NCBI GenBank assembly: GCA_049585415.1
Contig: JBAUZT010000019.1
Span: forward strand, 10,152 to 74,151
Direction: 5' to 3'
Source: Thermoplasmata archaeon
GTDB lineage: Archaea; Thermoplasmatota; Thermoplasmata; Lutacidiplasmatales; UBA184
DNA: 64,000 bases
The notes below the pieces were generated by a model that worked only from the letters and a program-made list of their open reading frames with translations, was not told the DNA's origin and made no database searches. Position numbers and translations under genes: made by a program. Below are positions 1 to 64,000 of this stretch, piece by piece (the first letter of the stretch is position 1; each line of letters begins with the position of its first letter).

Positions 1-159
1 ATGGAATTCCTGCTCGCGACGCTGCACGCGCAGGGATTCCGGGCCGCCCGGACCCACGCGCGCGCCGAGGGCTTTCGCACCGATGCGCCGCGGAGCGTCG
101 TGGAGGCCGTGGCGCGAGGCACCGACGTCCGATAGTGTCGGGGGCGATGCGCCCCGGGC

Positions 160-1326
160 TCACGATCGAACGAACAGCACCCTTCCGCCGCGGACCGTCG
201 CGCGCACGCGGGCGAACGCGAGAAGGTCCGTCCGAGGATCCCCGTCCAGCAGCACGAGGTCCGCGCGTCGCCCCACGGAGACGATCCCGCGATCCGTGAG
301 AACACCGAAACGCTCGGCGGGGGCGGTCGTCAAGGCCGCGAGGACGGCCGGCCAGTCAAGGCCCGCACGACCGAGGGCCTGATACTCGCCCTCCGTCGAG
401 TAATCCGGCATGAACCCGACGTCCGTCCCGAACAGCAACTGACCGCCGAGCTCTCGGAAGCGCCGAACGACCCGGTAGATCGGGTCGAGGTAGCGCGGGT
501 CCTCGCCGATCGTGGTCGCGAACATCTTGAGGGTCGGGATCATCGCCATCCGCCGCCCGACGATCTCCAGGAGCAGGGCATCGTCGACCCCTTCGGTCGA
601 GTCGGGGGGATGCGCGAGCACGTCGACGCCCGAACGGACGGCGACGTCGGTCCCCGCCCGGTTGGACGGGTGGCTGAAGACGAGTACGCGGTGGCGATGC
701 GCCGCTTCGACCGCCGCCCGAGCGACCCCCTCCGGCATGGGCACCACTTTCCCCCGGGCGACGTACGAGCCCGTGAACAGTTTGATGAGGCTCGCGCCCC
801 GAGCGATGGTCCGGTCCACGACGCGTACCGCCGCGGCCGGTGTCGCGGGCTGGGGAAGCAGCGGACGGACCCAGAACGGAATCTCTCCTTTGAGGTAGTA
901 CGGGAGGCCCCGTGGCGGATAGAGACCGGTACCGGCCGTGACGATGGCCGGACCGCGCAGCTCGCCCGCTTCGACCCGCCGGGCGAGCGGGAGCGTGATG
1001 CGGGGATCGGAGCCCGTGTCCACTACGCAGGTGAATCCCCGGCTCGTGAGCATCTCCCGCAGCGACGCGTCGAGCACCGCCGAGGGTGCCTTCGCCGCAG
1101 ACCGCCACTGGCGTTCCGTGAAATGGACGTGAGCGTTCCAGAATCCTGCCATAAGGAATCGACCGTCACCGGGAATCGTCTGCGCCCCCGAAGGAACGGG
1201 AATCCCGGCACCCATCGCCACGATGTGGCCGTCCCGGGCCACGACGGTGCACCGTTCGATCGGAGCGACATTGGGGGCGGGAAGCACCGTGGCGTTCTCG
1301 ATCGCGAGCCACTCGGAGTCGGTCAC
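160..1326 (-). CDS. amidohydrolase family protein (metal-dependent hydrolase)
   Basis: 388-aa ORF with natural residue composition and the motifs HVHFTE and HP...GTD typical of the amidohydrolase superfamily. Its start lies 10 nt after the stop of the upstream gene. Confidence 0.7.
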   Translation of the reverse strand: MTDSEWLAIENATVLPAPNVAPIERCTVVARDGHIVAMGAGIPVPSGAQTIPGDGRFLMAGFWNAHVHFTERQWRSAAKAPSAVLDASLREMLTSRGFTCVVDTGSDPRITLPLARRVEAGELRGPAIVTAGTGLYPPRGLPYYLKGEIPFWVRPLLPQPATPAAAVRVVDRTIARGASLIKLFTGSYVARGKVVPMPEGVARAAVEAAHRHRVLVFSHPSNRAGTDVAVRSGVDVLAHPPDSTEGVDDALLLEIVGRRMAMIPTLKMFATTIGEDPRYLDPIYRVVRRFRELGGQLLFGTDVGFMPDYSTEGEYQALGRAGLDWPAVLAALTTAPAERFGVLTDRGIVSVGRRADLVLLDGDPRTDLLAFARVRATVRGGRVLFVRS

Positions 1327-1336
1327 GGCCTCCCCG

Positions 1337-4183
1337 TTAGTCCCAGAACGCCCTGGTCTTCGCGTAACTGCGCTCGGACCGAAGGATCTCGGTGAAGAAC
1401 GCGTCGTCGTCCCGGTAGAGTCGCATCAGGAGCCGCCGTGCGGTCTCGGGTCCGATCCCGCGCGCCGCGAGGGCGAACAGCGCCCGCTCGCCGTAGTGGG
1501 CCACCAGCTCGGCGGACGTGTACCCGGCCCGCACGAGCGCCTCGAGCTCGGGGGACGGAGGGCGCTCCCGACGCTTCGCGCGCGGGGAGCCCCGCTTCGG
1601 CGGCTTCCATTTCTCCTTCGCGTACCGCGAGAGGCGATCCACCTCCTCCATGCGCCGGGGAGAGAGGACCGCGGAGAGCGAGCCATGGCAGAGCAGGCAT
1701 CGGCTCCCGCCCTCCGACTTGTACCGCGCCGGGGTCGTCGTGCGTACGAACCCGCAACGTAGGCAGACGAGGACGAGCGGTTCCTTCTCGAGGCGCTCGC
1801 GGACCGCTCGGAGGAGGGTCGGCGGGGGAGTGTCGGGAAGGGTTCGCCACTGGAGGCGCTCGAGCGGACCATCGGAGAGCGTGGACGCGACAGTGGCGAC
1901 GACCTGGATCGTCCCCGCACGGACCCGCTCGAGCACGGTCTCCGCGTGGGCGACGTCAAACCGGTCGTGAAGGGTCTTCTCGAGCACTTCTTCTCCGAGC
2001 GGCGACGCGCGTGCCGCCTCCAAGAGCGGCTCGAGAGTGCGGAGGTCTCGAGGGTCGGCCGATGACGGTAGCACGCCGAGCTTGCGCGCCACCGCGAGAA
2101 ACACCCAGCGGTAGTCGAGCCCGGACGGAACGAGTCGCTGGACGAGCGGGCGCAGGGAGGCCGGTTCGATCGAGAAGGCGTCGACCAGTGTAGGTGCGTC
2201 GACCGCGATCGGCAGTTCCAGGACGAACCACGTCGGCTCGACGGCCGCGACCTCGCACCGCGCCCCGAGTCGAGCGGTCAAGAGTCCCGACGTGGCGAGC
2301 GCGAGCGTCTCGTTCGTTCGGGTGCCAAAGCACGCCCCGTAGACCACGATCCTCCCCCGGGCGGTGACGGTCACCCGGTCGTCGGTCGGTAGCGCGTCCG
2401 CCGCGAGCGCCGCCGCCCGTCGACGGTCGAGCCGGGCCCGATCCTCGAGGGAGAGCGGGTACTCTGCGATGTTCCCTTCCCGTCGAAGTCGACCGATCTC
2501 CTGGGCAACGTCGAACGGAACGGGAAGGTCCTCGCCCGCCCAACGGGGCTCTTGGCCGATCTCGCTCACTGTCTCGACCAGGAGCTCGCCGTCGCGGTAT
2601 TCCACGACCTTCCAGGTCCGGCCGTGGAGGAGGAAGATCTCCTCGGGCTGGGCGAGGATCTGCGTGAGGACGAATCGCTCGTCCAACGTCCCGATCGTCC
2701 GTCGGGTCGCGATATCGCGCAATCGGTACGTCCGCTCGTCCGGGATGAGGGAAAGCGACGAGTAGAAGCGGTGCAGCGTCCCGCGGCCGCTGGTCAATTG
2801 ACCCACGGAACGCTTCGCGAGGCCGAGGCCGACGAGGTAATCGATCAGTTCGTCCCAGTCCGAGGGGGAAAGGTCCCGGACCGCGGCGGCGTGGCCGAGG
2901 GTGCGGACCAGGCGGTCCCGGTCGACCGACCCCTCGGCGCGGAGGGTCGCGACGATCTGCTGGGCCGCGGCGAGACGATTGCGCGTTCGCCACGACGCCG
3001 GCTCGACCTGTCCCTCGTCCGCCCGCCGGGCCAGGACCGTCGCCTCCTCGAGGTCGTCCTCATCGAGCGAGAGGACGACGCCGTGGATCGTCCGGTCGCT
3101 CCGATGTCCCGAGCGACCGACTCGCTGGAGGAGGCGGCCGACCTGGTGGGGCGAACCGAACTGCACTACATGGTCGACGACCCCGATATCGATCCCGAGC
3201 TCGAGGGACGAGGTCGCGACCAGGGCTCGAAGCTGCCCGTCGCGAAACGCGCGCTCCGCCTCCTCGCGCACCTCGCGGGAGAGGGAACCGTGGTGGACCG
3301 CGATCGCGAGGTCCGGGGCGAGGAGGTTGAGGCGGGCCGCGAGCCCCTCCGCCGTGGGGCGCGTATTGACGAAGACGAGGGTCGTCCGGTGGGCGCGGAT
3401 CTCCTCCTCCACGGCCCGGAGCCCGCGACGGAGCGGGGCGTCGGCCTTGAGGTCCCGAAGCATCTCGGGAGCGAGCGGGGTCGACTCCTCGGGCGCCCAG
3501 CGGGCGGTGAGCACGAGGTCCCTCGGCTCCCGGGCGGTCCTCACGGAGATCGTCCGAGGGGCGGGGGAGAGGAAACGGGCCACGTCTTCCGGATTGCCGA
3601 CGGTCGCGGAGAGCCCGATCCGACGGACGGTGCGACCGGTCCAGGCGTCCAGTCGCTCGAGCGTGAGACCGAGCTGGGCGCCTCGGTCGGAGCCGACCAG
3701 TTCGTGGATCTCGTCCACGACGACCGTGCGAACGTTCCGGAGTCCCTCACGGAGCCGCTTGCCCACGAGCAGGATCTGGAGCGTCTCCGGGGTCGTGAGC
3801 AGCAGGTCGGGAGGGGAGCGCGATTGCGCCAAGCGGGCCGAGGCCGTGCTGTCGCCGTGACGGACCGCGGCCGTCAATCCGATGTCCTTCACGAGGGCCA
3901 CGAGCCGGTGCTCGAGGTCGCGATTGAGCGCGCGCAGTGGGGTGACGTAGAGGATCGAGATCGGCGGAGAGGGGGTCGCGAGCCGCTGGGAGAGCAAGGG
4001 CAAGAGCGCCGCTTCGGTCTTTCCCGTTCCCGTCGGCGAGAGGAGCAGGGCGTCCTCCTCCGTCTCGAGCACCGGGAGCGCGAGGCGCTGGATCTCGGTG
4101 TACACCCGGATCCCCCGCCGACCGACGGAGTCGGAGATGCGGGGGTCGATCCCCTCGAGCGGAGGTGGTGCGTCCGTCGCCAT
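1337..4183 (-). CDS. lhr: Lhr-like ATP-dependent DEAD/DEAH-box helicase (large helicase-related protein)
   Basis: Walker A (SPTGTGKTEAA), DEIHEL motif II, SAT motif III and a C-terminal Lhr domain with a CxxC...CxxC zinc ribbon. The start is placed at an internal ATG (MATDAPPP..., 4183) because the upstream part of the 1102-aa ORF overlaps a separate DUF296 gene. Confidence 0.8.
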   Translation of the reverse strand: MATDAPPPLEGIDPRISDSVGRRGIRVYTEIQRLALPVLETEEDALLLSPTGTGKTEAALLPLLSQRLATPSPPISILYVTPLRALNRDLEHRLVALVKDIGLTAAVRHGDSTASARLAQSRSPPDLLLTTPETLQILLVGKRLREGLRNVRTVVVDEIHELVGSDRGAQLGLTLERLDAWTGRTVRRIGLSATVGNPEDVARFLSPAPRTISVRTAREPRDLVLTARWAPEESTPLAPEMLRDLKADAPLRRGLRAVEEEIRAHRTTLVFVNTRPTAEGLAARLNLLAPDLAIAVHHGSLSREVREEAERAFRDGQLRALVATSSLELGIDIGVVDHVVQFGSPHQVGRLLQRVGRSGHRSDRTIHGVVLSLDEDDLEEATVLARRADEGQVEPASWRTRNRLAAAQQIVATLRAEGSVDRDRLVRTLGHAAAVRDLSPSDWDELIDYLVGLGLAKRSVGQLTSGRGTLHRFYSSLSLIPDERTYRLRDIATRRTIGTLDERFVLTQILAQPEEIFLLHGRTWKVVEYRDGELLVETVSEIGQEPRWAGEDLPVPFDVAQEIGRLRREGNIAEYPLSLEDRARLDRRRAAALAADALPTDDRVTVTARGRIVVYGACFGTRTNETLALATSGLLTARLGARCEVAAVEPTWFVLELPIAVDAPTLVDAFSIEPASLRPLVQRLVPSGLDYRWVFLAVARKLGVLPSSADPRDLRTLEPLLEAARASPLGEEVLEKTLHDRFDVAHAETVLERVRAGTIQVVATVASTLSDGPLERLQWRTLPDTPPPTLLRAVRERLEKEPLVLVCLRCGFVRTTTPARYKSEGGSRCLLCHGSLSAVLSPRRMEEVDRLSRYAKEKWKPPKRGSPRAKRRERPPSPELEALVRAGYTSAELVAHYGERALFALAARGIGPETARRLLMRLYRDDDAFFTEILRSERSYAKTRAFWD

Positions 4184-4233
4184 GGTCCGTGCTCCGACGA
4201 CCGCGACCGAGGGGAAAGGGGTGTCGGGAACCC

Positions 4234-4689
4234 CTACGGATTCTTCTCCGGCTCGAGGTCGAGCATTCGGAGCCCCCAGCTCTCCACCAACGGTCGACCG
4301 AACGTCCGACCCGGGAACGTTTCGATCGCCACCTCCTGGAGGACTCCGACGGTGGCGCGGATCAGATGGCCCCCGACCAGGCGATGGTCGGGGCCGGCCA
4401 CGGCGCTGTGGAGATGGATCGACGGGGCGCCGTCCGCACGCGCGATCGTTCCGTGCAGCGCGACGACCTCGTGCGGTACAGAGAGCTCGTGCGGCTGGTA
4501 CTGCTTTCCATCCCAGTAGCCGAAGGTCGCCTTTTGGAACATCCCAATACCGAACGGTATCTGAGCGGCGGTGATCCCTTCTCGCCGGGCGAATTCGCTG
4601 AGTGTCGCAAACAGGTCCTGTCCATCGTCGAGACGGACCATCCATCGTGAACCGTCGTGCACCGCTTGCATCGGCCGGCCGAGACGCAC
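4234..4689 (-). CDS. PPC (DUF296) domain predicted DNA-binding protein
   Basis: About 150 aa matching the plant-and-prokaryote-conserved DUF296 fold (FATLSEFARREGITAAQIPFGIGMFQKATFGYWD...HLHSAVAG). Sits immediately upstream of lhr on the same strand. Confidence 0.6.
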   Translation of the reverse strand: MRLGRPMQAVHDGSRWMVRLDDGQDLFATLSEFARREGITAAQIPFGIGMFQKATFGYWDGKQYQPHELSVPHEVVALHGTIARADGAPSIHLHSAVAGPDHRLVGGHLIRATVGVLQEVAIETFPGRTFGRPLVESWGLRMLDLEPEKNP

Positions 4690-4794
4690 GGCCTAATTGG
4701 GGTTTGCCGAAAACACCGCGTGCGTCCGCGGCGTTTCCGCCGGCGTCGGCGACTCGCGAAGGGTTAATGGTGGCCGTCGGGCCGTGGGGGGAAC

Positions 4795-5286
4795 ATGTCG
4801 CCCCCGGAGTCGAACGCTCCGCCCTCCCGCCACACTCGGGTGTCGGTCGGCGGGGTCCTGATCCGAGAAGGGAGGGTGCTGGTGAACCGGGCGTCCTACC
4901 GTACTCGATTCACGATCCCCGGCGGGTTCGTCGAGCGCGGGGAATCTCTCGAGGCGGCGTTGGTCCGGGAGTTCGAAGAGGAGACCGGAGTCCTCGTCCG
5001 ACCCGACCGGCTGTTTCTCGCCCGGTACGAAGTGGCCAACGCGACCGAGTCCGACGCATACTACGCGTTCCTGGTGTCGTACGTCTCGGGCGAGCCCGCA
5101 CCTCGCCCTCCGGAGATCGTCGAAGTGCGGGACCCGGCGCTGGACGAGGCGCTCCGAGCGGATTGGATCTCGGATGCGTCTCGGTTCGCTCTGCGCTGCG
5201 CGCTCGAGCGGGGTGCGGGCTGGGCCCGAGGGAGCTGGCAGAGCCGAGCGGAGCCCCCGCTCTTCACGGAAGTCTACCACCGTTAA
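4795..5286 (+). CDS. NUDIX hydrolase
   Basis: Nudix box GGFVERGESLEAALVREFEEETG. Confidence 0.75.
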   Translation: MSPPESNAPPSRHTRVSVGGVLIREGRVLVNRASYRTRFTIPGGFVERGESLEAALVREFEEETGVLVRPDRLFLARYEVANATESDAYYAFLVSYVSGEPAPRPPEIVEVRDPALDEALRADWISDASRFALRCALERGAGWARGSWQSRAEPPLFTEVYHR

Positions 5287-5355
5287 CCCGGAGCCTCTCA
5301 ACGCTCGAGCGGGGGCCAAACCGTTTAGGTTCCGGACTCCTGCCAACAGACTCCC

Positions 5356-6186
5356 ATGCACCCGGTACTGCATTCGCCGCTCGGCGCTACGCCCGAGCGG
5401 GAGGTCATCTCGCGCCTCCGCGCGGGCGGGCCCGTGCTCGTGGCGCTCTCGGGTGGCGTGGACTCATCGGTCGTCGCCGCCCTCGCTCATGACGCGCTCG
5501 GCTCCGCGAGCGTCGCCGTGACGCTCAGTGGACCAGCGGTGTCGAACGCCGAAGTGGAACGCGCTCGCCGCGTGGCCGCGGCCATCGGTATCGCGCACGT
5601 CGTGGTGCCTGTCAATCCGCTCACCCGCGAGGAGTACCGGTCGAACCCCCCGAATCGATGCTACTTCTGTCGCTCGGTCGAATCCGAAGCACTGCTCCGT
5701 GTCGGGCGGGAACGCGGGGTCGTCCAGTACGTGGACGGGATCCACCTCGACGATCTCTCGGACGACCGTCCCGGGGTGAAGGCCATGGACGCCGCCGGTT
5801 TCGACCATCCGCTCGTCCGCGCGCATTGGACGAAGGCGGACGTCCGCACGTCCGCCCGTGACCGAGCGCTTCCGAACTGGGACCAGCCGTCCGATGCGTG
5901 CCTCGCTTCCCGCGTGGCGCACGGAGAACCGCTCTCCCAAGAACTGTTGACGCGGATCGAACTCGGCGAGCAGTGGTTGCTCGAACGGGGATTCCGTCGA
6001 GTGCGGATCCGAACGAGCCAGGGGGCGGCCCGAGTCGAGGTCGACCCCGAGGAGGTGGCGCGGCTGGGTGTGGAACCCCTCGCTTCCGGGCTTCGGCGGG
6101 CGTTGGAAGCGTTGGGATTCCATCCCGTGACGATCGACCCCCGCGGGTACGGGGCGGCGCGCCCGCTTCGGCGCGGGCCGCCATGA
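5356..6186 (+). CDS. PP-loop ATP pyrophosphatase, LarE/TIGR00268-like sulfurtransferase family
   Basis: SGGVDSS PP-loop motif near the N-terminus and a conserved CYFCR motif. About 276 aa. Confidence 0.65.
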   Translation: MHPVLHSPLGATPEREVISRLRAGGPVLVALSGGVDSSVVAALAHDALGSASVAVTLSGPAVSNAEVERARRVAAAIGIAHVVVPVNPLTREEYRSNPPNRCYFCRSVESEALLRVGRERGVVQYVDGIHLDDLSDDRPGVKAMDAAGFDHPLVRAHWTKADVRTSARDRALPNWDQPSDACLASRVAHGEPLSQELLTRIELGEQWLLERGFRRVRIRTSQGAARVEVDPEEVARLGVEPLASGLRRALEALGFHPVTIDPRGYGAARPLRRGPP

Positions 6187-8231
6187 CGCCGCCGACGTCC
6201 GCGCCGGCGGAAAGCCCGCCGCTCCCGGGACGCTTCCAACTCGAGACCGACCTCGTGCCTCAGGGCGACCAACCGAAGGCGATCGAGGAGATCGTCCGCC
6301 GGGTGGAGAACGGCGAGAAGTACATCACGCTCCTCGGGGTCACGGGAAGCGGCAAGACGTTCACGATGGCCCACACGGTCGCTCGATTGCAGCGACCGAC
6401 CCTCGTGGTGAGCCCGAACAAGACGCTCGCCGCCCAGCTCGTCAGCGAGTTCCGTGCGCTGTTCCCCCGCAACGCCGTCGAGTACTTCGTGAGCTACTAC
6501 GACTACTATCAGCCCGAGGCATACGTCCCGCAGATCGACCTGTACATCGAGAAGGACGCGACGATCAACGAGGAGATCGACCGTCTCCGCCACCGGGCCA
6601 CGCAAGCGCTGCTCACGCGACGCGACGTGCTGATCGTCGCTTCAGTGAGCTGCATCTACGGCCTCGGGTCGCCGGAGGATTACCGCGCGTCCGTCATCGA
6701 CCTCGCCGTCGGCCAATCGATCGGGCGCCAGTCGTTGCTCGAGCACCTCGTCCGGATGAAGTACCAACGGAACGACATGGAGCTCAAGCGCGGTCGATTC
6801 CGAGTCCGGGGCGGCACGATCGACGTGATGGGGGCCGGGGAGACGGTCCATCGCATCCTCCTCGACGGCAGCACGGTCGGCGCGATCGCCGAGCTCGACC
6901 CGATCACTCAGGAGGAGGTCCGGGAGCTCAGCCGCCTCTCGATCTTCCCGGCGACCCACTTCCTGACGGTCGACGAGCGCGTCCGCACCGTGCTCGGGGA
7001 GATCGAGAAGGAGAAGGAGGCTCGGGTGCGCGAGCTGCGACAAGCGGAGAAGATCGTCGAGGCCCAACGGTTGCAGGGGCGGGTCGAGTACGACCTCGAG
7101 ATGATCCGGGAGACCGGTTTCTGCTCGGGGATCGAGAACTACGCGCGGTACTTTTCCGGTCGCAAGCCCGGTGAGCCCCCGTACACTCTGATGGATTTCT
7201 TTCCGGACGACCTCCTCGTCTTCCTCGACGAGTCGCACGTCACGATCCCGCAGCTCCAGGGGATGTACAAGGGCGACCGGAGCCGCAAGGACAACCTGGT
7301 CGAGTTCGGCTGGCGTCTCCCCTCCTGTCGCGACAACCGGCCGCTCAAGTTCCCCGAGTTCCTCGAGCACGTTCCCGAGCTCGTCTTCGTCTCCGCGACC
7401 CCCGGACCGTTCGAGCGGAAGGTGTCGAAGGGGGTCGTGGAGCAGATCATCCGGCCGACGGGCCTCGTCGACCCCCCCATCGAGGTGCGACCGCTCAAGG
7501 GCCACATCGCCGACCTCGTGGAGGAGCTGCGGGCGTGCATCGCCCGCGGGGACCGCTCGCTCGTCACCACTCTCACGAAAGCGACGTCGGAGGAGCTCGC
7601 GAACTACCTCTCGAACCAGGGGTTCAAGGTCCGCTATCTCCACTCGGAAGTGGAGACGCTGAAGCGCGTCGAGATCCTCCGCGACCTGAGGGTGGGCCGG
7701 TTCGACGTCCTGGTCGGGATCAACCTCCTGCGGGAAGGGTTGGACCTCCCCGAGGTGAGCTTCGTCGCGATCCTCGACGCCGACAAGGAGGGGTACCTTC
7801 GGAGCGAGACCTCGATCATCCAGACCGCGGGCCGCGCGAGCCGGAACCTCGACGGGAAGGTCATCCTCTATGCGGACCGGACGACCGGCTCGATGTCCCG
7901 GGCGATCGCCGAGATGTCGCGACGCCGCGCTGCGCAGGTCGTCTACAACGCAGCGCATGGGATCGTTCCCGAGACCGTCGTGAAAGAGGTCCGCGCGCTC
8001 CTGGGACCCGAAGAGGCGTCTCCGTCCGGCGAGCTCTCCGTCTCGGGACTTGGGAAAAAGTGGAAGGAGCGCCTCCCTCTGCTGCTCGCGAATCTCGAGG
8101 AGGAGATGCGACTTGCGGCCGAGCGACTCGATTTCGAGGAAGCGGCGCGCATCCGAGATCGGATCCGCGAAATCAAGCGCGATGTCGCGTCGACACCCGA
8201 CCAGCGGCCGAGCGCGGTCGCCCGGACCTAG
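6183..8231 (+). CDS. uvrB: excinuclease ABC subunit B (UvrB)
   Basis: Walker A GVTGSGKTF, the YYDYYQPEAY β-hairpin region, helicase motifs and the C-terminal UvrB/UvrC interaction helix (EEAARIRDRIREI). The start at 6183 overlaps the previous gene's stop (ATGA). Confidence 0.9.
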   Translation: MTPPTSAPAESPPLPGRFQLETDLVPQGDQPKAIEEIVRRVENGEKYITLLGVTGSGKTFTMAHTVARLQRPTLVVSPNKTLAAQLVSEFRALFPRNAVEYFVSYYDYYQPEAYVPQIDLYIEKDATINEEIDRLRHRATQALLTRRDVLIVASVSCIYGLGSPEDYRASVIDLAVGQSIGRQSLLEHLVRMKYQRNDMELKRGRFRVRGGTIDVMGAGETVHRILLDGSTVGAIAELDPITQEEVRELSRLSIFPATHFLTVDERVRTVLGEIEKEKEARVRELRQAEKIVEAQRLQGRVEYDLEMIRETGFCSGIENYARYFSGRKPGEPPYTLMDFFPDDLLVFLDESHVTIPQLQGMYKGDRSRKDNLVEFGWRLPSCRDNRPLKFPEFLEHVPELVFVSATPGPFERKVSKGVVEQIIRPTGLVDPPIEVRPLKGHIADLVEELRACIARGDRSLVTTLTKATSEELANYLSNQGFKVRYLHSEVETLKRVEILRDLRVGRFDVLVGINLLREGLDLPEVSFVAILDADKEGYLRSETSIIQTAGRASRNLDGKVILYADRTTGSMSRAIAEMSRRRAAQVVYNAAHGIVPETVVKEVRALLGPEEASPSGELSVSGLGKKWKERLPLLLANLEEEMRLAAERLDFEEAARIRDRIREIKRDVASTPDQRPSAVART

Positions 8232-8255
8232 CGGCCCCGGGCGTTCGCCGCGCTC

Positions 8256-9146
8256 TTGTACCCCCTCCGGTCTGTCGGAGATGTGCCCACCCGGCGTCCC
8301 TCGCAGTCGCTGCGCCGGGGCGGGCTCTCCACGCTGCGCCGTTCGGGAGCGGTGAGCGACCTCCTCTTCCTGTACGAATGCGAAGCCCACGACGTCCGTC
8401 AGCTCCGGGTCGTCGCCGAACGACTGGGGCTCTCGGTCCAGGCGGTGTCCCACACGTTCCGGACCTTGGCTCGGCGCGGACTCGCCGAGCTCCGGGACGG
8501 ACGGTACCGTTCCACCGTGCGCGGGGTCGACTGGTTGCACTCGGCCCTCGGAAGCGTACGGGACGACCTCGCCGAGCGTCTCGATCGGCTGCACATCGTT
8601 CGGACGACTCCGGCGCTCGCCGGCGCATCGATCGCCTCGGGGGAGATGGTCCGCCTCGAGATTCGAGACGGGGTGCTCACCGCCACCCCGGGGTCGACCC
8701 CGGGATCGCGCGGTCGTTCGCGCGGGGCAGCGAAGTCCGGTGAGCTCGTGGAGGTCGGGGAGCTCGAAGGGATCGTTCCCCTACCGCTCGGAAGGGTCCA
8801 GGTGATTCCGCTCCCGAATGACCGGATCGGGGATGCGACCCTTCCCGCCGACCTGCGGTCCACCCTGTCGAGCGCGCGGCCTGGACTGCTGGCGGCGTTT
8901 GGGCTCGGTGCCTACCACGTCCTTGCGCGGGCCGCGCCGCGCCGGCCGTTCGTGCGATTCGGCGTGGCGTCGGCGCTCACGGAGGCGACAGCGCTAGGGG
9001 TCGATGGGACGGTAGTGGTCACGGACCGCGACCTGCCGCGACTCTTCCTCCAGTTCGATCGGCCCGAGACTCCATCGTTGGAATTCCTGCCGTTACGGCG
9101 TCGGGGCGTCCGGCGCCCGGAATCGCGCGGCCATCGCCGCGACTAG
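8256..9146 (+). CDS. putative winged-helix transcriptional regulator with an uncharacterized C-terminal domain
   Basis: HTH-like segment (LSVQAVSHTFRTLARRGLAELRDGRY). The start codon is uncertain (possibly an internal GTG). Weak identification. Confidence 0.35.
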   Translation: MYPLRSVGDVPTRRPSQSLRRGGLSTLRRSGAVSDLLFLYECEAHDVRQLRVVAERLGLSVQAVSHTFRTLARRGLAELRDGRYRSTVRGVDWLHSALGSVRDDLAERLDRLHIVRTTPALAGASIASGEMVRLEIRDGVLTATPGSTPGSRGRSRGAAKSGELVEVGELEGIVPLPLGRVQVIPLPNDRIGDATLPADLRSTLSSARPGLLAAFGLGAYHVLARAAPRRPFVRFGVASALTEATALGVDGTVVVTDRDLPRLFLQFDRPETPSLEFLPLRRRGVRRPESRGHRRD

Positions 9147-10397
9147 CGCGTCCACGTCGCGCACTCGGACCGCGCCCTCCCTCAGCAGCGCCTCCCGGGT
9201 CGCAGCCGCCCGCCCCTGCGCGAATTCGAGGGAGACGCCCGAGGGCGGGTCGGCCAGGAAGACCGGGACCCTCGGTGCGAAGCCCCGGACGTCCTCGAGG
9301 TTCGCGAGATTCGAGGGGCCAACCGGGAACGGCGCCACGACGATTGCCTCGGCGGCATTGAGCAGGATTCGATGTCGCGCCCGGACCTCCGCGCTGAGGG
9401 GTGCGAAAGGTATCTCGACCGCGGTCAGTACCCCGAGCGATTCCGCGGCTTCCGTATCGGAATCGAAGAGCGAGAGCGCGCCGGCGGTCACCTCGTAGCC
9501 CGCTTCGACCAGCCGACGAAGGTACGGCACTCCGGTTCCGCCACCCGCGACCACATGGACCCGGGGTCGGTGAGAGAGCCGAACTGCGGCCGGCTCGGGT
9601 CCGAGGGGCAGCTGGGGGATGAGGTAGGGGAGACCGGTGGCTGCATCCCGTCGCAATTCGGCCACGACCCCCCAGACCCGGGCGAGGAGCTCGGGAGAGA
9701 GGATCGCGGAAGGAGTTCCCTCGGCCACGAGCTGACCGTGCGAGAGCACAGCGACCCGGTCCGCGAACCGGGCGGCGAGATTCAGGTCGTGCAGCGCGAC
9801 GATCACCGCCCGCCCGTCCCTGCGAGCGATCCGGCGCACGCGCACGAGTAGGTCGAGCTGGTGACCGACATCGAGGTGCGCCGTCGCCTCGTCCAGTAGC
9901 AGGATGGGAGCTTCCTGAGCGAGGACGCGCGCGAGGCGGGCCCGCTGTCGCTCCCCTCCGCTGAGTTCCAGCATTCCTCGGTCCGCCAGGGCAGTCACGT
10001 CGGCGTCGGCCAGCGCCGCCGTCACCGCGCGCTCGTCCGCCTCTCGCTCGGGGGTCAGCGGAGGAATGTGGGCGAACCGGCCGTACCGAACGTAGTCCCG
10101 AACGGGGACGTTGTCCCCCAGCGGTTCCTCCTGGGGCATCCATGCTAGGGCTCGCGCCCGCTCCCGCAGGGAGAGTTCCGACAGGAGCCGGCCGAGGATC
10201 CGGACCGACCCGCCCGAAAGATGTTCGAGGCCGGTGAGCGCCCGGAGGAAGCTCGACTTTCCGGAGCCGTTCGGTCCGGCGAGGGCCAGCACCTCCCCCT
10301 CGGGGACCTCGATGGAGACCGAGCGAACCGCAACCTCGTCGTGATACCGAACCGAAACCGCATCGGCCTGCACCGGAAGGACCGGAGGAGAGGTCAT
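9093..10397 (-). CDS. ABC importer ATP-binding protein (FecE/BtuD-like) with a roughly 180-aa C-terminal extension
   Basis: Walker A GPNGSGKSS, signature LSGGERQR, Walker B LLLDEATAHLD and an H-loop. The start is 10397 (MTSPPVLP), overlapping the permease stop with ATGA. The upstream part of the 772-aa track ORF is antisense noise. Confidence 0.8.
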   Translation of the reverse strand: MTSPPVLPVQADAVSVRYHDEVAVRSVSIEVPEGEVLALAGPNGSGKSSFLRALTGLEHLSGGSVRILGRLLSELSLRERARALAWMPQEEPLGDNVPVRDYVRYGRFAHIPPLTPEREADERAVTAALADADVTALADRGMLELSGGERQRARLARVLAQEAPILLLDEATAHLDVGHQLDLLVRVRRIARRDGRAVIVALHDLNLAARFADRVAVLSHGQLVAEGTPSAILSPELLARVWGVVAELRRDAATGLPYLIPQLPLGPEPAAVRLSHRPRVHVVAGGGTGVPYLRRLVEAGYEVTAGALSLFDSDTEAAESLGVLTAVEIPFAPLSAEVRARHRILLNAAEAIVVAPFPVGPSNLANLEDVRGFAPRVPVFLADPPSGVSLEFAQGRAAATREALLREGAVRVRDVDALVAAMAARFRAPDAPTP

Positions 10398-11530
10398 GCG
10401 GTGGGCCTCCCGCCCCCGGTCAGTCCTCCCGGGCGATAGAGAAGATACAGAAAGAACGGGGCGCCGGCGAAGGCGGTCGGAATCCCGACCGGGATGACCA
10501 CCGATGGGATGACCGACTGGGCGAGGTCCCAAGCGAGCACCAGGAACGTCGCTCCGACCAGTCCGGAGATGGGGAGTACGACTCGATAGTCCGGGCCGAC
10601 CAAACGTCGAACCACGTGAGGCGACACGAGGCCGACAAACCCGATTACGCCACTGAAGGCGACGGCCACGGCCGTGAGCATGGTGGAGAGAATGATCACT
10701 CGTCGAGTGGTCCTGCCGGCGTCGACACCGACGCTCTGGGCGACGTCCCGCCCGAGCTGCAGCACATTCAGGGAGCGCGCGTGCAGGGCGATCAACGTTC
10801 CCGCGATGAGGAGGACACCGAGCACGATGCCGTCGCGCGTCCAGGAGGCATCGCCGAGGCTCCCCAGGAGCCAGAAGTTCACCTGTTGTCCGCTCGTCGG
10901 GTTGTAGATGAGGAGGGCGTCCAGCAGCGCGGCGAAGAGGAAGTTGAGCGCGACCCCCGTGAGCAGCAGGGTCTGTACCGAACGCCCTCGACCGCTCGCC
11001 GCGAAGTAGACGACCGTCCCGGGGAGCATCCCGCCGACGAACGCGAGCACCGGCAGGAAGGTCGCCTGTTGGGCCGGCGCGAGGTTGAAGGCGAACAGGA
11101 TCGCGGCGCCGGCCGCGGCCCCCGTCGACAACCCGAGCAGGTACGGGTCCACGAGCGGGTTGCGGAACACGCCTTGCAAAGCCCCGCCCGAGATTCCGAG
11201 GGCGATCCCGACGAACACCGCCAGGAGAAGCGCCGGGAAGCGCGCCCCCCAGATGATCTCTGTCTGGATGGTGCATTGGGCCCCGCTCAGCGAGGAAGGG
11301 CAGGGCGACGACGGTGCGAGGCCTCCGGTGACGTGGTATCCTACGACCCAGAACACCGTGGACCAGGGAATGACCTGGGAACCCGTGAGCGGTCCGACGA
11401 CCGTGGACCACACGACCAGGACCGCAAGGCCGGCCACGAGCGCGGTCACGACCAACCAGCGTCGAGCCGGACGGTGGACCGGGCCCCGCGCGGAAGGGTC
11501 CGCGGCCGTGACTTGCGTGACCATCCCCAC
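10394..11530 (-). CDS. FecCD-family ABC permease (iron-siderophore/cobalamin type)
   Basis: Polytopic membrane protein with a typical BtuC/FecD hydrophobic profile. Translationally coupled to the ATPase gene. Confidence 0.8.
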   Translation of the reverse strand: MGMVTQVTAADPSARGPVHRPARRWLVVTALVAGLAVLVVWSTVVGPLTGSQVIPWSTVFWVVGYHVTGGLAPSSPCPSSLSGAQCTIQTEIIWGARFPALLLAVFVGIALGISGGALQGVFRNPLVDPYLLGLSTGAAAGAAILFAFNLAPAQQATFLPVLAFVGGMLPGTVVYFAASGRGRSVQTLLLTGVALNFLFAALLDALLIYNPTSGQQVNFWLLGSLGDASWTRDGIVLGVLLIAGTLIALHARSLNVLQLGRDVAQSVGVDAGRTTRRVIILSTMLTAVAVAFSGVIGFVGLVSPHVVRRLVGPDYRVVLPISGLVGATFLVLAWDLAQSVIPSVVIPVGIPTAFAGAPFFLYLLYRPGGLTGGGRPTA

Positions 11531-11542
11531 CGACCCGCCGGT

Positions 11543-12598
11543 TCAGCCCGACGGAACGGGTGCGAGCGTCGGGTGGAGCCAGTACTGGAGCCAGGGGAGT
11601 TCGAGCAACATGGTGGGGTCCGCCTCGGTGATCACGGTGACGTCAATCGGGATCTTGGAACCGTTGAGCTGATCCCAATAGGGGGCCGTCGGCCAAACGG
11701 ACGGGGTCTCGTTCGCTACGAGATACGCGTCGTTCCAGCTGGTCCCGTAGAGAATGATCGACGGTTGGTCCGAGAGAACCACCGTGGCGTTGATCTCGGC
11801 GTACTCGAGAGGAACCCCTGCGGAGATGCTCGAACCGGCCGCGAGGTCGATCAACGACTGCCCGAACGTGCCCGGTCCGTACGTATAGTAGCCCAGGTCG
11901 TCGAAGTAGTATGTCAGCAGGACGGAGGGGATGGGCGTCGCATTGTCGGCGAGGAGATTGTCAAAGGCGGTCGCGTTCGTCAGGGCCCCCTCGAGCGACG
12001 CGTCGAGCGCCGTCGCCGCTGGGTGCGAGCTCGGGAACAGCTCGGCAACCAGATTGACATCTCCGACGATTCCGTCGAGCGTGGACGGGGCCAGGATTAC
12101 GACGGGAAGATTGTAGGTGGTCGTCAACGTGGCCACGTCGGTCGCGGACGTGATCGTGGTGGCGAGGACCAATTGAGGGTTGAGCGTAGCGACCTGCTCC
12201 GTGTTCAAGCTGGGGTAGTCCGTGACACAGAGTGAGCTCGTCAGGTTCCACTCCGCCGTCTGATTCGGAGAGTACTCGTTCAAGATACCTCCCGTCAGTT
12301 CCGGCGTGCAACCGATGCCGACAACCCGGTCACGCAGTCCCAGTCGGAACACGATATCCATGACGTTGGGCGCGAGCACCACGATACGGCTCGCGTTCGA
12401 CGGAGCCACGACCGTCCGGCCGAGATCGTCGACGACGGTGACCGTACCCGGACCTGGAGTGCTGCAGCAGGCGGAGCTCCGGAGCTCGAAGTACGCGGCG
12501 GTGCCGACGACCGCGACACCCGCGGTTAACAAGATCGCGACGACCAGGAGAGTGGTGGAAATCGTTCTCGGTGTGGGCGCTGGAGGATTCAATGCCAT
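11543..12598 (-). CDS. ABC transporter substrate-binding protein (cluster A, FecB/BtuF-like), membrane anchored
   Basis: N-terminal TM/signal (MALNPPAPTPRTISTTLLVVAILLTAGVAVVG), Thr-rich sequon-rich mature domain. Position in the operon with the permease and ATPase supports the call. Confidence 0.65.
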   Translation of the reverse strand: MALNPPAPTPRTISTTLLVVAILLTAGVAVVGTAAYFELRSSACCSTPGPGTVTVVDDLGRTVVAPSNASRIVVLAPNVMDIVFRLGLRDRVVGIGCTPELTGGILNEYSPNQTAEWNLTSSLCVTDYPSLNTEQVATLNPQLVLATTITSATDVATLTTTYNLPVVILAPSTLDGIVGDVNLVAELFPSSHPAATALDASLEGALTNATAFDNLLADNATPIPSVLLTYYFDDLGYYTYGPGTFGQSLIDLAAGSSISAGVPLEYAEINATVVLSDQPSIILYGTSWNDAYLVANETPSVWPTAPYWDQLNGSKIPIDVTVITEADPTMLLELPWLQYWLHPTLAPVPSG

Positions 12599-12716
12599 GA
12601 TAACGTAGGCAATTACTATTGAGCATAAAGGTTCCGAGCGAGGCCGAGCGGCCGCGCGCCCTCGGTCGGTCCCTCCCAGCAAAGGATATCTTGTCGGTCC
12701 ACTCCGAAAACTCGGA

Positions 12717-12882
12717 GGGAGCATAGGCTAACTTGGCAGACCAGCGGGCTCCAGTCAGGGTGCGGTCACTCGTGCCCTGTGAATATGGGTCTGCGGAGGA
12801 ACGCGAGCGGCGTTCCTGTGACGATTGACTGGAGCGCGCGGAGAGACCCGCATATGGGGGTTCAAATCCCCCTGCTCCCACC
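12717..12882 (+). tRNA. tRNA-Trp (anticodon CCA) with a roughly 91-nt intron (12755..12845) at the canonical 37/38 position
   Basis: Acceptor GGGAGCA/TGCTCCC, T-arm GGGGG-TTCAAAT-CCCCC, anticodon stem GCGGG/CCCGC, loop CUCCAG with the intron inserted after position 37. The CC of CCA is encoded. Confidence 0.7.
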
Positions 12883-12894
12883 TCTCCCGCCGCG

Positions 12895-14151
12895 CTAGTA
12901 CTTCATCCGTCGAACGCCCGGCAGAGCGAAGGCCAGCACCCCCGCGACGAGGAAACCGACCCCGACCTCGATCCCGAGACGGGTCGGGTTGCCACCGAGC
13001 GCGATGTCGCTGATGACCAGTGCCCCGATCGAGCCGCTGATCCCGGGGAAGAGGTACATGTTCGAAAACAGGCGGCCGATCTGCTCTGGCGCGACCGAGC
13101 CCCGAAAGAAGACGAACTTCCCGCTAGTGTACACCGTGGTGGCCACTCCAACGACGAACCATGCGGCCGCCGCCAGAAGCAGCGTTGGCGGCAGTGTCAC
13201 CGCCGCGACGAACGCGGCCCCGGCCGCGAGCAACGAAACGCTGAGCACGAGTCCAACCCGTTGCCGAGGGTTCCACGATCCGAGCGCAAGACCCGCGACG
13301 ACGCCTCCGACGACCGACGCCGTGAACAGGATCGCATAGCCGAGAGTCGAGTCCGCGTACTCGACGGTGGCGATCAGCGCGATGAGGATTGCCGTCGCGC
13401 TAACGAAGAACCCTTCGATCGCATCGACGGCCGCGAGCTGGAGGAGCGGTCGACCGACCCCTCCGACGACGAGCTTCCATCCGTCCCGGAAACTCTCGAA
13501 GAACGTCGACGGCGCCGTCGCGGGCGGAGAGATGCGGAGCGGCATCGCGAGCGCCGCCGCCGCGAGCAGCAATGCGGCGTACAGGTACATGCCGCCCGCG
13601 GCTCCCACGACGAGGAGAAGGTACCCCCCCACGCCGTAGCCCAGGAGAGTGAGGGCTCCGCCGACCGCGCCCGAGAACCCCGACGCGGCGAACTGTTCGT
13701 CGGGCGATAGCAGCACACCGGGTGCAGCATTCTGCGCTGCCCAGCTCATGTCCCACAGCAGCGAGACGAGTGCGACGAGCGCCAGGAGCAGCTCGATCGT
13801 GAGGAAGCGGTCGTGGTAGCCGAACCCGATCACTGCCACGGCGAACGCCTGCACGGGGTAGGAAAGGAGGAAGATCGTCCGCTGATTCCGGACCCGGTCG
13901 ACGAATGGCCCGACGAGGAACGTGGCCGTGTAGCACGCGTATTCAACGAAGAGAACGGCGCCGACATCGAGGAAGTTGTGGAAGAGCGTGACGGTGAGCC
14001 AGACGATCGAGATGGTGTACACCGAGTAACCGACCGTCGACGCGTTCGACGAAGCGAGGAAGATCAGATACTGGCGGTTGCGGAGCACTGTGCGGTAGGC
14101 TCCTTCCGTGCGACCGTCCGTGATCCTCCCCTCCCCCGGATGTGCCGGCAC
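12895..14151 (-). CDS. MFS transporter
   Basis: About 12 predicted TM helices, Gly/Ala-rich, with an MFS-like profile. Confidence 0.65.
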   Translation of the reverse strand: MPAHPGEGRITDGRTEGAYRTVLRNRQYLIFLASSNASTVGYSVYTISIVWLTVTLFHNFLDVGAVLFVEYACYTATFLVGPFVDRVRNQRTIFLLSYPVQAFAVAVIGFGYHDRFLTIELLLALVALVSLLWDMSWAAQNAAPGVLLSPDEQFAASGFSGAVGGALTLLGYGVGGYLLLVVGAAGGMYLYAALLLAAAALAMPLRISPPATAPSTFFESFRDGWKLVVGGVGRPLLQLAAVDAIEGFFVSATAILIALIATVEYADSTLGYAILFTASVVGGVVAGLALGSWNPRQRVGLVLSVSLLAAGAAFVAAVTLPPTLLLAAAAWFVVGVATTVYTSGKFVFFRGSVAPEQIGRLFSNMYLFPGISGSIGALVISDIALGGNPTRLGIEVGVGFLVAGVLAFALPGVRRMKY

Positions 14152-14238
14152 GCAGGGGGCCCTAAGAGCCCCGGGGGTTCACAAAGTCCGTCGGCGCGGA
14201 ACTGACGGCTCAAATACCGGGAAGGCGAAACCCCTGCC

Positions 14239-14640
14239 GTGCTCGAATACACGGGAATACGGGTCCGCGACATGGCTCGCTCGATCCGATTTTACACCGA
14301 AGGCCTTGGACTCTCCTTGGGTCCGACGGGCCGAATGGCCGCCGGCGGGTTGTGGCAAGAACTCAAGGACCCTGAGTCGGGGTCCGTCCTCGAGCTGAAC
14401 TACTATCCCGGGGACCCTCCGTACCGCGAGGGGGACGAGCTCGATCATCTGGGATTTCGTGTCGATGACCTCTCGGCCTCCATCGTGCGTCTCGAAAAGC
14501 TCGGAGGGCGCGTCCGCATTCCGGCGTTCACCGAGGGCGACGAGCGTCTCGCGTTCCTGTCGGACCCCGATGGCGTGTGGGTCGAACTCTACGAGCGACG
14601 CGCCGAAGAGGTCCCTCCGACCTCCCGCGGCGGCGGCTAG
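14239..14640 (+). CDS. VOC family protein (glyoxalase/lactoylglutathione lyase-like)
   Basis: MLEYTGIRVRDMARSIRFYTEGLG... with LGF and GVWVELYE motifs typical of the glyoxalase fold. Confidence 0.75.
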   Translation: MLEYTGIRVRDMARSIRFYTEGLGLSLGPTGRMAAGGLWQELKDPESGSVLELNYYPGDPPYREGDELDHLGFRVDDLSASIVRLEKLGGRVRIPAFTEGDERLAFLSDPDGVWVELYERRAEEVPPTSRGGG

Positions 14641-14709
14641 GCCGACCCGCCGTTTCCCTCGACCCATGGTCATAAGAAGGGACTCCCGCCTCGGTGGAAA
14701 CGGTCATCC

Positions 14710-16455
14710 TTGGAACCATCGAGCCCTTCGACCGGGAGCGCCCCGCTGCCACCCGAGGTGCCGAAGCAGGCGGTTTCGCTCACCCTGAGTTCGGGGGCGG
14801 TCTTCGCGGCCCAGGTCGCGACCCAGCTGATCGGATTCATCGGGAGCCTCTTTCTCTACAAGCACATCGGAATCTCCCAGCAAGGGCAGGTCCTCCTCGG
14901 AACGGTTCAGTTCTTCCTCTTGATCGGGTCGTCGATCAACGGGATCGGCGACCTCCGTCTCGGCACCGCCTACACGTTCTTCATCGCCCGAGGGAAGCCC
15001 CCGACCGACAACACGACAGTCTATCTCGTGACCCGCATGGCGATGGTCGCGGTCGCGGGGGCGTTCATCTTCGCCTTAGCGCCGACCGTCGGGCTCACGA
15101 CGAGCCAGCTCGAGCTCACCTCGCTCGGGATCTTCGTCGCGCTTCCGCTGCTCTGGTCGTTCTCGACGGTCTACAATCAGCTGTTCATCGGACTCGGCAA
15201 CTCGGTGAGGGCGCAGTATCCGGCGCTCATCGAGGCCTCGGCCCGGCTCCCCGTGCTGATCTGGGTCGCGTACTACGACCACTCGGTCCTCGGGCTGACC
15301 TTCGCCTACGTGGTCGGCGCCGCCTCCTCCACGATCTACTCCCTACCCGCCGTGATCCAGCGGCTGCGGGGTTTCCGGTGGCCCGAGGGGATCCGAATGT
15401 TCCGCTTCGCCTGGCCATTGATGGGCGCGCTCGTCCTCAACTATCTCGTCACCAACATGATCCCGCTCCTGGTCGAGGTGGGGCTCGGATACCGGAATCT
15501 CTCGATCTTCCTCGCCGCCAACGGTTGGCGCATCCTCGTGCTGTCGCTGCCGGCGGCCGTGACCACTCCGCTCTTCCCGTACATCGCTGGCCTTCATCAG
15601 CAGGAACGATACCAGGCGGTCCGGGAAGGGGCCTGGCAGGCGTTACGTTACACATCGATCCTCCTCGTCCCGGGAGTTCTCGCGCTCGTCGTCTACCGGA
15701 ATAACTTCCTCAACATCTTCGCGAACGGGCTCTACGCCGGCCCGGGCGCTCTCCCGCTGGCCATCCTGGTCGTGGGAGCGATACCGCTCGCGCTCAGCCA
15801 GATCATGCAATCGACCCTGAACTCCATCGGGCGTCAACGGCTCGAGCTCTACCTGACCGGCACGCAGGTCATCGTCCTCTTCGCTGCGGTGTTCCTGTTC
15901 CTACCGCCGTGGGGGTTCTTCCCCGCGAGCGACGGTCTCGTCGCCGCCTCGGTGGCCGTGCTGCTCTCCTCCGTCACGGCGCTCGCGCTGAACACCTACT
16001 TCCTAGAGAAACTGATCCGTGTACGGATCCAACCGTGGTCGATCCTCGGCATCACGGTGAGCGCGATCATCGCCTTCGGGGCGATCTCGCGGCTGAACAA
16101 GTATCTCCCCGTGAACACCTGGTATCAGCTGCTCTCGGTCGTTCTCCTCTGCTTCGCGGTGTATTTCGTCGTCCTCGCGCTTGTCGGCGAGCTGTCGAAG
16201 CAGGACGTTCGTCGTATTGGGCGGTCGATGGGTCTCCCGTCCCGCTCCCTCGAAGCGATCGCCCGGATGTGCTGGCGGGTGTCGTCACCGGGCCTTCCGC
16301 CCGTCGACCTTTCCCGGGCCCCGGGGCTCCAGCCGCTTCGAACCACGGAGCTACCCGAGACGTTCACCGGGACCCGAGAGATGCCCGACATCGGCACGCC
16401 GACGTCCGAGGAGCTCGAGCAGGGCACCCCGCCAGGCTCCCCGCCTCCGAACTAG
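14710..16455 (+). CDS. polysaccharide biosynthesis protein / oligosaccharide flippase (MOP/Wzx-like)
   Basis: 581 aa, about 12-14 TM helices, with the architecture of the archaeal polysaccharide-biosynthesis (Wzx-like) family. Hydrophilic Pro-rich C-terminal tail. Confidence 0.5.
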   Translation: MEPSSPSTGSAPLPPEVPKQAVSLTLSSGAVFAAQVATQLIGFIGSLFLYKHIGISQQGQVLLGTVQFFLLIGSSINGIGDLRLGTAYTFFIARGKPPTDNTTVYLVTRMAMVAVAGAFIFALAPTVGLTTSQLELTSLGIFVALPLLWSFSTVYNQLFIGLGNSVRAQYPALIEASARLPVLIWVAYYDHSVLGLTFAYVVGAASSTIYSLPAVIQRLRGFRWPEGIRMFRFAWPLMGALVLNYLVTNMIPLLVEVGLGYRNLSIFLAANGWRILVLSLPAAVTTPLFPYIAGLHQQERYQAVREGAWQALRYTSILLVPGVLALVVYRNNFLNIFANGLYAGPGALPLAILVVGAIPLALSQIMQSTLNSIGRQRLELYLTGTQVIVLFAAVFLFLPPWGFFPASDGLVAASVAVLLSSVTALALNTYFLEKLIRVRIQPWSILGITVSAIIAFGAISRLNKYLPVNTWYQLLSVVLLCFAVYFVVLALVGELSKQDVRRIGRSMGLPSRSLEAIARMCWRVSSPGLPPVDLSRAPGLQPLRTTELPETFTGTREMPDIGTPTSEELEQGTPPGSPPPN

Positions 16456-16606
16456 GCGCAGTCGGGCACCGGCCGGCATGGTTGTCTGCGCGTGCGCTAC
16501 TTTGACATTCCGATAGGGCCGGTGGTTTTCCTCGGAAGTTTGTCGCTGCGGGAGCGTCAGAGAGCTTATGGGCACGGACCTGGTTCTTTTGGTGAGGTAG
16601 CCGCCA

Positions 16607-17001
16607 TGGTGCACGTCGAGATTCGACCCGCGGCGATGGAGCAAGTGAAGACGCTCATTCGCGGCCAGAAGCCCGAGATCGGAGTGCGGGTGTACGCCCA
16701 GCCCGGTGGCGGGGGATGTTGCGGCGGCGGTAGCGCAGTCCAGTTCGGGCTCGCGTTCGCCAAACCCCGCGCGGACGACGAGGTGGTCCGGGTCGACGGC
16801 TTCGCCGTCCTCGTGGACCCGACGAGCACCAAGTTCGTCGACGGTGCGGTCATCGATTACGTCGAGGACCTTAGCCAGTCCGGTTTCAAAATTACGAACC
16901 CCACGCTCCCCGAGCCGGACGCGAAAGGTCTGGCGGGGGGATGCACCTCTTGTGGCAGCAACGCCGAAAACGGCGGCGGTTGCGGCTGCGGAAGCCACTA
17001 G
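16607..17001 (+). CDS. HesB/IscA-family Fe-S cluster insertion protein
   Basis: MVHVEIRPAAMEQVKTL..., a conserved Cys in the GGGCCGGG region and a C-terminal C-x-x-C-G-S motif (GGCTSCGS), plus a Gly/Cys-rich tail. Start chosen at an internal ATG. Confidence 0.65.
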
Positions 17002-17140
17002 ACGGACGGGCCCCGACGAACGCCGCCCTCCAGATTGGACGGTCCCCGGCGTGTGACCCGGGCCGTCGCGCCCCGGGGGCCCCCGATTTTGTCGTCAGAA
17101 AACGCACGGTTAAGTACCGTCCCCGAGTGGGCGCGGTCCC

Positions 17141-18067
17141 ATGAGCGGGGAAGCATTGCGGAGCGTCGACCTCCGCAAGATCTACGAGTCGCGGGGCACC
17201 GCTCCCGTCGAGGCGCTCACCGGCGTCTCGATGGAGGTCCACCGCGGCGAGCGGGTAGCGCTCCTCGGCCGGAACGGTGCGGGGAAGACGACGTTCCTCA
17301 AGATCGCCTCGACGCTCCTCCGCCCGACGTCCGGTAGCGTCGAGGTGTTCGGGTTCGACGTGCGCGACGCCCCCGAGAAGGCCCGACCGTACATCGCGGT
17401 CGTTCCCCAGGAGGGGAAGCCGTTTTTCCACCTCACCCCCCGAGAGCAGATCTACACCTATCTCCGGGCCCGAGGGTTCAGCAAAGAGACGGCGAAGTCC
17501 CGCACCGAGGACGCGGTCGAGCGGATGGGGCTCACCGGGTTCGCGGACCGGCTCTCGGTGACGCTCTCGGGCGGCCAGCGCCAGCGGACGATGGTGGCGA
17601 CCGTGATCGCGACCGAGTCCCCGCTGCTCTTCCTCGACGAGCCGACGATCGGCATGGACCCGTTCGCGCGCCGAGAGGTATGGGCGTCGCTGCGGACGCT
17701 CACCCAAAAGGGATCGACGATCCTCTTGACGACGCATTACCTCGACGAGGCCGAGGTCCTCAGCAATCGACTCTACATCGTCGAGCAGGGTCGCGTGCTC
17801 TCGAGCGGCACGGCGGAGGACCTGAAGCGTTCGGTCGGCGGCACGATCAAGGTCTTGATGCCGGAGGGCGCCGCTCAGGTCGACCGCTTCCGCTCGTTCG
17901 GCCACTGCGTGACCGACGGGCCGGCGCTCACCGTCATCGTGCAGCCGGACGTCCTCGGGGAGCTGATGGAGCTCACCGTTCGGTCGGAATTGACCGCGAC
18001 GGTGGGTCCGGTGACCTTGGAGGAAGCGTTCCTGCGCGCCGTAGGACGGTCGATCGATGCAGAGTAA
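17141..18067 (+). CDS. ABC-2 type transporter ATP-binding protein
   Basis: Walker A GRNGAGKTT, signature LSGGQRQR, Walker B LLFLDEPT. Confidence 0.85.
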   Translation: MSGEALRSVDLRKIYESRGTAPVEALTGVSMEVHRGERVALLGRNGAGKTTFLKIASTLLRPTSGSVEVFGFDVRDAPEKARPYIAVVPQEGKPFFHLTPREQIYTYLRARGFSKETAKSRTEDAVERMGLTGFADRLSVTLSGGQRQRTMVATVIATESPLLFLDEPTIGMDPFARREVWASLRTLTQKGSTILLTTHYLDEAEVLSNRLYIVEQGRVLSSGTAEDLKRSVGGTIKVLMPEGAAQVDRFRSFGHCVTDGPALTVIVQPDVLGELMELTVRSELTATVGPVTLEEAFLRAVGRSIDAE

Positions 18068-18821
18068 CCAGTCCCTCGCCCCGTCGCGCGCGTTCGCCGG
18101 CACGCTGGCCTTCCTCTGGACCGAGGTGCTCGTCCAGGGGAACGAACGGATGGCGATGCTCACGTCGATGGTGGTCCCCGGGATCATCCTAGTCTTCGTG
18201 CTGATCCTGAACCCGGCGCTCTTCTCGATCGCGCTCGTCGGGGCGATCCTCTTCTCGACGTTCACGATGGGCCAGCGCGTGCTCAACGAGGCGGCGTATC
18301 TTCGGATCGACCACAAGGCGAACGACCTCTACCTCGCCGGCCCGATGACCCCCGAAGCGTACTTCGTCGGCATGTCGGTCGGCATCTTGATCATCTACCT
18401 CACGCCCACCGTCTTCCTCGGGATCCTCGCGACGTTCGTCGTCCCGCTTTCGCTCGCCACGGGTCTCCTCTTGCTCGCCCTCGCCTCGGTCGTCTGGCTG
18501 TTCGCCGCCTCCACCGGTTACATCTTCTCGACGTTCTTCCGGGACAACCGCGCGATCTGGGCGTACTCGAGCCTGTTCTTCAACGTCTTCGGCGTCCTCA
18601 TGCCAGTGTTCTACCCGCTCGCGCTCTTCCCCGCGGACGTTCGACCGATCGCGCTCCTCCTGCCGCCGAGCGCGGCCGCCGCGCTCGTGCAATCGGCGAT
18701 CGGGGTGACCTCGCTCTCGTCGGCCCAGGTCGCGCTCGCGGTCGGGGGCCTCGTCGTCGAGACCTCGGCCCTCTTCGTCTTCGCGATCTACTGGGCGCGT
18801 CGAACCGTGAGGGAGCGCTAG
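18057..18821 (+). CDS. ABC-2 type transporter permease
   Basis: Six-TM hydrophobic protein overlapping the ATPase stop. Confidence 0.6.
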   Translation: MQSNQSLAPSRAFAGTLAFLWTEVLVQGNERMAMLTSMVVPGIILVFVLILNPALFSIALVGAILFSTFTMGQRVLNEAAYLRIDHKANDLYLAGPMTPEAYFVGMSVGILIIYLTPTVFLGILATFVVPLSLATGLLLLALASVVWLFAASTGYIFSTFFRDNRAIWAYSSLFFNVFGVLMPVFYPLALFPADVRPIALLLPPSAAAALVQSAIGVTSLSSAQVALAVGGLVVETSALFVFAIYWARRTVRER

Positions 18822-19604
18822 ATGGCGACCGGGACCGAGCTCTTTCCGAGCGTGCCCACCCGCGGCCGGGCGCTCCCCGCGTTCGGGATCGTCGGTTGGC
18901 GATGGATCTCGCGCAATCCCGCGGTGGCGATCACCCCGGTGTTGCTCCCGTTCATCTTCCTCTACTTCCTCTCGCTGATCTCGCCCCCGTCCCTCCTCCC
19001 GCTCGAGATCGTCGGCGCGATGCTGTTCACGATGCAGAACATCGGGAGCTGGACGCTCGGCGACAGCGCGTTCTGGCGGATCGAGTGCTCGCTCCAGGAC
19101 ATGTTCGTCGCGAGCCCGCTCTCGAGGATCCGCTACCTCTTCGGGATCGCGTTCTCGAACCTCATCGCGATGGTCCCGGCCCTCGTGGTGCTCATGGTGC
19201 TCCTCACCTGGGTCGGGGGACACCACGGCTACCCGTTCACCCCGTTGGCGGCGGTCGCGCTGTTCGCCGGCCTCCTGACCCTCTGGGTTCTCTTCTCGTC
19301 GATCGGGATCGCGATCTCGAGCCGGATCAAGACCCAGCGCGAGATCTGGCCGGTGGGGAACCTGACGTTCACGATCCTCGGGATGCTCTCGCCGTTGTAC
19401 TACCCGCTCAGCGCCCTCCCGCCCCTCTGGCAGGACGTCGCGCGGTTCCTCCCCACGACGTACGCCGCGCTCCTCGTTCAGGGAGCGCTCGGGATCACGC
19501 CCGCGACCCCGGCCCAACTGCTCCTCTACGCCGGGCTCCTCGCCGTGTGCGCCGTCGCCGGCCTCACGATCACACTGCGCCTCTACCGCTGGGGCGAAGG
19601 GTGA
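18822..19604 (+). CDS. ABC-2 type transporter permease (second subunit)
   Basis: Six-TM hydrophobic protein, immediately adjacent and paralogous in architecture. Confidence 0.6.
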   Translation: MATGTELFPSVPTRGRALPAFGIVGWRWISRNPAVAITPVLLPFIFLYFLSLISPPSLLPLEIVGAMLFTMQNIGSWTLGDSAFWRIECSLQDMFVASPLSRIRYLFGIAFSNLIAMVPALVVLMVLLTWVGGHHGYPFTPLAAVALFAGLLTLWVLFSSIGIAISSRIKTQREIWPVGNLTFTILGMLSPLYYPLSALPPLWQDVARFLPTTYAALLVQGALGITPATPAQLLLYAGLLAVCAVAGLTITLRLYRWGEG

Positions 19605-19775
19605 ACGACATTAAGGAAACGTTCAAACGGAGTGGCGTCATGCTCTCTTTGGTGCGCCCACCGAAACTCCAACCGGACGTTCGCCGCCCCGGCTTCCGGG
19701 CCGCCTCCCCGTTCGGTACCCTCCGATTTTCGATCCGTTCGCTTCCGCAAGGAGGACGGTACTAGAGGTCCCACG

Positions 19776-20093
19776 ATGGGCAACGACGAGTTCGACGAGA
19801 TCCTCTCCGCGCTCGACCGCGAGACGGCCCGCATCCGTGTGCGGGCGGAGCCCCGCCGGTACAACAAGCCCGCGACCGTGATCGGGGGGTTCCCGCCCGG
19901 GGTCGACCTCGCGGAGACGACCCGTTCGCTCAAGAACCGCCTCGCGACGGGCGGCTCGGTGGTGGACGGCGAGGTCTACCTGCAAGGCGACCACCGCGCG
20001 CGGATCCGCGACGAGCTCGCTCGCCTCGGTTTCGACCCCGAGACCGTCGAGGTCTCGGATGCGCCGCTCCCGAAGCGCGGACGCCGCGGATAG
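19776..20093 (+). CDS. translation initiation factor aSUI1 (eIF1 homologue)
   Basis: About 105 aa with ...YNKPATVIGGFPPGVDLAETTRSLKNRLATGGSVVDGEVYLQGDHR... characteristic of SUI1. Preceded by an AGGAGGA Shine-Dalgarno-like motif. Confidence 0.8.
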   Translation: MGNDEFDEILSALDRETARIRVRAEPRRYNKPATVIGGFPPGVDLAETTRSLKNRLATGGSVVDGEVYLQGDHRARIRDELARLGFDPETVEVSDAPLPKRGRRG

Positions 20094-20231
20094 CCTCCTT
20101 CCGCGGACCGCGTAAACCGCGCGCATCAACCCTTCGATTTCCCAATTTCTGCTCTTATTCGGCGCGATTCAGCGCCAATTGTGCGGGACGGTGAGGGTAT
20201 ATTCCCCGGCGCTTCGGGCGACCGGAGCTCT

Positions 20232-21089
20232 ATGTCCGCGTACGCGCACCCGGAAGTCCTCGTCGAGAACGATTGGCTCGCCCAGCACCTGAACGACCCG
20301 AAGGTCCGTGTCGCCGAGGTCGACTACGACCCCGCCGCGAACTACGAGCTCGGCCACATACCGGGCTCGGTACTGTTCGACTGGCGGAAGGACATCAACG
20401 ACCCCATCGCCCGAGACATCCTCTCGCAGCACGCAGCGACCGCGCTGTTCGGGCGCGGTGGGATCGACCCCGAAACGACACTGGTGCTGTATGGTGACTT
20501 CAACAACTGGTTCGCGGCGTTCGGGTTCTGGGTGTTCTCCTACTACGGCGTGAAGAACCTGAAGCTCCTGAACGGCGGCCGCAAGAAGTGGATCGCCGAA
20601 GACCGACCCCTCACGAAGGACGTTCCACCGGAGGGCGCGGGCAAGCTCAAGGCGAGCGCCCCCGACCCGAAGCTCCGCGCGTTCCTCGAGGACGTGCGAA
20701 AGGCGCTGCCCGAGGTCAAGGCCGGGAAGTTCGGCCTCGTGGACGTGCGGGGGCCGAAGGAGTTCTCGGGAGAGATCACGGCGCCGCCGGAGTACCCGAC
20801 CGAGCACGCGCAGCGGGGCGGCCACATCCCCGGCGCGAAGAACATCCCCTGGGCGCAGGCGGTCAAGGACGATGGGACGTTCAAGTCCCCCGAAGAACTC
20901 GCGCAGCTCTACAGCTCGAAAGGGATCACCGCCGGGACGCCGGTGATCACGTACTGCCGCATCGGCGAGCGGTCCAGCCACACCTGGTTCGTCCTGAAGT
21001 ACCTCCTCGGATACCCCGACGTCCGCAACTACGACGGGTCGTGGACCGAGTGGGGGAACCTCGTCCGGACCCCGATCGAGAAGCCGTAA
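20232..21089 (+). CDS. thiosulfate/3-mercaptopyruvate sulfurtransferase (two rhodanese domains)
   Basis: Tandem rhodanese domains and the active-site loop CRIGERSS. A TATA-like element (GGTATATTCC) about 25 nt upstream of the ATG at 20232 suggests a leaderless start. Confidence 0.85.
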   Translation: MSAYAHPEVLVENDWLAQHLNDPKVRVAEVDYDPAANYELGHIPGSVLFDWRKDINDPIARDILSQHAATALFGRGGIDPETTLVLYGDFNNWFAAFGFWVFSYYGVKNLKLLNGGRKKWIAEDRPLTKDVPPEGAGKLKASAPDPKLRAFLEDVRKALPEVKAGKFGLVDVRGPKEFSGEITAPPEYPTEHAQRGGHIPGAKNIPWAQAVKDDGTFKSPEELAQLYSSKGITAGTPVITYCRIGERSSHTWFVLKYLLGYPDVRNYDGSWTEWGNLVRTPIEKP

Positions 21090-21112
21090 GCGGCGAGGGT
21101 CCGGAAACTCTT

Positions 21113-21886
21113 TCAGCCCCCCGGTCGCCGCTTCGGCACCGGGTGGGCTTCCTTGCGAACCAGGAACTGGTGGAGGTTTCCCTCGCGCCGGCGCGCGAGG
21201 AGGGCGTGGCCGGTCTGGTCCGACCACCGCTCCATCTCGATCGGGCTGGTCGGGTCATCCGTCACGAGCAGGACGGCGGAGCCTGCGGGCCATCGCGTGA
21301 GCTCCTCGTTGAGCATCGTCAGTATCGCGGAGCATTCGATCCCGATCTCGAACATCTCGACTTCCGGGGTCCGGGGCCAGCAGCGGATCCGGCGGTCCCG
21401 GATGCGCTCGATGAGCCGGTCCCGGATCGCCTCGACCGACTGAAGGGTCGACGGAAGGGTCGCATCGCTCACGGGACGCACGCGCACGATCCAGCCCTCG
21501 CTGTATGGGGCGTCGTTGAGGAGGCGGGGCCGCTCGACGACCGCCGGGTTCCGCTCCACGATCTCCGCATCCATCGGGAGACGGACCGCCCCGGTGTACC
21601 GTTGGCTCTCGACCGTCGCGACGCTCCGGCCCTGGCCGACCGTGCCGACGATCGGCCGGAACGTGACCGATTGGAAGCGGCCCGCGAACCAGACGAGCGG
21701 GCCGAGGAGCCCCACCCGCCCACTGCCGCCCGAAGGGTCCGGGAGATACCATACCTCGTTCTCGAGGTCGTACAGCCGGTCCTCGGGAACGTCGCACCCG
21801 CCGATCTCCACGCCCGCGGAAGCCGGCGAGTCCGCTTTACTCCTGCGCGGCCGCAAGCTTTTCCATGCGTCCCGCTCCTCGCCCAC
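21113..21886 (-). CDS. GcvH-like (lipoyl-Lys replaced by Arg) / TusA-like sulfur-carrier fusion protein
   Basis: N-terminal half aligns to glycine-cleavage H protein (VATVESQRYTGAV...YSEGWIVRV), but the lipoyl Lys position reads Arg. C-terminal half matches TusA (IECSAIL...WPAGSAVLLVTDDPTS...TGHALL). Confidence 0.55.
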   Translation of the reverse strand: MGEERDAWKSLRPRRSKADSPASAGVEIGGCDVPEDRLYDLENEVWYLPDPSGGSGRVGLLGPLVWFAGRFQSVTFRPIVGTVGQGRSVATVESQRYTGAVRLPMDAEIVERNPAVVERPRLLNDAPYSEGWIVRVRPVSDATLPSTLQSVEAIRDRLIERIRDRRIRCWPRTPEVEMFEIGIECSAILTMLNEELTRWPAGSAVLLVTDDPTSPIEMERWSDQTGHALLARRREGNLHQFLVRKEAHPVPKRRPGG

Positions 21887-22089
21887 CCATGGTGGGGAAG
21901 CCGGAGTCTGCCCCTTCTCCGCTCGTCACGGCGCGGGCTCGGTGCCGATGCGGGCACCTGCCGACCCACCACATGCTCGTCGTGCCGGTCGGGTCGAGCG
22001 CGAGCTTCCGCCTCGACCCTTCCGGCCCGTGCGCGCTCTGCGGTGAGGGCGTCTGCCGCAAGTTCACTCCCGGCGGACCGTGAGGCGGA

Positions 22090-22548
22090 CTACCCGTAGG
22101 CAGCCTTGATCAGGTAGTCTTTGAGACGATGGAGCCGATCGTCCCATAGGTGGAAGTGCCACGAACGGGCGTCCTCCCACGCTTCCCCCGAGCCCCAACC
22201 CGAGTGTTCCAGCGTCACGTCGATTCCCTCCGGCGACTCGGCGAGACGCACATACACGTGCGTCTTCGGTTCCGGAGCATTGAGGAGGGTCTCGAACGGC
22301 GGAGGAGCGAGCCAGCTGAAGTCGATGTCGAGGTCCGTGTGCATGTCGAGGATCTTCCCGCGGCTTTCGAAGGAGGTCGGACTCGACCATCCGAGGACGT
22401 ACTCCCCGCCGACCCGCGGGTCCACTCGCGCGGAGTCGCAGAGCCAGCCCGTCAACTGCGTCGGGTCCGTGAACGCCCCGAAGATCATCGGGATGGGCAG
22501 TGGGACCGTCACCTGGATGAGGATCGGGTCGAGTTCGTCATCCACCAC
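22090..22548 (-). CDS. SRPBCC-family protein (AHSA1/START-like)
   Basis: About 150 aa with an SRPBCC-like profile. Confidence 0.5.
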   Translation of the reverse strand: MVDDELDPILIQVTVPLPIPMIFGAFTDPTQLTGWLCDSARVDPRVGGEYVLGWSSPTSFESRGKILDMHTDLDIDFSWLAPPPFETLLNAPEPKTHVYVRLAESPEGIDVTLEHSGWGSGEAWEDARSWHFHLWDDRLHRLKDYLIKAAYG

Positions 22549-22689
22549 GGCGCTCGGTTCCGCCTTCAGGGCCTAAAGGGTTTGCGAAGGGCCGGGGCAG
22601 AGAGAATGCATGCGGGGTTTTCGCGACGGCGACCCGGGCCCGCCAATGGAGGGGTCTTGCGGGGGGCTCGGGGAGGGATTTCCCCCCGT

Positions 22690-22715
22690 AAAAATCGTGG
22701 CCAACCTTTATGGTT
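22690..22715 (+). promoter_or_regulatory. putative archaeal BRE/TATA promoter (AAAATCG...CTTTATGG) for the large surface-protein gene
   Basis: An AT-rich octamer in an otherwise 68% GC context, about 20-25 nt upstream of the ATG at 22733, suggesting a leaderless mRNA. Confidence 0.3.
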
Positions 22716-22732
22716 TGTGAGGCGACAGCCCG

Positions 22733-25700
22733 ATGCGCATGAACGCACCTCGCGCGAAGGTGGGTCTCGCCATATTGGTGACCTTGGTTCTGGTGGTCTC
22801 GTCGCTGGGATTACTCGGGGCCGTGGGAACGTCCACCGCGGCCAGTTCCACTCCGGCCCCGGCGAGCGCAGCCCATGCCGCCAGCACGTCGGTCCCCGCG
22901 TCGCCCACGAGCCTGAGCGCCGGATCGACGACCCCGGTGGCCCATCTCGGCACTCAATCGATCCCCCTGCCCGAGCCGACGGTCCCATCGGCCGGCGAAG
23001 CGAACACTCCGGCCGCTCAGAAGATTCTGCAATCCCTCTCCGCGAAGGGCGTCCCTCTCCACGACGTCTTCCTTCCCTACTTGATGAACGGTCCTCACCC
23101 GGGCCTTACGAATGGGCACGTCAACCTCACCTACACCAGCAGCCCCGCGCCGTACGGGATCGGCGACTTCGGACTCAAGAACGTCTCGGGGGTCATCACC
23201 CCCTACCGCCTTGCCACCCCGAGCGTGGAAGCGAACTTCTCCACCGACGGACTCTCGGGGTACTCCGCGGATATCAGCGGCCCGGACGAATGGGGAGTCC
23301 AGCTCAACGCCGTCCTCAACAACGTCACCCTGTTCGGCACGGGAGGCTACCAGTTCTGGACCCAGAATGTTATCGAGTACTCCCCGGCGCTCGGTTCCCT
23401 GACGCTCCTCAGTAACATCTGGAACTTCTCGGCCTACGAGGCCGCCCTGCCCTGTGACGTCTTCATCGAGTATACGGGAGTCCTCGCGTGCCCGGAGTTC
23501 TGGTATACCGCCTCGACCCCGATTCCCACCACCATCCCGTTCACTCTCCAACTGTACCTGAACTCGTCTCTGGTCGGTGGCCGGGACAAGGTCGACTTCA
23601 ACTACTCGCTGACCCAGGGTTCCGGAACGACCTCCGGCAACTACGCTCATGCGGTCTTCAACTCGCTCGCACCGGGGGGAAACCCGGCCCTGACCCCCGC
23701 GCCCGCGTATGTCGCGAACGGTGCGGCCTACAACCCCGCCGGTCTTCCGGACGACTTCGAAGTCATGCTGGGTGGCCCCGGCGGTGGAAGCAACTTTGAC
23801 GTTTATCTTGCCTCATACACCTACATGACGCTCCAGTACTGGAGCGCCGCCGCCCACGCTTATCTCACGGTCCCCTCCGCCTACAACGTCGGCGGGGATA
23901 CGGGCGAGACCTCGGTCGGCGTGAACGCGGCGTGGAGTAGCTTCACCTCGGAAGGGGGTTCGCCTCCGTCGGAGATCCCCACCAGCTGCCTCGCCTGCGT
24001 GACGCTGTCGAACGGCCCCTCCTTCCAGTATGGTCTTTGGAACGTGTTGGGCGCCGGGGTGCACGGATATAGCCCGCACGTCGAGACCGACTGGTTTGAC
24101 CAGTCCCACATTGATTTCGAGTTACAGCCCGGGAATGCGTTCCTGTTCCTCGCCGAATCCTGGCTCTTCACCTCATGGGGTGGGACCAACTTCTCTACGT
24201 TCCAATGGACCCCGAACTTCGATTGGACGACGGTTCACGTTGTCCTGCCGGTGGGGAACTACACGGTGGTTAGCGTGCAGTCGGAATTCGACCCACTGGC
24301 CGGTTCCTGGAGTTTCGTCACCAACCTCGAGACGGCTTCCGGCCTGTTTTCGATGGTCCCCGACCTCAACAATGGGGTCTACACGCCGCTGTGGGCGTTC
24401 AATACCACCGGGCTTCAGAAGATCTCCTCCGGAGTTGACGGTCTGGGCGACGACGTCCTCTTCAACAACGAGTACGCCAACATTGGCCAGATCCCCGATA
24501 CGACTACGTTCGGCGCCACCCCGTATTTCCCGTGGTTCGGACTCATGAACGACTACGGGTTCCCGGTGTTCCCAGGAATCCTTCTCTCCGGCGTGGATTT
24601 TGTGGACGTCACCAGCGCCCCCTCGTTCACGGTCGCGGCCCCCGGCGCGCCGAGTTATGACCTAAACCTCGTCAGGAACCTGGGATGGCCGGAGACAAAC
24701 AATCTCCAGATGTTCATCTGGGAGAGCGCGTTCATCACCTTGGCATCGTCCACGATCACGGGTTGGTGGCCGGCGGTCTCGTTCTTCGGCTTGAGCCAGT
24801 CCTTTGCGAACGTGGTCTTTTGGAACACCTCGTTCGCGGTGATCGACGGAAACCTGTTCTCTACCGGGGGGATGGCCCTCTTCCTGTACGGCGGGGAATA
24901 CAACGAGATCGAGGGCAACGTCTTCGAGACCGGATCCTCCCCGCCCTCCGCCAACCCGTCCGCGACCGTCGCGGAGACCCAAGGCTCGATCGGACTCGTG
25001 GACGCCGATTGGGGGGACGCGTACCTCTATGGCGCTCAGGCGTGGTTCAACTGCGTGGTGTGCGACGAGATCTACAACAACGCATTCATCACGCTCATCA
25101 CAGCGGACAGCCCGTCGTTGGACCCGTATACGGGGAACGCTCCGGGGCTCGCGCCCTACTCCTTCAGTCAGGCCTGGAACTTCGCGTACACGACGGGCTC
25201 CACCAACATCATCGGCGGGAACTACATCGGCGGGAACTACTGGTGGGACTACGGGTATGCCGACAACCCCTACGGATACCTGCCGGACGTCGAGCTGAGC
25301 TACGTGCCGTTAGTCGAGTCCCACGACTCCTCTCCCCCCGCGACCATCTGCGTGGACCCTTTGGGGTCGTGTGACCAGGGTGCAGGGGATTACTATCCCC
25401 TCGTGAACGTCCCGATCTACAACATCACGTTCAAAGAGCAGGGGTTGCCCACCGGGACGGAATGGGAGGTCGAAGTTTACGTCCCACCGTTGTACTACTA
25501 CTTCCAGGACGAGGACGAGTACAACTACACGCTCGCGCCCAAGGTGCTGAATTTCACCGAGTCCGCCGGCGACTGGTACTACTATCCGTACACCGGCGAC
25601 CCGAACTACGCGGCGTTCGACGGGAACGTCACGATCACGAACAAGAGCGTGGTGGTCCTCGTGAAGTTCCAGACCGCGTACAAACTCACGTTCATCGAGA

Positions 25701-26644
25701 GCGGTCTCCCCTCGATGACGGACTGGGACGTGGAGGTCGAGAACTATGCCACGGACTTTGAAGGGTACAACTACAGCGATCACCCTTCGATGAACGTCTC
25801 GGGCATACTCCCTGGAACGTACGAGTATTATTCCTACACGTACGGTTCGGCGTCCGGGAAGTACATCCCGTCCCCGAACGACGTCTACATCACTGTCAGC
25901 GCGAATGCGACCGTGCACATCACGTTCGCACCCGCGTACCGATTGTCCGTCCATGCCGTCGGGCTCCCCTCGGGGTGGGACTGGTACTTCTCCGCGACCG
26001 GCTCGGGGGCGAACTACTCCGAGTACACTTCCGACACGTGGTACAACGTCACGGTCGGCTCCGGCACGTACTCCTGGCAAACCCAGGCGGTGGGATACGC
26101 CGCTTCGCCCAGCTCGGGGACACTACCGGTGACGGCGAACACCACACTCACGATCACGTTCGTGAGCCTGGCCTCGGCCACCGGAGCCCTCTCCGGCACG
26201 GTCACCCCGGCGTCGGCCACCCTGTGGGTGGACGGTACCCCGGAGACCCTCGGAGCGGGCGGAAGCTACGACCTGACGCTCCCGATCGGCATCCATAGCG
26301 TCGAGGTCAAGGACTCGGGGTACGCGACGTACTTCAACAACGTCACGGTCTTTCTCGGCCAGACGACGACGTTGAACATCGCGCTCACGCCGGTCACGTC
26401 CTCGAGCAGCTCAAGTCCGGGCGGCATTAGCAACCTCGGCTGGATCCTGATCGCGCTCCTCGCAGCGGTCGCGGCGATCCTCTTGGTGACGACGTTGATC
26501 TTCGCGCGTCGCCGACGCACGCCGCCCCCCGTCGCCCCGTACAACGCGCCACCCTCCATGGGAGGCGCGGCGGGTGCGCCCCCGGCGGGCGCCGCCCAAC
26601 CGTGGCAGGAGTCCCCACCGCCACCGCCCGCCGGCGGCAGCTAA
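22733..26644 (+). CDS. very large surface (S-layer-like) glycoprotein with right-handed β-helix repeats, a PEGA-like domain and a C-terminal TM anchor
   Basis: Signal peptide (MRMNAPRAKVGLAILVTLVLVVSSLG), more than 40 N-x-S/T sequons, pectate-lyase/NosD-like repeat region (NLFSTGGMALFLYGGEYNEIEGNVFE), PEGA-like β-sandwich near the C-terminus, then a Ser-rich linker, a TM helix, RRRR and a Pro-rich tail. Confidence 0.7.
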   Translation: MRMNAPRAKVGLAILVTLVLVVSSLGLLGAVGTSTAASSTPAPASAAHAASTSVPASPTSLSAGSTTPVAHLGTQSIPLPEPTVPSAGEANTPAAQKILQSLSAKGVPLHDVFLPYLMNGPHPGLTNGHVNLTYTSSPAPYGIGDFGLKNVSGVITPYRLATPSVEANFSTDGLSGYSADISGPDEWGVQLNAVLNNVTLFGTGGYQFWTQNVIEYSPALGSLTLLSNIWNFSAYEAALPCDVFIEYTGVLACPEFWYTASTPIPTTIPFTLQLYLNSSLVGGRDKVDFNYSLTQGSGTTSGNYAHAVFNSLAPGGNPALTPAPAYVANGAAYNPAGLPDDFEVMLGGPGGGSNFDVYLASYTYMTLQYWSAAAHAYLTVPSAYNVGGDTGETSVGVNAAWSSFTSEGGSPPSEIPTSCLACVTLSNGPSFQYGLWNVLGAGVHGYSPHVETDWFDQSHIDFELQPGNAFLFLAESWLFTSWGGTNFSTFQWTPNFDWTTVHVVLPVGNYTVVSVQSEFDPLAGSWSFVTNLETASGLFSMVPDLNNGVYTPLWAFNTTGLQKISSGVDGLGDDVLFNNEYANIGQIPDTTTFGATPYFPWFGLMNDYGFPVFPGILLSGVDFVDVTSAPSFTVAAPGAPSYDLNLVRNLGWPETNNLQMFIWESAFITLASSTITGWWPAVSFFGLSQSFANVVFWNTSFAVIDGNLFSTGGMALFLYGGEYNEIEGNVFETGSSPPSANPSATVAETQGSIGLVDADWGDAYLYGAQAWFNCVVCDEIYNNAFITLITADSPSLDPYTGNAPGLAPYSFSQAWNFAYTTGSTNIIGGNYIGGNYWWDYGYADNPYGYLPDVELSYVPLVESHDSSPPATICVDPLGSCDQGAGDYYPLVNVPIYNITFKEQGLPTGTEWEVEVYVPPLYYYFQDEDEYNYTLAPKVLNFTESAGDWYYYPYTGDPNYAAFDGNVTITNKSVVVLVKFQTAYKLTFIESGLPSMTDWDVEVENYATDFEGYNYSDHPSMNVSGILPGTYEYYSYTYGSASGKYIPSPNDVYITVSANATVHITFAPAYRLSVHAVGLPSGWDWYFSATGSGANYSEYTSDTWYNVTVGSGTYSWQTQAVGYAASPSSGTLPVTANTTLTITFVSLASATGALSGTVTPASATLWVDGTPETLGAGGSYDLTLPIGIHSVEVKDSGYATYFNNVTVFLGQTTTLNIALTPVTSSSSSSPGGISNLGWILIALLAAVAAILLVTTLIFARRRRTPPPVAPYNAPPSMGGAAGAPPAGAAQPWQESPPPPPAGGS

Positions 26645-26837
26645 GGCCGCCCGTCGCGACATGGGTCCAACCATTTCCTCCTCTCGGATACAGACTCCCG
26701 CGGCCCGCAAAGGGTGCCGGGGGGCGCTCACGCCCTCGCACGGTCGTCGAGCGCACTGGTCAGATCGCTGTCGCAGCGCGGCGGCAGCGGGGGACCCCAA
26801 ATTTATTGTCTCACGTCTTGTTCGGCCCCCCTGCACA

Positions 26838-28673
26838 ATGCGGTCGAGGTTCGGGCGTCGCACGATGCGTCCGTGGTTCGCCCTGCTCGTGGCGGGGCTC
26901 TTCCTGGCGAGCTTCTCGGGGTACCTGGCCGCGCCCCACGCGGCCTCGTCCGAGGCTTCCTCGGTCGCACCTGCGGCCGTGCCCGCGAGCGCGTCCAATA
27001 CGGTGATCGCCACCATTCCGGACATCAGCTCCCCCACGACCGGAACGTACGACCCGGCGAACGGGGACATCTACCTCCCGGACACGACTCTGGGACTCGA
27101 CTCCGGGACCAACGGGACCAACCTGACGATCATCGACGGCGCGACCAACTCCGTCACGGCCGTGGCGAGCCTCGGGATCAATGCTTACTACGAGACCCCC
27201 ACTTACGTGCCCCCAAACGAGGAGCTCTATGTCGCCGACCAGAACGGGTCGTTCGGCGTCAACAACGTCACGGCCTATACCGGGACGGACCACGTTGAGG
27301 CCAACATCGACACCGGAAACGCGTCGACGCCCACGACGCCGGTATACGACCCCGTCAACAAATACCTCTACGTTTCCGACCAGAACACGGCGTCGCTCAC
27401 CGCCCTCAACGACAACGTTTCGGTGATCAACACGACGACCAACACCCTCGTGACCCAGATTGGGGTCGGGTATGGCCCCGACCCGGGAGTTTACGATCCC
27501 GCGGACGGGGACGTCTACGTGCCGAACTTCAATTTCGGGAGCGGCACCAACCTCAGCATTATCAATGCGACCTCCGACACGGTCATCGACACCATCTCGC
27601 ATCTCAGCTCTCCGATCACCCCGGTCTACAACCCCGCCAACCAGGAGGTCTACGTCCCAGACGGCGGCCTGAACTCCTCGAACCTCACGATCCTCAAGGG
27701 AACGACGGTCGTGAAGACGATCGAGTTCAACACGGCCGACTCGGGTGACTTGTTGACCCCGGTGGTCGACTCGGCCAACGGGGACGTGTTTGTGACCCTG
27801 TACGCCACCGGTGGGATGGCCGTGCTCTCCCCCTCCAACACGGTCGTGACGACGATCTCCATCGGGGTCGAAAACTCGTTCTACAACCACCCGTCGACCT
27901 ACGACCCAGTCAACGGGGAGGTTTACGCCCCGGGGTACAGTTTCTATGGCGAGACTGGCGGGGTCTTCGCCATCAACGGCACAACCAATACGGTCACCAC
28001 CCTGATCGACGTCGGGGGCGCCCCCCAAACCCCCGTCTTCGACCCGGCCAATGACGAGGTATTCGTCCCGAACGAGGACACGAACAACGTAAGCGTGATC
28101 GACGGCGCTGCGTCAGGGGCGCCGCCACCGCCACCGGGCGAGTACGACGTGACGTTCACGGAGACGGGACTTCCGTCCGGCGCCTGGTGGAAGGTGACGT
28201 TCGACGGAACGACGATGAACGAGACCTCGAACTCGATCGTATTCTCGGACTACGCGAACAACTCGTACCCGTACACCCTTGATGGCTGGTACAGCGAGAG
28301 CACGTGCACTTCGGGGCTGACGAGCCCCTCGGGGATGCTAACCGTCAACGGCAAGGCGGCCACGATGACGATGCCGTTCACTTGCTCCAGTTCTACCCCG
28401 CCCCCGAGCTCGGGAGGCGGGGGATCGTCGTCCGGCTTCCTCGGCCTTCCCGGAGATGATGGCTACTTCCTGATCGGGGGCGTTGTCGCTGCCGTGGCGG
28501 TCGGACTGGCGGCTCTCCTGCTTCTCCGCGGCCGCGCTCCCAAGGGCGGCTCGTTCGCCGGAGCGCCCATGGGAGCCGGCGGCATGGCTCCCGGCGGTGC
28601 GCCACCTCCTCCGCCACCGCCTCCTCCCCCCCCGCCCGGCACGGGATGGCCGCCCCCACCGCCGCCGCCATAG
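26838..28673 (+). CDS. YVTN-family β-propeller repeat surface protein with a C-terminal TM anchor and poly-proline tail
   Basis: Signal peptide. Eight or more YVTN repeats (GTYDPANGDIYLPD, PVYDPVNKYLYVSD, GVYDPADGDVYVPN, PVFDPANDEVFVPN...). C-terminal TM followed by PPPPPPPPPPPPGTGWPPPPPPP. Confidence 0.75.
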   Translation: MRSRFGRRTMRPWFALLVAGLFLASFSGYLAAPHAASSEASSVAPAAVPASASNTVIATIPDISSPTTGTYDPANGDIYLPDTTLGLDSGTNGTNLTIIDGATNSVTAVASLGINAYYETPTYVPPNEELYVADQNGSFGVNNVTAYTGTDHVEANIDTGNASTPTTPVYDPVNKYLYVSDQNTASLTALNDNVSVINTTTNTLVTQIGVGYGPDPGVYDPADGDVYVPNFNFGSGTNLSIINATSDTVIDTISHLSSPITPVYNPANQEVYVPDGGLNSSNLTILKGTTVVKTIEFNTADSGDLLTPVVDSANGDVFVTLYATGGMAVLSPSNTVVTTISIGVENSFYNHPSTYDPVNGEVYAPGYSFYGETGGVFAINGTTNTVTTLIDVGGAPQTPVFDPANDEVFVPNEDTNNVSVIDGAASGAPPPPPGEYDVTFTETGLPSGAWWKVTFDGTTMNETSNSIVFSDYANNSYPYTLDGWYSESTCTSGLTSPSGMLTVNGKAATMTMPFTCSSSTPPPSSGGGGSSSGFLGLPGDDGYFLIGGVVAAVAVGLAALLLLRGRAPKGGSFAGAPMGAGGMAPGGAPPPPPPPPPPPPGTGWPPPPPPP

Positions 28674-28813
28674 TCGTGGGCCAGTTCGAACGGCGAAGTG
28701 AATCCACGACATTGGGCGCCCCGAGCTCTAGAGATTGTCTGATCGAGGTCGGAGCTCGATTCGGCCGAAACTATGGAGAGAAGGGGTTCGGGCCGATCCC
28801 GAGGACCGGGGGA

Positions 28814-30982
28814 CTAGGACGCCGGGGGCGGTGAACCCGGCCCCGTGGGAGCTGTGTTCGGTTGCCCGGGTTGCGTGGTGGTCGGCTTCTTCCGACGCCG
28901 CATGAGCAGCACCGCTGCGACGATCACGACGAGCACGACCACGACACCGACGATCAGGTAGGTCAACGTCGCACCACTCAGGCCCGAGCTGGAGCTCGGG
29001 CTGGGGCTAGGACCGGGCGACGGAGCCGCGCTCACGGTGATGGTGACCGAGTTCTTGGCCGTCCCGCCGACGGTGTCCGTGACCGTCAAGTTCACGACGT
29101 AATTGCCCGCCCTCGCGTAGGTATGCGCCGCGGGATCCTGTGCGGTGCTCGTGGTCGCATCGCCGAAGCTCCATGCGTAGGTGTACGTCCCGCTGCCCCC
29201 GGTGGGGCTCGTCGTGAAGGTGACCGCTCCGCCCGCCGTGATCGTCGTCGCGGAGGCGGTGATCGTGGCGGCCACGACCGGGTTCACCGTGAGGCTGACG
29301 CCGGAGCTGGTGCCCTCGATGTAGAAGAAGTCCGACCACGTCACCGTGGCCGTGAAGGCGCCCGACGTGCCGTAGGTGTACGGGATCATCTCCGAGTACG
29401 CCGCCGAGCTGCTCTCTCCGGCCGCCGCGCGCAGGAGTGTATGCATCCCGTCGCCGGTCGAGAGGTTCCAGCCGGCGTACCATCCGGTACCCGTACCCAC
29501 CGCCCACGCCGCGGTGAAAGTGACCGCAGTTCCCAGGTCCATGGGGTTCGGGGTCGCGGTCAGCGTCGCCTGGGGCGGGGTCTCAAAGACCCACTCGTGC
29601 CCGTCGCAGTTTACGGGGAAGTAGCAAGAACCGCCGACCAGGAACACACCGATGCCGGTGGAATTCACAGCGAGGGCGGGCCCCTCGAGCGGGACGTAGG
29701 AGGCCGGGGCTGCGGGGCTGATCGCATGCCAATGTCCGGCGAGGAACTCCCAACTGTCGTTGTACTCTCCGTAAGTGGCGTTGTACCCGGCGGTCAAGAA
29801 GACACCGCCGAGTTGGGCATCCCAGGTGATCGCGATGTCGCTGCGGCCCGGCGGGGTGCAACCGAGCGCGCAGCCGCCGTCCATCCCGGTGATGTTGACC
29901 CAGTTGTCAGCAAATTCCGTGCCCCCAGAGTAGGTGTACGTGTAATTCGTGTACGGGTACTCGGTGTAGAAGTCCCATCCGCCGAACAGGACCATGTACC
30001 CGTCGACCGGATCGTAGGCCATCCCCGGTTCATCAAGGAAGGTACCGTCGGCCAGGTAACCGGGCCCGTAGTCAATCGTGTGCCAACCGGTCGAGTTGAG
30101 AAGCCACGTGTACTCTTGTGAGTAGTCGCAGGAGTTGTCGTCGCAGCCATCGACGAGCAAGAATCCATGGAGCGCGGGGTCCCAAGCGGCCCCGGACCCG
30201 CCGATACCTCCCTCCGCCAGGTAATGGCGGAGGTTGTCCAGAAGGGGTCCCGTGGTCCCCGTGATGTTCTTCCAAGTGCCCGTGAAGAGCCACGTGTCGT
30301 TGAGACCCAAGCCGTCGACGTTCCACCCCCCGACGAGGATGACTCCACCCATGGCCGGATCATAGTCGAAGCCGAAGAACCACCGCGCGGAGGGCACCGT
30401 GTGGCCGAGAGTCGAGGTCAGGTTGGTCCAGGTATCCCCGTTGTACACCCAGGTGATGCTCTCGTAGGGGTTGTTAGGGTTCTCGACGCCGGTACCCGAG
30501 AACAACACGACTTCACCCAGGAGAGGATCAAACGCCATCCGCGCGCCGTACCCGATTGCGGGGACCACTCCACCCGATGCCTTCGCCACGTTCGTCGTGA
30601 CATTGTACCACGATGGGTCGGTTCCCGAAAGCGTCGGTGTATGAGCGGGCGAGGCCATCGCGGCGGCAGGGCCCTTCCGGGCACTGTCTCCGACGTTCGT
30701 GATGTCACGAGGAGCCGAGCCGCCACAGGTGGCCGCCGTTCCGGAGCTCACCGCGCACGTCGCGGTGGATCCGGATCGCGCGGCGCCCGCGTTGAGGTTC
30801 GCGACAGCCTTCTGAAGCAATGCAGTCCCGGCCGGCGTGGCATCGGAGGCCGGATGGGCTGAGCCTGAGGGGGTGCCGGAAATCGGTAGGCCGACGCCTT
30901 GAGCCGCGGCGACGAACCCACCACTCATGATGGCTACAACGACGATGGCCACGACGGCGGTCAGTAGTGGGGTCCGCGACAT
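28814..30982 (-). CDS. Kelch/galactose-oxidase-like β-propeller plus PKD-domain surface protein with a C-terminal TM anchor
   Basis: Signal peptide MSRTPLLTAVVAIVVVAIMSGG, Kelch-like repeats (GGW...DTW), a PKD motif (YAWSFGDATTS...HTYARAGNYVVNLTVTD), a Ser/Pro linker, then TM-RRRKK and a Pro-rich tail. Confidence 0.7.
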   Translation of the reverse strand: MSRTPLLTAVVAIVVVAIMSGGFVAAAQGVGLPISGTPSGSAHPASDATPAGTALLQKAVANLNAGAARSGSTATCAVSSGTAATCGGSAPRDITNVGDSARKGPAAAMASPAHTPTLSGTDPSWYNVTTNVAKASGGVVPAIGYGARMAFDPLLGEVVLFSGTGVENPNNPYESITWVYNGDTWTNLTSTLGHTVPSARWFFGFDYDPAMGGVILVGGWNVDGLGLNDTWLFTGTWKNITGTTGPLLDNLRHYLAEGGIGGSGAAWDPALHGFLLVDGCDDNSCDYSQEYTWLLNSTGWHTIDYGPGYLADGTFLDEPGMAYDPVDGYMVLFGGWDFYTEYPYTNYTYTYSGGTEFADNWVNITGMDGGCALGCTPPGRSDIAITWDAQLGGVFLTAGYNATYGEYNDSWEFLAGHWHAISPAAPASYVPLEGPALAVNSTGIGVFLVGGSCYFPVNCDGHEWVFETPPQATLTATPNPMDLGTAVTFTAAWAVGTGTGWYAGWNLSTGDGMHTLLRAAAGESSSAAYSEMIPYTYGTSGAFTATVTWSDFFYIEGTSSGVSLTVNPVVAATITASATTITAGGAVTFTTSPTGGSGTYTYAWSFGDATTSTAQDPAAHTYARAGNYVVNLTVTDTVGGTAKNSVTITVSAAPSPGPSPSPSSSSGLSGATLTYLIVGVVVVLVVIVAAVLLMRRRKKPTTTQPGQPNTAPTGPGSPPPAS

Positions 30983-31220
30983 CCCCTCCCTGTGCGCGCC
31001 CTCGTACATAGACCTGCCTAGAGAATCCCATCGGACAGCCCGCGCCGCTCCGCTCCCATGACCGTGGTCGGCTGTTCATCCATGGGATCCCGCGGGTACG
31101 AGCCAACTCGAGCGGATAGACCGCTCGGGATTTGTCCGATTGTGGGTTCAAAAAGGATTACGGCGCCCATCGGCGGGTTCCGCGACCGTGGGTTAATCCG
31201 CTCGAGCAGGATGGCCGGCC

Positions 31221-34200
31221 GTGGCAGCGGGGCGTCGGCTCTCGGCGGTCATGCTGACCGACATCGTCGGGTACTCCGCGTTGAGCCAACGCGACGAGAC
31301 CGCCGCACTCCGGCTCGTCGACGAGCATCGGCAGATCGTCCGGCCGGTGCTCGCCGAGTTCGAGGGCACAGAGATCAAGACCATGGGGGACGGGTTCCTG
31401 ATCGAGTTCCCGAGCGCGCTGAGCGCGGCCCTCTGCGCGATCGAGCTCCAGCGGCGCATTAACGAGCGCAATCAGTCGGCGCAGGGCGAGCGGATGCAGC
31501 TGAGGATCGCGCTGCACGTCGGCGACGTGACCCATGAGGGCGGCGACATCTTCGGTGACGCGGTCAACATCGCGAGTCGGCTGGAACCGCTCGCCGACCC
31601 GGGCGGGATCCTGGTCTCGGGTCCGGTCTACGACCAGATCCGCGGCAAGATCGAGGGCGACCTCACGCAGATCCCGACCCCGACCCTAAAGAACATCGCC
31701 ACCCCGGTGACCGCGTACCGGGTCGAACTCGCCTGGAGAGCGCCGGCGCTGCCCCGCGTTACCCCCTGGACGGATCGGGAACGCGAGATCGACTCGCTTC
31801 GGCCGCTCCTTCAGGACGTTCACCGTGGTGAAGGGAGCCTGGTGATAGTCCAGGGCGAGTCCGGGGTGGGGAAGACCCGACTCGCGGAGGAACTCCTCCA
31901 CGAAGCGGAGCCGGCGGGCTTCCGTGTCCTCCGCGGTCGGTCGTTCCGAGGGGAGGACGTCGCCTACGGCCCCTGGGCCCAAGCGATCCGCTCGTTCGTC
32001 CAGGACGCGTCCCCGGGGATCTTGATGCGCGCGTGCGGACCGTTCTCCGCCGACCTCGCCACGCTACTGCCGGAACTGGCCGACCGTCTCGGGCCGGCGC
32101 CGGCGACTTCGTCCGAGGCCCCGGACCAGCTGCGGGGTCGCATGCTCGAAGGCCTCGCCGGGTTCCTCGTCGCGCTCTCCCGAGAGGCGCCGCTCGCCAT
32201 CCTGCTGGACGACTTCCAGTGGGCCGACGTCTCCTCCCAACGACTCCTCCAGCGCCTAGTCTACGACCTGCCGGGCCATCGGATCCTCGTCCTTGCCTGT
32301 CTGCGCGAATCGGACCGGGAAGAGTCCCCGGGGCTCCAACGCCTACTGCTCGACCTTCGTCGCTCGCGACCTCCGACCGTCATCGGACTGAAGCGATTCT
32401 CCCGCGCGGAGTTCGACAACTTTGTCGACCGCCTCGTCTCCCGCCCGACGCTTCCCGAATCTCCGCGAGCCATCGTCTTCGAGAAGAGCGGCGGGAACCC
32501 GTTCTTCGCTGAAGAGCTCGTGCGTCGTCTGCTCGACGACGGGACCCTTCGGCGTTCCGGCGACGGATGGATCTTTTCGTCCTCGACCGACCTGCGGCTT
32601 CCGGAGAGCGTGCGCGCCCTCCTGAGCGAGCGGCTCGCGCACCTGGATGCCCCGACCCGAGAAGTGCTTCGGATCGCCGCGTTCGCCGGGCCGACGGTCT
32701 CGTTCGACGTGTTGAAGCACCTCGCGGGGATGAACGAGGACGAGCTGACGATCGCCCTCGAGCGCGCCCTTCAAGCACGGGTCCTGAGGGAACTGCCCGG
32801 GGCGCTCGCGGGCGACGAGCTGGCGTTCACCGACCTTCAGACCCGACAGGTCCTCCTGGACGAGGTGAGTCGCATCCGGGGTCGGCAATATCACCGCAAG
32901 GTCGCGGAGGCGATCGAGTTGCTCGACCCGCATGCACGGGATGCCCGCGCGGCGGAACTGGCCGAGCACTTCATCGAAGCCCATCAACCTGCGAAGGCGC
33001 TCGAGTACCTCGAGCTCGCGGGGGACGAGGCGACCCGGGTCTCGGCGTACGCGGATGCTGCCCGGCACTACGCTCTGGCCCTCGAACTCGCGGAGGAGGA
33101 GCGCGTCGTCACGCCCCGCGCGCGGCTCGTAGAACACCTCGCGGACGCCCAGATCAGCGAGGGCGAGTTGAACAGGGGGCGCGAGGGTTGGCAGAAGGCG
33201 GCAGAGCTGTACCGCACCGCGGGCGACCTCCGCCGGGCCGGGGAGATCTACGGCCGCATCGCGAAGACCTACTGGACCTACACGGACGATGAGTCTCGGT
33301 ATCGGGACGCCTACGGGAAGGCCCTCGAGCTGCTACGAACGCTCCCTCCCGGCCCAGAGCTCGCCCGGCTCCTCGCGTTCACGAGCTACGTCTTCGGATT
33401 CTGGGGGGACCACAGCGGGGCCCGGACCGTGGCCGCCGAGGGGCTCGAGCTCGCCCGCCAGCTGAAACTCCCCGCCGCGGAGGCACTCGCGGAGGTCGGT
33501 CTCGCGGTGATCGCACCGTTCCCCGACAAGGAGGGCGCGCTGAGTCACATCCGGAAGGCGGTGTCGCTGGCCCCAGTCGAGGATCTGGAGGCCTGGTTCT
33601 CGGTGCGAGGGATCTGGTCCGTCGTCATATCGAGCCTCCTAGAGGACCCCCTCGAGGCGTCGCGAGTGGACGAAGAGACCTGCGAGGAGGTCCACCGGCG
33701 TCGGCTCCCCGCCCTAGAAGTCCACGAGCACGACATCCTCGCCAGTAGATTCGCCGACATGGGCAACGTCACCAAAGTCCGGGAGCACCTCGCGCTCGGG
33801 AACGCGATCCGAGCTCGCTTGGCGTTCGAGGAGGGGCCGACCAGCGGGGCATTGAGATCCGCCCGTTCGCCGGGTCCGGACGAGATCGACGCCGCGGTGA
33901 AGTTCCACCTCGCCAACTTGGAGCGGTACGAGCGAAGTGCCCCCTGGCACTGGGGAGTGTTCCAAACGATGGCGCAACTGGGATTCTTGGCGCTCCAGCG
34001 CGACGACACCGAGGGCGCCCTCGCCTGGGCAGACCGGGCGCTCCGCGGTCTGGCGGAACACGGACGTACGGCATGTCTCGCGCCGACGTATGCGACTCAC
34101 CTGCTGCTGTCCGTTCGCGCGAACGCGGCCCTGGGCCGGACGGAGTTCGCCCTCACGCGTCTACTCGAGCTCCGGGCCGCGGCAGATGCCGCGCAGCTCC

Positions 34201-34490
34201 AGCTCATGCTCGGCTGCGCCCGAGAGGCCGAGGGTCACCTCGCACGAGCCGAAAAGCGGCCGGGCGATTCCGCGCGAGCCTTCCAGGAAGCCGAGGAACT
34301 GTTCACGCGTCGCCGAGTGATGAGCCCCGCTCTCGAATGCCGGATCGAGCTCGGCGTCGCGCTGAACCACTCCGGTCATCGCGAGGAGGCCCGGCTCCTA
34401 TGGAAGGGAGCGTTCGAGGCGGCGGCGACGATGGGATTCGACGGGCTGGCGGCTCGAGCGCAAGGTCTGCTGGCTCATGCGGATGGGTGA
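31221..34490 (+). CDS. class III adenylyl/guanylyl cyclase domain fused to an AAA+ ATPase and TPR-like repeats (STAND-like signalling protein)
   Basis: N-terminal CHD catalytic motifs (MLTDIVGYS, EIKTMGDGFLIEF, RIALHVGDV, GDAVNIASRLE). Walker A QGESGVGKTRLAEEL, Walker B LLDDFQWAD. A long α-helical repeat region follows, with no C-terminal HTH. Confidence 0.75.
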   Translation: MAAGRRLSAVMLTDIVGYSALSQRDETAALRLVDEHRQIVRPVLAEFEGTEIKTMGDGFLIEFPSALSAALCAIELQRRINERNQSAQGERMQLRIALHVGDVTHEGGDIFGDAVNIASRLEPLADPGGILVSGPVYDQIRGKIEGDLTQIPTPTLKNIATPVTAYRVELAWRAPALPRVTPWTDREREIDSLRPLLQDVHRGEGSLVIVQGESGVGKTRLAEELLHEAEPAGFRVLRGRSFRGEDVAYGPWAQAIRSFVQDASPGILMRACGPFSADLATLLPELADRLGPAPATSSEAPDQLRGRMLEGLAGFLVALSREAPLAILLDDFQWADVSSQRLLQRLVYDLPGHRILVLACLRESDREESPGLQRLLLDLRRSRPPTVIGLKRFSRAEFDNFVDRLVSRPTLPESPRAIVFEKSGGNPFFAEELVRRLLDDGTLRRSGDGWIFSSSTDLRLPESVRALLSERLAHLDAPTREVLRIAAFAGPTVSFDVLKHLAGMNEDELTIALERALQARVLRELPGALAGDELAFTDLQTRQVLLDEVSRIRGRQYHRKVAEAIELLDPHARDARAAELAEHFIEAHQPAKALEYLELAGDEATRVSAYADAARHYALALELAEEERVVTPRARLVEHLADAQISEGELNRGREGWQKAAELYRTAGDLRRAGEIYGRIAKTYWTYTDDESRYRDAYGKALELLRTLPPGPELARLLAFTSYVFGFWGDHSGARTVAAEGLELARQLKLPAAEALAEVGLAVIAPFPDKEGALSHIRKAVSLAPVEDLEAWFSVRGIWSVVISSLLEDPLEASRVDEETCEEVHRRRLPALEVHEHDILASRFADMGNVTKVREHLALGNAIRARLAFEEGPTSGALRSARSPGPDEIDAAVKFHLANLERYERSAPWHWGVFQTMAQLGFLALQRDDTEGALAWADRALRGLAEHGRTACLAPTYATHLLLSVRANAALGRTEFALTRLLELRAAADAAQLQLMLGCAREAEGHLARAEKRPGDSARAFQEAEELFTRRRVMSPALECRIELGVALNHSGHREEARLLWKGAFEAAATMGFDGLAARAQGLLAHADG

Positions 34491-34637
34491 AGGCCGAGCC
34501 CGACGATCGGGATCGGGCCGTTGCGGCCAGGGTGGGGAACGCCACTCCTCCATCCCGTAGGCGATGTAGGGCGCGTCGCGGCCCGTTCGGGTGCACGACC
34601 GGAGCTGCCTCCTAAGGGGGCTGCACTCCGAGCCGGA

Positions 34638-34711
34638 TGGACTGGTCGGGATTTGAACCCGAGGCCTCCGGTTTGCAAAACCGGCGATCTTCCGGACTGA
34701 TCTACCAGCCC
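34638..34711 (-). tRNA. tRNA-Ala (anticodon UGC)
   Basis: Reverse complement GGGCTGG-TA-GATC...GATC-G-CCGGT-TTTGCAA-ACCGG-AGGCC-TCGGG-TTCAAAT-CCCGA-CCAGTCC-A folds as a canonical 74-nt cloverleaf with a G3:U70 pair. Confidence 0.85.
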
Positions 34712-34823
34712 ATCCGGCGCGTCAGGTGAGCTTCTCGGTCTTAGCCTTTCGGACGACCGCGATGCCGCCGGTGGTGGCCCGCTCCCCGGGAAACGCCATC
34801 TACCCCGCTCGGGTCGCCGGTGC

Positions 34824-35813
34824 GTGAAGCTCAGCGCGTTCACGGTGGTCGACACGCATCCCGACGGACCCGAGGGAACGCCCGACCGGTACGCGGACGT
34901 GCTCCGGCTCGCGAAGGCGGTCGAGGCGGGTGGCCTCTCCACCTTCTGGGTCGCCGAGCACCACTTCCAACCGGGCGGGCTGTGCCCTTCTCCCCCGGTG
35001 CTTCTCGCGGCGTGCGGCGCGCAAACGCGGCGGATCCGCCTTGGGGCCATGGTGAGCGTCCTTCCGTTCCATCGTCCGATCGAGCTCGCCGAGCAGTACG
35101 CCATGGTCGACCGGCTCACGGGGGGCCGTCTCAACCTCGGCGTGGGGAGCGGCTACATCCCGCTCGAGTTCGAGGGGTTCGGGGTCGACCCCGCGACCAA
35201 GCGGGATCGATTCGACCGGAGCCTCGAGACCCTGCTCGCGGCCTTCGACGGCGGGGAGGTCCGTTCCGAGGAGCCCGGGGCGGTCCCGGTGCGGCTCAAC
35301 GTTCTTCCCGTGCAGCGACCCCATCCGCCGCTCTGGATCGCGGTCCAGCGGCGGGAGGCGCTCCCCTTCGTGGCGCGCCGGGGTGCTTCTCTCGGCCTGG
35401 TCCCCTACGCCACGGTGGCGAACCTCGCCGAGCTCGGCGAGGAGATCCGGGAATTCCGCTCCCACCTCCCCGAGGGACGCTCCGCGGAGGTCGCGGTCGC
35501 CGTCCACCTCTACGCCGGCGATCGACCCGAGCGGGCGCGGAAGGCTCTTGGGCGGTATCTCGAAGCGCGGCTCGCGACGCAGAGCACGTTCTATCAGGAG
35601 AAGGTTCGCCGCGACCCCCACCACGCGACCGCGGCGTCGATCGAGGCGAACGGCTTCGCACTCTTCGGCACCGCCCCGGAGGTCGCTCAGCGGCTCTCCG
35701 AGTACGCGGCAATCGGGGTCGATGAGATCCTCGGGATCTTCGATTTCGGAGGACTCGATGCCGGTGCCGCGACGCGATCGGTGCGCCGACTGGGATCCGA
35801 GTTCGCCCACTGA
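34824..35813 (+). CDS. LLM-class (luciferase-like) flavin/F420-dependent oxidoreductase
   Basis: TIM-barrel LLM signature (FWVAEHHF, LGVGSGY). Confidence 0.75.
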   Translation: MKLSAFTVVDTHPDGPEGTPDRYADVLRLAKAVEAGGLSTFWVAEHHFQPGGLCPSPPVLLAACGAQTRRIRLGAMVSVLPFHRPIELAEQYAMVDRLTGGRLNLGVGSGYIPLEFEGFGVDPATKRDRFDRSLETLLAAFDGGEVRSEEPGAVPVRLNVLPVQRPHPPLWIAVQRREALPFVARRGASLGLVPYATVANLAELGEEIREFRSHLPEGRSAEVAVAVHLYAGDRPERARKALGRYLEARLATQSTFYQEKVRRDPHHATAASIEANGFALFGTAPEVAQRLSEYAAIGVDEILGIFDFGGLDAGAATRSVRRLGSEFAH

Positions 35814-35871
35814 ACGGTCGTGACCCGGGCGCCGCTCCACCGGAGGGGCGCCGTCCGCTCCTCCCGCGACG

Positions 35872-38415
35872 CTACTGCGCGCCCGACGGGGGAGTCGGGA
35901 GCGGAGGTTGTGCGTCGGGCGCGGGAGCGTCCGTGGGAGGGGTTGAGGGAGTCTCCTTCCATTCCGTTGCCGGTGCGGTCGACGGAGCGGGCGCCGCGGG
36001 CGACATCGGCTCGGTGGCCGAATAGGTCGACGGAGTCGACTTCGGGCTCCGGCCGCGCCGCATCAGGAGGAACAGCACCAGCGCGACCGCGATGATCACG
36101 ATCAGGAGGATCAACATCCCTACCGTGAACCCGCTCCCGGCCCCGAGCTCCAGGCTCAGAAGCGACGGGTGGGCGTTGACGGTGATCGCCGTCTGGGCCC
36201 AGCAGTAGCCGGTGAAGTTGCTTTCCTCTTCGCAGCCCGGCCCGCTGAACAGACCGTGCGCGTAGACCTCGCCCCCGATCCCCAGTGAGCCCGAGGGGGT
36301 GTTCGAGGGGATCGTGAGTCCGATCGTCCCCGACGTCGCGGTGGTCGCGAGGGTCTCGGCGACGGCGACATTGGGGCCGAAGAAGAACGCGAGCGGGCCG
36401 AGAGCGATGTACACCTGGTACGTCGGGGGAAGCGGAAGTCCGCTGTACGAGTAGACCGCCCACGAGACTTGGATCGTCTGGCCGGGCTGGTAACTTCCGT
36501 CCGCGTAGTTGGAGGCCGTGCTCACGCCGATCTCGACGTAGTACCCGGTCTCGAGTTCGCTATCCGTACCCGCGGTGGCGTACACTCCGGTCGCCGTCGT
36601 CTGAGCGGAGACCTCGAGATCGTAGTACGTCGCCGCTCCGGTCCCGGGAACGGAGTAACTGACGACGTTGGACGAGCCGACCGTGCCGGTCGCCACGAGT
36701 CCGTTCGAGATCTCGTCACCGTACTGGTCGTCCCAGTAGCCGATCACCGTGTAGGTCGTCGTCGTGCCGGCGAGGGCTGCCGGCGAGAAAACGAGGTTCC
36801 AGCTGAGCTGGGACCCCGGCGTGAAATAGAGTGATCCCGAGACGGCGAGGGTCGGTTGCTCGACGATGGCGTACGCCCCTCCGGAGAAGCTCGAGGTGGC
36901 GTTCGTCGCGATGACCCAGACGTAGAATTGGCCCAGGAGGTCCGCGGGCAGCGGGACCGTGAACGTGCCGGTCGAGGCGGTGCTGGTGATGGATCCCGTC
37001 GCGAGCAGACCGCCGTTTTCCGTCGCGAGCTCCCACTCGGTGGCGTCAAGCGCCCCGACGGACGTGTTGGAGGAGCTGAGGGTCCAGGTCGCCGTTACGG
37101 TCGCGCCCGGGGCGTATTCGTTGGCGTTGAGCGCCACTTCCACCGCGCCCGTGGCGGCGCCGGGGGCCACCCGGAACGAGCCGTTATGCCAGGTGGTCCA
37201 TGCCCCTACGCCGGTGGCCTTGGTGTCGTTCACCGTGATGTTGACGGCGTTCACGAACGGGTGGACGGTGTCGAGGGTGAACGGAGGGACGTCGGCGGTG
37301 AACGAGAACGAGACCTCGCCGTTCGCGGCGGTGCTCAACGTAGTGGGTGGGTTACCGCCGGGCGTGACGTGGGTCGTGCCGTTCCAGAAGGCGATGGTGA
37401 CGGTCAGTCCCGGGACGGGGTTGAACTGGGCTCCAGCTTCCGCGCCCGCATATCCGATGACTTGGACGGGGCAGCCCACGAAGAACGCGCCGTCATTGAC
37501 CGTTCCACAGGGCGACGACATCGAGCCACCCGAGATCCAGGTGTTGCCTACGAACAGCGCGCTGTAGTAGGTCCAGTTGGCCGTGACCGTGCTTCCGACC
37601 TTGACCACGCCGGAGAGGTTGAAGTAGAACGTCGTGAGGGCGGCGGCGTCCGTCGGGATAGTGAACGTCGTGCTGCCCGCGGCCGTGAGCGGTAGGGCTA
37701 CGAGGGCCGTAGAGAACGCGTCGTGGTAGGCAGTGCCGTTGTAGTAGGAGCCCCAGAGGGTCAAGTTGGTGAGGTCGTTGTAGGCGCCACCGTTCGCGGC
37801 GCTGACGACCCACCAGTTGAGCGTGACGGATTCTCCCGGGAGCACGGCCGAACCCTGCGCCGGGTTCGACTGGTCCGAGACGCCGTAAGTGTAGAGTGTC
37901 AGGTTCTCGAAGGCGAACCCGCCGAGGGGAGCCGAAACGGTGACGTTCCATCCACCACCGTAGACGATGGCGGACGGGAAGGTGTAGACGAGGCCGTTCT
38001 GGGCCGGGGTGCTACCGTGGGTGATCGAGTCGATGGCGACCGATGCCGAGAACACGGGGTTCGAGAGCCCGTCCCGGGTCGCGTTCGGGTCATTGAGCGT
38101 GAGGTTGACGGTCGCGTCCGCGTCGGTGTCATGGACCTTGAATTGGATCGAGTTGACCCCGGGCGTGGGGAAGTACGGTGGCGATCCGCCGGGATCGTAG
38201 TACGGGCCGGAGTAGAATGCCGGGGTCGTGGTACCTGCAAGGTTGGAGGTCGTTACGGTGAGCGCCGGCACGTCGGGGGTGGCCGCGGTCGTGAACGGCG
38301 AAGCTTGCGGGGTGGACGCGCGCGGGGCGCCCGAGGTGGTCCCCGCGAAGGAACCGATCAGGACGGATACGATCAGCAGGGTGACCAAAGCGGTGGCTAC
38401 GACTACGCGCGACAT
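35872..38415 (-). CDS. large surface (S-layer-like) glycoprotein with a C-terminal TM anchor
   Basis: Signal peptide MSRVVVATALVTLLIVSVLIGSFAG. 847 aa, Thr/Ser/Gly-rich β-type sequence with many sequons. C-terminal TM (GMLILLIVIIAVALVLFLLMRRGR) and a Pro/Thr/Ser-rich tail. Confidence 0.65.
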   Translation of the reverse strand: MSRVVVATALVTLLIVSVLIGSFAGTTSGAPRASTPQASPFTTAATPDVPALTVTTSNLAGTTTPAFYSGPYYDPGGSPPYFPTPGVNSIQFKVHDTDADATVNLTLNDPNATRDGLSNPVFSASVAIDSITHGSTPAQNGLVYTFPSAIVYGGGWNVTVSAPLGGFAFENLTLYTYGVSDQSNPAQGSAVLPGESVTLNWWVVSAANGGAYNDLTNLTLWGSYYNGTAYHDAFSTALVALPLTAAGSTTFTIPTDAAALTTFYFNLSGVVKVGSTVTANWTYYSALFVGNTWISGGSMSSPCGTVNDGAFFVGCPVQVIGYAGAEAGAQFNPVPGLTVTIAFWNGTTHVTPGGNPPTTLSTAANGEVSFSFTADVPPFTLDTVHPFVNAVNITVNDTKATGVGAWTTWHNGSFRVAPGAATGAVEVALNANEYAPGATVTATWTLSSSNTSVGALDATEWELATENGGLLATGSITSTASTGTFTVPLPADLLGQFYVWVIATNATSSFSGGAYAIVEQPTLAVSGSLYFTPGSQLSWNLVFSPAALAGTTTTYTVIGYWDDQYGDEISNGLVATGTVGSSNVVSYSVPGTGAATYYDLEVSAQTTATGVYATAGTDSELETGYYVEIGVSTASNYADGSYQPGQTIQVSWAVYSYSGLPLPPTYQVYIALGPLAFFFGPNVAVAETLATTATSGTIGLTIPSNTPSGSLGIGGEVYAHGLFSGPGCEEESNFTGYCWAQTAITVNAHPSLLSLELGAGSGFTVGMLILLIVIIAVALVLFLLMRRGRSPKSTPSTYSATEPMSPAAPAPSTAPATEWKETPSTPPTDAPAPDAQPPLPTPPSGAQ

Positions 38416-38543
38416 CGGAATTCATCCGTGAGGTTCTACTATATCAATCTCCCTCCCGCGCAGACGATGGTATTGATACAGCTTAGCAAGGCTGGAGCGA
38501 ACGGAATTTATCCCGGTGGCCCTACCGGAATGGGGGGAATTGC

Positions 38544-39227
38544 ATGACCGAGATTTTGCCGGGGATTCACCTGGTCCCCGGCGTCGACCCGAGCCCAGAT
38601 TTCACGACCCACGTCTACCTGGTAAAGGACAAGGGGTCCACGTGGACGCTGATCGATACCGGTCTTCCGGGAGCCCATGCCGCGATTGAGAGGTACCTCG
38701 CCCAGTTGAAGATCGAACCGACCTCGATCAAGAAGATCTTGCTCACCCACCTCCACCGGGACCACGTCGGGTCGCTGAAGCCGATGGCGAACCGCACGCA
38801 CGCCAAGACCTACGCTCACTGGATCGAGGCCGCGTACATTGCCGTAGACCCCCCCTACACCGGTCCCGGCACCCCCCCCGCCGAGCCGTTCGTCGTCGAC
38901 GAGACGTTCAAGGATGGCGACCTGATCGATGCCGCCGGTGGCCTCATCGCCTACCACACTCCGGGTCACACCCCCGGCCACACCTCCTACTACCAGCCCG
39001 AGCGGAAGCTCCTCTTCGGAGGCGACCTCTTCTTCGTGGATGGGGAGACGGTCTCTCTCACTCCGGACGAGTACAGCCACCACCGCCAGACCGCGCTGAT
39101 ATCGGCCCGTCGCATGAACCAACTCGCCGTGGATTCCCTGCTGAGCTACCACGGTGGTCCCGTGCTGAAGAACGGCGGCAAGGCGATGCGGGCGTTCGTC
39201 GAACCGAAGTTCGCGCAACCCAAGTAA
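38544..39227 (+). CDS. MBL-fold metallo-hydrolase
   Basis: HLHRDHVG (the HxHxDH motif), YHTPGHTPGH. Confidence 0.8.
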   Translation: MTEILPGIHLVPGVDPSPDFTTHVYLVKDKGSTWTLIDTGLPGAHAAIERYLAQLKIEPTSIKKILLTHLHRDHVGSLKPMANRTHAKTYAHWIEAAYIAVDPPYTGPGTPPAEPFVVDETFKDGDLIDAAGGLIAYHTPGHTPGHTSYYQPERKLLFGGDLFFVDGETVSLTPDEYSHHRQTALISARRMNQLAVDSLLSYHGGPVLKNGGKAMRAFVEPKFAQPK

Positions 39228-39274
39228 GGCCCGGGGCACGGCCCGGACCGCACGGCTCCTGCCCTCGTCGCCGA

Positions 39275-39349
39275 TGGGACTGGCCAGATTTGAACTGGCG
39301 TCTCGGAGTCCCGAACCCCGAAGGATGGACCAAGCTACCCCACAGTCCC
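39275..39349 (-). tRNA. tRNA-Pro (anticodon CGG)
   Basis: Reverse complement GGGACTG...CGGGG-TTCGGGA-CTCCG...GCCAG-TTCAAAT-CTGGC-CAGTCCC-A, with a perfect 7-bp acceptor stem. The D-arm is slightly atypical, so the anticodon call needs tRNAscan-SE confirmation. Confidence 0.7.
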
Positions 39350-39572
39350 AGCGCGAGGTCGCGGACCTCTCTGCGCTATTTGAGCACGCGGGACGAGCGC
39401 GGCCCATCGGAGAGAGAGCGGGTGTTTCGGGACCTCCCGGAGGTGGTATTCAAGGCGTTCCGGCCATCCGGAGCTCGACCGTATGACATCGTCGTCGAGC
39501 GCCCCTCCGCTGCCGGTACCTGCACTCGACTCCCTTTCGTGGAGCATTCCGGGCTTGCGGGAAGACCCGTCG

Positions 39573-40820
39573 ATGTGCATTCGATGCCGCTCGGCTCAGC
39601 TGCTCTGCGGTAAGCCCGTCTGTCCCATCCTGATCCGGTATCACGCCTTCGAAAGAACCCTCCCCATGGTCGGGGGCCGGGACCTCTCCGGAAGTTCACC
39701 TCCCGGGGTCTTCGTGGGCCGTTACGGGTATCCCAAGGTGTCGTTCGGACCCCTCCTGAGCGCCGAACACGGTTCGACCGAACTCCTCGATACCCCGGAG
39801 GATTGGGTCGGCCGGTCCGTGTCGGAGGTCGTCTCCTTCCGAACGGGCCTCGTGCGAGGGACGTCGCCTATCCGGGTCACCGACGCGGAACGTCCGATCC
39901 CCCTGCTCGAGGATATGCAGCTCCTCGGGATCGCGGCGGAGTCCGCGGAAAGCGAGACCCATTTCCGTCGCGCCCCCCGGGGCCATATCTCACTCACCGA
40001 CTCGGCACCGCCCTTTGGCCCGTCCGCCCCGATCGAACGATTCCATCTCGACGTCCGGCGGGTCGACCCGCATCTGGACCGGCTCTCGTCGGACACCGAC
40101 GCGAACGCTCGCATCGCGGTCGGGGAGCTGTACGAACGCGGAGTGCGAGTGAGCCGGATCCAGCGGGCGTTCAGCGTGGGGACCCTCGGTCGCTCGGGCC
40201 GGCGGCGCCTCGTCCCCACGCGGTGGAGCATCACCGCGGTCGACGATCTCCTGTCGAAGCGCAACCTCGAGACGATCCGCGACCTTCCCGAGCTCTCCGA
40301 GATCCTCGTCCACCGGCTGACCGCGCTCGATAACCGGTGGGTCGTGGCGTTCCTCCCCGGCGCCTACCGGTACGAATCGATCGAGGCGTGGTACCCGAAC
40401 ACCCTATGGAACCCCGACACGACGAACATCGTGATCATGGGCGACCACGAGGGCCACGACGGGCGGACGACATACGCCGCGATCGGGGGATGTTACTACG
40501 CGGCCCGACTCGCCACGAGCGAGGCGCTCCTGAGCCTGGGCCGCCAGGCGGGCGTGGTCGTGCTCCGCGAAGTGCACCCCGGGGAGATTCTGCCCCTCGG
40601 CGTCTGGAACGTTCGAGAGCACGTACGGGCCGCGCTCCGCCGCCCTCCCGAGCACGTCTCGAGCCTCGCGGAGCTCTCGGCGACGATCGGCGCGACGTTC
40701 GCGATCCCACTCTCTCGCTGGCTCAAAGCAAGCGCCGTGCTCCACGACGCCCGGACCCAGCGCCGGCTCGACGAATGGCTCGTCGATCGCCCCTCGGAGC
40801 ACGTTACCGGAGCTAACTGA
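39573..40820 (+). CDS. NreA-like archaeal DNA-repair-associated protein (Nre_N/Nre_C family), tentative
   Basis: N-terminal C-x2-C...C-x4-C zinc motif (MCIRCRSAQLLCGKPVCP) followed by VFVGRYGYP. The length and architecture resemble the archaeal Nre family. The start could alternatively be 39483. Confidence 0.4.
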   Translation: MCIRCRSAQLLCGKPVCPILIRYHAFERTLPMVGGRDLSGSSPPGVFVGRYGYPKVSFGPLLSAEHGSTELLDTPEDWVGRSVSEVVSFRTGLVRGTSPIRVTDAERPIPLLEDMQLLGIAAESAESETHFRRAPRGHISLTDSAPPFGPSAPIERFHLDVRRVDPHLDRLSSDTDANARIAVGELYERGVRVSRIQRAFSVGTLGRSGRRRLVPTRWSITAVDDLLSKRNLETIRDLPELSEILVHRLTALDNRWVVAFLPGAYRYESIEAWYPNTLWNPDTTNIVIMGDHEGHDGRTTYAAIGGCYYAARLATSEALLSLGRQAGVVVLREVHPGEILPLGVWNVREHVRAALRRPPEHVSSLAELSATIGATFAIPLSRWLKASAVLHDARTQRRLDEWLVDRPSEHVTGAN

Positions 40821-41787
40821 ATCGCTCGCCGCAGCGACCACAGAACGTGTCGGCGGCGGTTCGAGGGGCCCCGCACCGCGGGCAGGTGGCCGGCGAGCGC
40901 GGGGTTCCGCATCCCCGACAGAACGCGTCGTCCGGGGTCGTGGGGTAACCGCAATGGGGGCAGCGCGAGGCGCTCGCCGCTCGCTCGGCGGCCTGGTCCG
41001 GGTCAAGCCCACCGGCCCCGCTCGATAGGGGCGGAGCGCCGACCGCGGGGGCGACCGTGCCGAGGTTTCCCCCGAGGCCCCGCCGCCCTTTGAGCGCGAA
41101 CGAGAACGCCTCGGTGTACTGGCCGGCGGCGAACGCCTGCTCGGCCTTCCCCTGGAAATCGATGGCCGCGAGGGTCGCCGGCTCCGATGGATGGGACTGG
41201 CGGGCGGTGACGAGGTCGGAGTCGAGCAGTTTCATCTCGAACTGCGACTCGACCTGGTTCCGCGGCAGACCCGTCGAGCCCGGACCGGGAGTCACGGCGG
41301 TGGCCCCGGCCCGGAGGGCCCCGGGGCCGGTCGAGCGCGGGTCCGGCCCGCGCGTCCCCGAGTTCGTCCGCGGGGCCATCGGTTCCGAAGTCGAAACGGG
41401 GGTCGACGGGAGCGCTTGGCCGTGGCGGATCGCGACCAGGTTCTCGTGGGCGGACTGCGCGAGCTCGTAGGCCCGGTCCATCTGTCCGAGGTCGAACGCC
41501 GATTGCGACTGGGCGATCATCGACCGCGCCTTCGAGATGTCCGTGCCCTGCCGGGCCAGGATCGCCGCCTCCCGTCGGGCCATCTCGAGGCGGTTGTACG
41601 CGCGGTCCGCGTTCAGTCGCGGGCTCGCGCGAAGTTCTCCGAGCAGCTCGGCCTTGCGGAGTCGAAGGCGCCGGATCGCGAAGAGGCCGATGGCGATGGC
41701 GACGATGATGAGCACGACCGCGACGGCGATGAGCTCGTAGAGCTGGGTCGTCGCCACGCGTTGCCTTTCCGCCGGGCCTCGCGCCAC
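40813..41787 (-). CDS. membrane-anchored protein with C-terminal tandem zinc-ribbon motifs
   Basis: N-terminal TM (LIAVAVVLIIVAIAIGLFAI), a helical middle, and a C-terminus with CPHCG...CRGCG...CPRCG...CGRCG (a double zinc ribbon). Confidence 0.5.
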   Translation of the reverse strand: MARGPAERQRVATTQLYELIAVAVVLIIVAIAIGLFAIRRLRLRKAELLGELRASPRLNADRAYNRLEMARREAAILARQGTDISKARSMIAQSQSAFDLGQMDRAYELAQSAHENLVAIRHGQALPSTPVSTSEPMAPRTNSGTRGPDPRSTGPGALRAGATAVTPGPGSTGLPRNQVESQFEMKLLDSDLVTARQSHPSEPATLAAIDFQGKAEQAFAAGQYTEAFSFALKGRRGLGGNLGTVAPAVGAPPLSSGAGGLDPDQAAERAASASRCPHCGYPTTPDDAFCRGCGTPRSPATCPRCGAPRTAADTFCGRCGERFS

Positions 41788-41884
41788 CGCGCCCGCGGGT
41801 TGCCCGACAGCGGAATATGTGCGGCTCTCGGGTATTTAGACCGACGCTTCGGGGCGGCGCCCGCTCTCGGGGGTCGCCGTGCGC

Positions 41885-43090
41885 CTAGAAGACCGTCAGC
41901 TTGCCGGTCAGCAGGCGTCGCGGGATCGTATCGATCTGGTCCATCCAACCGTTCGCGACCGCCTCGGCCTTCGCCTTCACCGCCGAGAGCTTGATCCCGT
42001 CCGCGGGGAGGATCTGCAGGCTCGCGACCTGGGGCTGGTCGACCGGTTTTCCGATCTGGGAGAGGATCTTCACGTGGACCTCCTTGACGTTCCCACCGGT
42101 CTCCTTGACGATGTCGTTCGCGATCAGGTTGCCCAAGATGTTGTAGATCTTCCCGACGTGGTTGACGGGGTTCTTGCCCGCGGACGCTTCGAGACTCATC
42201 GGGCGGCACGGAGTGATGAGCCCGTTCGCGCGATTGCCGCGTCCGACCGAGCCGTCGTCGCCCGCTTCCATCGAGCAGCCGGTCACGGTGAGGTAGAAGC
42301 GGCCGAGCTCGGGGTCGTCCGCGGTGTTGACATCGATCGCGACCTCTCGCTGGGTGAGCTTGGCCGCCTGGTCGGCGAGCTGCTCTTCGATCTGGTCGCA
42401 GACCGCGCGGTACTCCTTCGGGTTCGCGATCTCGCTGTCGACGAGCGCCGCGGCGACGGTCAGGCGGATCTTGTCGCCCTGTCGGTAGCCCATCACCTTG
42501 ACGTCCTCGCCGAGGGCCGGGAGCTTCTTCTTCAGCTTGAGCGTGAGAAAGTGCTCGCTTTCGAGGACGAGCCGCTCGAGGTCCGAAAGGGGAGCGAATC
42601 CGACCCCGAAGGACGTGTCGTTCGAGAGCACGTTCTTCTGTTCGAAGACCCCCCGGAGGTCGACCGACCCCTGGCCGATCTTGCAATCGAACTCGACGTG
42701 CTTGTCCACGTCGATGTGGGCGCAGATCGACTGGACATACTTGCGGGCGGCCTCGATCGCGGTGTCGTGGATCGGGAGCTTCTCGCCGTTCACTTCGGAC
42801 GTCGCGCGACCGACGAGGAGCATGTAGATCGGCTGCGTCACTACGCCGCCACCGAACTTCGGCTCGGACGCCCCGCCCACGACCTGGGTCTCGTCCGTGT
42901 TGTGGTGCAGGATGCGTCCGAACTCGTCGAGGTACAGGCGCGAGAGCGCCCGGCTGACCGATTCGGAGACCCCGTCGGCCATCGAGTCCGGGTGGCCGAG
43001 CCCCTTCCGCTCGACCATCTCGACGAACTGGTCTTCGATGTGGACGGTCCGGAGCGGCTCCACCTGGAAGTTACGAGGCATCGGGGTCAC
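41885..43090 (-). CDS. mat: S-adenosylmethionine synthetase, archaeal type
   Basis: Strong match to the archaeal MAT family ([22 protein letters not shown]; about 400 aa). Confidence 0.9.
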
Positions 43091-43162
43091 TTCGGTCGGC
43101 CGAGTCGGGGGTGGGTTTAAGGGTTACTCGAAGACGAAGCCGAAGAACCGCCTGCCGGCGCC

Positions 43163-44716
43163 TCAGGAGTTACGCCGCGCGCAGAGCGATTTCCTCATGT
43201 GAGGACCCGACCGCTCGTAGCCCAAGGCGCGATAATACTCCCGGGTCCCGACCGCGCTGGTCACGTACACCCCCGAGAATCCCGCCTGCCCTGCCGCCGC
43301 CTCAGCCGCCGCGAGGAGGGAGCGTCCGAACCCCCGGTGCTGATAGTCGGTCGGCCGGCCCGCACGCGTTCCCACGGCCACCTCGCTGCCGACGACCTTG
43401 AGCTCCCGGACCACCGGCTCTGTCAGCCCTCCCTCGGTCGACGACGACGGGAAGCGGAGCCGAACGAACCCGGCGACCGTATCCGTGACCTCGTCCTCCC
43501 ACGCGAAGAAGACCTCGCGTCCACCACTCGCCTCGTACTCCGTACGGTGCAGCCGGAACGCATCGAACGGGGGGGTGGCTCGCCGGCCGGCCTCCCGGCA
43601 CCGAAGGCACCGACAGTCGAGGCCGCTCTCGCGAAGACGGCTCCGCGCCATCTGACGAACGTTGCTCGCGCGGACCCCGGCCGCAACGAGTCGGGCGGGG
43701 ATGTCGCGCTGGATCCGTTGGATGCGAACCCAGGGGGGGACGATCCGCTTCATCTCGGCGAGCACTTCGACCGCCGTCGGGGTATCGTACGGGTCGTACC
43801 GACCGGCCTTCCAATCGGTGTAGAGCGGGGTCCCGGGCAGGACGAGGGTCGGGTAGATCTTCAGGAGGTCGGGACGAAACTCCGGTGACGACCACAGGAG
43901 TCGGAAATCCTCGAGGTCCCGGGCGGGGTCCATCCCCGGGAGGCCGATCATCCAGTGGTAGCAGACCTTGAGCCCGCGGTCGCGCAGCTCTCGGGTCGCT
44001 CGGGCCACGTCACCCGCGTCGTGGGCGCGACCCACGGCCGTGAGGACGTCGTCGTGCAGGCACTCGACGCCGATCTCCACCCGGGTCACCCCGGCGTCGA
44101 GGAGGAACGGCAGGACGCGCTCGTCGCACCAGTCCGGTCGGGTCTCTACGGTAAGACCGACCATCCGGTGCTCCGCCGACTCGTTCCGCGTGACCGCGGC
44201 CGCGAGCGTGGGCGCGGGGGAGCCGTTCAATCCGTCGTAGATCCCGTGGAGGACCGTTTCCTGGTAGCTCTGGGGGCGGGCGGGAAACGTGCCGCCCATC
44301 ACGATCACCTCGACCTTGGAGGTCGGATGCCCGATCGCCTCGAGGGTCTCCAAGCGGTGGCGCGTGATCTCGGCGGAGTCCCAGTGGAATTCCGCGCCGC
44401 GCAGCGCGGACGGCTCTTCGCCCGTGTAGCTCTGGGGGCTCGCATTCTCGACGCCGCCGGGGCAGTACGTGCATCGTCCGTGAGGGCAACGCGCGGGAGC
44501 GGTCATGACCGCGACCACGGCGACCCCGGAGAGCGTGCGCGACGGCTTCCGTCGGACCGAGCCCGCGAACCGCGCCTGCTCCTCCGGCGGTAACGATCGG
44601 ATCCACTCGACGTTCGAGGGGAGCGGTCCCGCGGGTCGGGCCTTCGCTCGCGCGAGCTTCTCGCGGTGCACGTCCTCGGGAGAGGGCGGAACCCCGACCG
44701 CTACCGGTGGAGCCAT
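43163..44716 (-). CDS. elp3: tRNA uridine(34) acetyltransferase Elp3 (radical SAM plus GNAT)
   Basis: Radical-SAM Cys cluster (CPHGRCTYCPGG) followed by a C-terminal GNAT domain (YQHRGFGRSLL). The start is at 44716 (MAPPVAV). The upstream part of the 689-aa track ORF overlaps the IDI-2 gene. Confidence 0.85.
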   Translation of the reverse strand: MAPPVAVGVPPSPEDVHREKLARAKARPAGPLPSNVEWIRSLPPEEQARFAGSVRRKPSRTLSGVAVVAVMTAPARCPHGRCTYCPGGVENASPQSYTGEEPSALRGAEFHWDSAEITRHRLETLEAIGHPTSKVEVIVMGGTFPARPQSYQETVLHGIYDGLNGSPAPTLAAAVTRNESAEHRMVGLTVETRPDWCDERVLPFLLDAGVTRVEIGVECLHDDVLTAVGRAHDAGDVARATRELRDRGLKVCYHWMIGLPGMDPARDLEDFRLLWSSPEFRPDLLKIYPTLVLPGTPLYTDWKAGRYDPYDTPTAVEVLAEMKRIVPPWVRIQRIQRDIPARLVAAGVRASNVRQMARSRLRESGLDCRCLRCREAGRRATPPFDAFRLHRTEYEASGGREVFFAWEDEVTDTVAGFVRLRFPSSSTEGGLTEPVVRELKVVGSEVAVGTRAGRPTDYQHRGFGRSLLAAAEAAAGQAGFSGVYVTSAVGTREYYRALGYERSGPHMRKSLCARRNS

Positions 44717-45846
44717 TGGCGGCTCTCTCCCGTCAGAAGGTACGGGGCGCGGCGCAGGTCGTCGAGCGTTCGAGAGCCGGTGAGGAACATCGCGACCTTG
44801 AGCTCGTAGACGAGTTGCTCGAGCTCTCGGCGGGCGTCGTCGTAGCCGGTCGAGGCGGCGCGCAACACGCCCCCCGCGGTTCCGGCCGCCGTCGCGCCCA
44901 GCGCGATGGCCCGGGCGACATCGAGACCCGAGCGGATCCCCCCGCTCGCGACCACGGGAACTCCGAGGGGAACGAGCTCCAGGACGGAGACCGGCGAAGG
45001 GATCCCCCAATCCCAGAACGTTTTTCCGACCCGGGCCTCGCGATCGGCCCCCTGCTCGGCCGCGCGGTAATGCTCGACCGCGGCGAAGGAGGTGCCGCCC
45101 GTCCCGCTCACATCGAACGCCCGAATCTTTCGGTCGAGCAGCTCTTCCGCGACGTCCCGGGAGATCCCGGCCCCGGTCTCCTTGACGAGGACCGGGAACT
45201 GGGCCGCGAGCTCGCCGATCTTGTCGAGGCATCCCTTCGCCCGTCGGTCCCCTTCGGGTTGGACCATCTCCTGAAGGAAGTTCAGGTGGATCGCGAGCGT
45301 GTCCGCGCCGATGAGCTCCATCGCCGCGCGCACCTCGTCGACCCCCACGACCCGGTCGCCCGGCCCCTGGGGGATGATCTGGGGGGCACCTATGTTGGCG
45401 AATTTGAGCGGTACCTTGTGGCGGGCGACGGTCGCGTAACTTTCGGGGTACTGGCCCTTCAGGACCGCCGCGCGCTCGCTCCCCACGCCCATCGCGACCC
45501 CGACCTCCTCGGCGGCCCGAGCGAGGTTGTCGTTGATCTTCGCGGCGTCGGGGAACCCTCCGGTCATGCCGGTGATCACGATCGGGGCCGCGAGCCGCTT
45601 CCCCAGCAGCGTGACCGACGGGTCGATGTCCGCGAAGTCGACCTCGGGGAGGGCCTTGTGGATGAGCTGGATGTCGTTCCAGTAACGGTACCGTCCCTCG
45701 ACGTTCTGACCGAGGACGACCTTGACGTGCTCCGCCTTTCGATGGCTCAGGTCGAGCCCGGACGGGTCCGAGGGCTTATCCGGACCGCGCGCGCGCCCAG
45801 CTCCCATAGACCATTTCCCCCCGAAGGGCGCGCGAGAGCCCACCAT
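44701..45846 (-). CDS. fni: isopentenyl-diphosphate δ-isomerase, type 2 (FMN-dependent)
   Basis: The type-2 IDI TIM-barrel motifs (SHRKAEHV, ITGMTGG, SGTGGTSFAAVE, ASGGIRSGLDVA). The true start is possibly the internal ATG at 45807. Confidence 0.8.
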   Translation of the reverse strand: MVGSRAPFGGKWSMGAGRARGPDKPSDPSGLDLSHRKAEHVKVVLGQNVEGRYRYWNDIQLIHKALPEVDFADIDPSVTLLGKRLAAPIVITGMTGGFPDAAKINDNLARAAEEVGVAMGVGSERAAVLKGQYPESYATVARHKVPLKFANIGAPQIIPQGPGDRVVGVDEVRAAMELIGADTLAIHLNFLQEMVQPEGDRRAKGCLDKIGELAAQFPVLVKETGAGISRDVAEELLDRKIRAFDVSGTGGTSFAAVEHYRAAEQGADREARVGKTFWDWGIPSPVSVLELVPLGVPVVASGGIRSGLDVARAIALGATAAGTAGGVLRAASTGYDDARRELEQLVYELKVAMFLTGSRTLDDLRRAPYLLTGESRQWLHR

Positions 45847-46594
45847 CCGTCAGTCCGCTAATAAGACCTGCGTCCGCGCCGGCGCCCGCGATGCGCAACA
45901 TCGTCTCCGCCTTCCCCCGGATCCCGCCGGTGACGTCCACAGCATCCGCCCCGGGGCGGAGCGCGGCGACCACGGACTCGGAGAGCTCGGTCGCTACGGT
46001 GCGCCGGCCGCGCGGCGATCCTTCGAGCACGCCCGGCACGTCGCTCACGAAGACGACCCGTTCCGGACGGAGGGGGCCGACCAGTTGTTCCGCGATCGTG
46101 TCCGCGCTCAGGATCGAGGCCCCCCAACGTTCGTCGGGCACGACGTCGCCGAACGACACCGGTAGGAGGCCCCGCCCGAGGCTCTCCGAGAACGGCGACG
46201 AGTCGAAAGCGACCAGTTTTCCTTCTCGGTTGCGCGCGTGAGTCGCGACCGGGACCGACGCGGGGGACGCTCCCGCACGAACGAGGGCGCGGAGGACCAG
46301 GAGGTGGAGTCGACGGACCTCGGTCGCGACGATCGCCGCCCCCCGAGCGCGCTCTCCGACCGACTCCGAGGGCAGGGGAGCCCGTGCGAGCCCGAACCGC
46401 TTCGCCCCCGGGTGGCCGAACGAGCCCGCACCGTGAAGGACGATGACCCGCCGATCCTTCTCGCCCGAGATCTCCGCGGCCAATCGCGCGAGGACCTTCG
46501 GGCGCACCCGCTCGACCTCGCGTTTCCGCGTGATGACCGAGCCTCCGAGCTTGACGATGACGAGCGGCCTATCCTCGGAGGCCGACACCGACAT
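45776..46594 (-). CDS. ipk: isopentenyl phosphate kinase (amino-acid-kinase family)
   Basis: VIVKLGGSVIT and HGAGSFGH motifs. The start at 46594 (MSVSASEDRPL) lies inside a longer track ORF. Confidence 0.8.
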   Translation of the reverse strand: MSVSASEDRPLVIVKLGGSVITRKREVERVRPKVLARLAAEISGEKDRRVIVLHGAGSFGHPGAKRFGLARAPLPSESVGERARGAAIVATEVRRLHLLVLRALVRAGASPASVPVATHARNREGKLVAFDSSPFSESLGRGLLPVSFGDVVPDERWGASILSADTIAEQLVGPLRPERVVFVSDVPGVLEGSPRGRRTVATELSESVVAALRPGADAVDVTGGIRGKAETMLRIAGAGADAGLISGLTDGGLSRALRGEMVYGSWARARSG

Positions 46595-46611
46595 TCGAGC
46601 GGACCTACGAA

Positions 46612-46836
46612 TTATGCGTGATCCAGCCCGGCGCGGTCGTTCAGGAACATGAGGACGGCGACGAGGACGAGGAGCGTCCCGATGACGAAGTACGGCCAGT
46701 CGATCTGTTCGGCGCCCCACCAGAGGGAGAGGATGCCCGTGGCCGAGATCAGCGCCGCGGCGACCACCCACGGCACGGAGATCGGACTCGAGACGTGTGG
46801 GGCGTGCTCCTCGGAGGAGTGGCCGTACTCCGACAT
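46612..46836 (-). CDS. small two-TM membrane protein (hypothetical)
   Basis: 74 aa with two clear hydrophobic helices. No recognisable family. Confidence 0.3.
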   Translation of the reverse strand: MSEYGHSSEEHAPHVSSPISVPWVVAAALISATGILSLWWGAEQIDWPYFVIGTLLVLVAVLMFLNDRAGLDHA

Positions 46837-47148
46837 CGAAAAACGGGACGCGTCCCCCCTTCAAATGCGTTCGGTCGAAGTCGTCGGGCCCTTCCGACGG
46901 TCACCGGGCCGACGCGACGCAGTCTGCGCGACTCCGGCACCGAAAATTCAAAATTTCTTACAGAAGGTTCTTATGGCACGCGCTCCTCGCATCGCCGCCC
47001 GAGGCCCGGGTAGGCGTCGACGGTGCCACCTGAATCAGACGACCGGTCACCGGAAACGGCGGCCCGGTTGGAATCGCAAACCGCCACTGGGGCGGCCACG
47101 CCCGTCAGTGACCGCCCCCCGAGCGGAGGGGCCGCGCCCGATCCCGCC
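46837..47148. other. candidate replication-origin/promoter region upstream of orc1/cdc6
   Basis: An AT-rich island (GAAAATTCAAAATTTCTTACAGAAGGTTCTTATGG) unusual for this genome, a 12-bp perfect palindrome GGGACGCGTCCC (46845..46856), and inverted partial ORB-like cores (CACCGGAAAC ... CCAGTGG on the opposite strand). Confidence 0.25.
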
Positions 47149-48450
47149 ATGGGGTCCGCGTCCCCTCCGCCCGGAACCACCGCCACCGAGTTCCTCGATG
47201 CGTTCCTTCAGCAGAAGAGCGAACTGTTCCGGGAGAGCCGCGAGGTCCTTCGCGATTCGTACGTTCCCGCGCGCCTCCCCCATCGGGACGGGGAGATCCG
47301 TCAGGTCGCGGAAGTGCTCGCGCCCGCGTTGCGCGGGGACGTGCCGTCAAACCTCTTGATCTACGGCAAGATCGGGACCGGGAAGACCGCGGTCGTCACG
47401 CAGGTCCGCCAGGACATCCAGCGGCGCGCCGAGGGCACCTCGAAGGTCACGTTCGTCACCGTCAACTGCGGGAACATCGACACCGCCTACAGTCTGCTCC
47501 AGAACGTCGGCAACACGTTCGCGAAGACCGAGGCCGACCGCATCCCCACGGGCTGGTCGCTCGACCGGGTCCAGGCCGCGATGCGTCGGTTGATGGACAC
47601 GAAGGGCGGGACGATCGTCCTCGTGCTGGACGAGATCGACCGACTGGTCGCACGGAGCGGCGACAACGTCCTCTACACGCTGAGCCAGCTCAACACCGAG
47701 CTCGAGACCGCCCGCCTCGTCCTCCTCGGGATCTCGAACGACCTCAAGTTCACGAACCACCTCGATGCGCGGGTTCGCAGCCGCCTCAACGAGGAAAAGA
47801 TCCTCTTCGACCCGTACAAGGCGCCCCAGCTCCAGGATATCCTTCAGGACCGCGCGAAGGTCGCCTTCCGCGACGGGGTCGTCGACCCCGGCGTGATCGA
47901 GCTGTGCGCGGCCTACGCCCAGCTCGAGAGCGGCGACGCCCGCCGCGCCCTCGCGCTCCTCCGGCTCGCCGCCGAGATGGCCGAGCGCGACCACGCGAAG
48001 CGGATCACCCGCGATCACGTCGTGAAGGCGAAGAACCGCCTCGAGAAGGACATCATCATCGAGTGCTGCCGATCGCTCCCGCCCCATTGCAAGGTCCTCC
48101 TCTACGCGATCCTCCAGTCGTACGAGCGACGCCGTACCGGCGTCCTCACCGGCGAGGTCTACGACAACTACAAGCGCCTCGCAGAGCGCCTCGGTCTCGC
48201 ACCGCTCCACGCCCGGTCAATCTCGAACTACGTGAGCGAGCTCGAGTCGCTGGGCCTCATCCGCGCGACGATCGTCTCCCGGGGCCGCGGAGGCCGCACT
48301 CGGGAGATCCAGGTCGACGTACCGATCTCGGAGACGATGCCCGCGCTCGAAGAGGACCCGCTCCTCGCGCCGATCGGTCGACCGAAGAGCCGCGGCCAGA
48401 CGCTCCTCACGAACTTCGACAATCCGGGGCGCACCGGTCCGACGTACTGA
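47149..48450 (+). CDS. orc1: Orc1/Cdc6 replication initiator
   Basis: AAA+ Walker A LLIYGKIGTGKT, Walker B VLVLDEID, a winged-helix C-terminus. An N-terminal LRDSYVPARLPHRDGEI region. The start could alternatively be 47023. Confidence 0.85.
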   Translation: MGSASPPPGTTATEFLDAFLQQKSELFRESREVLRDSYVPARLPHRDGEIRQVAEVLAPALRGDVPSNLLIYGKIGTGKTAVVTQVRQDIQRRAEGTSKVTFVTVNCGNIDTAYSLLQNVGNTFAKTEADRIPTGWSLDRVQAAMRRLMDTKGGTIVLVLDEIDRLVARSGDNVLYTLSQLNTELETARLVLLGISNDLKFTNHLDARVRSRLNEEKILFDPYKAPQLQDILQDRAKVAFRDGVVDPGVIELCAAYAQLESGDARRALALLRLAAEMAERDHAKRITRDHVVKAKNRLEKDIIIECCRSLPPHCKVLLYAILQSYERRRTGVLTGEVYDNYKRLAERLGLAPLHARSISNYVSELESLGLIRATIVSRGRGGRTREIQVDVPISETMPALEEDPLLAPIGRPKSRGQTLLTNFDNPGRTGPTY

Positions 48451-48481
48451 TCTCCCCGACCCGGGGCCCGGCCGTCCCAGC

Positions 48482-48688
48482 TCAGCTGACGACGGCCTCG
48501 TCCACGACCACGGGGGTCGCTTCGGACGAGGCCGCCTGGCGCCGGGCACGCTCCCGTCGCAGCTCCCGGAGGTCTCGCTCGAGCCCGCGAAGCTCGACCG
48601 CGGCTCGCCGGACCCGGAGGCGCGCGATCCGCTCCAGGGTGGCGATCTCGCGGTCGAGGGCCTCGTCCGAACCCCGGAACGCGCTCAT
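48482..48688 (-). CDS. small coiled-coil protein (hypothetical)
   Basis: 68-aa Arg/Glu/Leu-rich helix. Could be noise. Confidence 0.2.
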   Translation of the reverse strand: MSAFRGSDEALDREIATLERIARLRVRRAAVELRGLERDLRELRRERARRQAASSEATPVVVDEAVVS

Positions 48689-50181
48689 TCGCCGCCGTCG
48701 TCCTCGATCTGCGCCTTCTGGAGCTTGGAGGAGAAGTCCACGAAGACGGTCTTGATCTCGGTGAACTCCTCGATCGCGACGCTGCCGGCCTCTCGGCCGC
48801 CGTTGCCGGTGTTCTTCACGCCCCCGAAGGGGAGCTGCACCTCGGCGCCGATCGTCGGGGCGTTGATGTACGTGATCCCCGCCTCGAGGTCATCCATCGC
48901 GCGGAACGCGCGGTTGACGTCCCGCGTGTAGATCGAGGAGGAGAGGCCGTACTCGACGTCGTTCGCGACGCGAACCGCTTCCTCGTAGCTCCGGACCTTG
49001 ATCACCGAGAGGACCGGCCCGAAGATCTCCTCCCTGGAGATCCGGGTTCCGTGCTTCGTCTCGAAGACCGTCGGAGCGATGAAGTACCCCCGATCGTAGG
49101 CGCCGCCGGTGAGCTTGTTCCCTCCGTAGCGGAGCGTCGCCTCCTTCTTGCCGATCTCGATGTACTCGAGGATCTTCTTCTCCTGGTCCGCGGACGCGAC
49201 CGGCCCCATCCCGGTTTTGGGGTCGAGGGGGTTTCCGACGCGGAACTGGTCGAGGCGCTTCGTCAATCGTCCGAGGAAATCGTCGTAGACGGCTTCGTGC
49301 ACGATCAGTCGGCTCGTTGCCGTGCACCGCTGCCCCGAGGTTCCGAACGCGCCGAACAGCACCCCATCGAGGGCGAGCGCGAGGTCGGCATCCTCCATCA
49401 GGATCACCGGGTTCTTGCCGCCGAGCTCGAGGTGGACCATCTTCAGTCCCTGCGCCCCGCGAACGTAGACCTCGCGTCCGGTCTCGACGCCGCCGGTGAA
49501 GGAGACGGTGCGTACTCGAGGGTCCGAGACCAGGGCGTTCCCGACGACGGACCCCGACCCCGTGACCAGGTTGAGCACCCCCGGTGGAATTCCGGCGTCC
49601 TCGTAGACCTTGACGACCTCGACCGCGCACCGGGCGGTGTTCGATGCGGGTTTGAAGACGATCGTGTTCCCCGAGATCAGGGCCGCCGCGATCTTCCAGT
49701 TCGGGATCGCGGTCGGGAAGTTCCAGGGGGTGATGCACGCGACGACCCCCTTCGGCTGTCGAATCGTGAGGCAGAATTTCGACCGGAGCTCCGAGGGTAC
49801 CGTCTCTCCGAACAGCCGGCGCCCTTCGCCCGCCATGTACTCGATGAAGTCGATCGCCTCCTGGACGTCGCCGAGCCCCTCGGCGATGACCTTGCCCATC
49901 TCCCGCGTGACGATCTTCCCGACCTCGGGCTTGCGTTCCTTGAGGAGCCGCGCGGCGGCAAGGAGAAGGTCGCCCCGCTTCGGCGCGGGGGTCCCTTTCC
50001 ATGCGGGAAACGCCTTCGCCGCAGCGGCGACCGCTCGGTCGACGTCCTTCGGGGTTCCGGAAACGAACGAGGCGATCGGCTCGCGGGTCGCGGGGTTGAC
50101 GGTCTCGAACCGCTTCGCGTTCGGCGGCGACGCCCACTTTCCGTCGATGAAGAGACCGAACTGCTCTACCTTGGACGCCAT
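48685..50181 (-). CDS. NAD(P)-dependent aldehyde dehydrogenase
   Basis: ALDH motifs (LELGGKNP, catalytic Cys in FGTSGQRCTATSRL). Start at MASKVEQFGLFIDGKW (50181). Confidence 0.85.
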   Translation of the reverse strand: MASKVEQFGLFIDGKWASPPNAKRFETVNPATREPIASFVSGTPKDVDRAVAAAAKAFPAWKGTPAPKRGDLLLAAARLLKERKPEVGKIVTREMGKVIAEGLGDVQEAIDFIEYMAGEGRRLFGETVPSELRSKFCLTIRQPKGVVACITPWNFPTAIPNWKIAAALISGNTIVFKPASNTARCAVEVVKVYEDAGIPPGVLNLVTGSGSVVGNALVSDPRVRTVSFTGGVETGREVYVRGAQGLKMVHLELGGKNPVILMEDADLALALDGVLFGAFGTSGQRCTATSRLIVHEAVYDDFLGRLTKRLDQFRVGNPLDPKTGMGPVASADQEKKILEYIEIGKKEATLRYGGNKLTGGAYDRGYFIAPTVFETKHGTRISREEIFGPVLSVIKVRSYEEAVRVANDVEYGLSSSIYTRDVNRAFRAMDDLEAGITYINAPTIGAEVQLPFGGVKNTGNGGREAGSVAIEEFTEIKTVFVDFSSKLQKAQIEDDGGE

Positions 50182-50311
50182 GGGCACCGGACCGAGGCGA
50201 ATCGACCGCAAGAGTAGATAGGGGTTTGCCGACCCGACCGCGTCTGAAGGAGATCGCCCGGCCGCGACGCGGGGGTAAAGACTTTCGCGAGAGGGGGCTA
50301 CCGGGAGAGTC

Positions 50312-51607
50312 GTGATCGACCTCGAGCTCGTGCGCAAGGAACCCGACCGGGTCCTCGCCAACCTCGAACGACGGAGGAACCCCGAGTACGGGCGACTCTT
50401 CGCGGAGGCGCGGGCGAAGGACGCGGAATGGCGTGCGGCGCTGGTCGATGCCGACCGCCTGCGGAAGCGCCGCAACGAGTTGAGCCATCAGATCGCGGAG
50501 GAACGCAAGAAGGGCGCTCCCTCCCCCGCGCTGGACGCCGAGGCGAAGGAGATCCCCGACGCCCTCCGGGCGATCGAGGCGCGGGAGACCGAGCTGCGCG
50601 CCGCCCGGGACGCGCTCGCTCGACGATTGCCGAACCTCATCGACGACTCCGTGCCGTACGGGAAGGACGACTCCGAGAACGTGGTGGTCGCGACGTGGGG
50701 CACCCCCGGCGCCGCCCGGCCCGACCTCCTTCCCCACGGCGAGGTGCTCGAGCGTCTCGGGATGGCCGAGTTCGACCGGGCTCGGCGCTCGAGCGGCGCC
50801 GGATTCTACTACCTTCGAGGCTCCGCCGTGCTGCTTGACCTCGCGCTCCAGCGGTTCGCCCTCGACCTGCTGATGGGCCGCGGGTTCACGCCGGTCGCGC
50901 CCCCCGACATGCTCCGTCGTGGGCCGTACGAAGGGGTCACCGACCTCGCGGACTTCGAGAACGTCATGTACAAGGTCGAAGGGGAGGACCTCTACCTCAT
51001 CGCCACCAGCGAGCACCCGCTCGCGGCGCTTTACGCGGGCGAGATTCTCGACGAGGACCGGCTCCCGATGCGGCTCGCCGGGGTGAGCGCCTGCTTCCGA
51101 AAGGAGATCGGGGGCCACGGCGTCGACCAGAAAGGGATCTTCCGAGTGCACCAGTTCCAGAAGGTCGAACAGTTTGTCTTCGCCCGTCCCGAGGAGTCGC
51201 CGACGATCCACGAGGAGCTCCGGGCGAACGCCGAGGAGGTGTTCCGCCGGCTCGAGATCCCGTACCGCGTGGTCAACGTATGCACCGGCGACGTGGGAAC
51301 GGTCGCGTCGAAGAAGTACGACATCGAGGCGTGGTTCCCCCGCCAGCAGGCGTACCGGGAAGTCGTGAGCTGTTCGAACTGCACCGACTATCAGGCACGA
51401 CGCCTCGGGATCCGCCTCGGCAAAGCCGGTAAACCGGGAAAGCGGGTGCCGCACACGCTGAACTCGACCGCGGTCGCCACGTCCCGCGCGATCGCCGTCA
51501 TCGTCGAGCAGTACCAGCAGCCGGACGGCTCGGTCGGCGTGCCCGAGGTCCTGCGACCGTACCTCGGAGGGCTCGCCGCGCTGACCCCCGAGAGCCCCAC
51601 CCACTGA
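50312..51607 (+). CDS. serS: seryl-tRNA synthetase
   Basis: N-terminal coiled-coil arm plus class II core motifs (FRKEIGGHG, RVVNVCTGDVG). GTG start. Confidence 0.9.
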   Translation: MIDLELVRKEPDRVLANLERRRNPEYGRLFAEARAKDAEWRAALVDADRLRKRRNELSHQIAEERKKGAPSPALDAEAKEIPDALRAIEARETELRAARDALARRLPNLIDDSVPYGKDDSENVVVATWGTPGAARPDLLPHGEVLERLGMAEFDRARRSSGAGFYYLRGSAVLLDLALQRFALDLLMGRGFTPVAPPDMLRRGPYEGVTDLADFENVMYKVEGEDLYLIATSEHPLAALYAGEILDEDRLPMRLAGVSACFRKEIGGHGVDQKGIFRVHQFQKVEQFVFARPEESPTIHEELRANAEEVFRRLEIPYRVVNVCTGDVGTVASKKYDIEAWFPRQQAYREVVSCSNCTDYQARRLGIRLGKAGKPGKRVPHTLNSTAVATSRAIAVIVEQYQQPDGSVGVPEVLRPYLGGLAALTPESPTH

Positions 51608-51631
51608 ACCGAGATCCCCAAGGAGGTCGAG

Positions 51632-53368
51632 GTGGGCCGACAACGACTCCTCGACGATTTTGGGACCGTCGGCCCTTCCGTCGCCGAGACGCCGTTCGCC
51701 CCACCGACGCGGGCCCATCCCGACCCGTTGCCGGGGGTCTGGCGCGTCTCCCAAGGGCACGTCGAGCATCCCTTCCTCACCCCGGGAGTCGTCCGGGCCC
51801 TCCCGTTTCAGCTTGACCTCGCCCGGATCGGGCTCGACGAGGACCTGTTGGTCGTCCTCCCGACGGGGCTCGGCAAGACGGTGATCGCCGCGTTGTTGGC
51901 TGCCGAGATCCTTCGACGGTCCTCCGGCAAGATTCTGTTCCTCGCCCCGACCCGTCCCCTCGTCCAGCAGCACGCCGACTCGTTCGCCCGGTGGCTTTCC
52001 CCGATGCGCTCCGCCCGGTTCACCGGGACGGTGCGCCGACCGGTCCGGGAGGGGAGCTGGGAGACCGCGGACCTCGTCTTCGCGACACCGGAGATCGTCC
52101 GCAACGACCTCGCCGCCGGTCGCTACCGGCTCGGGGAGGTCGCGCTCATCGTCTTCGACGAAGCGCACCACGCGGTCGGGAAGTACGCCTACGTGCCGAT
52201 CGCCGAGCAGTATCGGGTGGAACGACCTCGGGACGGACGGGTCCTCGGTCTGACCGCCTCGCCCGGTGGAAAGGACGAGCGGATCGAGGAGGTCGTCGGG
52301 GCTCTCGGGGTCCAGCGGATCGAGGCGCGCTCCCGCGAGGACCCCGGGGTCGTCGAGTACGTGCAGCCGACCGAGGTCGAGCTCCGTTGGGTGGACCTCC
52401 CTCCCGAGTCGACCCGCATCCGGGAGATGCTCGCGAGCGCCGCGCACGCGACGGCACGCAAGTTGCAGAAGATGGGCTACCTGAGGAAGAAGCCGATCGG
52501 CTCGCTCTCGGTCAAAGACCTGATCGCGCTACGGGCGGAGATCTTCGCCCGGCCCGGACCGATGGTCCGTCGATTCGGCCCGCTCTTCCATCAGTTGGTC
52601 CTCCTGCATCTCCATCACGCGCAGGAGCGCCTCGAGACCCAGGGCCTCGACCCCTTCCTCCAGTACCTCGGCCGCGTCGAGGGAAAGGAGAAACCGAGCC
52701 GTGGCGACCTCGCGTTCCTGAAGCTCCCCGAGGTGGTGCAGGCCCGCGCCGAAGCGAAAGAGTTCCTCCGATCGACGAAGGAGCCGTCACACCCGAAGTT
52801 CGATGCGCTGGTCGAGCTCGTCCAGGAGACCCTCGCGCGCTCCCAGGACCATCCTCCCCGCGTGCTCGTCTTTGCCCAGTACCGCGACACGATCCAGGGC
52901 ATCCAGACGATGCTCGAGCTCCAGGGGTGGACCGTGGGTCGATTCGTGGGCCAGGCGACCCGCGACGCCGACGACAAGGGGATGAACCAGAAGGAACAGG
53001 GGCGGGTCCTCCAGGGATTCCGCGACGGCCGTTTCCCCATCCTGGTCGCGAGCAGCGTCGCCGAAGAAGGTCTCGACGTCCCGGATGTCGACCTCGTGGT
53101 CTTCTTCGAGTCGGTCCCGAGCGAGATCCGGGCGATCCAGCGTCGGGGGCGAACGGGCCGCACGTCGCTCGGTCGGGTCGCCGTCCTGTTGACGCGGGAG
53201 ACCAGGGACGTTCAGTACCAGACCGCCGAAGTGCGACGGGAGAAGGCGATGAAACGGATCGTCCGCCGTCTCTCGTCCGAGGCCCGGAATCGGAGCCGGG
53301 TCCCCTCGGAGGACGGGGGGTCGGGGCCCGACGCACCTTCGCGCGGCCGCCCCAAATCCGGCAAATAA
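51632..53368 (+). CDS. hef: Hef/FANCM-like superfamily-2 helicase (helicase domains only, no ERCC4 nuclease)
   Basis: Motif I VLPTGLGKT, II FDEAHHAVG, III TASPG, VI QRRGRTGR. At 578 aa it stops before any nuclease/HhH2 region. Confidence 0.8.
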   Translation: MGRQRLLDDFGTVGPSVAETPFAPPTRAHPDPLPGVWRVSQGHVEHPFLTPGVVRALPFQLDLARIGLDEDLLVVLPTGLGKTVIAALLAAEILRRSSGKILFLAPTRPLVQQHADSFARWLSPMRSARFTGTVRRPVREGSWETADLVFATPEIVRNDLAAGRYRLGEVALIVFDEAHHAVGKYAYVPIAEQYRVERPRDGRVLGLTASPGGKDERIEEVVGALGVQRIEARSREDPGVVEYVQPTEVELRWVDLPPESTRIREMLASAAHATARKLQKMGYLRKKPIGSLSVKDLIALRAEIFARPGPMVRRFGPLFHQLVLLHLHHAQERLETQGLDPFLQYLGRVEGKEKPSRGDLAFLKLPEVVQARAEAKEFLRSTKEPSHPKFDALVELVQETLARSQDHPPRVLVFAQYRDTIQGIQTMLELQGWTVGRFVGQATRDADDKGMNQKEQGRVLQGFRDGRFPILVASSVAEEGLDVPDVDLVVFFESVPSEIRAIQRRGRTGRTSLGRVAVLLTRETRDVQYQTAEVRREKAMKRIVRRLSSEARNRSRVPSEDGGSGPDAPSRGRPKSGK

Positions 53369-53410
53369 ATCTTCCGACTACGTGCTAGTACTTGCCCGTC
53401 CGTCGGCGAG

Positions 53411-53420
53411 GCTAAATAAC
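53411..53420 (+). promoter_or_regulatory. putative TATA box (GCTAAATAAC) for the kdpFABC operon
   Basis: The only AT-rich element in the 83-bp intergenic region, about 35 nt upstream of the kdpF ATG. Confidence 0.3.
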
Positions 53421-53451
53421 CGCCTCCGGGTCGCACCTCGCCAAGGTATCG

Positions 53452-53565
53452 ATGGGCCCGGTTGCCGCGCTCGCTCAGAACCTCGGACTGGTGACGCTGA
53501 CGGCCATCGCCATTGGCCTCGGGATCTACCTGCTCTACGTCATGATCCACCCTGAGAAGTTCTGA
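53452..53565 (+). CDS. kdpF: K+-transporting ATPase subunit F (KdpF)
   Basis: A 37-aa single-TM peptide MGPVAALAQNLGLVTLTAIAIGLGIYLLYVMIHPEKF resembling the KdpF consensus (...YLVYALINAEAF). Sits immediately upstream of kdpA and was too short for the ORF track. Confidence 0.55.
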   Translation: MGPVAALAQNLGLVTLTAIAIGLGIYLLYVMIHPEKF

Positions 53566-53580
53566 GGGGGCTCGTCACCC

Positions 53581-55281
53581 GTGGTCGCCCTCCAGTCCCT
53601 GTGGGACATTATCGTCGTCTTCGCGCTCGTCATGGCAGTCGCCCCGTGGTTCGGTGAGTACCTCGGCCGCGTCTACATGAATCGCCCCGCGTTCGGCGAC
53701 GTGATCCTCGCGCCGATCGAACGGGCCATCTACCGGATCCTCGGGACGTCCCCGCGACGCCAGATGCGCCCGAAGGAGTACATGATCGCCCTGCTCCTCG
53801 TGAACGCCTCGGTTTTCGCGTTCCTCTATGTCTATTTCTTCTTCCAAGCGGGGCTCCCGCTCAACGCCACCGTCACTCCGAACATGACGTGGGACCTCGC
53901 GTTCCACTCCGCCGCGAGCTTCACGACGAACACCGACTTCACCCACTTCACCAACGAGTCCCAGATGAGCATGGGTGCGGAGCTCATCGCCTGGCAGCTC
54001 GCCCTGTTCACGTCGGCCGCGACCGGCCTCTCCGCGGCGGCCGCGATGATCCGTGGGTTCGTCCGGAAGGACGGGACCCTCGGCAACTTCTACGTCGACA
54101 TGGTCCGGACCATCACCCGGGTCCTCCTCCCCCTCTCGGTCCTGTTCGCGGTCATTCTCGTGATCTTCGGCGTCCCTCAGACGTTCACGAATTACGTGCT
54201 CGCGCACCCGTTGACCGGCGGGACCCAGACGATCTACCTCGGACCCGTCGCGACGTTCCAGTCGATGTCCCTTCTCGGCACCAACGGGGGCGGCTGGTAC
54301 AGTGCGAACGCGTCCTCGCCTCTCGCCAACCCGTCCGCGCTCTCGAACCTGTTCCTGATCGGCGTGATGATGCTGATCCCGTTCTCCACCCCGTTCGCCT
54401 TCTCGACGATGATCCGCCGGAAGGGCGAGGCGTGGCCGTACGTCGGAACGATCCTGGTCATCATCGTCGTGGCGCTCGGGCTGTTCATCGCCTACCAGGC
54501 GGCGATGAACCCCGCCCTCGCGAGCGTCGCGAACCTCGGGGCGTCCACCAACGGCTACCCGGTGGGCCAGGAGACCCGGTTCAGCCTGCCCGAAGCGTCG
54601 ATGTTCCAGGTGATCAGCGTCTACTCGAACGTCGGCGCGAACAACATGGCGATCGGCGCGGTCTCCCCGGTCGCCCAGATGGTCCTCCTGTTCGGCATGT
54701 TCACCCAGAGCACGCCGGGAGGGGAGGGGACCGGCTTTGGCACGCTGCTCCTCTTCGCGGTCCTCGCGATCTTCATCGCGGGCCTCATGGTCGGGCGGAC
54801 CCCGGAGTATCTCGGGAAGAAGATCGAGACGAGCCATGTGAAGTGGGCCGCGCTCGCGCTCCTCATCCATCCCGCGATCATCCTCATTCCGTTCTCGGTC
54901 GGGGTGTTAGTGGGGGCTCCCGGGATCGGTCCCGCGACGATCCATGCCTCGGCGCACAACTTCACGTCCGTCCTCTATGAGCTGACCAGCGAGGCGGCCA
55001 ACAATGGGAGCGCGCTTTCGAGCGCGTCGTTCAACGACACAACGCCGTTCTGGAACGTCACCGGGGCCCTCGTGATGCTGATCGGTCGGTTCGTCCCGAT
55101 CTGGGCGATGCTCCAGGTCGCCGGCATCTTCGCGAACGAGTCCGAGAAGCCCCCGAGCGCCGGCACGCTGCGAACGGCCAGTACGACCTTCACGATCTAC
55201 CTCATCCTGATCCTTGTGATCATCTCGGCCCTCCTCTTCCTCCCCGTCCTCGCACTGGGCCCGCTGGCCCAGATCATCTAG
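53581..55281 (+). CDS. kdpA: K+-transporting ATPase subunit A
   Basis: 566-aa polytopic protein with KdpA selectivity-filter-like repeats (NTDFTHFTNES, LGTNGGG). Confidence 0.9.
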   Translation: MVALQSLWDIIVVFALVMAVAPWFGEYLGRVYMNRPAFGDVILAPIERAIYRILGTSPRRQMRPKEYMIALLLVNASVFAFLYVYFFFQAGLPLNATVTPNMTWDLAFHSAASFTTNTDFTHFTNESQMSMGAELIAWQLALFTSAATGLSAAAAMIRGFVRKDGTLGNFYVDMVRTITRVLLPLSVLFAVILVIFGVPQTFTNYVLAHPLTGGTQTIYLGPVATFQSMSLLGTNGGGWYSANASSPLANPSALSNLFLIGVMMLIPFSTPFAFSTMIRRKGEAWPYVGTILVIIVVALGLFIAYQAAMNPALASVANLGASTNGYPVGQETRFSLPEASMFQVISVYSNVGANNMAIGAVSPVAQMVLLFGMFTQSTPGGEGTGFGTLLLFAVLAIFIAGLMVGRTPEYLGKKIETSHVKWAALALLIHPAIILIPFSVGVLVGAPGIGPATIHASAHNFTSVLYELTSEAANNGSALSSASFNDTTPFWNVTGALVMLIGRFVPIWAMLQVAGIFANESEKPPSAGTLRTASTTFTIYLILILVIISALLFLPVLALGPLAQII

Positions 55282-55291
55282 GGAGGGGGCG

Positions 55292-57427
55292 ATGCCGGAG
55301 ATGGATGCGGCGGCGCCGGGGGAACAGGTCTCGGTCCGGCGGGTCCCCCACACTTCCTGGCGCCGCGTGCTGGTCGATTCGTTCGTGAAGTTCGACCCCC
55401 GGCGCGAGATCCACAACCCGATGATGTTCGTCGTCTGGGTGCTGTTCGTCTATCTCATCGTGCTCACGCTGTTCCCGCACGCCTTCCCCGACATCGCCCG
55501 GTTCTACAATCCCAACTTTTACCTCACGGTCACGACCATCCTGTTCCTCACGCTCTGGTTCGCGCACGTCTCCGAGGCGATCGCGGAGGCGCAGGGGCGA
55601 GCGCAGGCCGATAGCCTCCGGGAGATCCGCAGCGGGATCCGGGCACGCCAGGTGCGCCCCGACGGCACGCTCCAATGGGTCCCCGCCGACGTGCTCCACA
55701 TCGGCGACACGGTCGAGATCCACGCGGGCGAGCCCGTCCCGATCGACGGCGACGTCATCCGGGGCGCGGCGCAGATCGACGAGTCGATGATGACCGGCGA
55801 GTCGGCCGCGGTCCTCCGGGAGAGCGGAGGCGACAAGACGAGCGTCCTGGGCGGCGCCCGGGTCGTCCAGGGGACGATCAAGGTTCGGGTGAGCGCCGAG
55901 CGAGGAGAGTCGTTCCTCGACCGGCTCATCCGGCTCGTGGAGGGCCAGGAGCGCGAACCGACACCGAACGAGCTCGCGCTCGCGGTCTTCCTCGCCGCGC
56001 TCACGATCGCGCTCTTCACGGTCGTGGTCACGTTCCTCTACCTCGCGAACTTCACCGACATCGTCGCGATCGACCTCGCAACGATCGTCGCGCTGTTCGT
56101 CTGTCTCATGCCGACGACGATCGGGGCGCTCCTTCCCGCGATCGGGATCTCGGGGATCAACCGGGTCGCCCGGACCAACGTGATCGCCAAATCGGGCAAG
56201 GCGGTGGAAGCGGCCGGCGACCTCGACACCCTGATCCTCGACAAGACGGGCACGATCACCATCGGGAACCGGCTGGCCGTCCAGTTCGTCGCCGCTCCCG
56301 AGGTCCCGATGGCGACCCTCGTGGAGGGGGCGATGCTCGCCTCGACCCTCGACGATACGCCGGAGGGCAAATCGATCGTCCGCCTCGCGGCACGCTCCCC
56401 CTCTCCGGTACGCCGGATCGAGCAGGGGAGCTTCAAGGTCCTGCCGTTCACCGCGGAGCGGAGGATGAGCGGCATCGTCCTCGCGGACGGTACCGAGTTC
56501 TACAAGGGGTCGATCCAAGCGATCGAAGCGTACGGGGCGACCCTGCCGGTCGCGCTCCGCAGGAGCGCAGCGGAAGCGTCGCGCCAGGGGATGACGCCCC
56601 TCGCGATCTCCGTGAACAAGCGGACGGTCGGGCTCGTCTTCCTCAAGGACGTCGTGAAGCCGGGGATCAGGGACCGGATCCACGAACTGAAGCTGATGGG
56701 GATACACACGGTCATGTGCACCGGCGACAACCGTCTCACCGCCGCGGCAATCGCTCAGGAGAGCGGCGTCGACGATTTCATCGCGGAAGCGAAACCCGAG
56801 ACGAAACTCACGATCATCGAGAAGGAGAAGGCCGAGGGCCGTCTTGTCGCGATGAGCGGGGACGGCACGAACGACGCGCCGGCGCTCGCCCGAGCGGATG
56901 TCGGGCTCGCGATGAACAACGGGACGAGCGCCGCGAAAGAGGCTGGCAACATGGTCGACCTCGACAACGACCCCACGAAGCTGATCGAGATCGTCTCGAT
57001 CGGCAAACAGCTGCTGATCACCCGAGGAGCCCTCACGACCTTCTCGATCACGAACGACGTCGCGAAGTACTTCGCGATCATCCCGGCGATCTTCGTCGCG
57101 TCCGGTGCGGTCGCACTCCCGGGGGTCAGCATCCTGAACGTGCTCGGGCTCACGAACCCCTCGCTCGCGGTCCTCTCCACGCTCCTGTTCAACGCGCTGA
57201 TCATCCCGCTGCTCATCCCGCTCGCCCTCGCAGGAGTTCCGTTCCACCCCCGTCCGGCGATCGACCTTCTCCGCCGGAACCTCGTCTACTACGGCTTCGG
57301 TGGGCTCGTGAGCGCGTTCATCGGGATCAAGCTGATCTATCTGCTGCTCGCCTGGCTCAGCGGCCTCGGCTGGGTCCAGGGGATGGGCGTAGCGGTGTCG
57401 CATTACCTCCCGCTGGGGTTCCTATGA
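55292..57427 (+). CDS. kdpB: K+-transporting P-type ATPase subunit B
   Basis: DKTGTIT phosphorylation motif, TGDN, GDGTNDAPAL. Confidence 0.9.
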   Translation: MPEMDAAAPGEQVSVRRVPHTSWRRVLVDSFVKFDPRREIHNPMMFVVWVLFVYLIVLTLFPHAFPDIARFYNPNFYLTVTTILFLTLWFAHVSEAIAEAQGRAQADSLREIRSGIRARQVRPDGTLQWVPADVLHIGDTVEIHAGEPVPIDGDVIRGAAQIDESMMTGESAAVLRESGGDKTSVLGGARVVQGTIKVRVSAERGESFLDRLIRLVEGQEREPTPNELALAVFLAALTIALFTVVVTFLYLANFTDIVAIDLATIVALFVCLMPTTIGALLPAIGISGINRVARTNVIAKSGKAVEAAGDLDTLILDKTGTITIGNRLAVQFVAAPEVPMATLVEGAMLASTLDDTPEGKSIVRLAARSPSPVRRIEQGSFKVLPFTAERRMSGIVLADGTEFYKGSIQAIEAYGATLPVALRRSAAEASRQGMTPLAISVNKRTVGLVFLKDVVKPGIRDRIHELKLMGIHTVMCTGDNRLTAAAIAQESGVDDFIAEAKPETKLTIIEKEKAEGRLVAMSGDGTNDAPALARADVGLAMNNGTSAAKEAGNMVDLDNDPTKLIEIVSIGKQLLITRGALTTFSITNDVAKYFAIIPAIFVASGAVALPGVSILNVLGLTNPSLAVLSTLLFNALIIPLLIPLALAGVPFHPRPAIDLLRRNLVYYGFGGLVSAFIGIKLIYLLLAWLSGLGWVQGMGVAVSHYLPLGFL

Positions 57428-58110
57428 GTGCTCCATCGACCCCCACCCCGCCGACCCGGTCGGCCGCTCCCGCTGCCCTGTCCGCCGGGCCGCCCTCCAC
57501 CCCCTCGAAGCTGGCCGCCCCTCCTCCTCCACCGGCGCACAGCCTCGCTGGGCATCTCCGGGCGACCGCCCTCTTTATCGTCCTCACCTTGCTCGTCTCG
57601 GCGTTCGGCTATCCGCTGTTCGTGACGGGGATCGCGCAGGTGATCGAACCCGCGAGCGCGAACGGTTCGCTCCTGAAGGACCCGAACGGCACGATCATCG
57701 GCTCCTCGCTGATCGCCCAGAACACGAGCGCTCCCTACCTGTTTTGGGAACGCCCGTCCCCGACCGATTACAATACCACCGACGGGATGGTCACCCCGTA
57801 CGGTGCGACCGACCCCGCATTACTGAACGAAACGCTTGCCTACATGGCGCAGTATGGGAACTTCACGGTGAACGCGACCCTCCCGTTCTGGCTCGTGTCG
57901 CAGTCGGGGTCCTCGATCGACCCGGACCTCACGCCGGAGGCGGTGCTCGTCCAGGTACCCCGGGTCGCCCACTACGGGAACGTCACCCAGGAGTGGCTCA
58001 CCGGGTTCGTGAACGACCACATCACCGAGCCCCCCATCCCCTACCTCGGCGTTCCGTACGTCGACGTTCTGCAGCTGGACATCGACCTCTTGCCCTACAT
58101 CGGACGGTGA
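57424..58110 (+). CDS. kdpC: K+-transporting ATPase subunit C
   Basis: KdpC signature (single TM, then LFVTGIAQVIEPASANGSL...GSSLIAQ). Overlaps the kdpB stop. Has an N-terminal Pro-rich extension. Confidence 0.8.
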   Translation: MSAPSTPTPPTRSAAPAALSAGPPSTPSKLAAPPPPPAHSLAGHLRATALFIVLTLLVSAFGYPLFVTGIAQVIEPASANGSLLKDPNGTIIGSSLIAQNTSAPYLFWERPSPTDYNTTDGMVTPYGATDPALLNETLAYMAQYGNFTVNATLPFWLVSQSGSSIDPDLTPEAVLVQVPRVAHYGNVTQEWLTGFVNDHITEPPIPYLGVPYVDVLQLDIDLLPYIGR

Positions 58111-58112
58111 GC

Positions 58113-58922
58113 ATGTACCACCAGATCTTGATCCCGGTCCGTGAGCCGTCCGAGGTCGAGCCGATGATCCGGTTCGGGGCGATGCTCCTCGACCCCGACG
58201 GCGAGATCCGGGTCCTCCACATCATCCCGACCACGACCCTCCCCCAGGTCGCGCGCGAGTGGCGCAACTCGGTGAACCTGGTCGTCCCCGCCCACGAGGC
58301 CGCCGCCGCGCTGGACGTCCGCGTCGACCCCGAGGTCCGCGCGTCGACCGACGTGCCGGGGGAGATCCTCGATAGTGCGGAGTCGCACGGGGTCGACGCG
58401 ATCCTGATGAGCCTGCGCGGCGACAAGCGCAGCCGCAATCCGTTCGTCGGGCACACGGCGAGCGGGATCCTCCATCACGCCCACGCGGACGTGCTGATCC
58501 TGAACCGGCTCGCGCTCGGCGCCGGAAAGATCCCCCGGGTCCTGCTCCCCTCGTTCCGGACGTCCCCGTCGCCGCGCGCGATGCAGGTCGCCGAGGAGAT
58601 CGCGGTCCACAACGACGGGGCGTCCGTCACGACCCTCTCGCTCGAGCCCCGATCCGGGGGAGACGTGGACGAGGGGATCGAACGGGAAGAACACACGGCC
58701 CGCGGGGTTCCCGTCACGCGCAAGCACTCGATGTTCTCCGGCTCCCTCGTCCGCCGGCAGCGGCTTCCCCAGGTCATTCTCCAGGCCGCGCAGCGCGAGC
58801 GGTTCGGCCTCCTCCTCGTCAGCGAGGAAGGGGACCAGGCGGGAGGGGCCCTCCTGACGCGGCCGTTTCTCGAGGAGCTGTTCCGTGCGGCGCCGTGCCC
58901 CGTCCTCGCGCTACGGAGCTAG
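58113..58922 (+). CDS. tandem universal-stress-protein (UspA) domain protein, KdpQ-like
   Basis: Two Usp-like halves (HIIPTT..., GHTASGILHHAHADVLI). The start lies 3 nt after the kdpC stop. Confidence 0.7.
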   Translation: MYHQILIPVREPSEVEPMIRFGAMLLDPDGEIRVLHIIPTTTLPQVAREWRNSVNLVVPAHEAAAALDVRVDPEVRASTDVPGEILDSAESHGVDAILMSLRGDKRSRNPFVGHTASGILHHAHADVLILNRLALGAGKIPRVLLPSFRTSPSPRAMQVAEEIAVHNDGASVTTLSLEPRSGGDVDEGIEREEHTARGVPVTRKHSMFSGSLVRRQRLPQVILQAAQRERFGLLLVSEEGDQAGGALLTRPFLEELFRAAPCPVLALRS

Positions 58923-58939
58923 CGCGGCGGAGAAGCGCC

Positions 58940-59728
58940 GTGTCGGAACTGTCGTTCGTCGGGCTCGGGCTCTCGGACGAGCGGGGGCTCTCCTCGCGCG
59001 CCTGGGAGGCGCTGCGCGCCGCCGACGAGGTGTTCGCCGAGGAGTACACCGCGACGCCGCTCGACGGCACGTGGGAACGGCTCAGCGCCGAGCTCCACCG
59101 CCGGGTCCAGCGGCTCAGTCGAGCCGAGCTCGAATCCGAGCGGCCGATCCTCGAGGCGCTCGAGCGGTCTCCCCACGTGGTCCTCCTCGTCGTCGGGGAC
59201 CCGTTCGCGGCGACCACCCACGTCGCGCTCCGTCTGGCCGCCGAGCGGGCCGGCCACCGATGGACGTACCTGCCCAACGCGAGCATCCTCACGGCCGCGG
59301 CCGGATTCCTTGGGCTCCAGCCGTACCGCTTCGGTCGCACGGTCTCCCTGCCGTTCCCGGAGCCCGGGTTCGCTCCGCCCTCGCCGCTCGAACAGATCGC
59401 GGGGAACCGGGAACGCGGTCTCCACTCGCTCGTCCTGCTCGACCTCCGTCCCGCGGAGGGGAAGTTCCTCTCCGGGGCGAGCGCCCTCGCGTTGCTCCGC
59501 GAGCGCGACCCCGAGGGCGCCGTCATCCCCCGGGGAGCGCCCGTCGCGGTCGCGGCCCGGGTCGGCCGGGACGACGCCGCGGCGTGGTTCGGGCCCCTCG
59601 AATCGCTCGCCCAACTCGACTTCGGACCCCCGATGCACGTCGTCGTCGTTCCGGCCGCGGAACTGCACTTCGAAGAGGCAGCCGCGCTCGAGCGGTACCG
59701 CCACGATGCGGCCGGACGGTCGGCCTAG
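58940..59728 (+). CDS. dph5: diphthine synthase
   Basis: Tetrapyrrole-methylase-fold diphthine synthase (FVGLGLSDERGLS, LLVVGDPFAATTH). GTG start. Confidence 0.85.
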   Translation: MSELSFVGLGLSDERGLSSRAWEALRAADEVFAEEYTATPLDGTWERLSAELHRRVQRLSRAELESERPILEALERSPHVVLLVVGDPFAATTHVALRLAAERAGHRWTYLPNASILTAAAGFLGLQPYRFGRTVSLPFPEPGFAPPSPLEQIAGNRERGLHSLVLLDLRPAEGKFLSGASALALLRERDPEGAVIPRGAPVAVAARVGRDDAAAWFGPLESLAQLDFGPPMHVVVVPAAELHFEEAAALERYRHDAAGRSA

Positions 59729-60132
59729 GGATTCGTCGTGGTACTGGAACCGTTCGACGACGAGGGGAGGAGCGCCTCGGCGAACTGCCGGATCCGGAAC
59801 GGTCGAAGGAGCACCACGTCCGGCGCTTTCTCCTTCTCGGTCGAGATGCTGGGGGGACGGGAGGCCGGCGCGACGAGGATCACCCGGAGTTGCGGGGAGG
59901 CTCGACGGGCCTCGCTCACGAGCGCGCCGGGACTTCCTTCGGCGAGGTTCACGTCCGCGACGAGAAGGGTCGGGTGGTGTTCCCGGATCAGCTCGAGGCA
60001 CTGGGTCGCCCCTTCCGCCTCGCCATCCACGCGGAGATGGTGCAGTCGAAGGAGGCCCCGGAGCAGCACCCGCGTCTCTTCGTCACCCGCCGCTACGACC
60101 GCGGACGCCGCCGGTGGGCTTGTGTCGACCAT
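59725..60132 (-). CDS. receiver (REC)-like domain protein, stand-alone
   Basis: CheY-like pattern (RVLL...LLVADVNL...RVILV) with no output domain. Moderate similarity only. Confidence 0.45.
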   Translation of the reverse strand: MVDTSPPAASAVVAAGDEETRVLLRGLLRLHHLRVDGEAEGATQCLELIREHHPTLLVADVNLAEGSPGALVSEARRASPQLRVILVAPASRPPSISTEKEKAPDVVLLRPFRIRQFAEALLPSSSNGSSTTTNP

Positions 60133-60264
60133 TCTGTATGACCGGCCGCATTTGGCCTCCCGAAGGCCCGCTCACTGGTCGTTAGTTACACACACCGAGG
60201 GGGTATTTTTGACTATCCCGCGTACTCGCATCATTCGCTAACCGGCGTGCGACACTGCCTCCGG

Positions 60265-61830
60265 TCATTCATCGGAGGGTGAGGGGACGGGTTCGCGCTC
60301 CCCCCAGTCGGCGACCCCCGCGGCCTGGAGCAGCGCGTCCATCGCCGCGTGGTAGCGCTCCGCGGGGGCCGCGAGGACCGAACGGGCCCGGTCGGCGAGC
60401 GCCCCGCCGAACTCCTGCTCGGTCTTCGAGAACTGCCAGGCGTGCGCGTTGCCCCTCCCGAGCGCGATCAGTAGACCGAAAGCGATCCCGCGTTCCTTGC
60501 CCTCCTGGGGGAGCGACTGCACCAGGGCTCGCTCGGCGGCGCCGCTCCCGTGGGTCCGGTACTCCCGCGCGATGCGGTCGACCCACGCCGCTTCGTGCAC
60601 GAGACGTTGGTAGCGCGGCAGCTCCTCGAGCACGTGCGCCTCTTCCGTGCTCCGCTGGGCCCGTTTGAGGACCTCGGCGACGCGTCCCGGAGCGCCGCGC
60701 GCCTCGGCGATCCACCGGCGGGCGTCCTCCGGGTCGGGGACGATCGTGCTCACGATCACTTCGGCGTGCTGGGGCCACAGCCGCTCGAGCGCGCGGCTCG
60801 CCGACGGCTCGTCCACCTCGAAGTACCCTCGGACGTCCTCGAGCGCCCGGCCCACCGCGCGGCGCTCGAGCGGCGTGCCGTCGAGGGCTTCGAGGAACGC
60901 GTCCCGCTTGCTGCCGTAACAGACGCCGCCCGCGACGAACGTGGGGCGGGACGTCCCCTCGATCCGCGGGCGGAGCTCGTCCGAGTACGCGTCGAGGAGC
61001 TGGCTATCGGAGAGGCGACCGAGCTCGTAGCGCTTCCGCGTCGCCTTCGGGAGCTCGGGAAGTCGCGCGTGCACGCACTCGTCGCCGCCGAGGCACCGCA
61101 CGTTCCACTGGGCGTCGACGAGGAACTCGGCGCTCGGGTCCGGCACCGCGGCCCCGTCCGAGACGCTCGAGAGAAGGTGCCGCTCGGGCTTCGCGCACCG
61201 TCGGCAGACGCGGAACGCCGTGCCCGCGCCCGGCCACGCGACCTCGAGGAACGGGCGCGGCTCCCCGGCCTTGAGGTGCGTGCAGAGGAAGAGGTGCTTC
61301 GCCGGGTCCTCGATCAGGCGGTACGGGAGTTCCGCGACGCGTTCCGACCGGAACTCGTCGGGGGGCGTCGCGGATCTCCCCGTACACCAGAGGGTTTTGT
61401 GGGTCGCGAAGAAGTGGAAGCCGCGACGTGCCCACTCGACGTAGCCGAGGAGCAATCGGGCCGGCTCGTCCGACTGCTGGACCGCGACCTCGGACTCGCG
61501 CGGGGCGCGGGAGAGGCTCGCGTAGGAGACCTCCCCGTCGGGTACGGGGTACGAGACGACGGACGGCGTCTTGGGGTCGAGGTAGAACTTGAGGAGCCCC
61601 GCGTACGACCGAACGAGCGGGTCCCCCCAGCGGCTCATCCGCTCGAGCCGCTTCTCGTCGTCCCGCGCCTCGCGCGCCTCTTCGAGCTCGGCCTTCAACC
61701 GGTCGAACTTCTCGGGAGGACAGTCGCGGGTGCGGCGCGGCAGGAGGGGGTCGACCGACTCGCGGAGGACCTTCGCCCGCGCGATGAGGTCGTGCTCGCG
61801 CACGCCGGTCCCTTTCCGAATGCGGGGCAT
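60265..61830 (-). CDS. hypothetical protein (521 aa, conserved-looking, unassigned)
   Basis: Natural amino-acid composition (K, Y, F, W, C), in contrast to the overlapping Arg/Ala-rich antisense ORF. Contains Cys-containing segments (CTHLK..., CRRCAKPERH). No family recognised. Confidence 0.5.
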   Translation of the reverse strand: MPRIRKGTGVREHDLIARAKVLRESVDPLLPRRTRDCPPEKFDRLKAELEEAREARDDEKRLERMSRWGDPLVRSYAGLLKFYLDPKTPSVVSYPVPDGEVSYASLSRAPRESEVAVQQSDEPARLLLGYVEWARRGFHFFATHKTLWCTGRSATPPDEFRSERVAELPYRLIEDPAKHLFLCTHLKAGEPRPFLEVAWPGAGTAFRVCRRCAKPERHLLSSVSDGAAVPDPSAEFLVDAQWNVRCLGGDECVHARLPELPKATRKRYELGRLSDSQLLDAYSDELRPRIEGTSRPTFVAGGVCYGSKRDAFLEALDGTPLERRAVGRALEDVRGYFEVDEPSASRALERLWPQHAEVIVSTIVPDPEDARRWIAEARGAPGRVAEVLKRAQRSTEEAHVLEELPRYQRLVHEAAWVDRIAREYRTHGSGAAERALVQSLPQEGKERGIAFGLLIALGRGNAHAWQFSKTEQEFGGALADRARSVLAAPAERYHAAMDALLQAAGVADWGEREPVPSPSDE

Positions 61831-61893
61831 GCGATGACCTCCGCCCGAGCGAACGACGGGTCGTACATATTCCCGCGGGTCCCCTCTCGGGGG

Positions 61894-62457
61894 CTAGCGG
61901 TGGCACGCATCGAGGAAGTGGCGGAAGATCTCGCGCCCGCCTTCCGTGTGTTCGACCTCGGGGTGGAACTGCACTCCCCAGATCGGCTTCGAGGGGTGGG
62001 TCATCGCCTCGACCTTGCAGGCCGCCGAATGCGCGAGGACCTCCCAGCCGGGAGGCGCCTCCGCGACCTCGTCGTTGTGGTTCGCCCACACCCGGAATCG
62101 GGGCGGGAGCCCCGCGAAGATCGGGTGGTCCGGCCGGTCGACCTGGAGGTCGACGGAGCCGAACTCCGGCGAGGAGCGGAGGAGCTTTCCCCCGAAGTGT
62201 CGCCCGAGGTATTCGTGCCCCAAGCAGATCGCCAGCACGGGCACGTCGACCGTGTCGATCCACTCCCCGACCCGACCGAGGGGGTCGTCCGTCCCCTCGA
62301 GGCTCAGCGCGCCCCCCGAGAGGACGACGCCGTCGGCGTGGAGCTCCGAAAGGGGAGTGGTGTTCGGCACGATCCGGGTCTCCGCGCCCAGGTCCCGGAG
62401 GACCCGCCACTCGCGGTGCGTCCACTGACCGCCGTTGTCGAGGACCGGGATCCTCAT
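61894..62457 (-). CDS. guaAA: GMP synthase (glutamine-hydrolysing) subunit A, class I glutamine amidotransferase
   Basis: The 187-aa split-type GATase of archaea (AICLGHE, Cys-His-Glu triad with HPE). Confidence 0.85.
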   Translation of the reverse strand: MRIPVLDNGGQWTHREWRVLRDLGAETRIVPNTTPLSELHADGVVLSGGALSLEGTDDPLGRVGEWIDTVDVPVLAICLGHEYLGRHFGGKLLRSSPEFGSVDLQVDRPDHPIFAGLPPRFRVWANHNDEVAEAPPGWEVLAHSAACKVEAMTHPSKPIWGVQFHPEVEHTEGGREIFRHFLDACHR

Positions 62458-62816
62458 CCGCGGCCTCCGGTGGGGGGGCGTTCGGCTGGGGGGTCGCGGG
62501 CGTCGTTCGCGCGGGAGAGCCCGTCGACCGTCGCCTTGATGTCCCGGATCTCTCCCCGCATCTTGAGCATCTCCTCCTCGAACGGCGTGAACCCCTGGGT
62601 GCGGAGCACGCGGGCGGAGATGTAGATCCCGATGTAGACCGCCCCGACGAGCGCGAGGATCGTCGTGAACACGAGCGCGAAGACGAAGGCGAGGGGGTCG
62701 CCGATCGCGGACTGGATCGGCACGGTGAACACGTGGGTGATCTCCGCCACCTCGACGAACAGGAGGAACACGATGAGGACCGTCCAGAGGATGATCCCCC
62801 AGCGCGAAGCCCTCAT
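62454..62816 (-). CDS. small membrane protein (hypothetical, 3 TM)
   Basis: Hydrophobic N-terminal two-thirds, a charged C-terminus. Overlaps the guaAA start by 4 nt. Confidence 0.4.
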   Translation of the reverse strand: MRASRWGIILWTVLIVFLLFVEVAEITHVFTVPIQSAIGDPLAFVFALVFTTILALVGAVYIGIYISARVLRTQGFTPFEEEMLKMRGEIRDIKATVDGLSRANDARDPPAERPPTGGRG

Positions 62817-63397
62817 CCGCCGCCCCCGGACCCGACGTCGACGAGGGTGATGGGGAGGGGGAGGTTCGAGACCGGCGTGGAAAAGCCGCCGATCCCCGAC
62901 GTGCCGGAAGCGACGGTGAGGGTGTCGGTCGACGACCCCGGGGGCGTCCCGACCTCGAGGGCGATGAGTGCGACGTAGAGGGCGCTCGCCCCGTTCGCCG
63001 TGTAGAGGGCCGTGACGTTCACCGCGACGGGGCTCCTATTGGTCGACGCATCGACCGCCACGACCGAGGAGGCGTTCTGCCAATCCGTCCAGTTCAAGCG
63101 GCCCGAGGGAAAACCGCCCGTCCAGTTGAAATCGGTCGCGAGCGCCAGGCGGATCTCCGAGTAGCGGGCGGTGGAGCTCAGCGCGCGGACGTAGAAGTGG
63201 ATCGTCGAGTTTCCGGGGAGGGCGTCGACGATCAGCTCGGCCTGCGAGAAGATGCTCCCCGCCACGGGCTGCCCGTTCGAGGTGAGGACCGGCGTGAGGA
63301 CGATCAGGATCGCGAGAAGGAGCGCGACTCCGACGAGCGGACCCGGGAAGAGGCCGGCGAGACGGCTCACGGGCTTCCCTCCGCTCCGACCTTCCAA
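62813..63397 (-). CDS. secreted/membrane-anchored hypothetical protein with an N-terminal TM and sequon-rich β-region
   Basis: N-terminal hydrophobic anchor (LVGVALLLAILIVLTPVL), five N-x-S/T sequons and a Gly-rich C-terminus. Operonic with the preceding membrane protein. Confidence 0.4.
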   Translation of the reverse strand: MEGRSGGKPVSRLAGLFPGPLVGVALLLAILIVLTPVLTSNGQPVAGSIFSQAELIVDALPGNSTIHFYVRALSSTARYSEIRLALATDFNWTGGFPSGRLNWTDWQNASSVVAVDASTNRSPVAVNVTALYTANGASALYVALIALEVGTPPGSSTDTLTVASGTSGIGGFSTPVSNLPLPITLVDVGSGGGG

Positions 63398-63951
63398 CCC
63401 CGATACAGTCGATGGGCCACGCCGAGATGGTCGAGCACCTTGCCGGCGAGGTAGGCGGTCTGATCATCGACCGATTTCGGATGGAGATAGTAGGGCGGAG
63501 CCGCGTCCAGCACCACGACCCCGAGCTCGCTGAGGGTGGTGAGGTGCCGGAGCATCGTCGTCGGTAGGGGGGACTCGCGCGGGACGATGACGAGGGTGCG
63601 TCGCTCCTTCAGGTGGACGTGGGCGGCTCGAGTGAGGAGGGTATCGCCGAAGCCGAGCGCGACCTTGGCGACGGTATTCGCCGAGCAGGGAACGATGACC
63701 ATACCGCGCGTCGGGCTCGAGCCGCTCGCGATCGGCGCACCGAGGTCGTGGTCGGAGTACGTCTGTAAGGCCAGGTCCGAGAGCGCCTTCGGCTCGAGAC
63801 CGCACTCCTCGCGGAGCACCGCGGTCGCACCGTCGGAGATGACCAGCGCCACCGACACGCCGGCGTCCTTGAGGGCACCCAGCACCCGAACGGCGATCGG
63901 CGCGCCGCTCGCACCCGAGACGCCGACGACCACCGGGGCTCCGTTCGCCAA
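63367..63951 (-). CDS. ubiX: UbiX-family flavin prenyltransferase
   Basis: VGVSGASGA flavoprotein motif and UbiX/PAD1 conservation throughout. Confidence 0.85.
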   Translation of the reverse strand: MANGAPVVVGVSGASGAPIAVRVLGALKDAGVSVALVISDGATAVLREECGLEPKALSDLALQTYSDHDLGAPIASGSSPTRGMVIVPCSANTVAKVALGFGDTLLTRAAHVHLKERRTLVIVPRESPLPTTMLRHLTTLSELGVVVLDAAPPYYLHPKSVDDQTAYLAGKVLDHLGVAHRLYRGWKVGAEGSP

Positions 63952-64000
63952 TCGCTTACCCGTCCTTAAGAAGCTTCAACGAATCGGTCGATAAGACAGT

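Follow-up and report, generated by a model that had tools for sequence, protein, structure and literature searches.

The combination of a class III cyclase domain with a STAND-type NTPase and a TPR region was first described in mycobacteria. In Rv0386 of M. tuberculosis, as well as in Rv1358 and Rv2488c, a class IIIc cyclase is followed by a MalT-type ATPase, TPRs and a LuxR helix-turn-helix (HTH) domain, and the class IIIc assignment of Rv0386 has been confirmed in a published study. A NOD followed by a TPR sensor is also the layout of MalT, PH0952 (6mfv) and AfsR, which are non-immune STAND ATPases. In archaea, cAMP has been measured; the CYTH “class IV” candidates have turned out not to be cyclases, and enzymes of class III are reportedly very few (PMC8646023). 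Our searches of the literature turned up no biochemical work on a class III cyclase from an archaeon.

The window analyzed here, a stretch of 64,000 nt from a Thermoplasmata archaeon, contains a complete gene for a protein of this type on the plus strand at 31221..34490 (stop codon included), exactly where the sequence-only reading had placed the open reading frame. According to the ORF list, the gene starts with GTG and encodes 1089 aa, and in the family alignment, the N-terminus of the protein lines up with the family start. An identical protein is deposited as MGA8543096.1 under the name “AAA family ATPase [Thermoplasmata archaeon]”, and the 1089-aa protein was also assembled independently (Logan contig L002). 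The contig of a sister genome carries 1-bp insertions in the cyclase gene and in the neighboring PKD gene, resulting in an 821-aa annotation (P0001); because both the window copy and the Logan assembly are intact, these insertions are most likely assembly errors, and a pseudogene reading was rejected on the same grounds. There are no paralogs in the window. The gene appears to be monocistronic, flanked by a divergently oriented gene upstream and, downstream, by tRNA-Ala on the other strand. A scan for sigma-70 promoters and terminators, which is not applicable to archaea, produced no match. The system is not of a novel kind: this architecture is widespread among bacteria, and automatic annotation catches it, as “class 3 adenylate cyclase/TPR repeat protein” in JGI.

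The class III cyclase homology domain (CHD; aa 5-172, 31233..31736, plus strand) was delineated by Pfam, by the match to the solved structure 3mr7 and by Foldseek. The Guanylate_cyc model (PF00211) covers aa 9-141 with E 9e-14 and 51.9 bits, against a cutoff of 21.9. In phmmer searches, the closest solved structures are 3mr7 (E 2e-33, 38% identity), followed by Ma1120 and Rv1900c, all of them cyclases, and the alpha/beta domain at aa 5-168 of the AF2 model has the CHD fold, matching these three structures with a target TM of 0.87-0.93 and rmsd of 1.4-2.3 A (Foldseek). The compact CHD is most similar to the structures of Rv1900c and Ma1120, both of which we take to belong to class IIIc. The family alignment contains the complete canonical catalytic set (6 of 6 residues), at odds with a pseudo-cyclase: the metal-binding D14 and D57, the adenine-specifying K53 and D109, and the transition-state residues N116 and R120, in the canonical spacing K-x3-D and D-x6-N-x3-R, with R95 also present. 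Model match, residue set, spacing and fold all agree with class III membership. The seven residues are retained in 99-101 of the 101 members of the clade described below, whereas the catalytic Asn is kept in 17 of 40 sampled bacterial STAND-cyclases. The CHD is the best-conserved section of the whole protein, which, together with the near invariance of these residues, indicates selection on catalysis with ATP. Class III cyclase domains are active only as dimers, and some of those with a Lys/Asp pair have side activities. The CHD described here is predicted to form head-to-tail dimers and to possess cyclase activity; from the Lys/Asp pair, which is of the ATP type, we infer adenylyl rather than other specificity, so that the protein is a predicted cAMP-making enzyme, apparently intact.

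The CHD is followed by a STAND-type P-loop nucleotide-binding domain (NBD; aa 183-356, 31767..32288, plus strand), identified with Foldseek and with Pfam AAA_16 (PF13191; aa 183-356, E 9e-29, 101.5 bits against a cutoff of 32.6). In the family alignment, G212, G215, G217 and K218 of the Walker A motif GESGVGKT (aa 212-219, 31854..31877, plus strand) are invariant across 96 sequences. In the Walker B region AILLDDFQWAD (aa 326-336, 32196..32228, plus strand), D330 and D331 are nearly invariant; D336 shows no variation in A1 and is conserved to 90% or more in A2. The helical and winged-helix (WH) modules of the STAND NOD (aa 366-550, 32316..32870, plus strand) were assigned from AF2 secondary structure and the alignment, and include the “GxP” motif GGNPFF at aa 424-429, with G425 and N426 invariant and P427 nearly so. 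No pairwise sequence match of the NOD to solved NODs in the PDB was detected; the top Foldseek matches are 6mfv, an archaeal STAND-TPR protein, then Avs3 (E 4e-11), and Apaf-1. Thus, Walker A/B and AAA_16, GxP and winged helix, and the repeat sensor after them all speak for a STAND NTPase. Across the clade, the catalytic and Walker motifs show strong purifying conservation.

The remainder of the protein (aa 551-1089, 32871..34487, plus strand) is a TPR-like alpha-solenoid and putative sensor, which consists of ~16 helical hairpins and is the most variable section. Pfam TPR models gave no significant match to the single 1089-aa sequence, and the TPR assignment relies on the AF2 model, in which the solenoid is all-helical with pLDDT mostly >90, and on the family profile, which matches domain III of MalT (1hz4, E 6e-18), LGN/Pins, PH0952 and AfsR. 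The hairpins continue through the last residue, and no HTH family was found by Pfam at E<0.01 in the 1089-aa protein. Overall, the AF2 model, a monomer prediction with pLDDT 90.6, runs in the order CHD, NOD, TPR solenoid, with the P-loop, helical and winged-helix modules extending to ~aa 550 and hairpins over aa 550-1089. Identity to family members declines along the protein, from 55% in the CHD through 41% in the NBD and 34% in the WH to 28% and then 17% in the TPR region, a gradient that fits a conserved output and a diversifying sensor. No transmembrane segment or signal peptide was identified in the 1089-aa protein.

These results bear out much of the domain description in the sequence-only reading. 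The N-terminal class III cyclase is confirmed by PF00211 above its cutoff and by the six catalytic residues; the quoted cyclase motifs (MLTDIVGYS, aa 11-19; KTMGDG, aa 53-58; RIALHVGDV, aa 95-103; ASRLE, aa 118-122) and NTPase motifs (GESGVGKT, aa 212-219; LLDDFQWAD, aa 328-336) are in place, and of the Pfam families named there, Guanylate_cyc and AAA_16 are found, and TPR is seen only via the family profile and the AF2 model. What had been called an AAA+ ATPase is indeed a Walker A/B P-loop NTPase, but of the STAND/MalT-like rather than the classical AAA+ type, and the helical repeats span ~540 rather than about 600 aa. Pfam and the AF2 model agree that the C-terminal HTH is absent, but this is not a special feature given that the nearest bacterial relatives lack it as well.

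Compared to Rv0386, the protein is of nearly the same length (1089 and 1085 aa, respectively) and shares the order of CHD, AAA_16/MalT-like NTPase and TPR. The differences are that it lacks the C-terminal LuxR/GerE HTH and so does not qualify as a LAL/LuxR-type regulator, that it carries the canonical Lys/Asp substrate pair in place of Gln/Asn, and that it belongs to a separate clade, the labeled members of which are all archaeal. The same architecture without an HTH is found in bacterial proteins of 1089-1221 aa, for example from Chloroflexia (L012), Actinomycetes (L007) and Candidatus Abyssobacteria (P0117); these, however, show ~31% identity over aa 1-620 and fall outside the clade (bootstrap 197/200), their CHDs have different nearest relatives, and the catalytic Asn, kept in the archaeal-type clade, is gone from many of them. 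With MalT, PH0952 and AfsR, the protein shares the NOD and TPR-sensor layout and, as we propose by analogy, ligand-induced, ATP-dependent oligomerization, but its N-terminal output is an enzymatic cyclase rather than a DNA-binding domain. In the TOMM system kinase/cyclase fusion model (TIGR03903), positions 358-945 align with the cyclase, AAA_16 and following region (E 1e-53), but the score is 182 bits against a cutoff of 705.75 and the N-terminal Ser/Thr kinase is missing, so that the protein is not a member of this family.

Proteins of ~645 aa with a CHD and C-terminal TPRs but without the STAND NTPase (such as L083:12102-14024, L050 and the L048 array) share archaeal lineages with the CHD-STAND-TPR proteins, frequently form tandem arrays and exist in Verrucomicrobiae and Alphaproteobacteria too. 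Their CHDs are 46-56% identical to that of the window protein and group with it in 200 of 200 bootstrap replicates. The window CHD is closer to this CHD-TPR family of soil archaea, Verrucomicrobiae and Alphaproteobacteria than to the CHDs of bacterial STAND-cyclases. The best ~110 database matches of the whole protein are 1080-1100 aa long, have the same architecture and form one clade (neighbor-joining bootstrap 197/200). All taxon-labeled members of this clade are archaeal (Thermoplasmata, Bathyarchaeota or Nitrososphaerales), where most members are unlabeled metagenome proteins and the archaeal membership covers the labeled ones. The sub-clades appear lineage-specific, with a single labeled member in each non-Thermoplasmata sub-clade. 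HTH-less bacterial proteins of ~1090 aa with the CHD-STAND arrangement dominate the lower part of the top 150 in an exhaustive search, and the wider homologous set (E<=1e-30) comprises 13,186 clusters at 50% identity with mixed architectures. Among the matches listed, the bacterial relatives are spread over several phyla rather than specific to Actinomycetota, and have a mean identity of 31% (maximum 33.5%). The homologs are multi-copy and lack synteny.

The explanation we favor, with a probability of about 0.6, is that the gene product is an adenylyl cyclase native to this Thermoplasmata archaeon, soluble, located in the cytoplasm and regulated by a signal. A ligand or partner protein would bind the C-terminal TPR solenoid; the MalT-like STAND NTPase would act as a nucleotide-dependent switch that exchanges its nucleotide and oligomerizes; and oligomerization would bring the N-terminal CHDs into head-to-tail dimers, turning on cAMP synthesis. 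The analogy to MalT, Apaf-1 and Avs leads us to predict nucleotide-dependent oligomerization of the STAND module and activation through it; downstream cAMP receptors presumably exist.

The sequence-only reading had envisaged, instead, a recent horizontal transfer of an actinobacterial gene into a surface-protein island beside a tRNA, which we consider highly improbable. The cyclase gene does lie between surface-protein genes (28814-31009 and 35872-38415) and next to tRNA-Ala (34635-34712, minus strand), although the tRNA is followed by a gene for a luciferase-like monooxygenase. The position of this tRNA, 145 nt downstream, would suit such a transfer, as would the description of the architecture first in mycobacteria, the reportedly few class III cyclases of archaea (PMC8646023) and the sharing of the CHD subfamily by archaea and some bacteria, which implies that inter-domain transfer happened at some time. 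Nevertheless, the GC content (0.688), GC3 (0.836) and RSCU correlation (0.956) of the gene, the very features proposed for detecting horizontal acquisition, match those of the housekeeping genes for Lhr, UvrB, Nre and Elp3, so that a compositional anomaly was rejected. A blastn-short search of the window with tRNA-Ala and tRNA-Pro found no tRNA-derived direct repeat above 13 nt (none of 14 nt or longer), ruling against tRNA-linked integration; no integrase was noticed among the window ORFs scanned, and the gene has the same position and context in the sister genome. Furthermore, the ~110 closest relatives constitute the clade with all-archaeal labels (197/200), whereas the sampled actinobacterial relatives are ~30-33% identical, no closer than those from Chloroflexota or Proteobacteria. 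Recent bacterial acquisition is therefore contradicted by composition, the tRNA repeat scan and clade membership. Of the actinobacterial-type architecture, the domain order and the resemblance to Rv0386 stand, but the ancestry finds no support, given the several phyla of the bacterial relatives at ~31% identity and the grouping of the CHD with the CHD-TPR family. Nor does rarity in archaea find support: the ~110-member clade, with its labels all archaeal, largely agrees with the alternative named in the sequence-only reading, in which the closest homologs would be widespread, vertically inherited archaeal proteins. The sequence relationships place the gene natively in a sizeable family of archaea, not among recent imports from bacteria, which makes it a well-behaved representative of an already known type of protein. 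The suggested envelope sensing likewise finds no support, given the lack of a transmembrane segment or signal peptide and the only loose recurrence of surface genes near homologs.

An antiviral, Avs-like role, in which the TPRs recognize a viral protein and the CHD effector depletes ATP or makes a Pycsar-like alarm molecule, appears unlikely. The order effector-NOD-TPR is that of Avs, and the second-ranking Foldseek match to Avs3 and the fold homology of the cyclase to PycC (weak PADLOC match, E 1.4e-5) point in this direction, along with the C-terminal sensor being the fastest-evolving section and the multi-copy, non-syntenic homologs. The STAND tree of a 2026 survey also interleaves defense and non-defense clades (PMC13581612). 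Against this role, the main text of that survey names no cyclase effector, no PADLOC Avs model was matched, the PycC match (22 bits) reflects only general cyclase-domain homology, and the Lys/Asp pair is of the purine- and not the pyrimidine-specifying type. No defense genes or adjacent effectors with a cNMP-binding domain were found beside the cyclase gene or its homologs in L083-L086, the gene is kept at the same position in the sister genome, and viral contigs yielded one weak match, confined to the NTPase (NOD) region. A nearby MBL-fold gene scored 20.8 bits against Apyc1 (cutoff 50), far under the threshold, and is therefore treated as a generic metallo-beta-lactamase; with this and the weak PycC match as the only hits, a defense-system assignment was rejected. 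It is also improbable that the CHD works in vivo as something other than an adenylyl cyclase, making cGMP or another cyclic nucleotide or serving mainly as a dimerization or scaffold module for the STAND-TPR part. The non-canonical residues of Rv0386, a protein of the same architecture, confer a guanylyl side activity, the catalytic Asn is lost in many sampled bacterial STAND-cyclases, and NCBI names the protein only as an AAA family ATPase; by contrast, in the archaeal clade, the six catalytic residues, K53 and D109 included, and R95 are essentially invariant within the most conserved section of the protein.

The protein is a plausible candidate source of archaeal cAMP. It is possible, and we suggest only tentatively, that the CHD-STAND-TPR clade and the CHD-TPR family together are the main cAMP-generating machinery in Thermoplasmata, Bathyarchaeia and Nitrososphaerales of soils and sediments. 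If so, archaea would have genuine class III-based cAMP signaling, gated by a NOD-like oligomerization switch, and the question of where archaeal cAMP comes from would be partly answered, given that the archaeal CYTH “class IV” proteins are not cyclases. The window gene shows that at least some abundant, uncultured archaea of soils possess a sizeable class III cyclase family in which a STAND scaffold carries cyclase domains with all catalytic residues in place. This family is a concrete candidate for the synthesis of cAMP in archaea that can be put to the test, and gives studies of STAND activation an enzymatic read-out.

The scanned part of the window yielded neither a cNMP-binding receptor nor a phosphodiesterase, and an all-vs-all comparison of the flanking ORFs in 8 clade loci revealed no recurrent operon partner. 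The neighbors of the cyclase gene encode surface proteins, an oxidoreductase and tRNAs, the downstream order being tRNA-Ala and then the luciferase-like monooxygenase. In the same 8 clade loci, thermopsin/PKD-type surface proteins recur loosely near the homologs.

The gene at 31221-34490 (+) is a single ORF with a GTG start that encodes a 1089-aa protein deposited in NCBI as MGA8543096.1, "MAG: AAA family ATPase [Thermoplasmata archaeon]"; an identical copy is present in an independent assembly from SRR28061373. In Pfam searches, this protein matched Guanylate_cyc (PF00211) at aa 9-141 (E 9e-14) and AAA_16 (PF13191) at aa 183-356 (E 9e-29); no helix-turn-helix (HTH) family was detected, nor was any significant TPR family in the single-sequence search. 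The family profile, by contrast, matched the TPRs of LGN/Pins, the PH0952 sensor, AfsR and domain III of MalT (E 6e-18) across aa 575-1087, and the NCBIfam matches, to TOMM kinase/cyclase fusion and LipJ, were only partial and sub-threshold. The AlphaFold2 model obtained with the family alignment is confident (pLDDT 90.6, pTM 0.71) and consists of an alpha/beta domain (aa 5-168), a P-loop, helical and winged-helix portion extending to about aa 550, and ~16 helical hairpins that fill the rest of the chain from aa 550 onward. When this model was compared with the PDB using Foldseek, the Pyrococcus STAND-TPR protein 6mfv ranked first (E 1.4e-11) and Avs3 (8dgc) second, with Apaf-1 lower; the Walker A (GESGVGKT), Walker B (LLDD...D) and STAND "GxP" (GGNPFF) motifs are conserved in the family. 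No transmembrane segment was found in the protein (peak Kyte-Doolittle 19-residue mean, 1.59). Together, sequence and model point to a soluble protein composed of a cyclase homology domain (CHD), a STAND NTPase module (NOD) and a putative TPR sensor. The fusion, the order of its parts and the missing C-terminal HTH agree with the sequence-only reading, but the module it called AAA+ should be called STAND.

The active sites of class III CHDs form at the dimer interface, and in STAND NTPases (MalT, Apaf-1 and Avs are examples) closed monomers oligomerize upon sensor engagement and nucleotide exchange. By analogy, we infer that a ligand would bind the TPR solenoid, that the ligand-bound solenoid would drive oligomerization of the NOD, and that this oligomerization would dimerize the N-terminal CHDs, switching on cAMP synthesis. 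Conservation declines along the protein, from 55% in the CHD through 41% in the nucleotide-binding domain and 34% in the winged helix to 28% and then 17% in the TPR region, a gradient consistent with a constant output coupled to a diversifying sensor.

The closest solved structures by sequence are the cyclase domains of 3mr7 (E 2e-33), Ma1120 and Rv1900c, on which the modeled N-terminal domain superposes with TM scores of 0.87-0.93 (Foldseek). Across an alignment of 96 family sequences, seven positions are invariant or nearly so: D14 and D57, which bind metal; K53 and D109, which specify adenine; the transition-state residues N116 and R120; and R95. Among 101 members of the clade formed by the best relatives, D57, D109, N116 and R120 are retained in all, D14 in 100 and K53 in 99; in the bacterial STAND-cyclases sampled, the catalytic Asn is found in 17 of 40 and the Lys in 36 of 40. 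The residues are arranged as K-x3-D and D-x6-N-x3-R, which we take to be the canonical class III spacing, following the Rv1625c and mammalian C2 numbering. With a complete catalytic set in this spacing, the case for a pseudo-cyclase fails, and every motif quoted in the sequence-only reading is present where that reading placed it. Given the near-invariance across the clade, a non-catalytic or non-adenylyl domain is improbable, and the Lys/Asp pair K53/D109 predicts ATP as the substrate. Slightly less improbable, although still unlikely, is a function as an Avs-like defense STAND. The effector-NOD-TPR layout, the structural match to Avs3 and the variable sensor all recall such systems, but PADLOC gave only a weak PycC match, the neighborhoods examined (of this gene and of its homologs) contained no defense genes, viral contigs yielded almost nothing, and the specificity residues are of the purine type.

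By far the least probable of the alternatives is that of a bacterial, specifically actinobacterial, gene recently acquired by horizontal transfer next to a tRNA. A tRNA-Ala on the opposite strand does lie 145 nt downstream, but no partial duplicate longer than 13 nt of this tRNA or of tRNA-Pro was found in the window. By GC content (0.688), GC3 (0.836) and RSCU correlation (0.956), the gene cannot be told apart from Lhr, UvrB, Nre and Elp3, all encoded in the window, and the gene order is the same in a 99.7% identical sister contig. A word-indexed full-length search returned 1902 matches, of which the top ~110 are 1080-1100-aa proteins combining PF00211, PF13191 and TPR; every source-named protein among these comes from a "Thermoplasmata archaeon" or a "Nitrososphaerales archaeon". 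Scores then drop from at least 370 to at most 324 bits, and the next full-length STAND-cyclases score at most 309 bits, the first named one being bacterial (Candidatus Abyssobacteria). Two Thermoplasmata (37-38% identity) lead the full-length matches listed for GTDB species representatives, together with a Bathyarchaeota MAG (35%); below them, at 27-34%, come Actinomycetota, Chloroflexota, Proteobacteria and others. In a neighbor-joining tree (aa 1-620, 141 sequences, 200 bootstraps), the window protein, the top matches and the labeled archaeal loci form one clade (197/200) with two sub-clades, one including a Bathyarchaeota member and the other a Nitrososphaerales member (200/200 each). The window protein is on average 42% identical to clade members, against 31% for the bacterial sequences, none of which exceeds 33.5%.

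The gene thus belongs to an established, diversified archaeal family, most members of which are unlabeled metagenome proteins and are assigned to archaea from their clade membership; one such close relative, P0010, is encoded on a contig that also carries thermopsin and HTH_10 genes. An exhaustive search recovered ~45 clusters (50% identity) scoring at least 370 bits, within a wider superfamily of 13,186 clusters at E<=1e-30. The nearest full-length bacterial relatives also lack an HTH, so the HTH-less form is no archaeal peculiarity. At some stage this CHD type passed between the domains of life, but nothing points to a recent or specifically actinobacterial event. In the sister contig (L001; ERZ25039587 contig_77214, 296 kb), single-base insertions at 5998 (window 32023) and 4664 (window 30690) split the cyclase-STAND gene, leaving an 821-aa annotation (P0001) without the cyclase domain, and fragment the neighboring PKD gene; the insertions most likely reflect assembly errors, not true pseudogenization.

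A second class III cyclase family, of CHD-TPR proteins of ~645 aa with CHDs 46-56% identical to that of the window protein, is represented in Thermoplasmata, Nitrososphaerales and Bathyarchaeota as well as in Verrucomicrobiae and Alphaproteobacteria. The CHDs of the archaeal STAND proteins cluster with those of this family and separately from the bacterial STAND-cyclase CHDs (200/200 bootstraps). The CHD-TPR proteins have a weak FlgO-like middle region, and their genes (L048:1171-10916; L003:5404-7332; L083:12102-14024; also on contigs L080 and L074) often form tandem arrays, such as a run of four within 11 kb of a Nitrososphaerales MAG. A Mycolicibacterium elephantis locus (L037:2942-8587; longest ORF, 1882 aa) encodes a SARP(Trans_reg_C + BTAD)-CHD-AAA_16-TPR protein, in effect an AfsR-like regulator into which a cyclase domain has been inserted.

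The CHD-STAND-TPR architecture and its bacterial forms are known: Rv0386, Rv1358 and Rv2488c share it but carry a LuxR HTH in addition, and many HTH-less bacterial proteins have it too. Automatic annotation exists as well, JGI labeling homologs "class 3 adenylate cyclase/TPR repeat protein", and annotations of Nitrososphaeraceae (PMC13577086) and sponge Thaumarchaeota (PMC9289680) also list class III cyclases. We found no paper characterizing the archaeal clade. According to the archaeal second-messenger literature, very few of the cyclases of archaea belong to class III and archaeal CYTH proteins are not cyclases, leaving the source of archaeal cAMP open (PMC8646023). The window protein is a candidate for such a source, a result of modest value; the horizontal acquisition narrative is not supported.

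The window DNA is archaeal, as indicated by the genes for thermopsin, Nre, an Elp3-type radical-SAM/GNAT protein and Orc1/Cdc6. This assignment is supported by an archaeal hallmark, a tRNA gene with a ~90-nt intron in the anticodon-loop region at 12717-12880 (+), detected by Rfam (RF00005, 41.8 bits) and not called by ARAGORN. Upstream of the cyclase gene is a divergent gene for a PKD/Kelch membrane-anchored protein (28814-31009, -), and beyond the tRNA-Ala are those for a luciferase-like monooxygenase and a large Ig-like surface protein; with the divergent gene on one side and the opposite-strand tRNA on the other, the cyclase gene is probably transcribed alone. Flanking it at 22733-31009 and 35872-38415 are genes for large proteins predicted to be surface-located or secreted: thermopsin, a 699-aa protein of unknown type, a PKD/Kelch protein and an Ig-like protein. 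Relatives of these were seen within 8 kb of cyclase homologs at three other loci (L084:8119-9914; L085:14452-18039; L086:2031-4550 and 13470-14705), a recurrence that may simply reflect how common such genes are in these genomes. A metallo-beta-lactamase-fold gene at 38544-39227 (+) adjoins tRNA-Pro (39273-39350, -); it is annotated at 356 aa in the sister contig, which would overlap the tRNA-Pro region. Its weak match to the Anti-Pycsar Apyc1 (20.8 bits) is below the cutoff of 50, and its sequence gives no evidence of a cyclic-nucleotide phosphodiesterase. The Orc1/Cdc6 gene (47023-48450, +; Cdc6_lid, Cdc6_C, AAA_16) may lie near a replication origin. Long ORFs at 9093-11411, 48890-52447 and 55274-57403 (all -) combine low GC3 (0.63-0.68) with very high GC1 (0.83-0.91), a composition typical of spurious ORFs in the wrong frame or strand over real high-GC genes.
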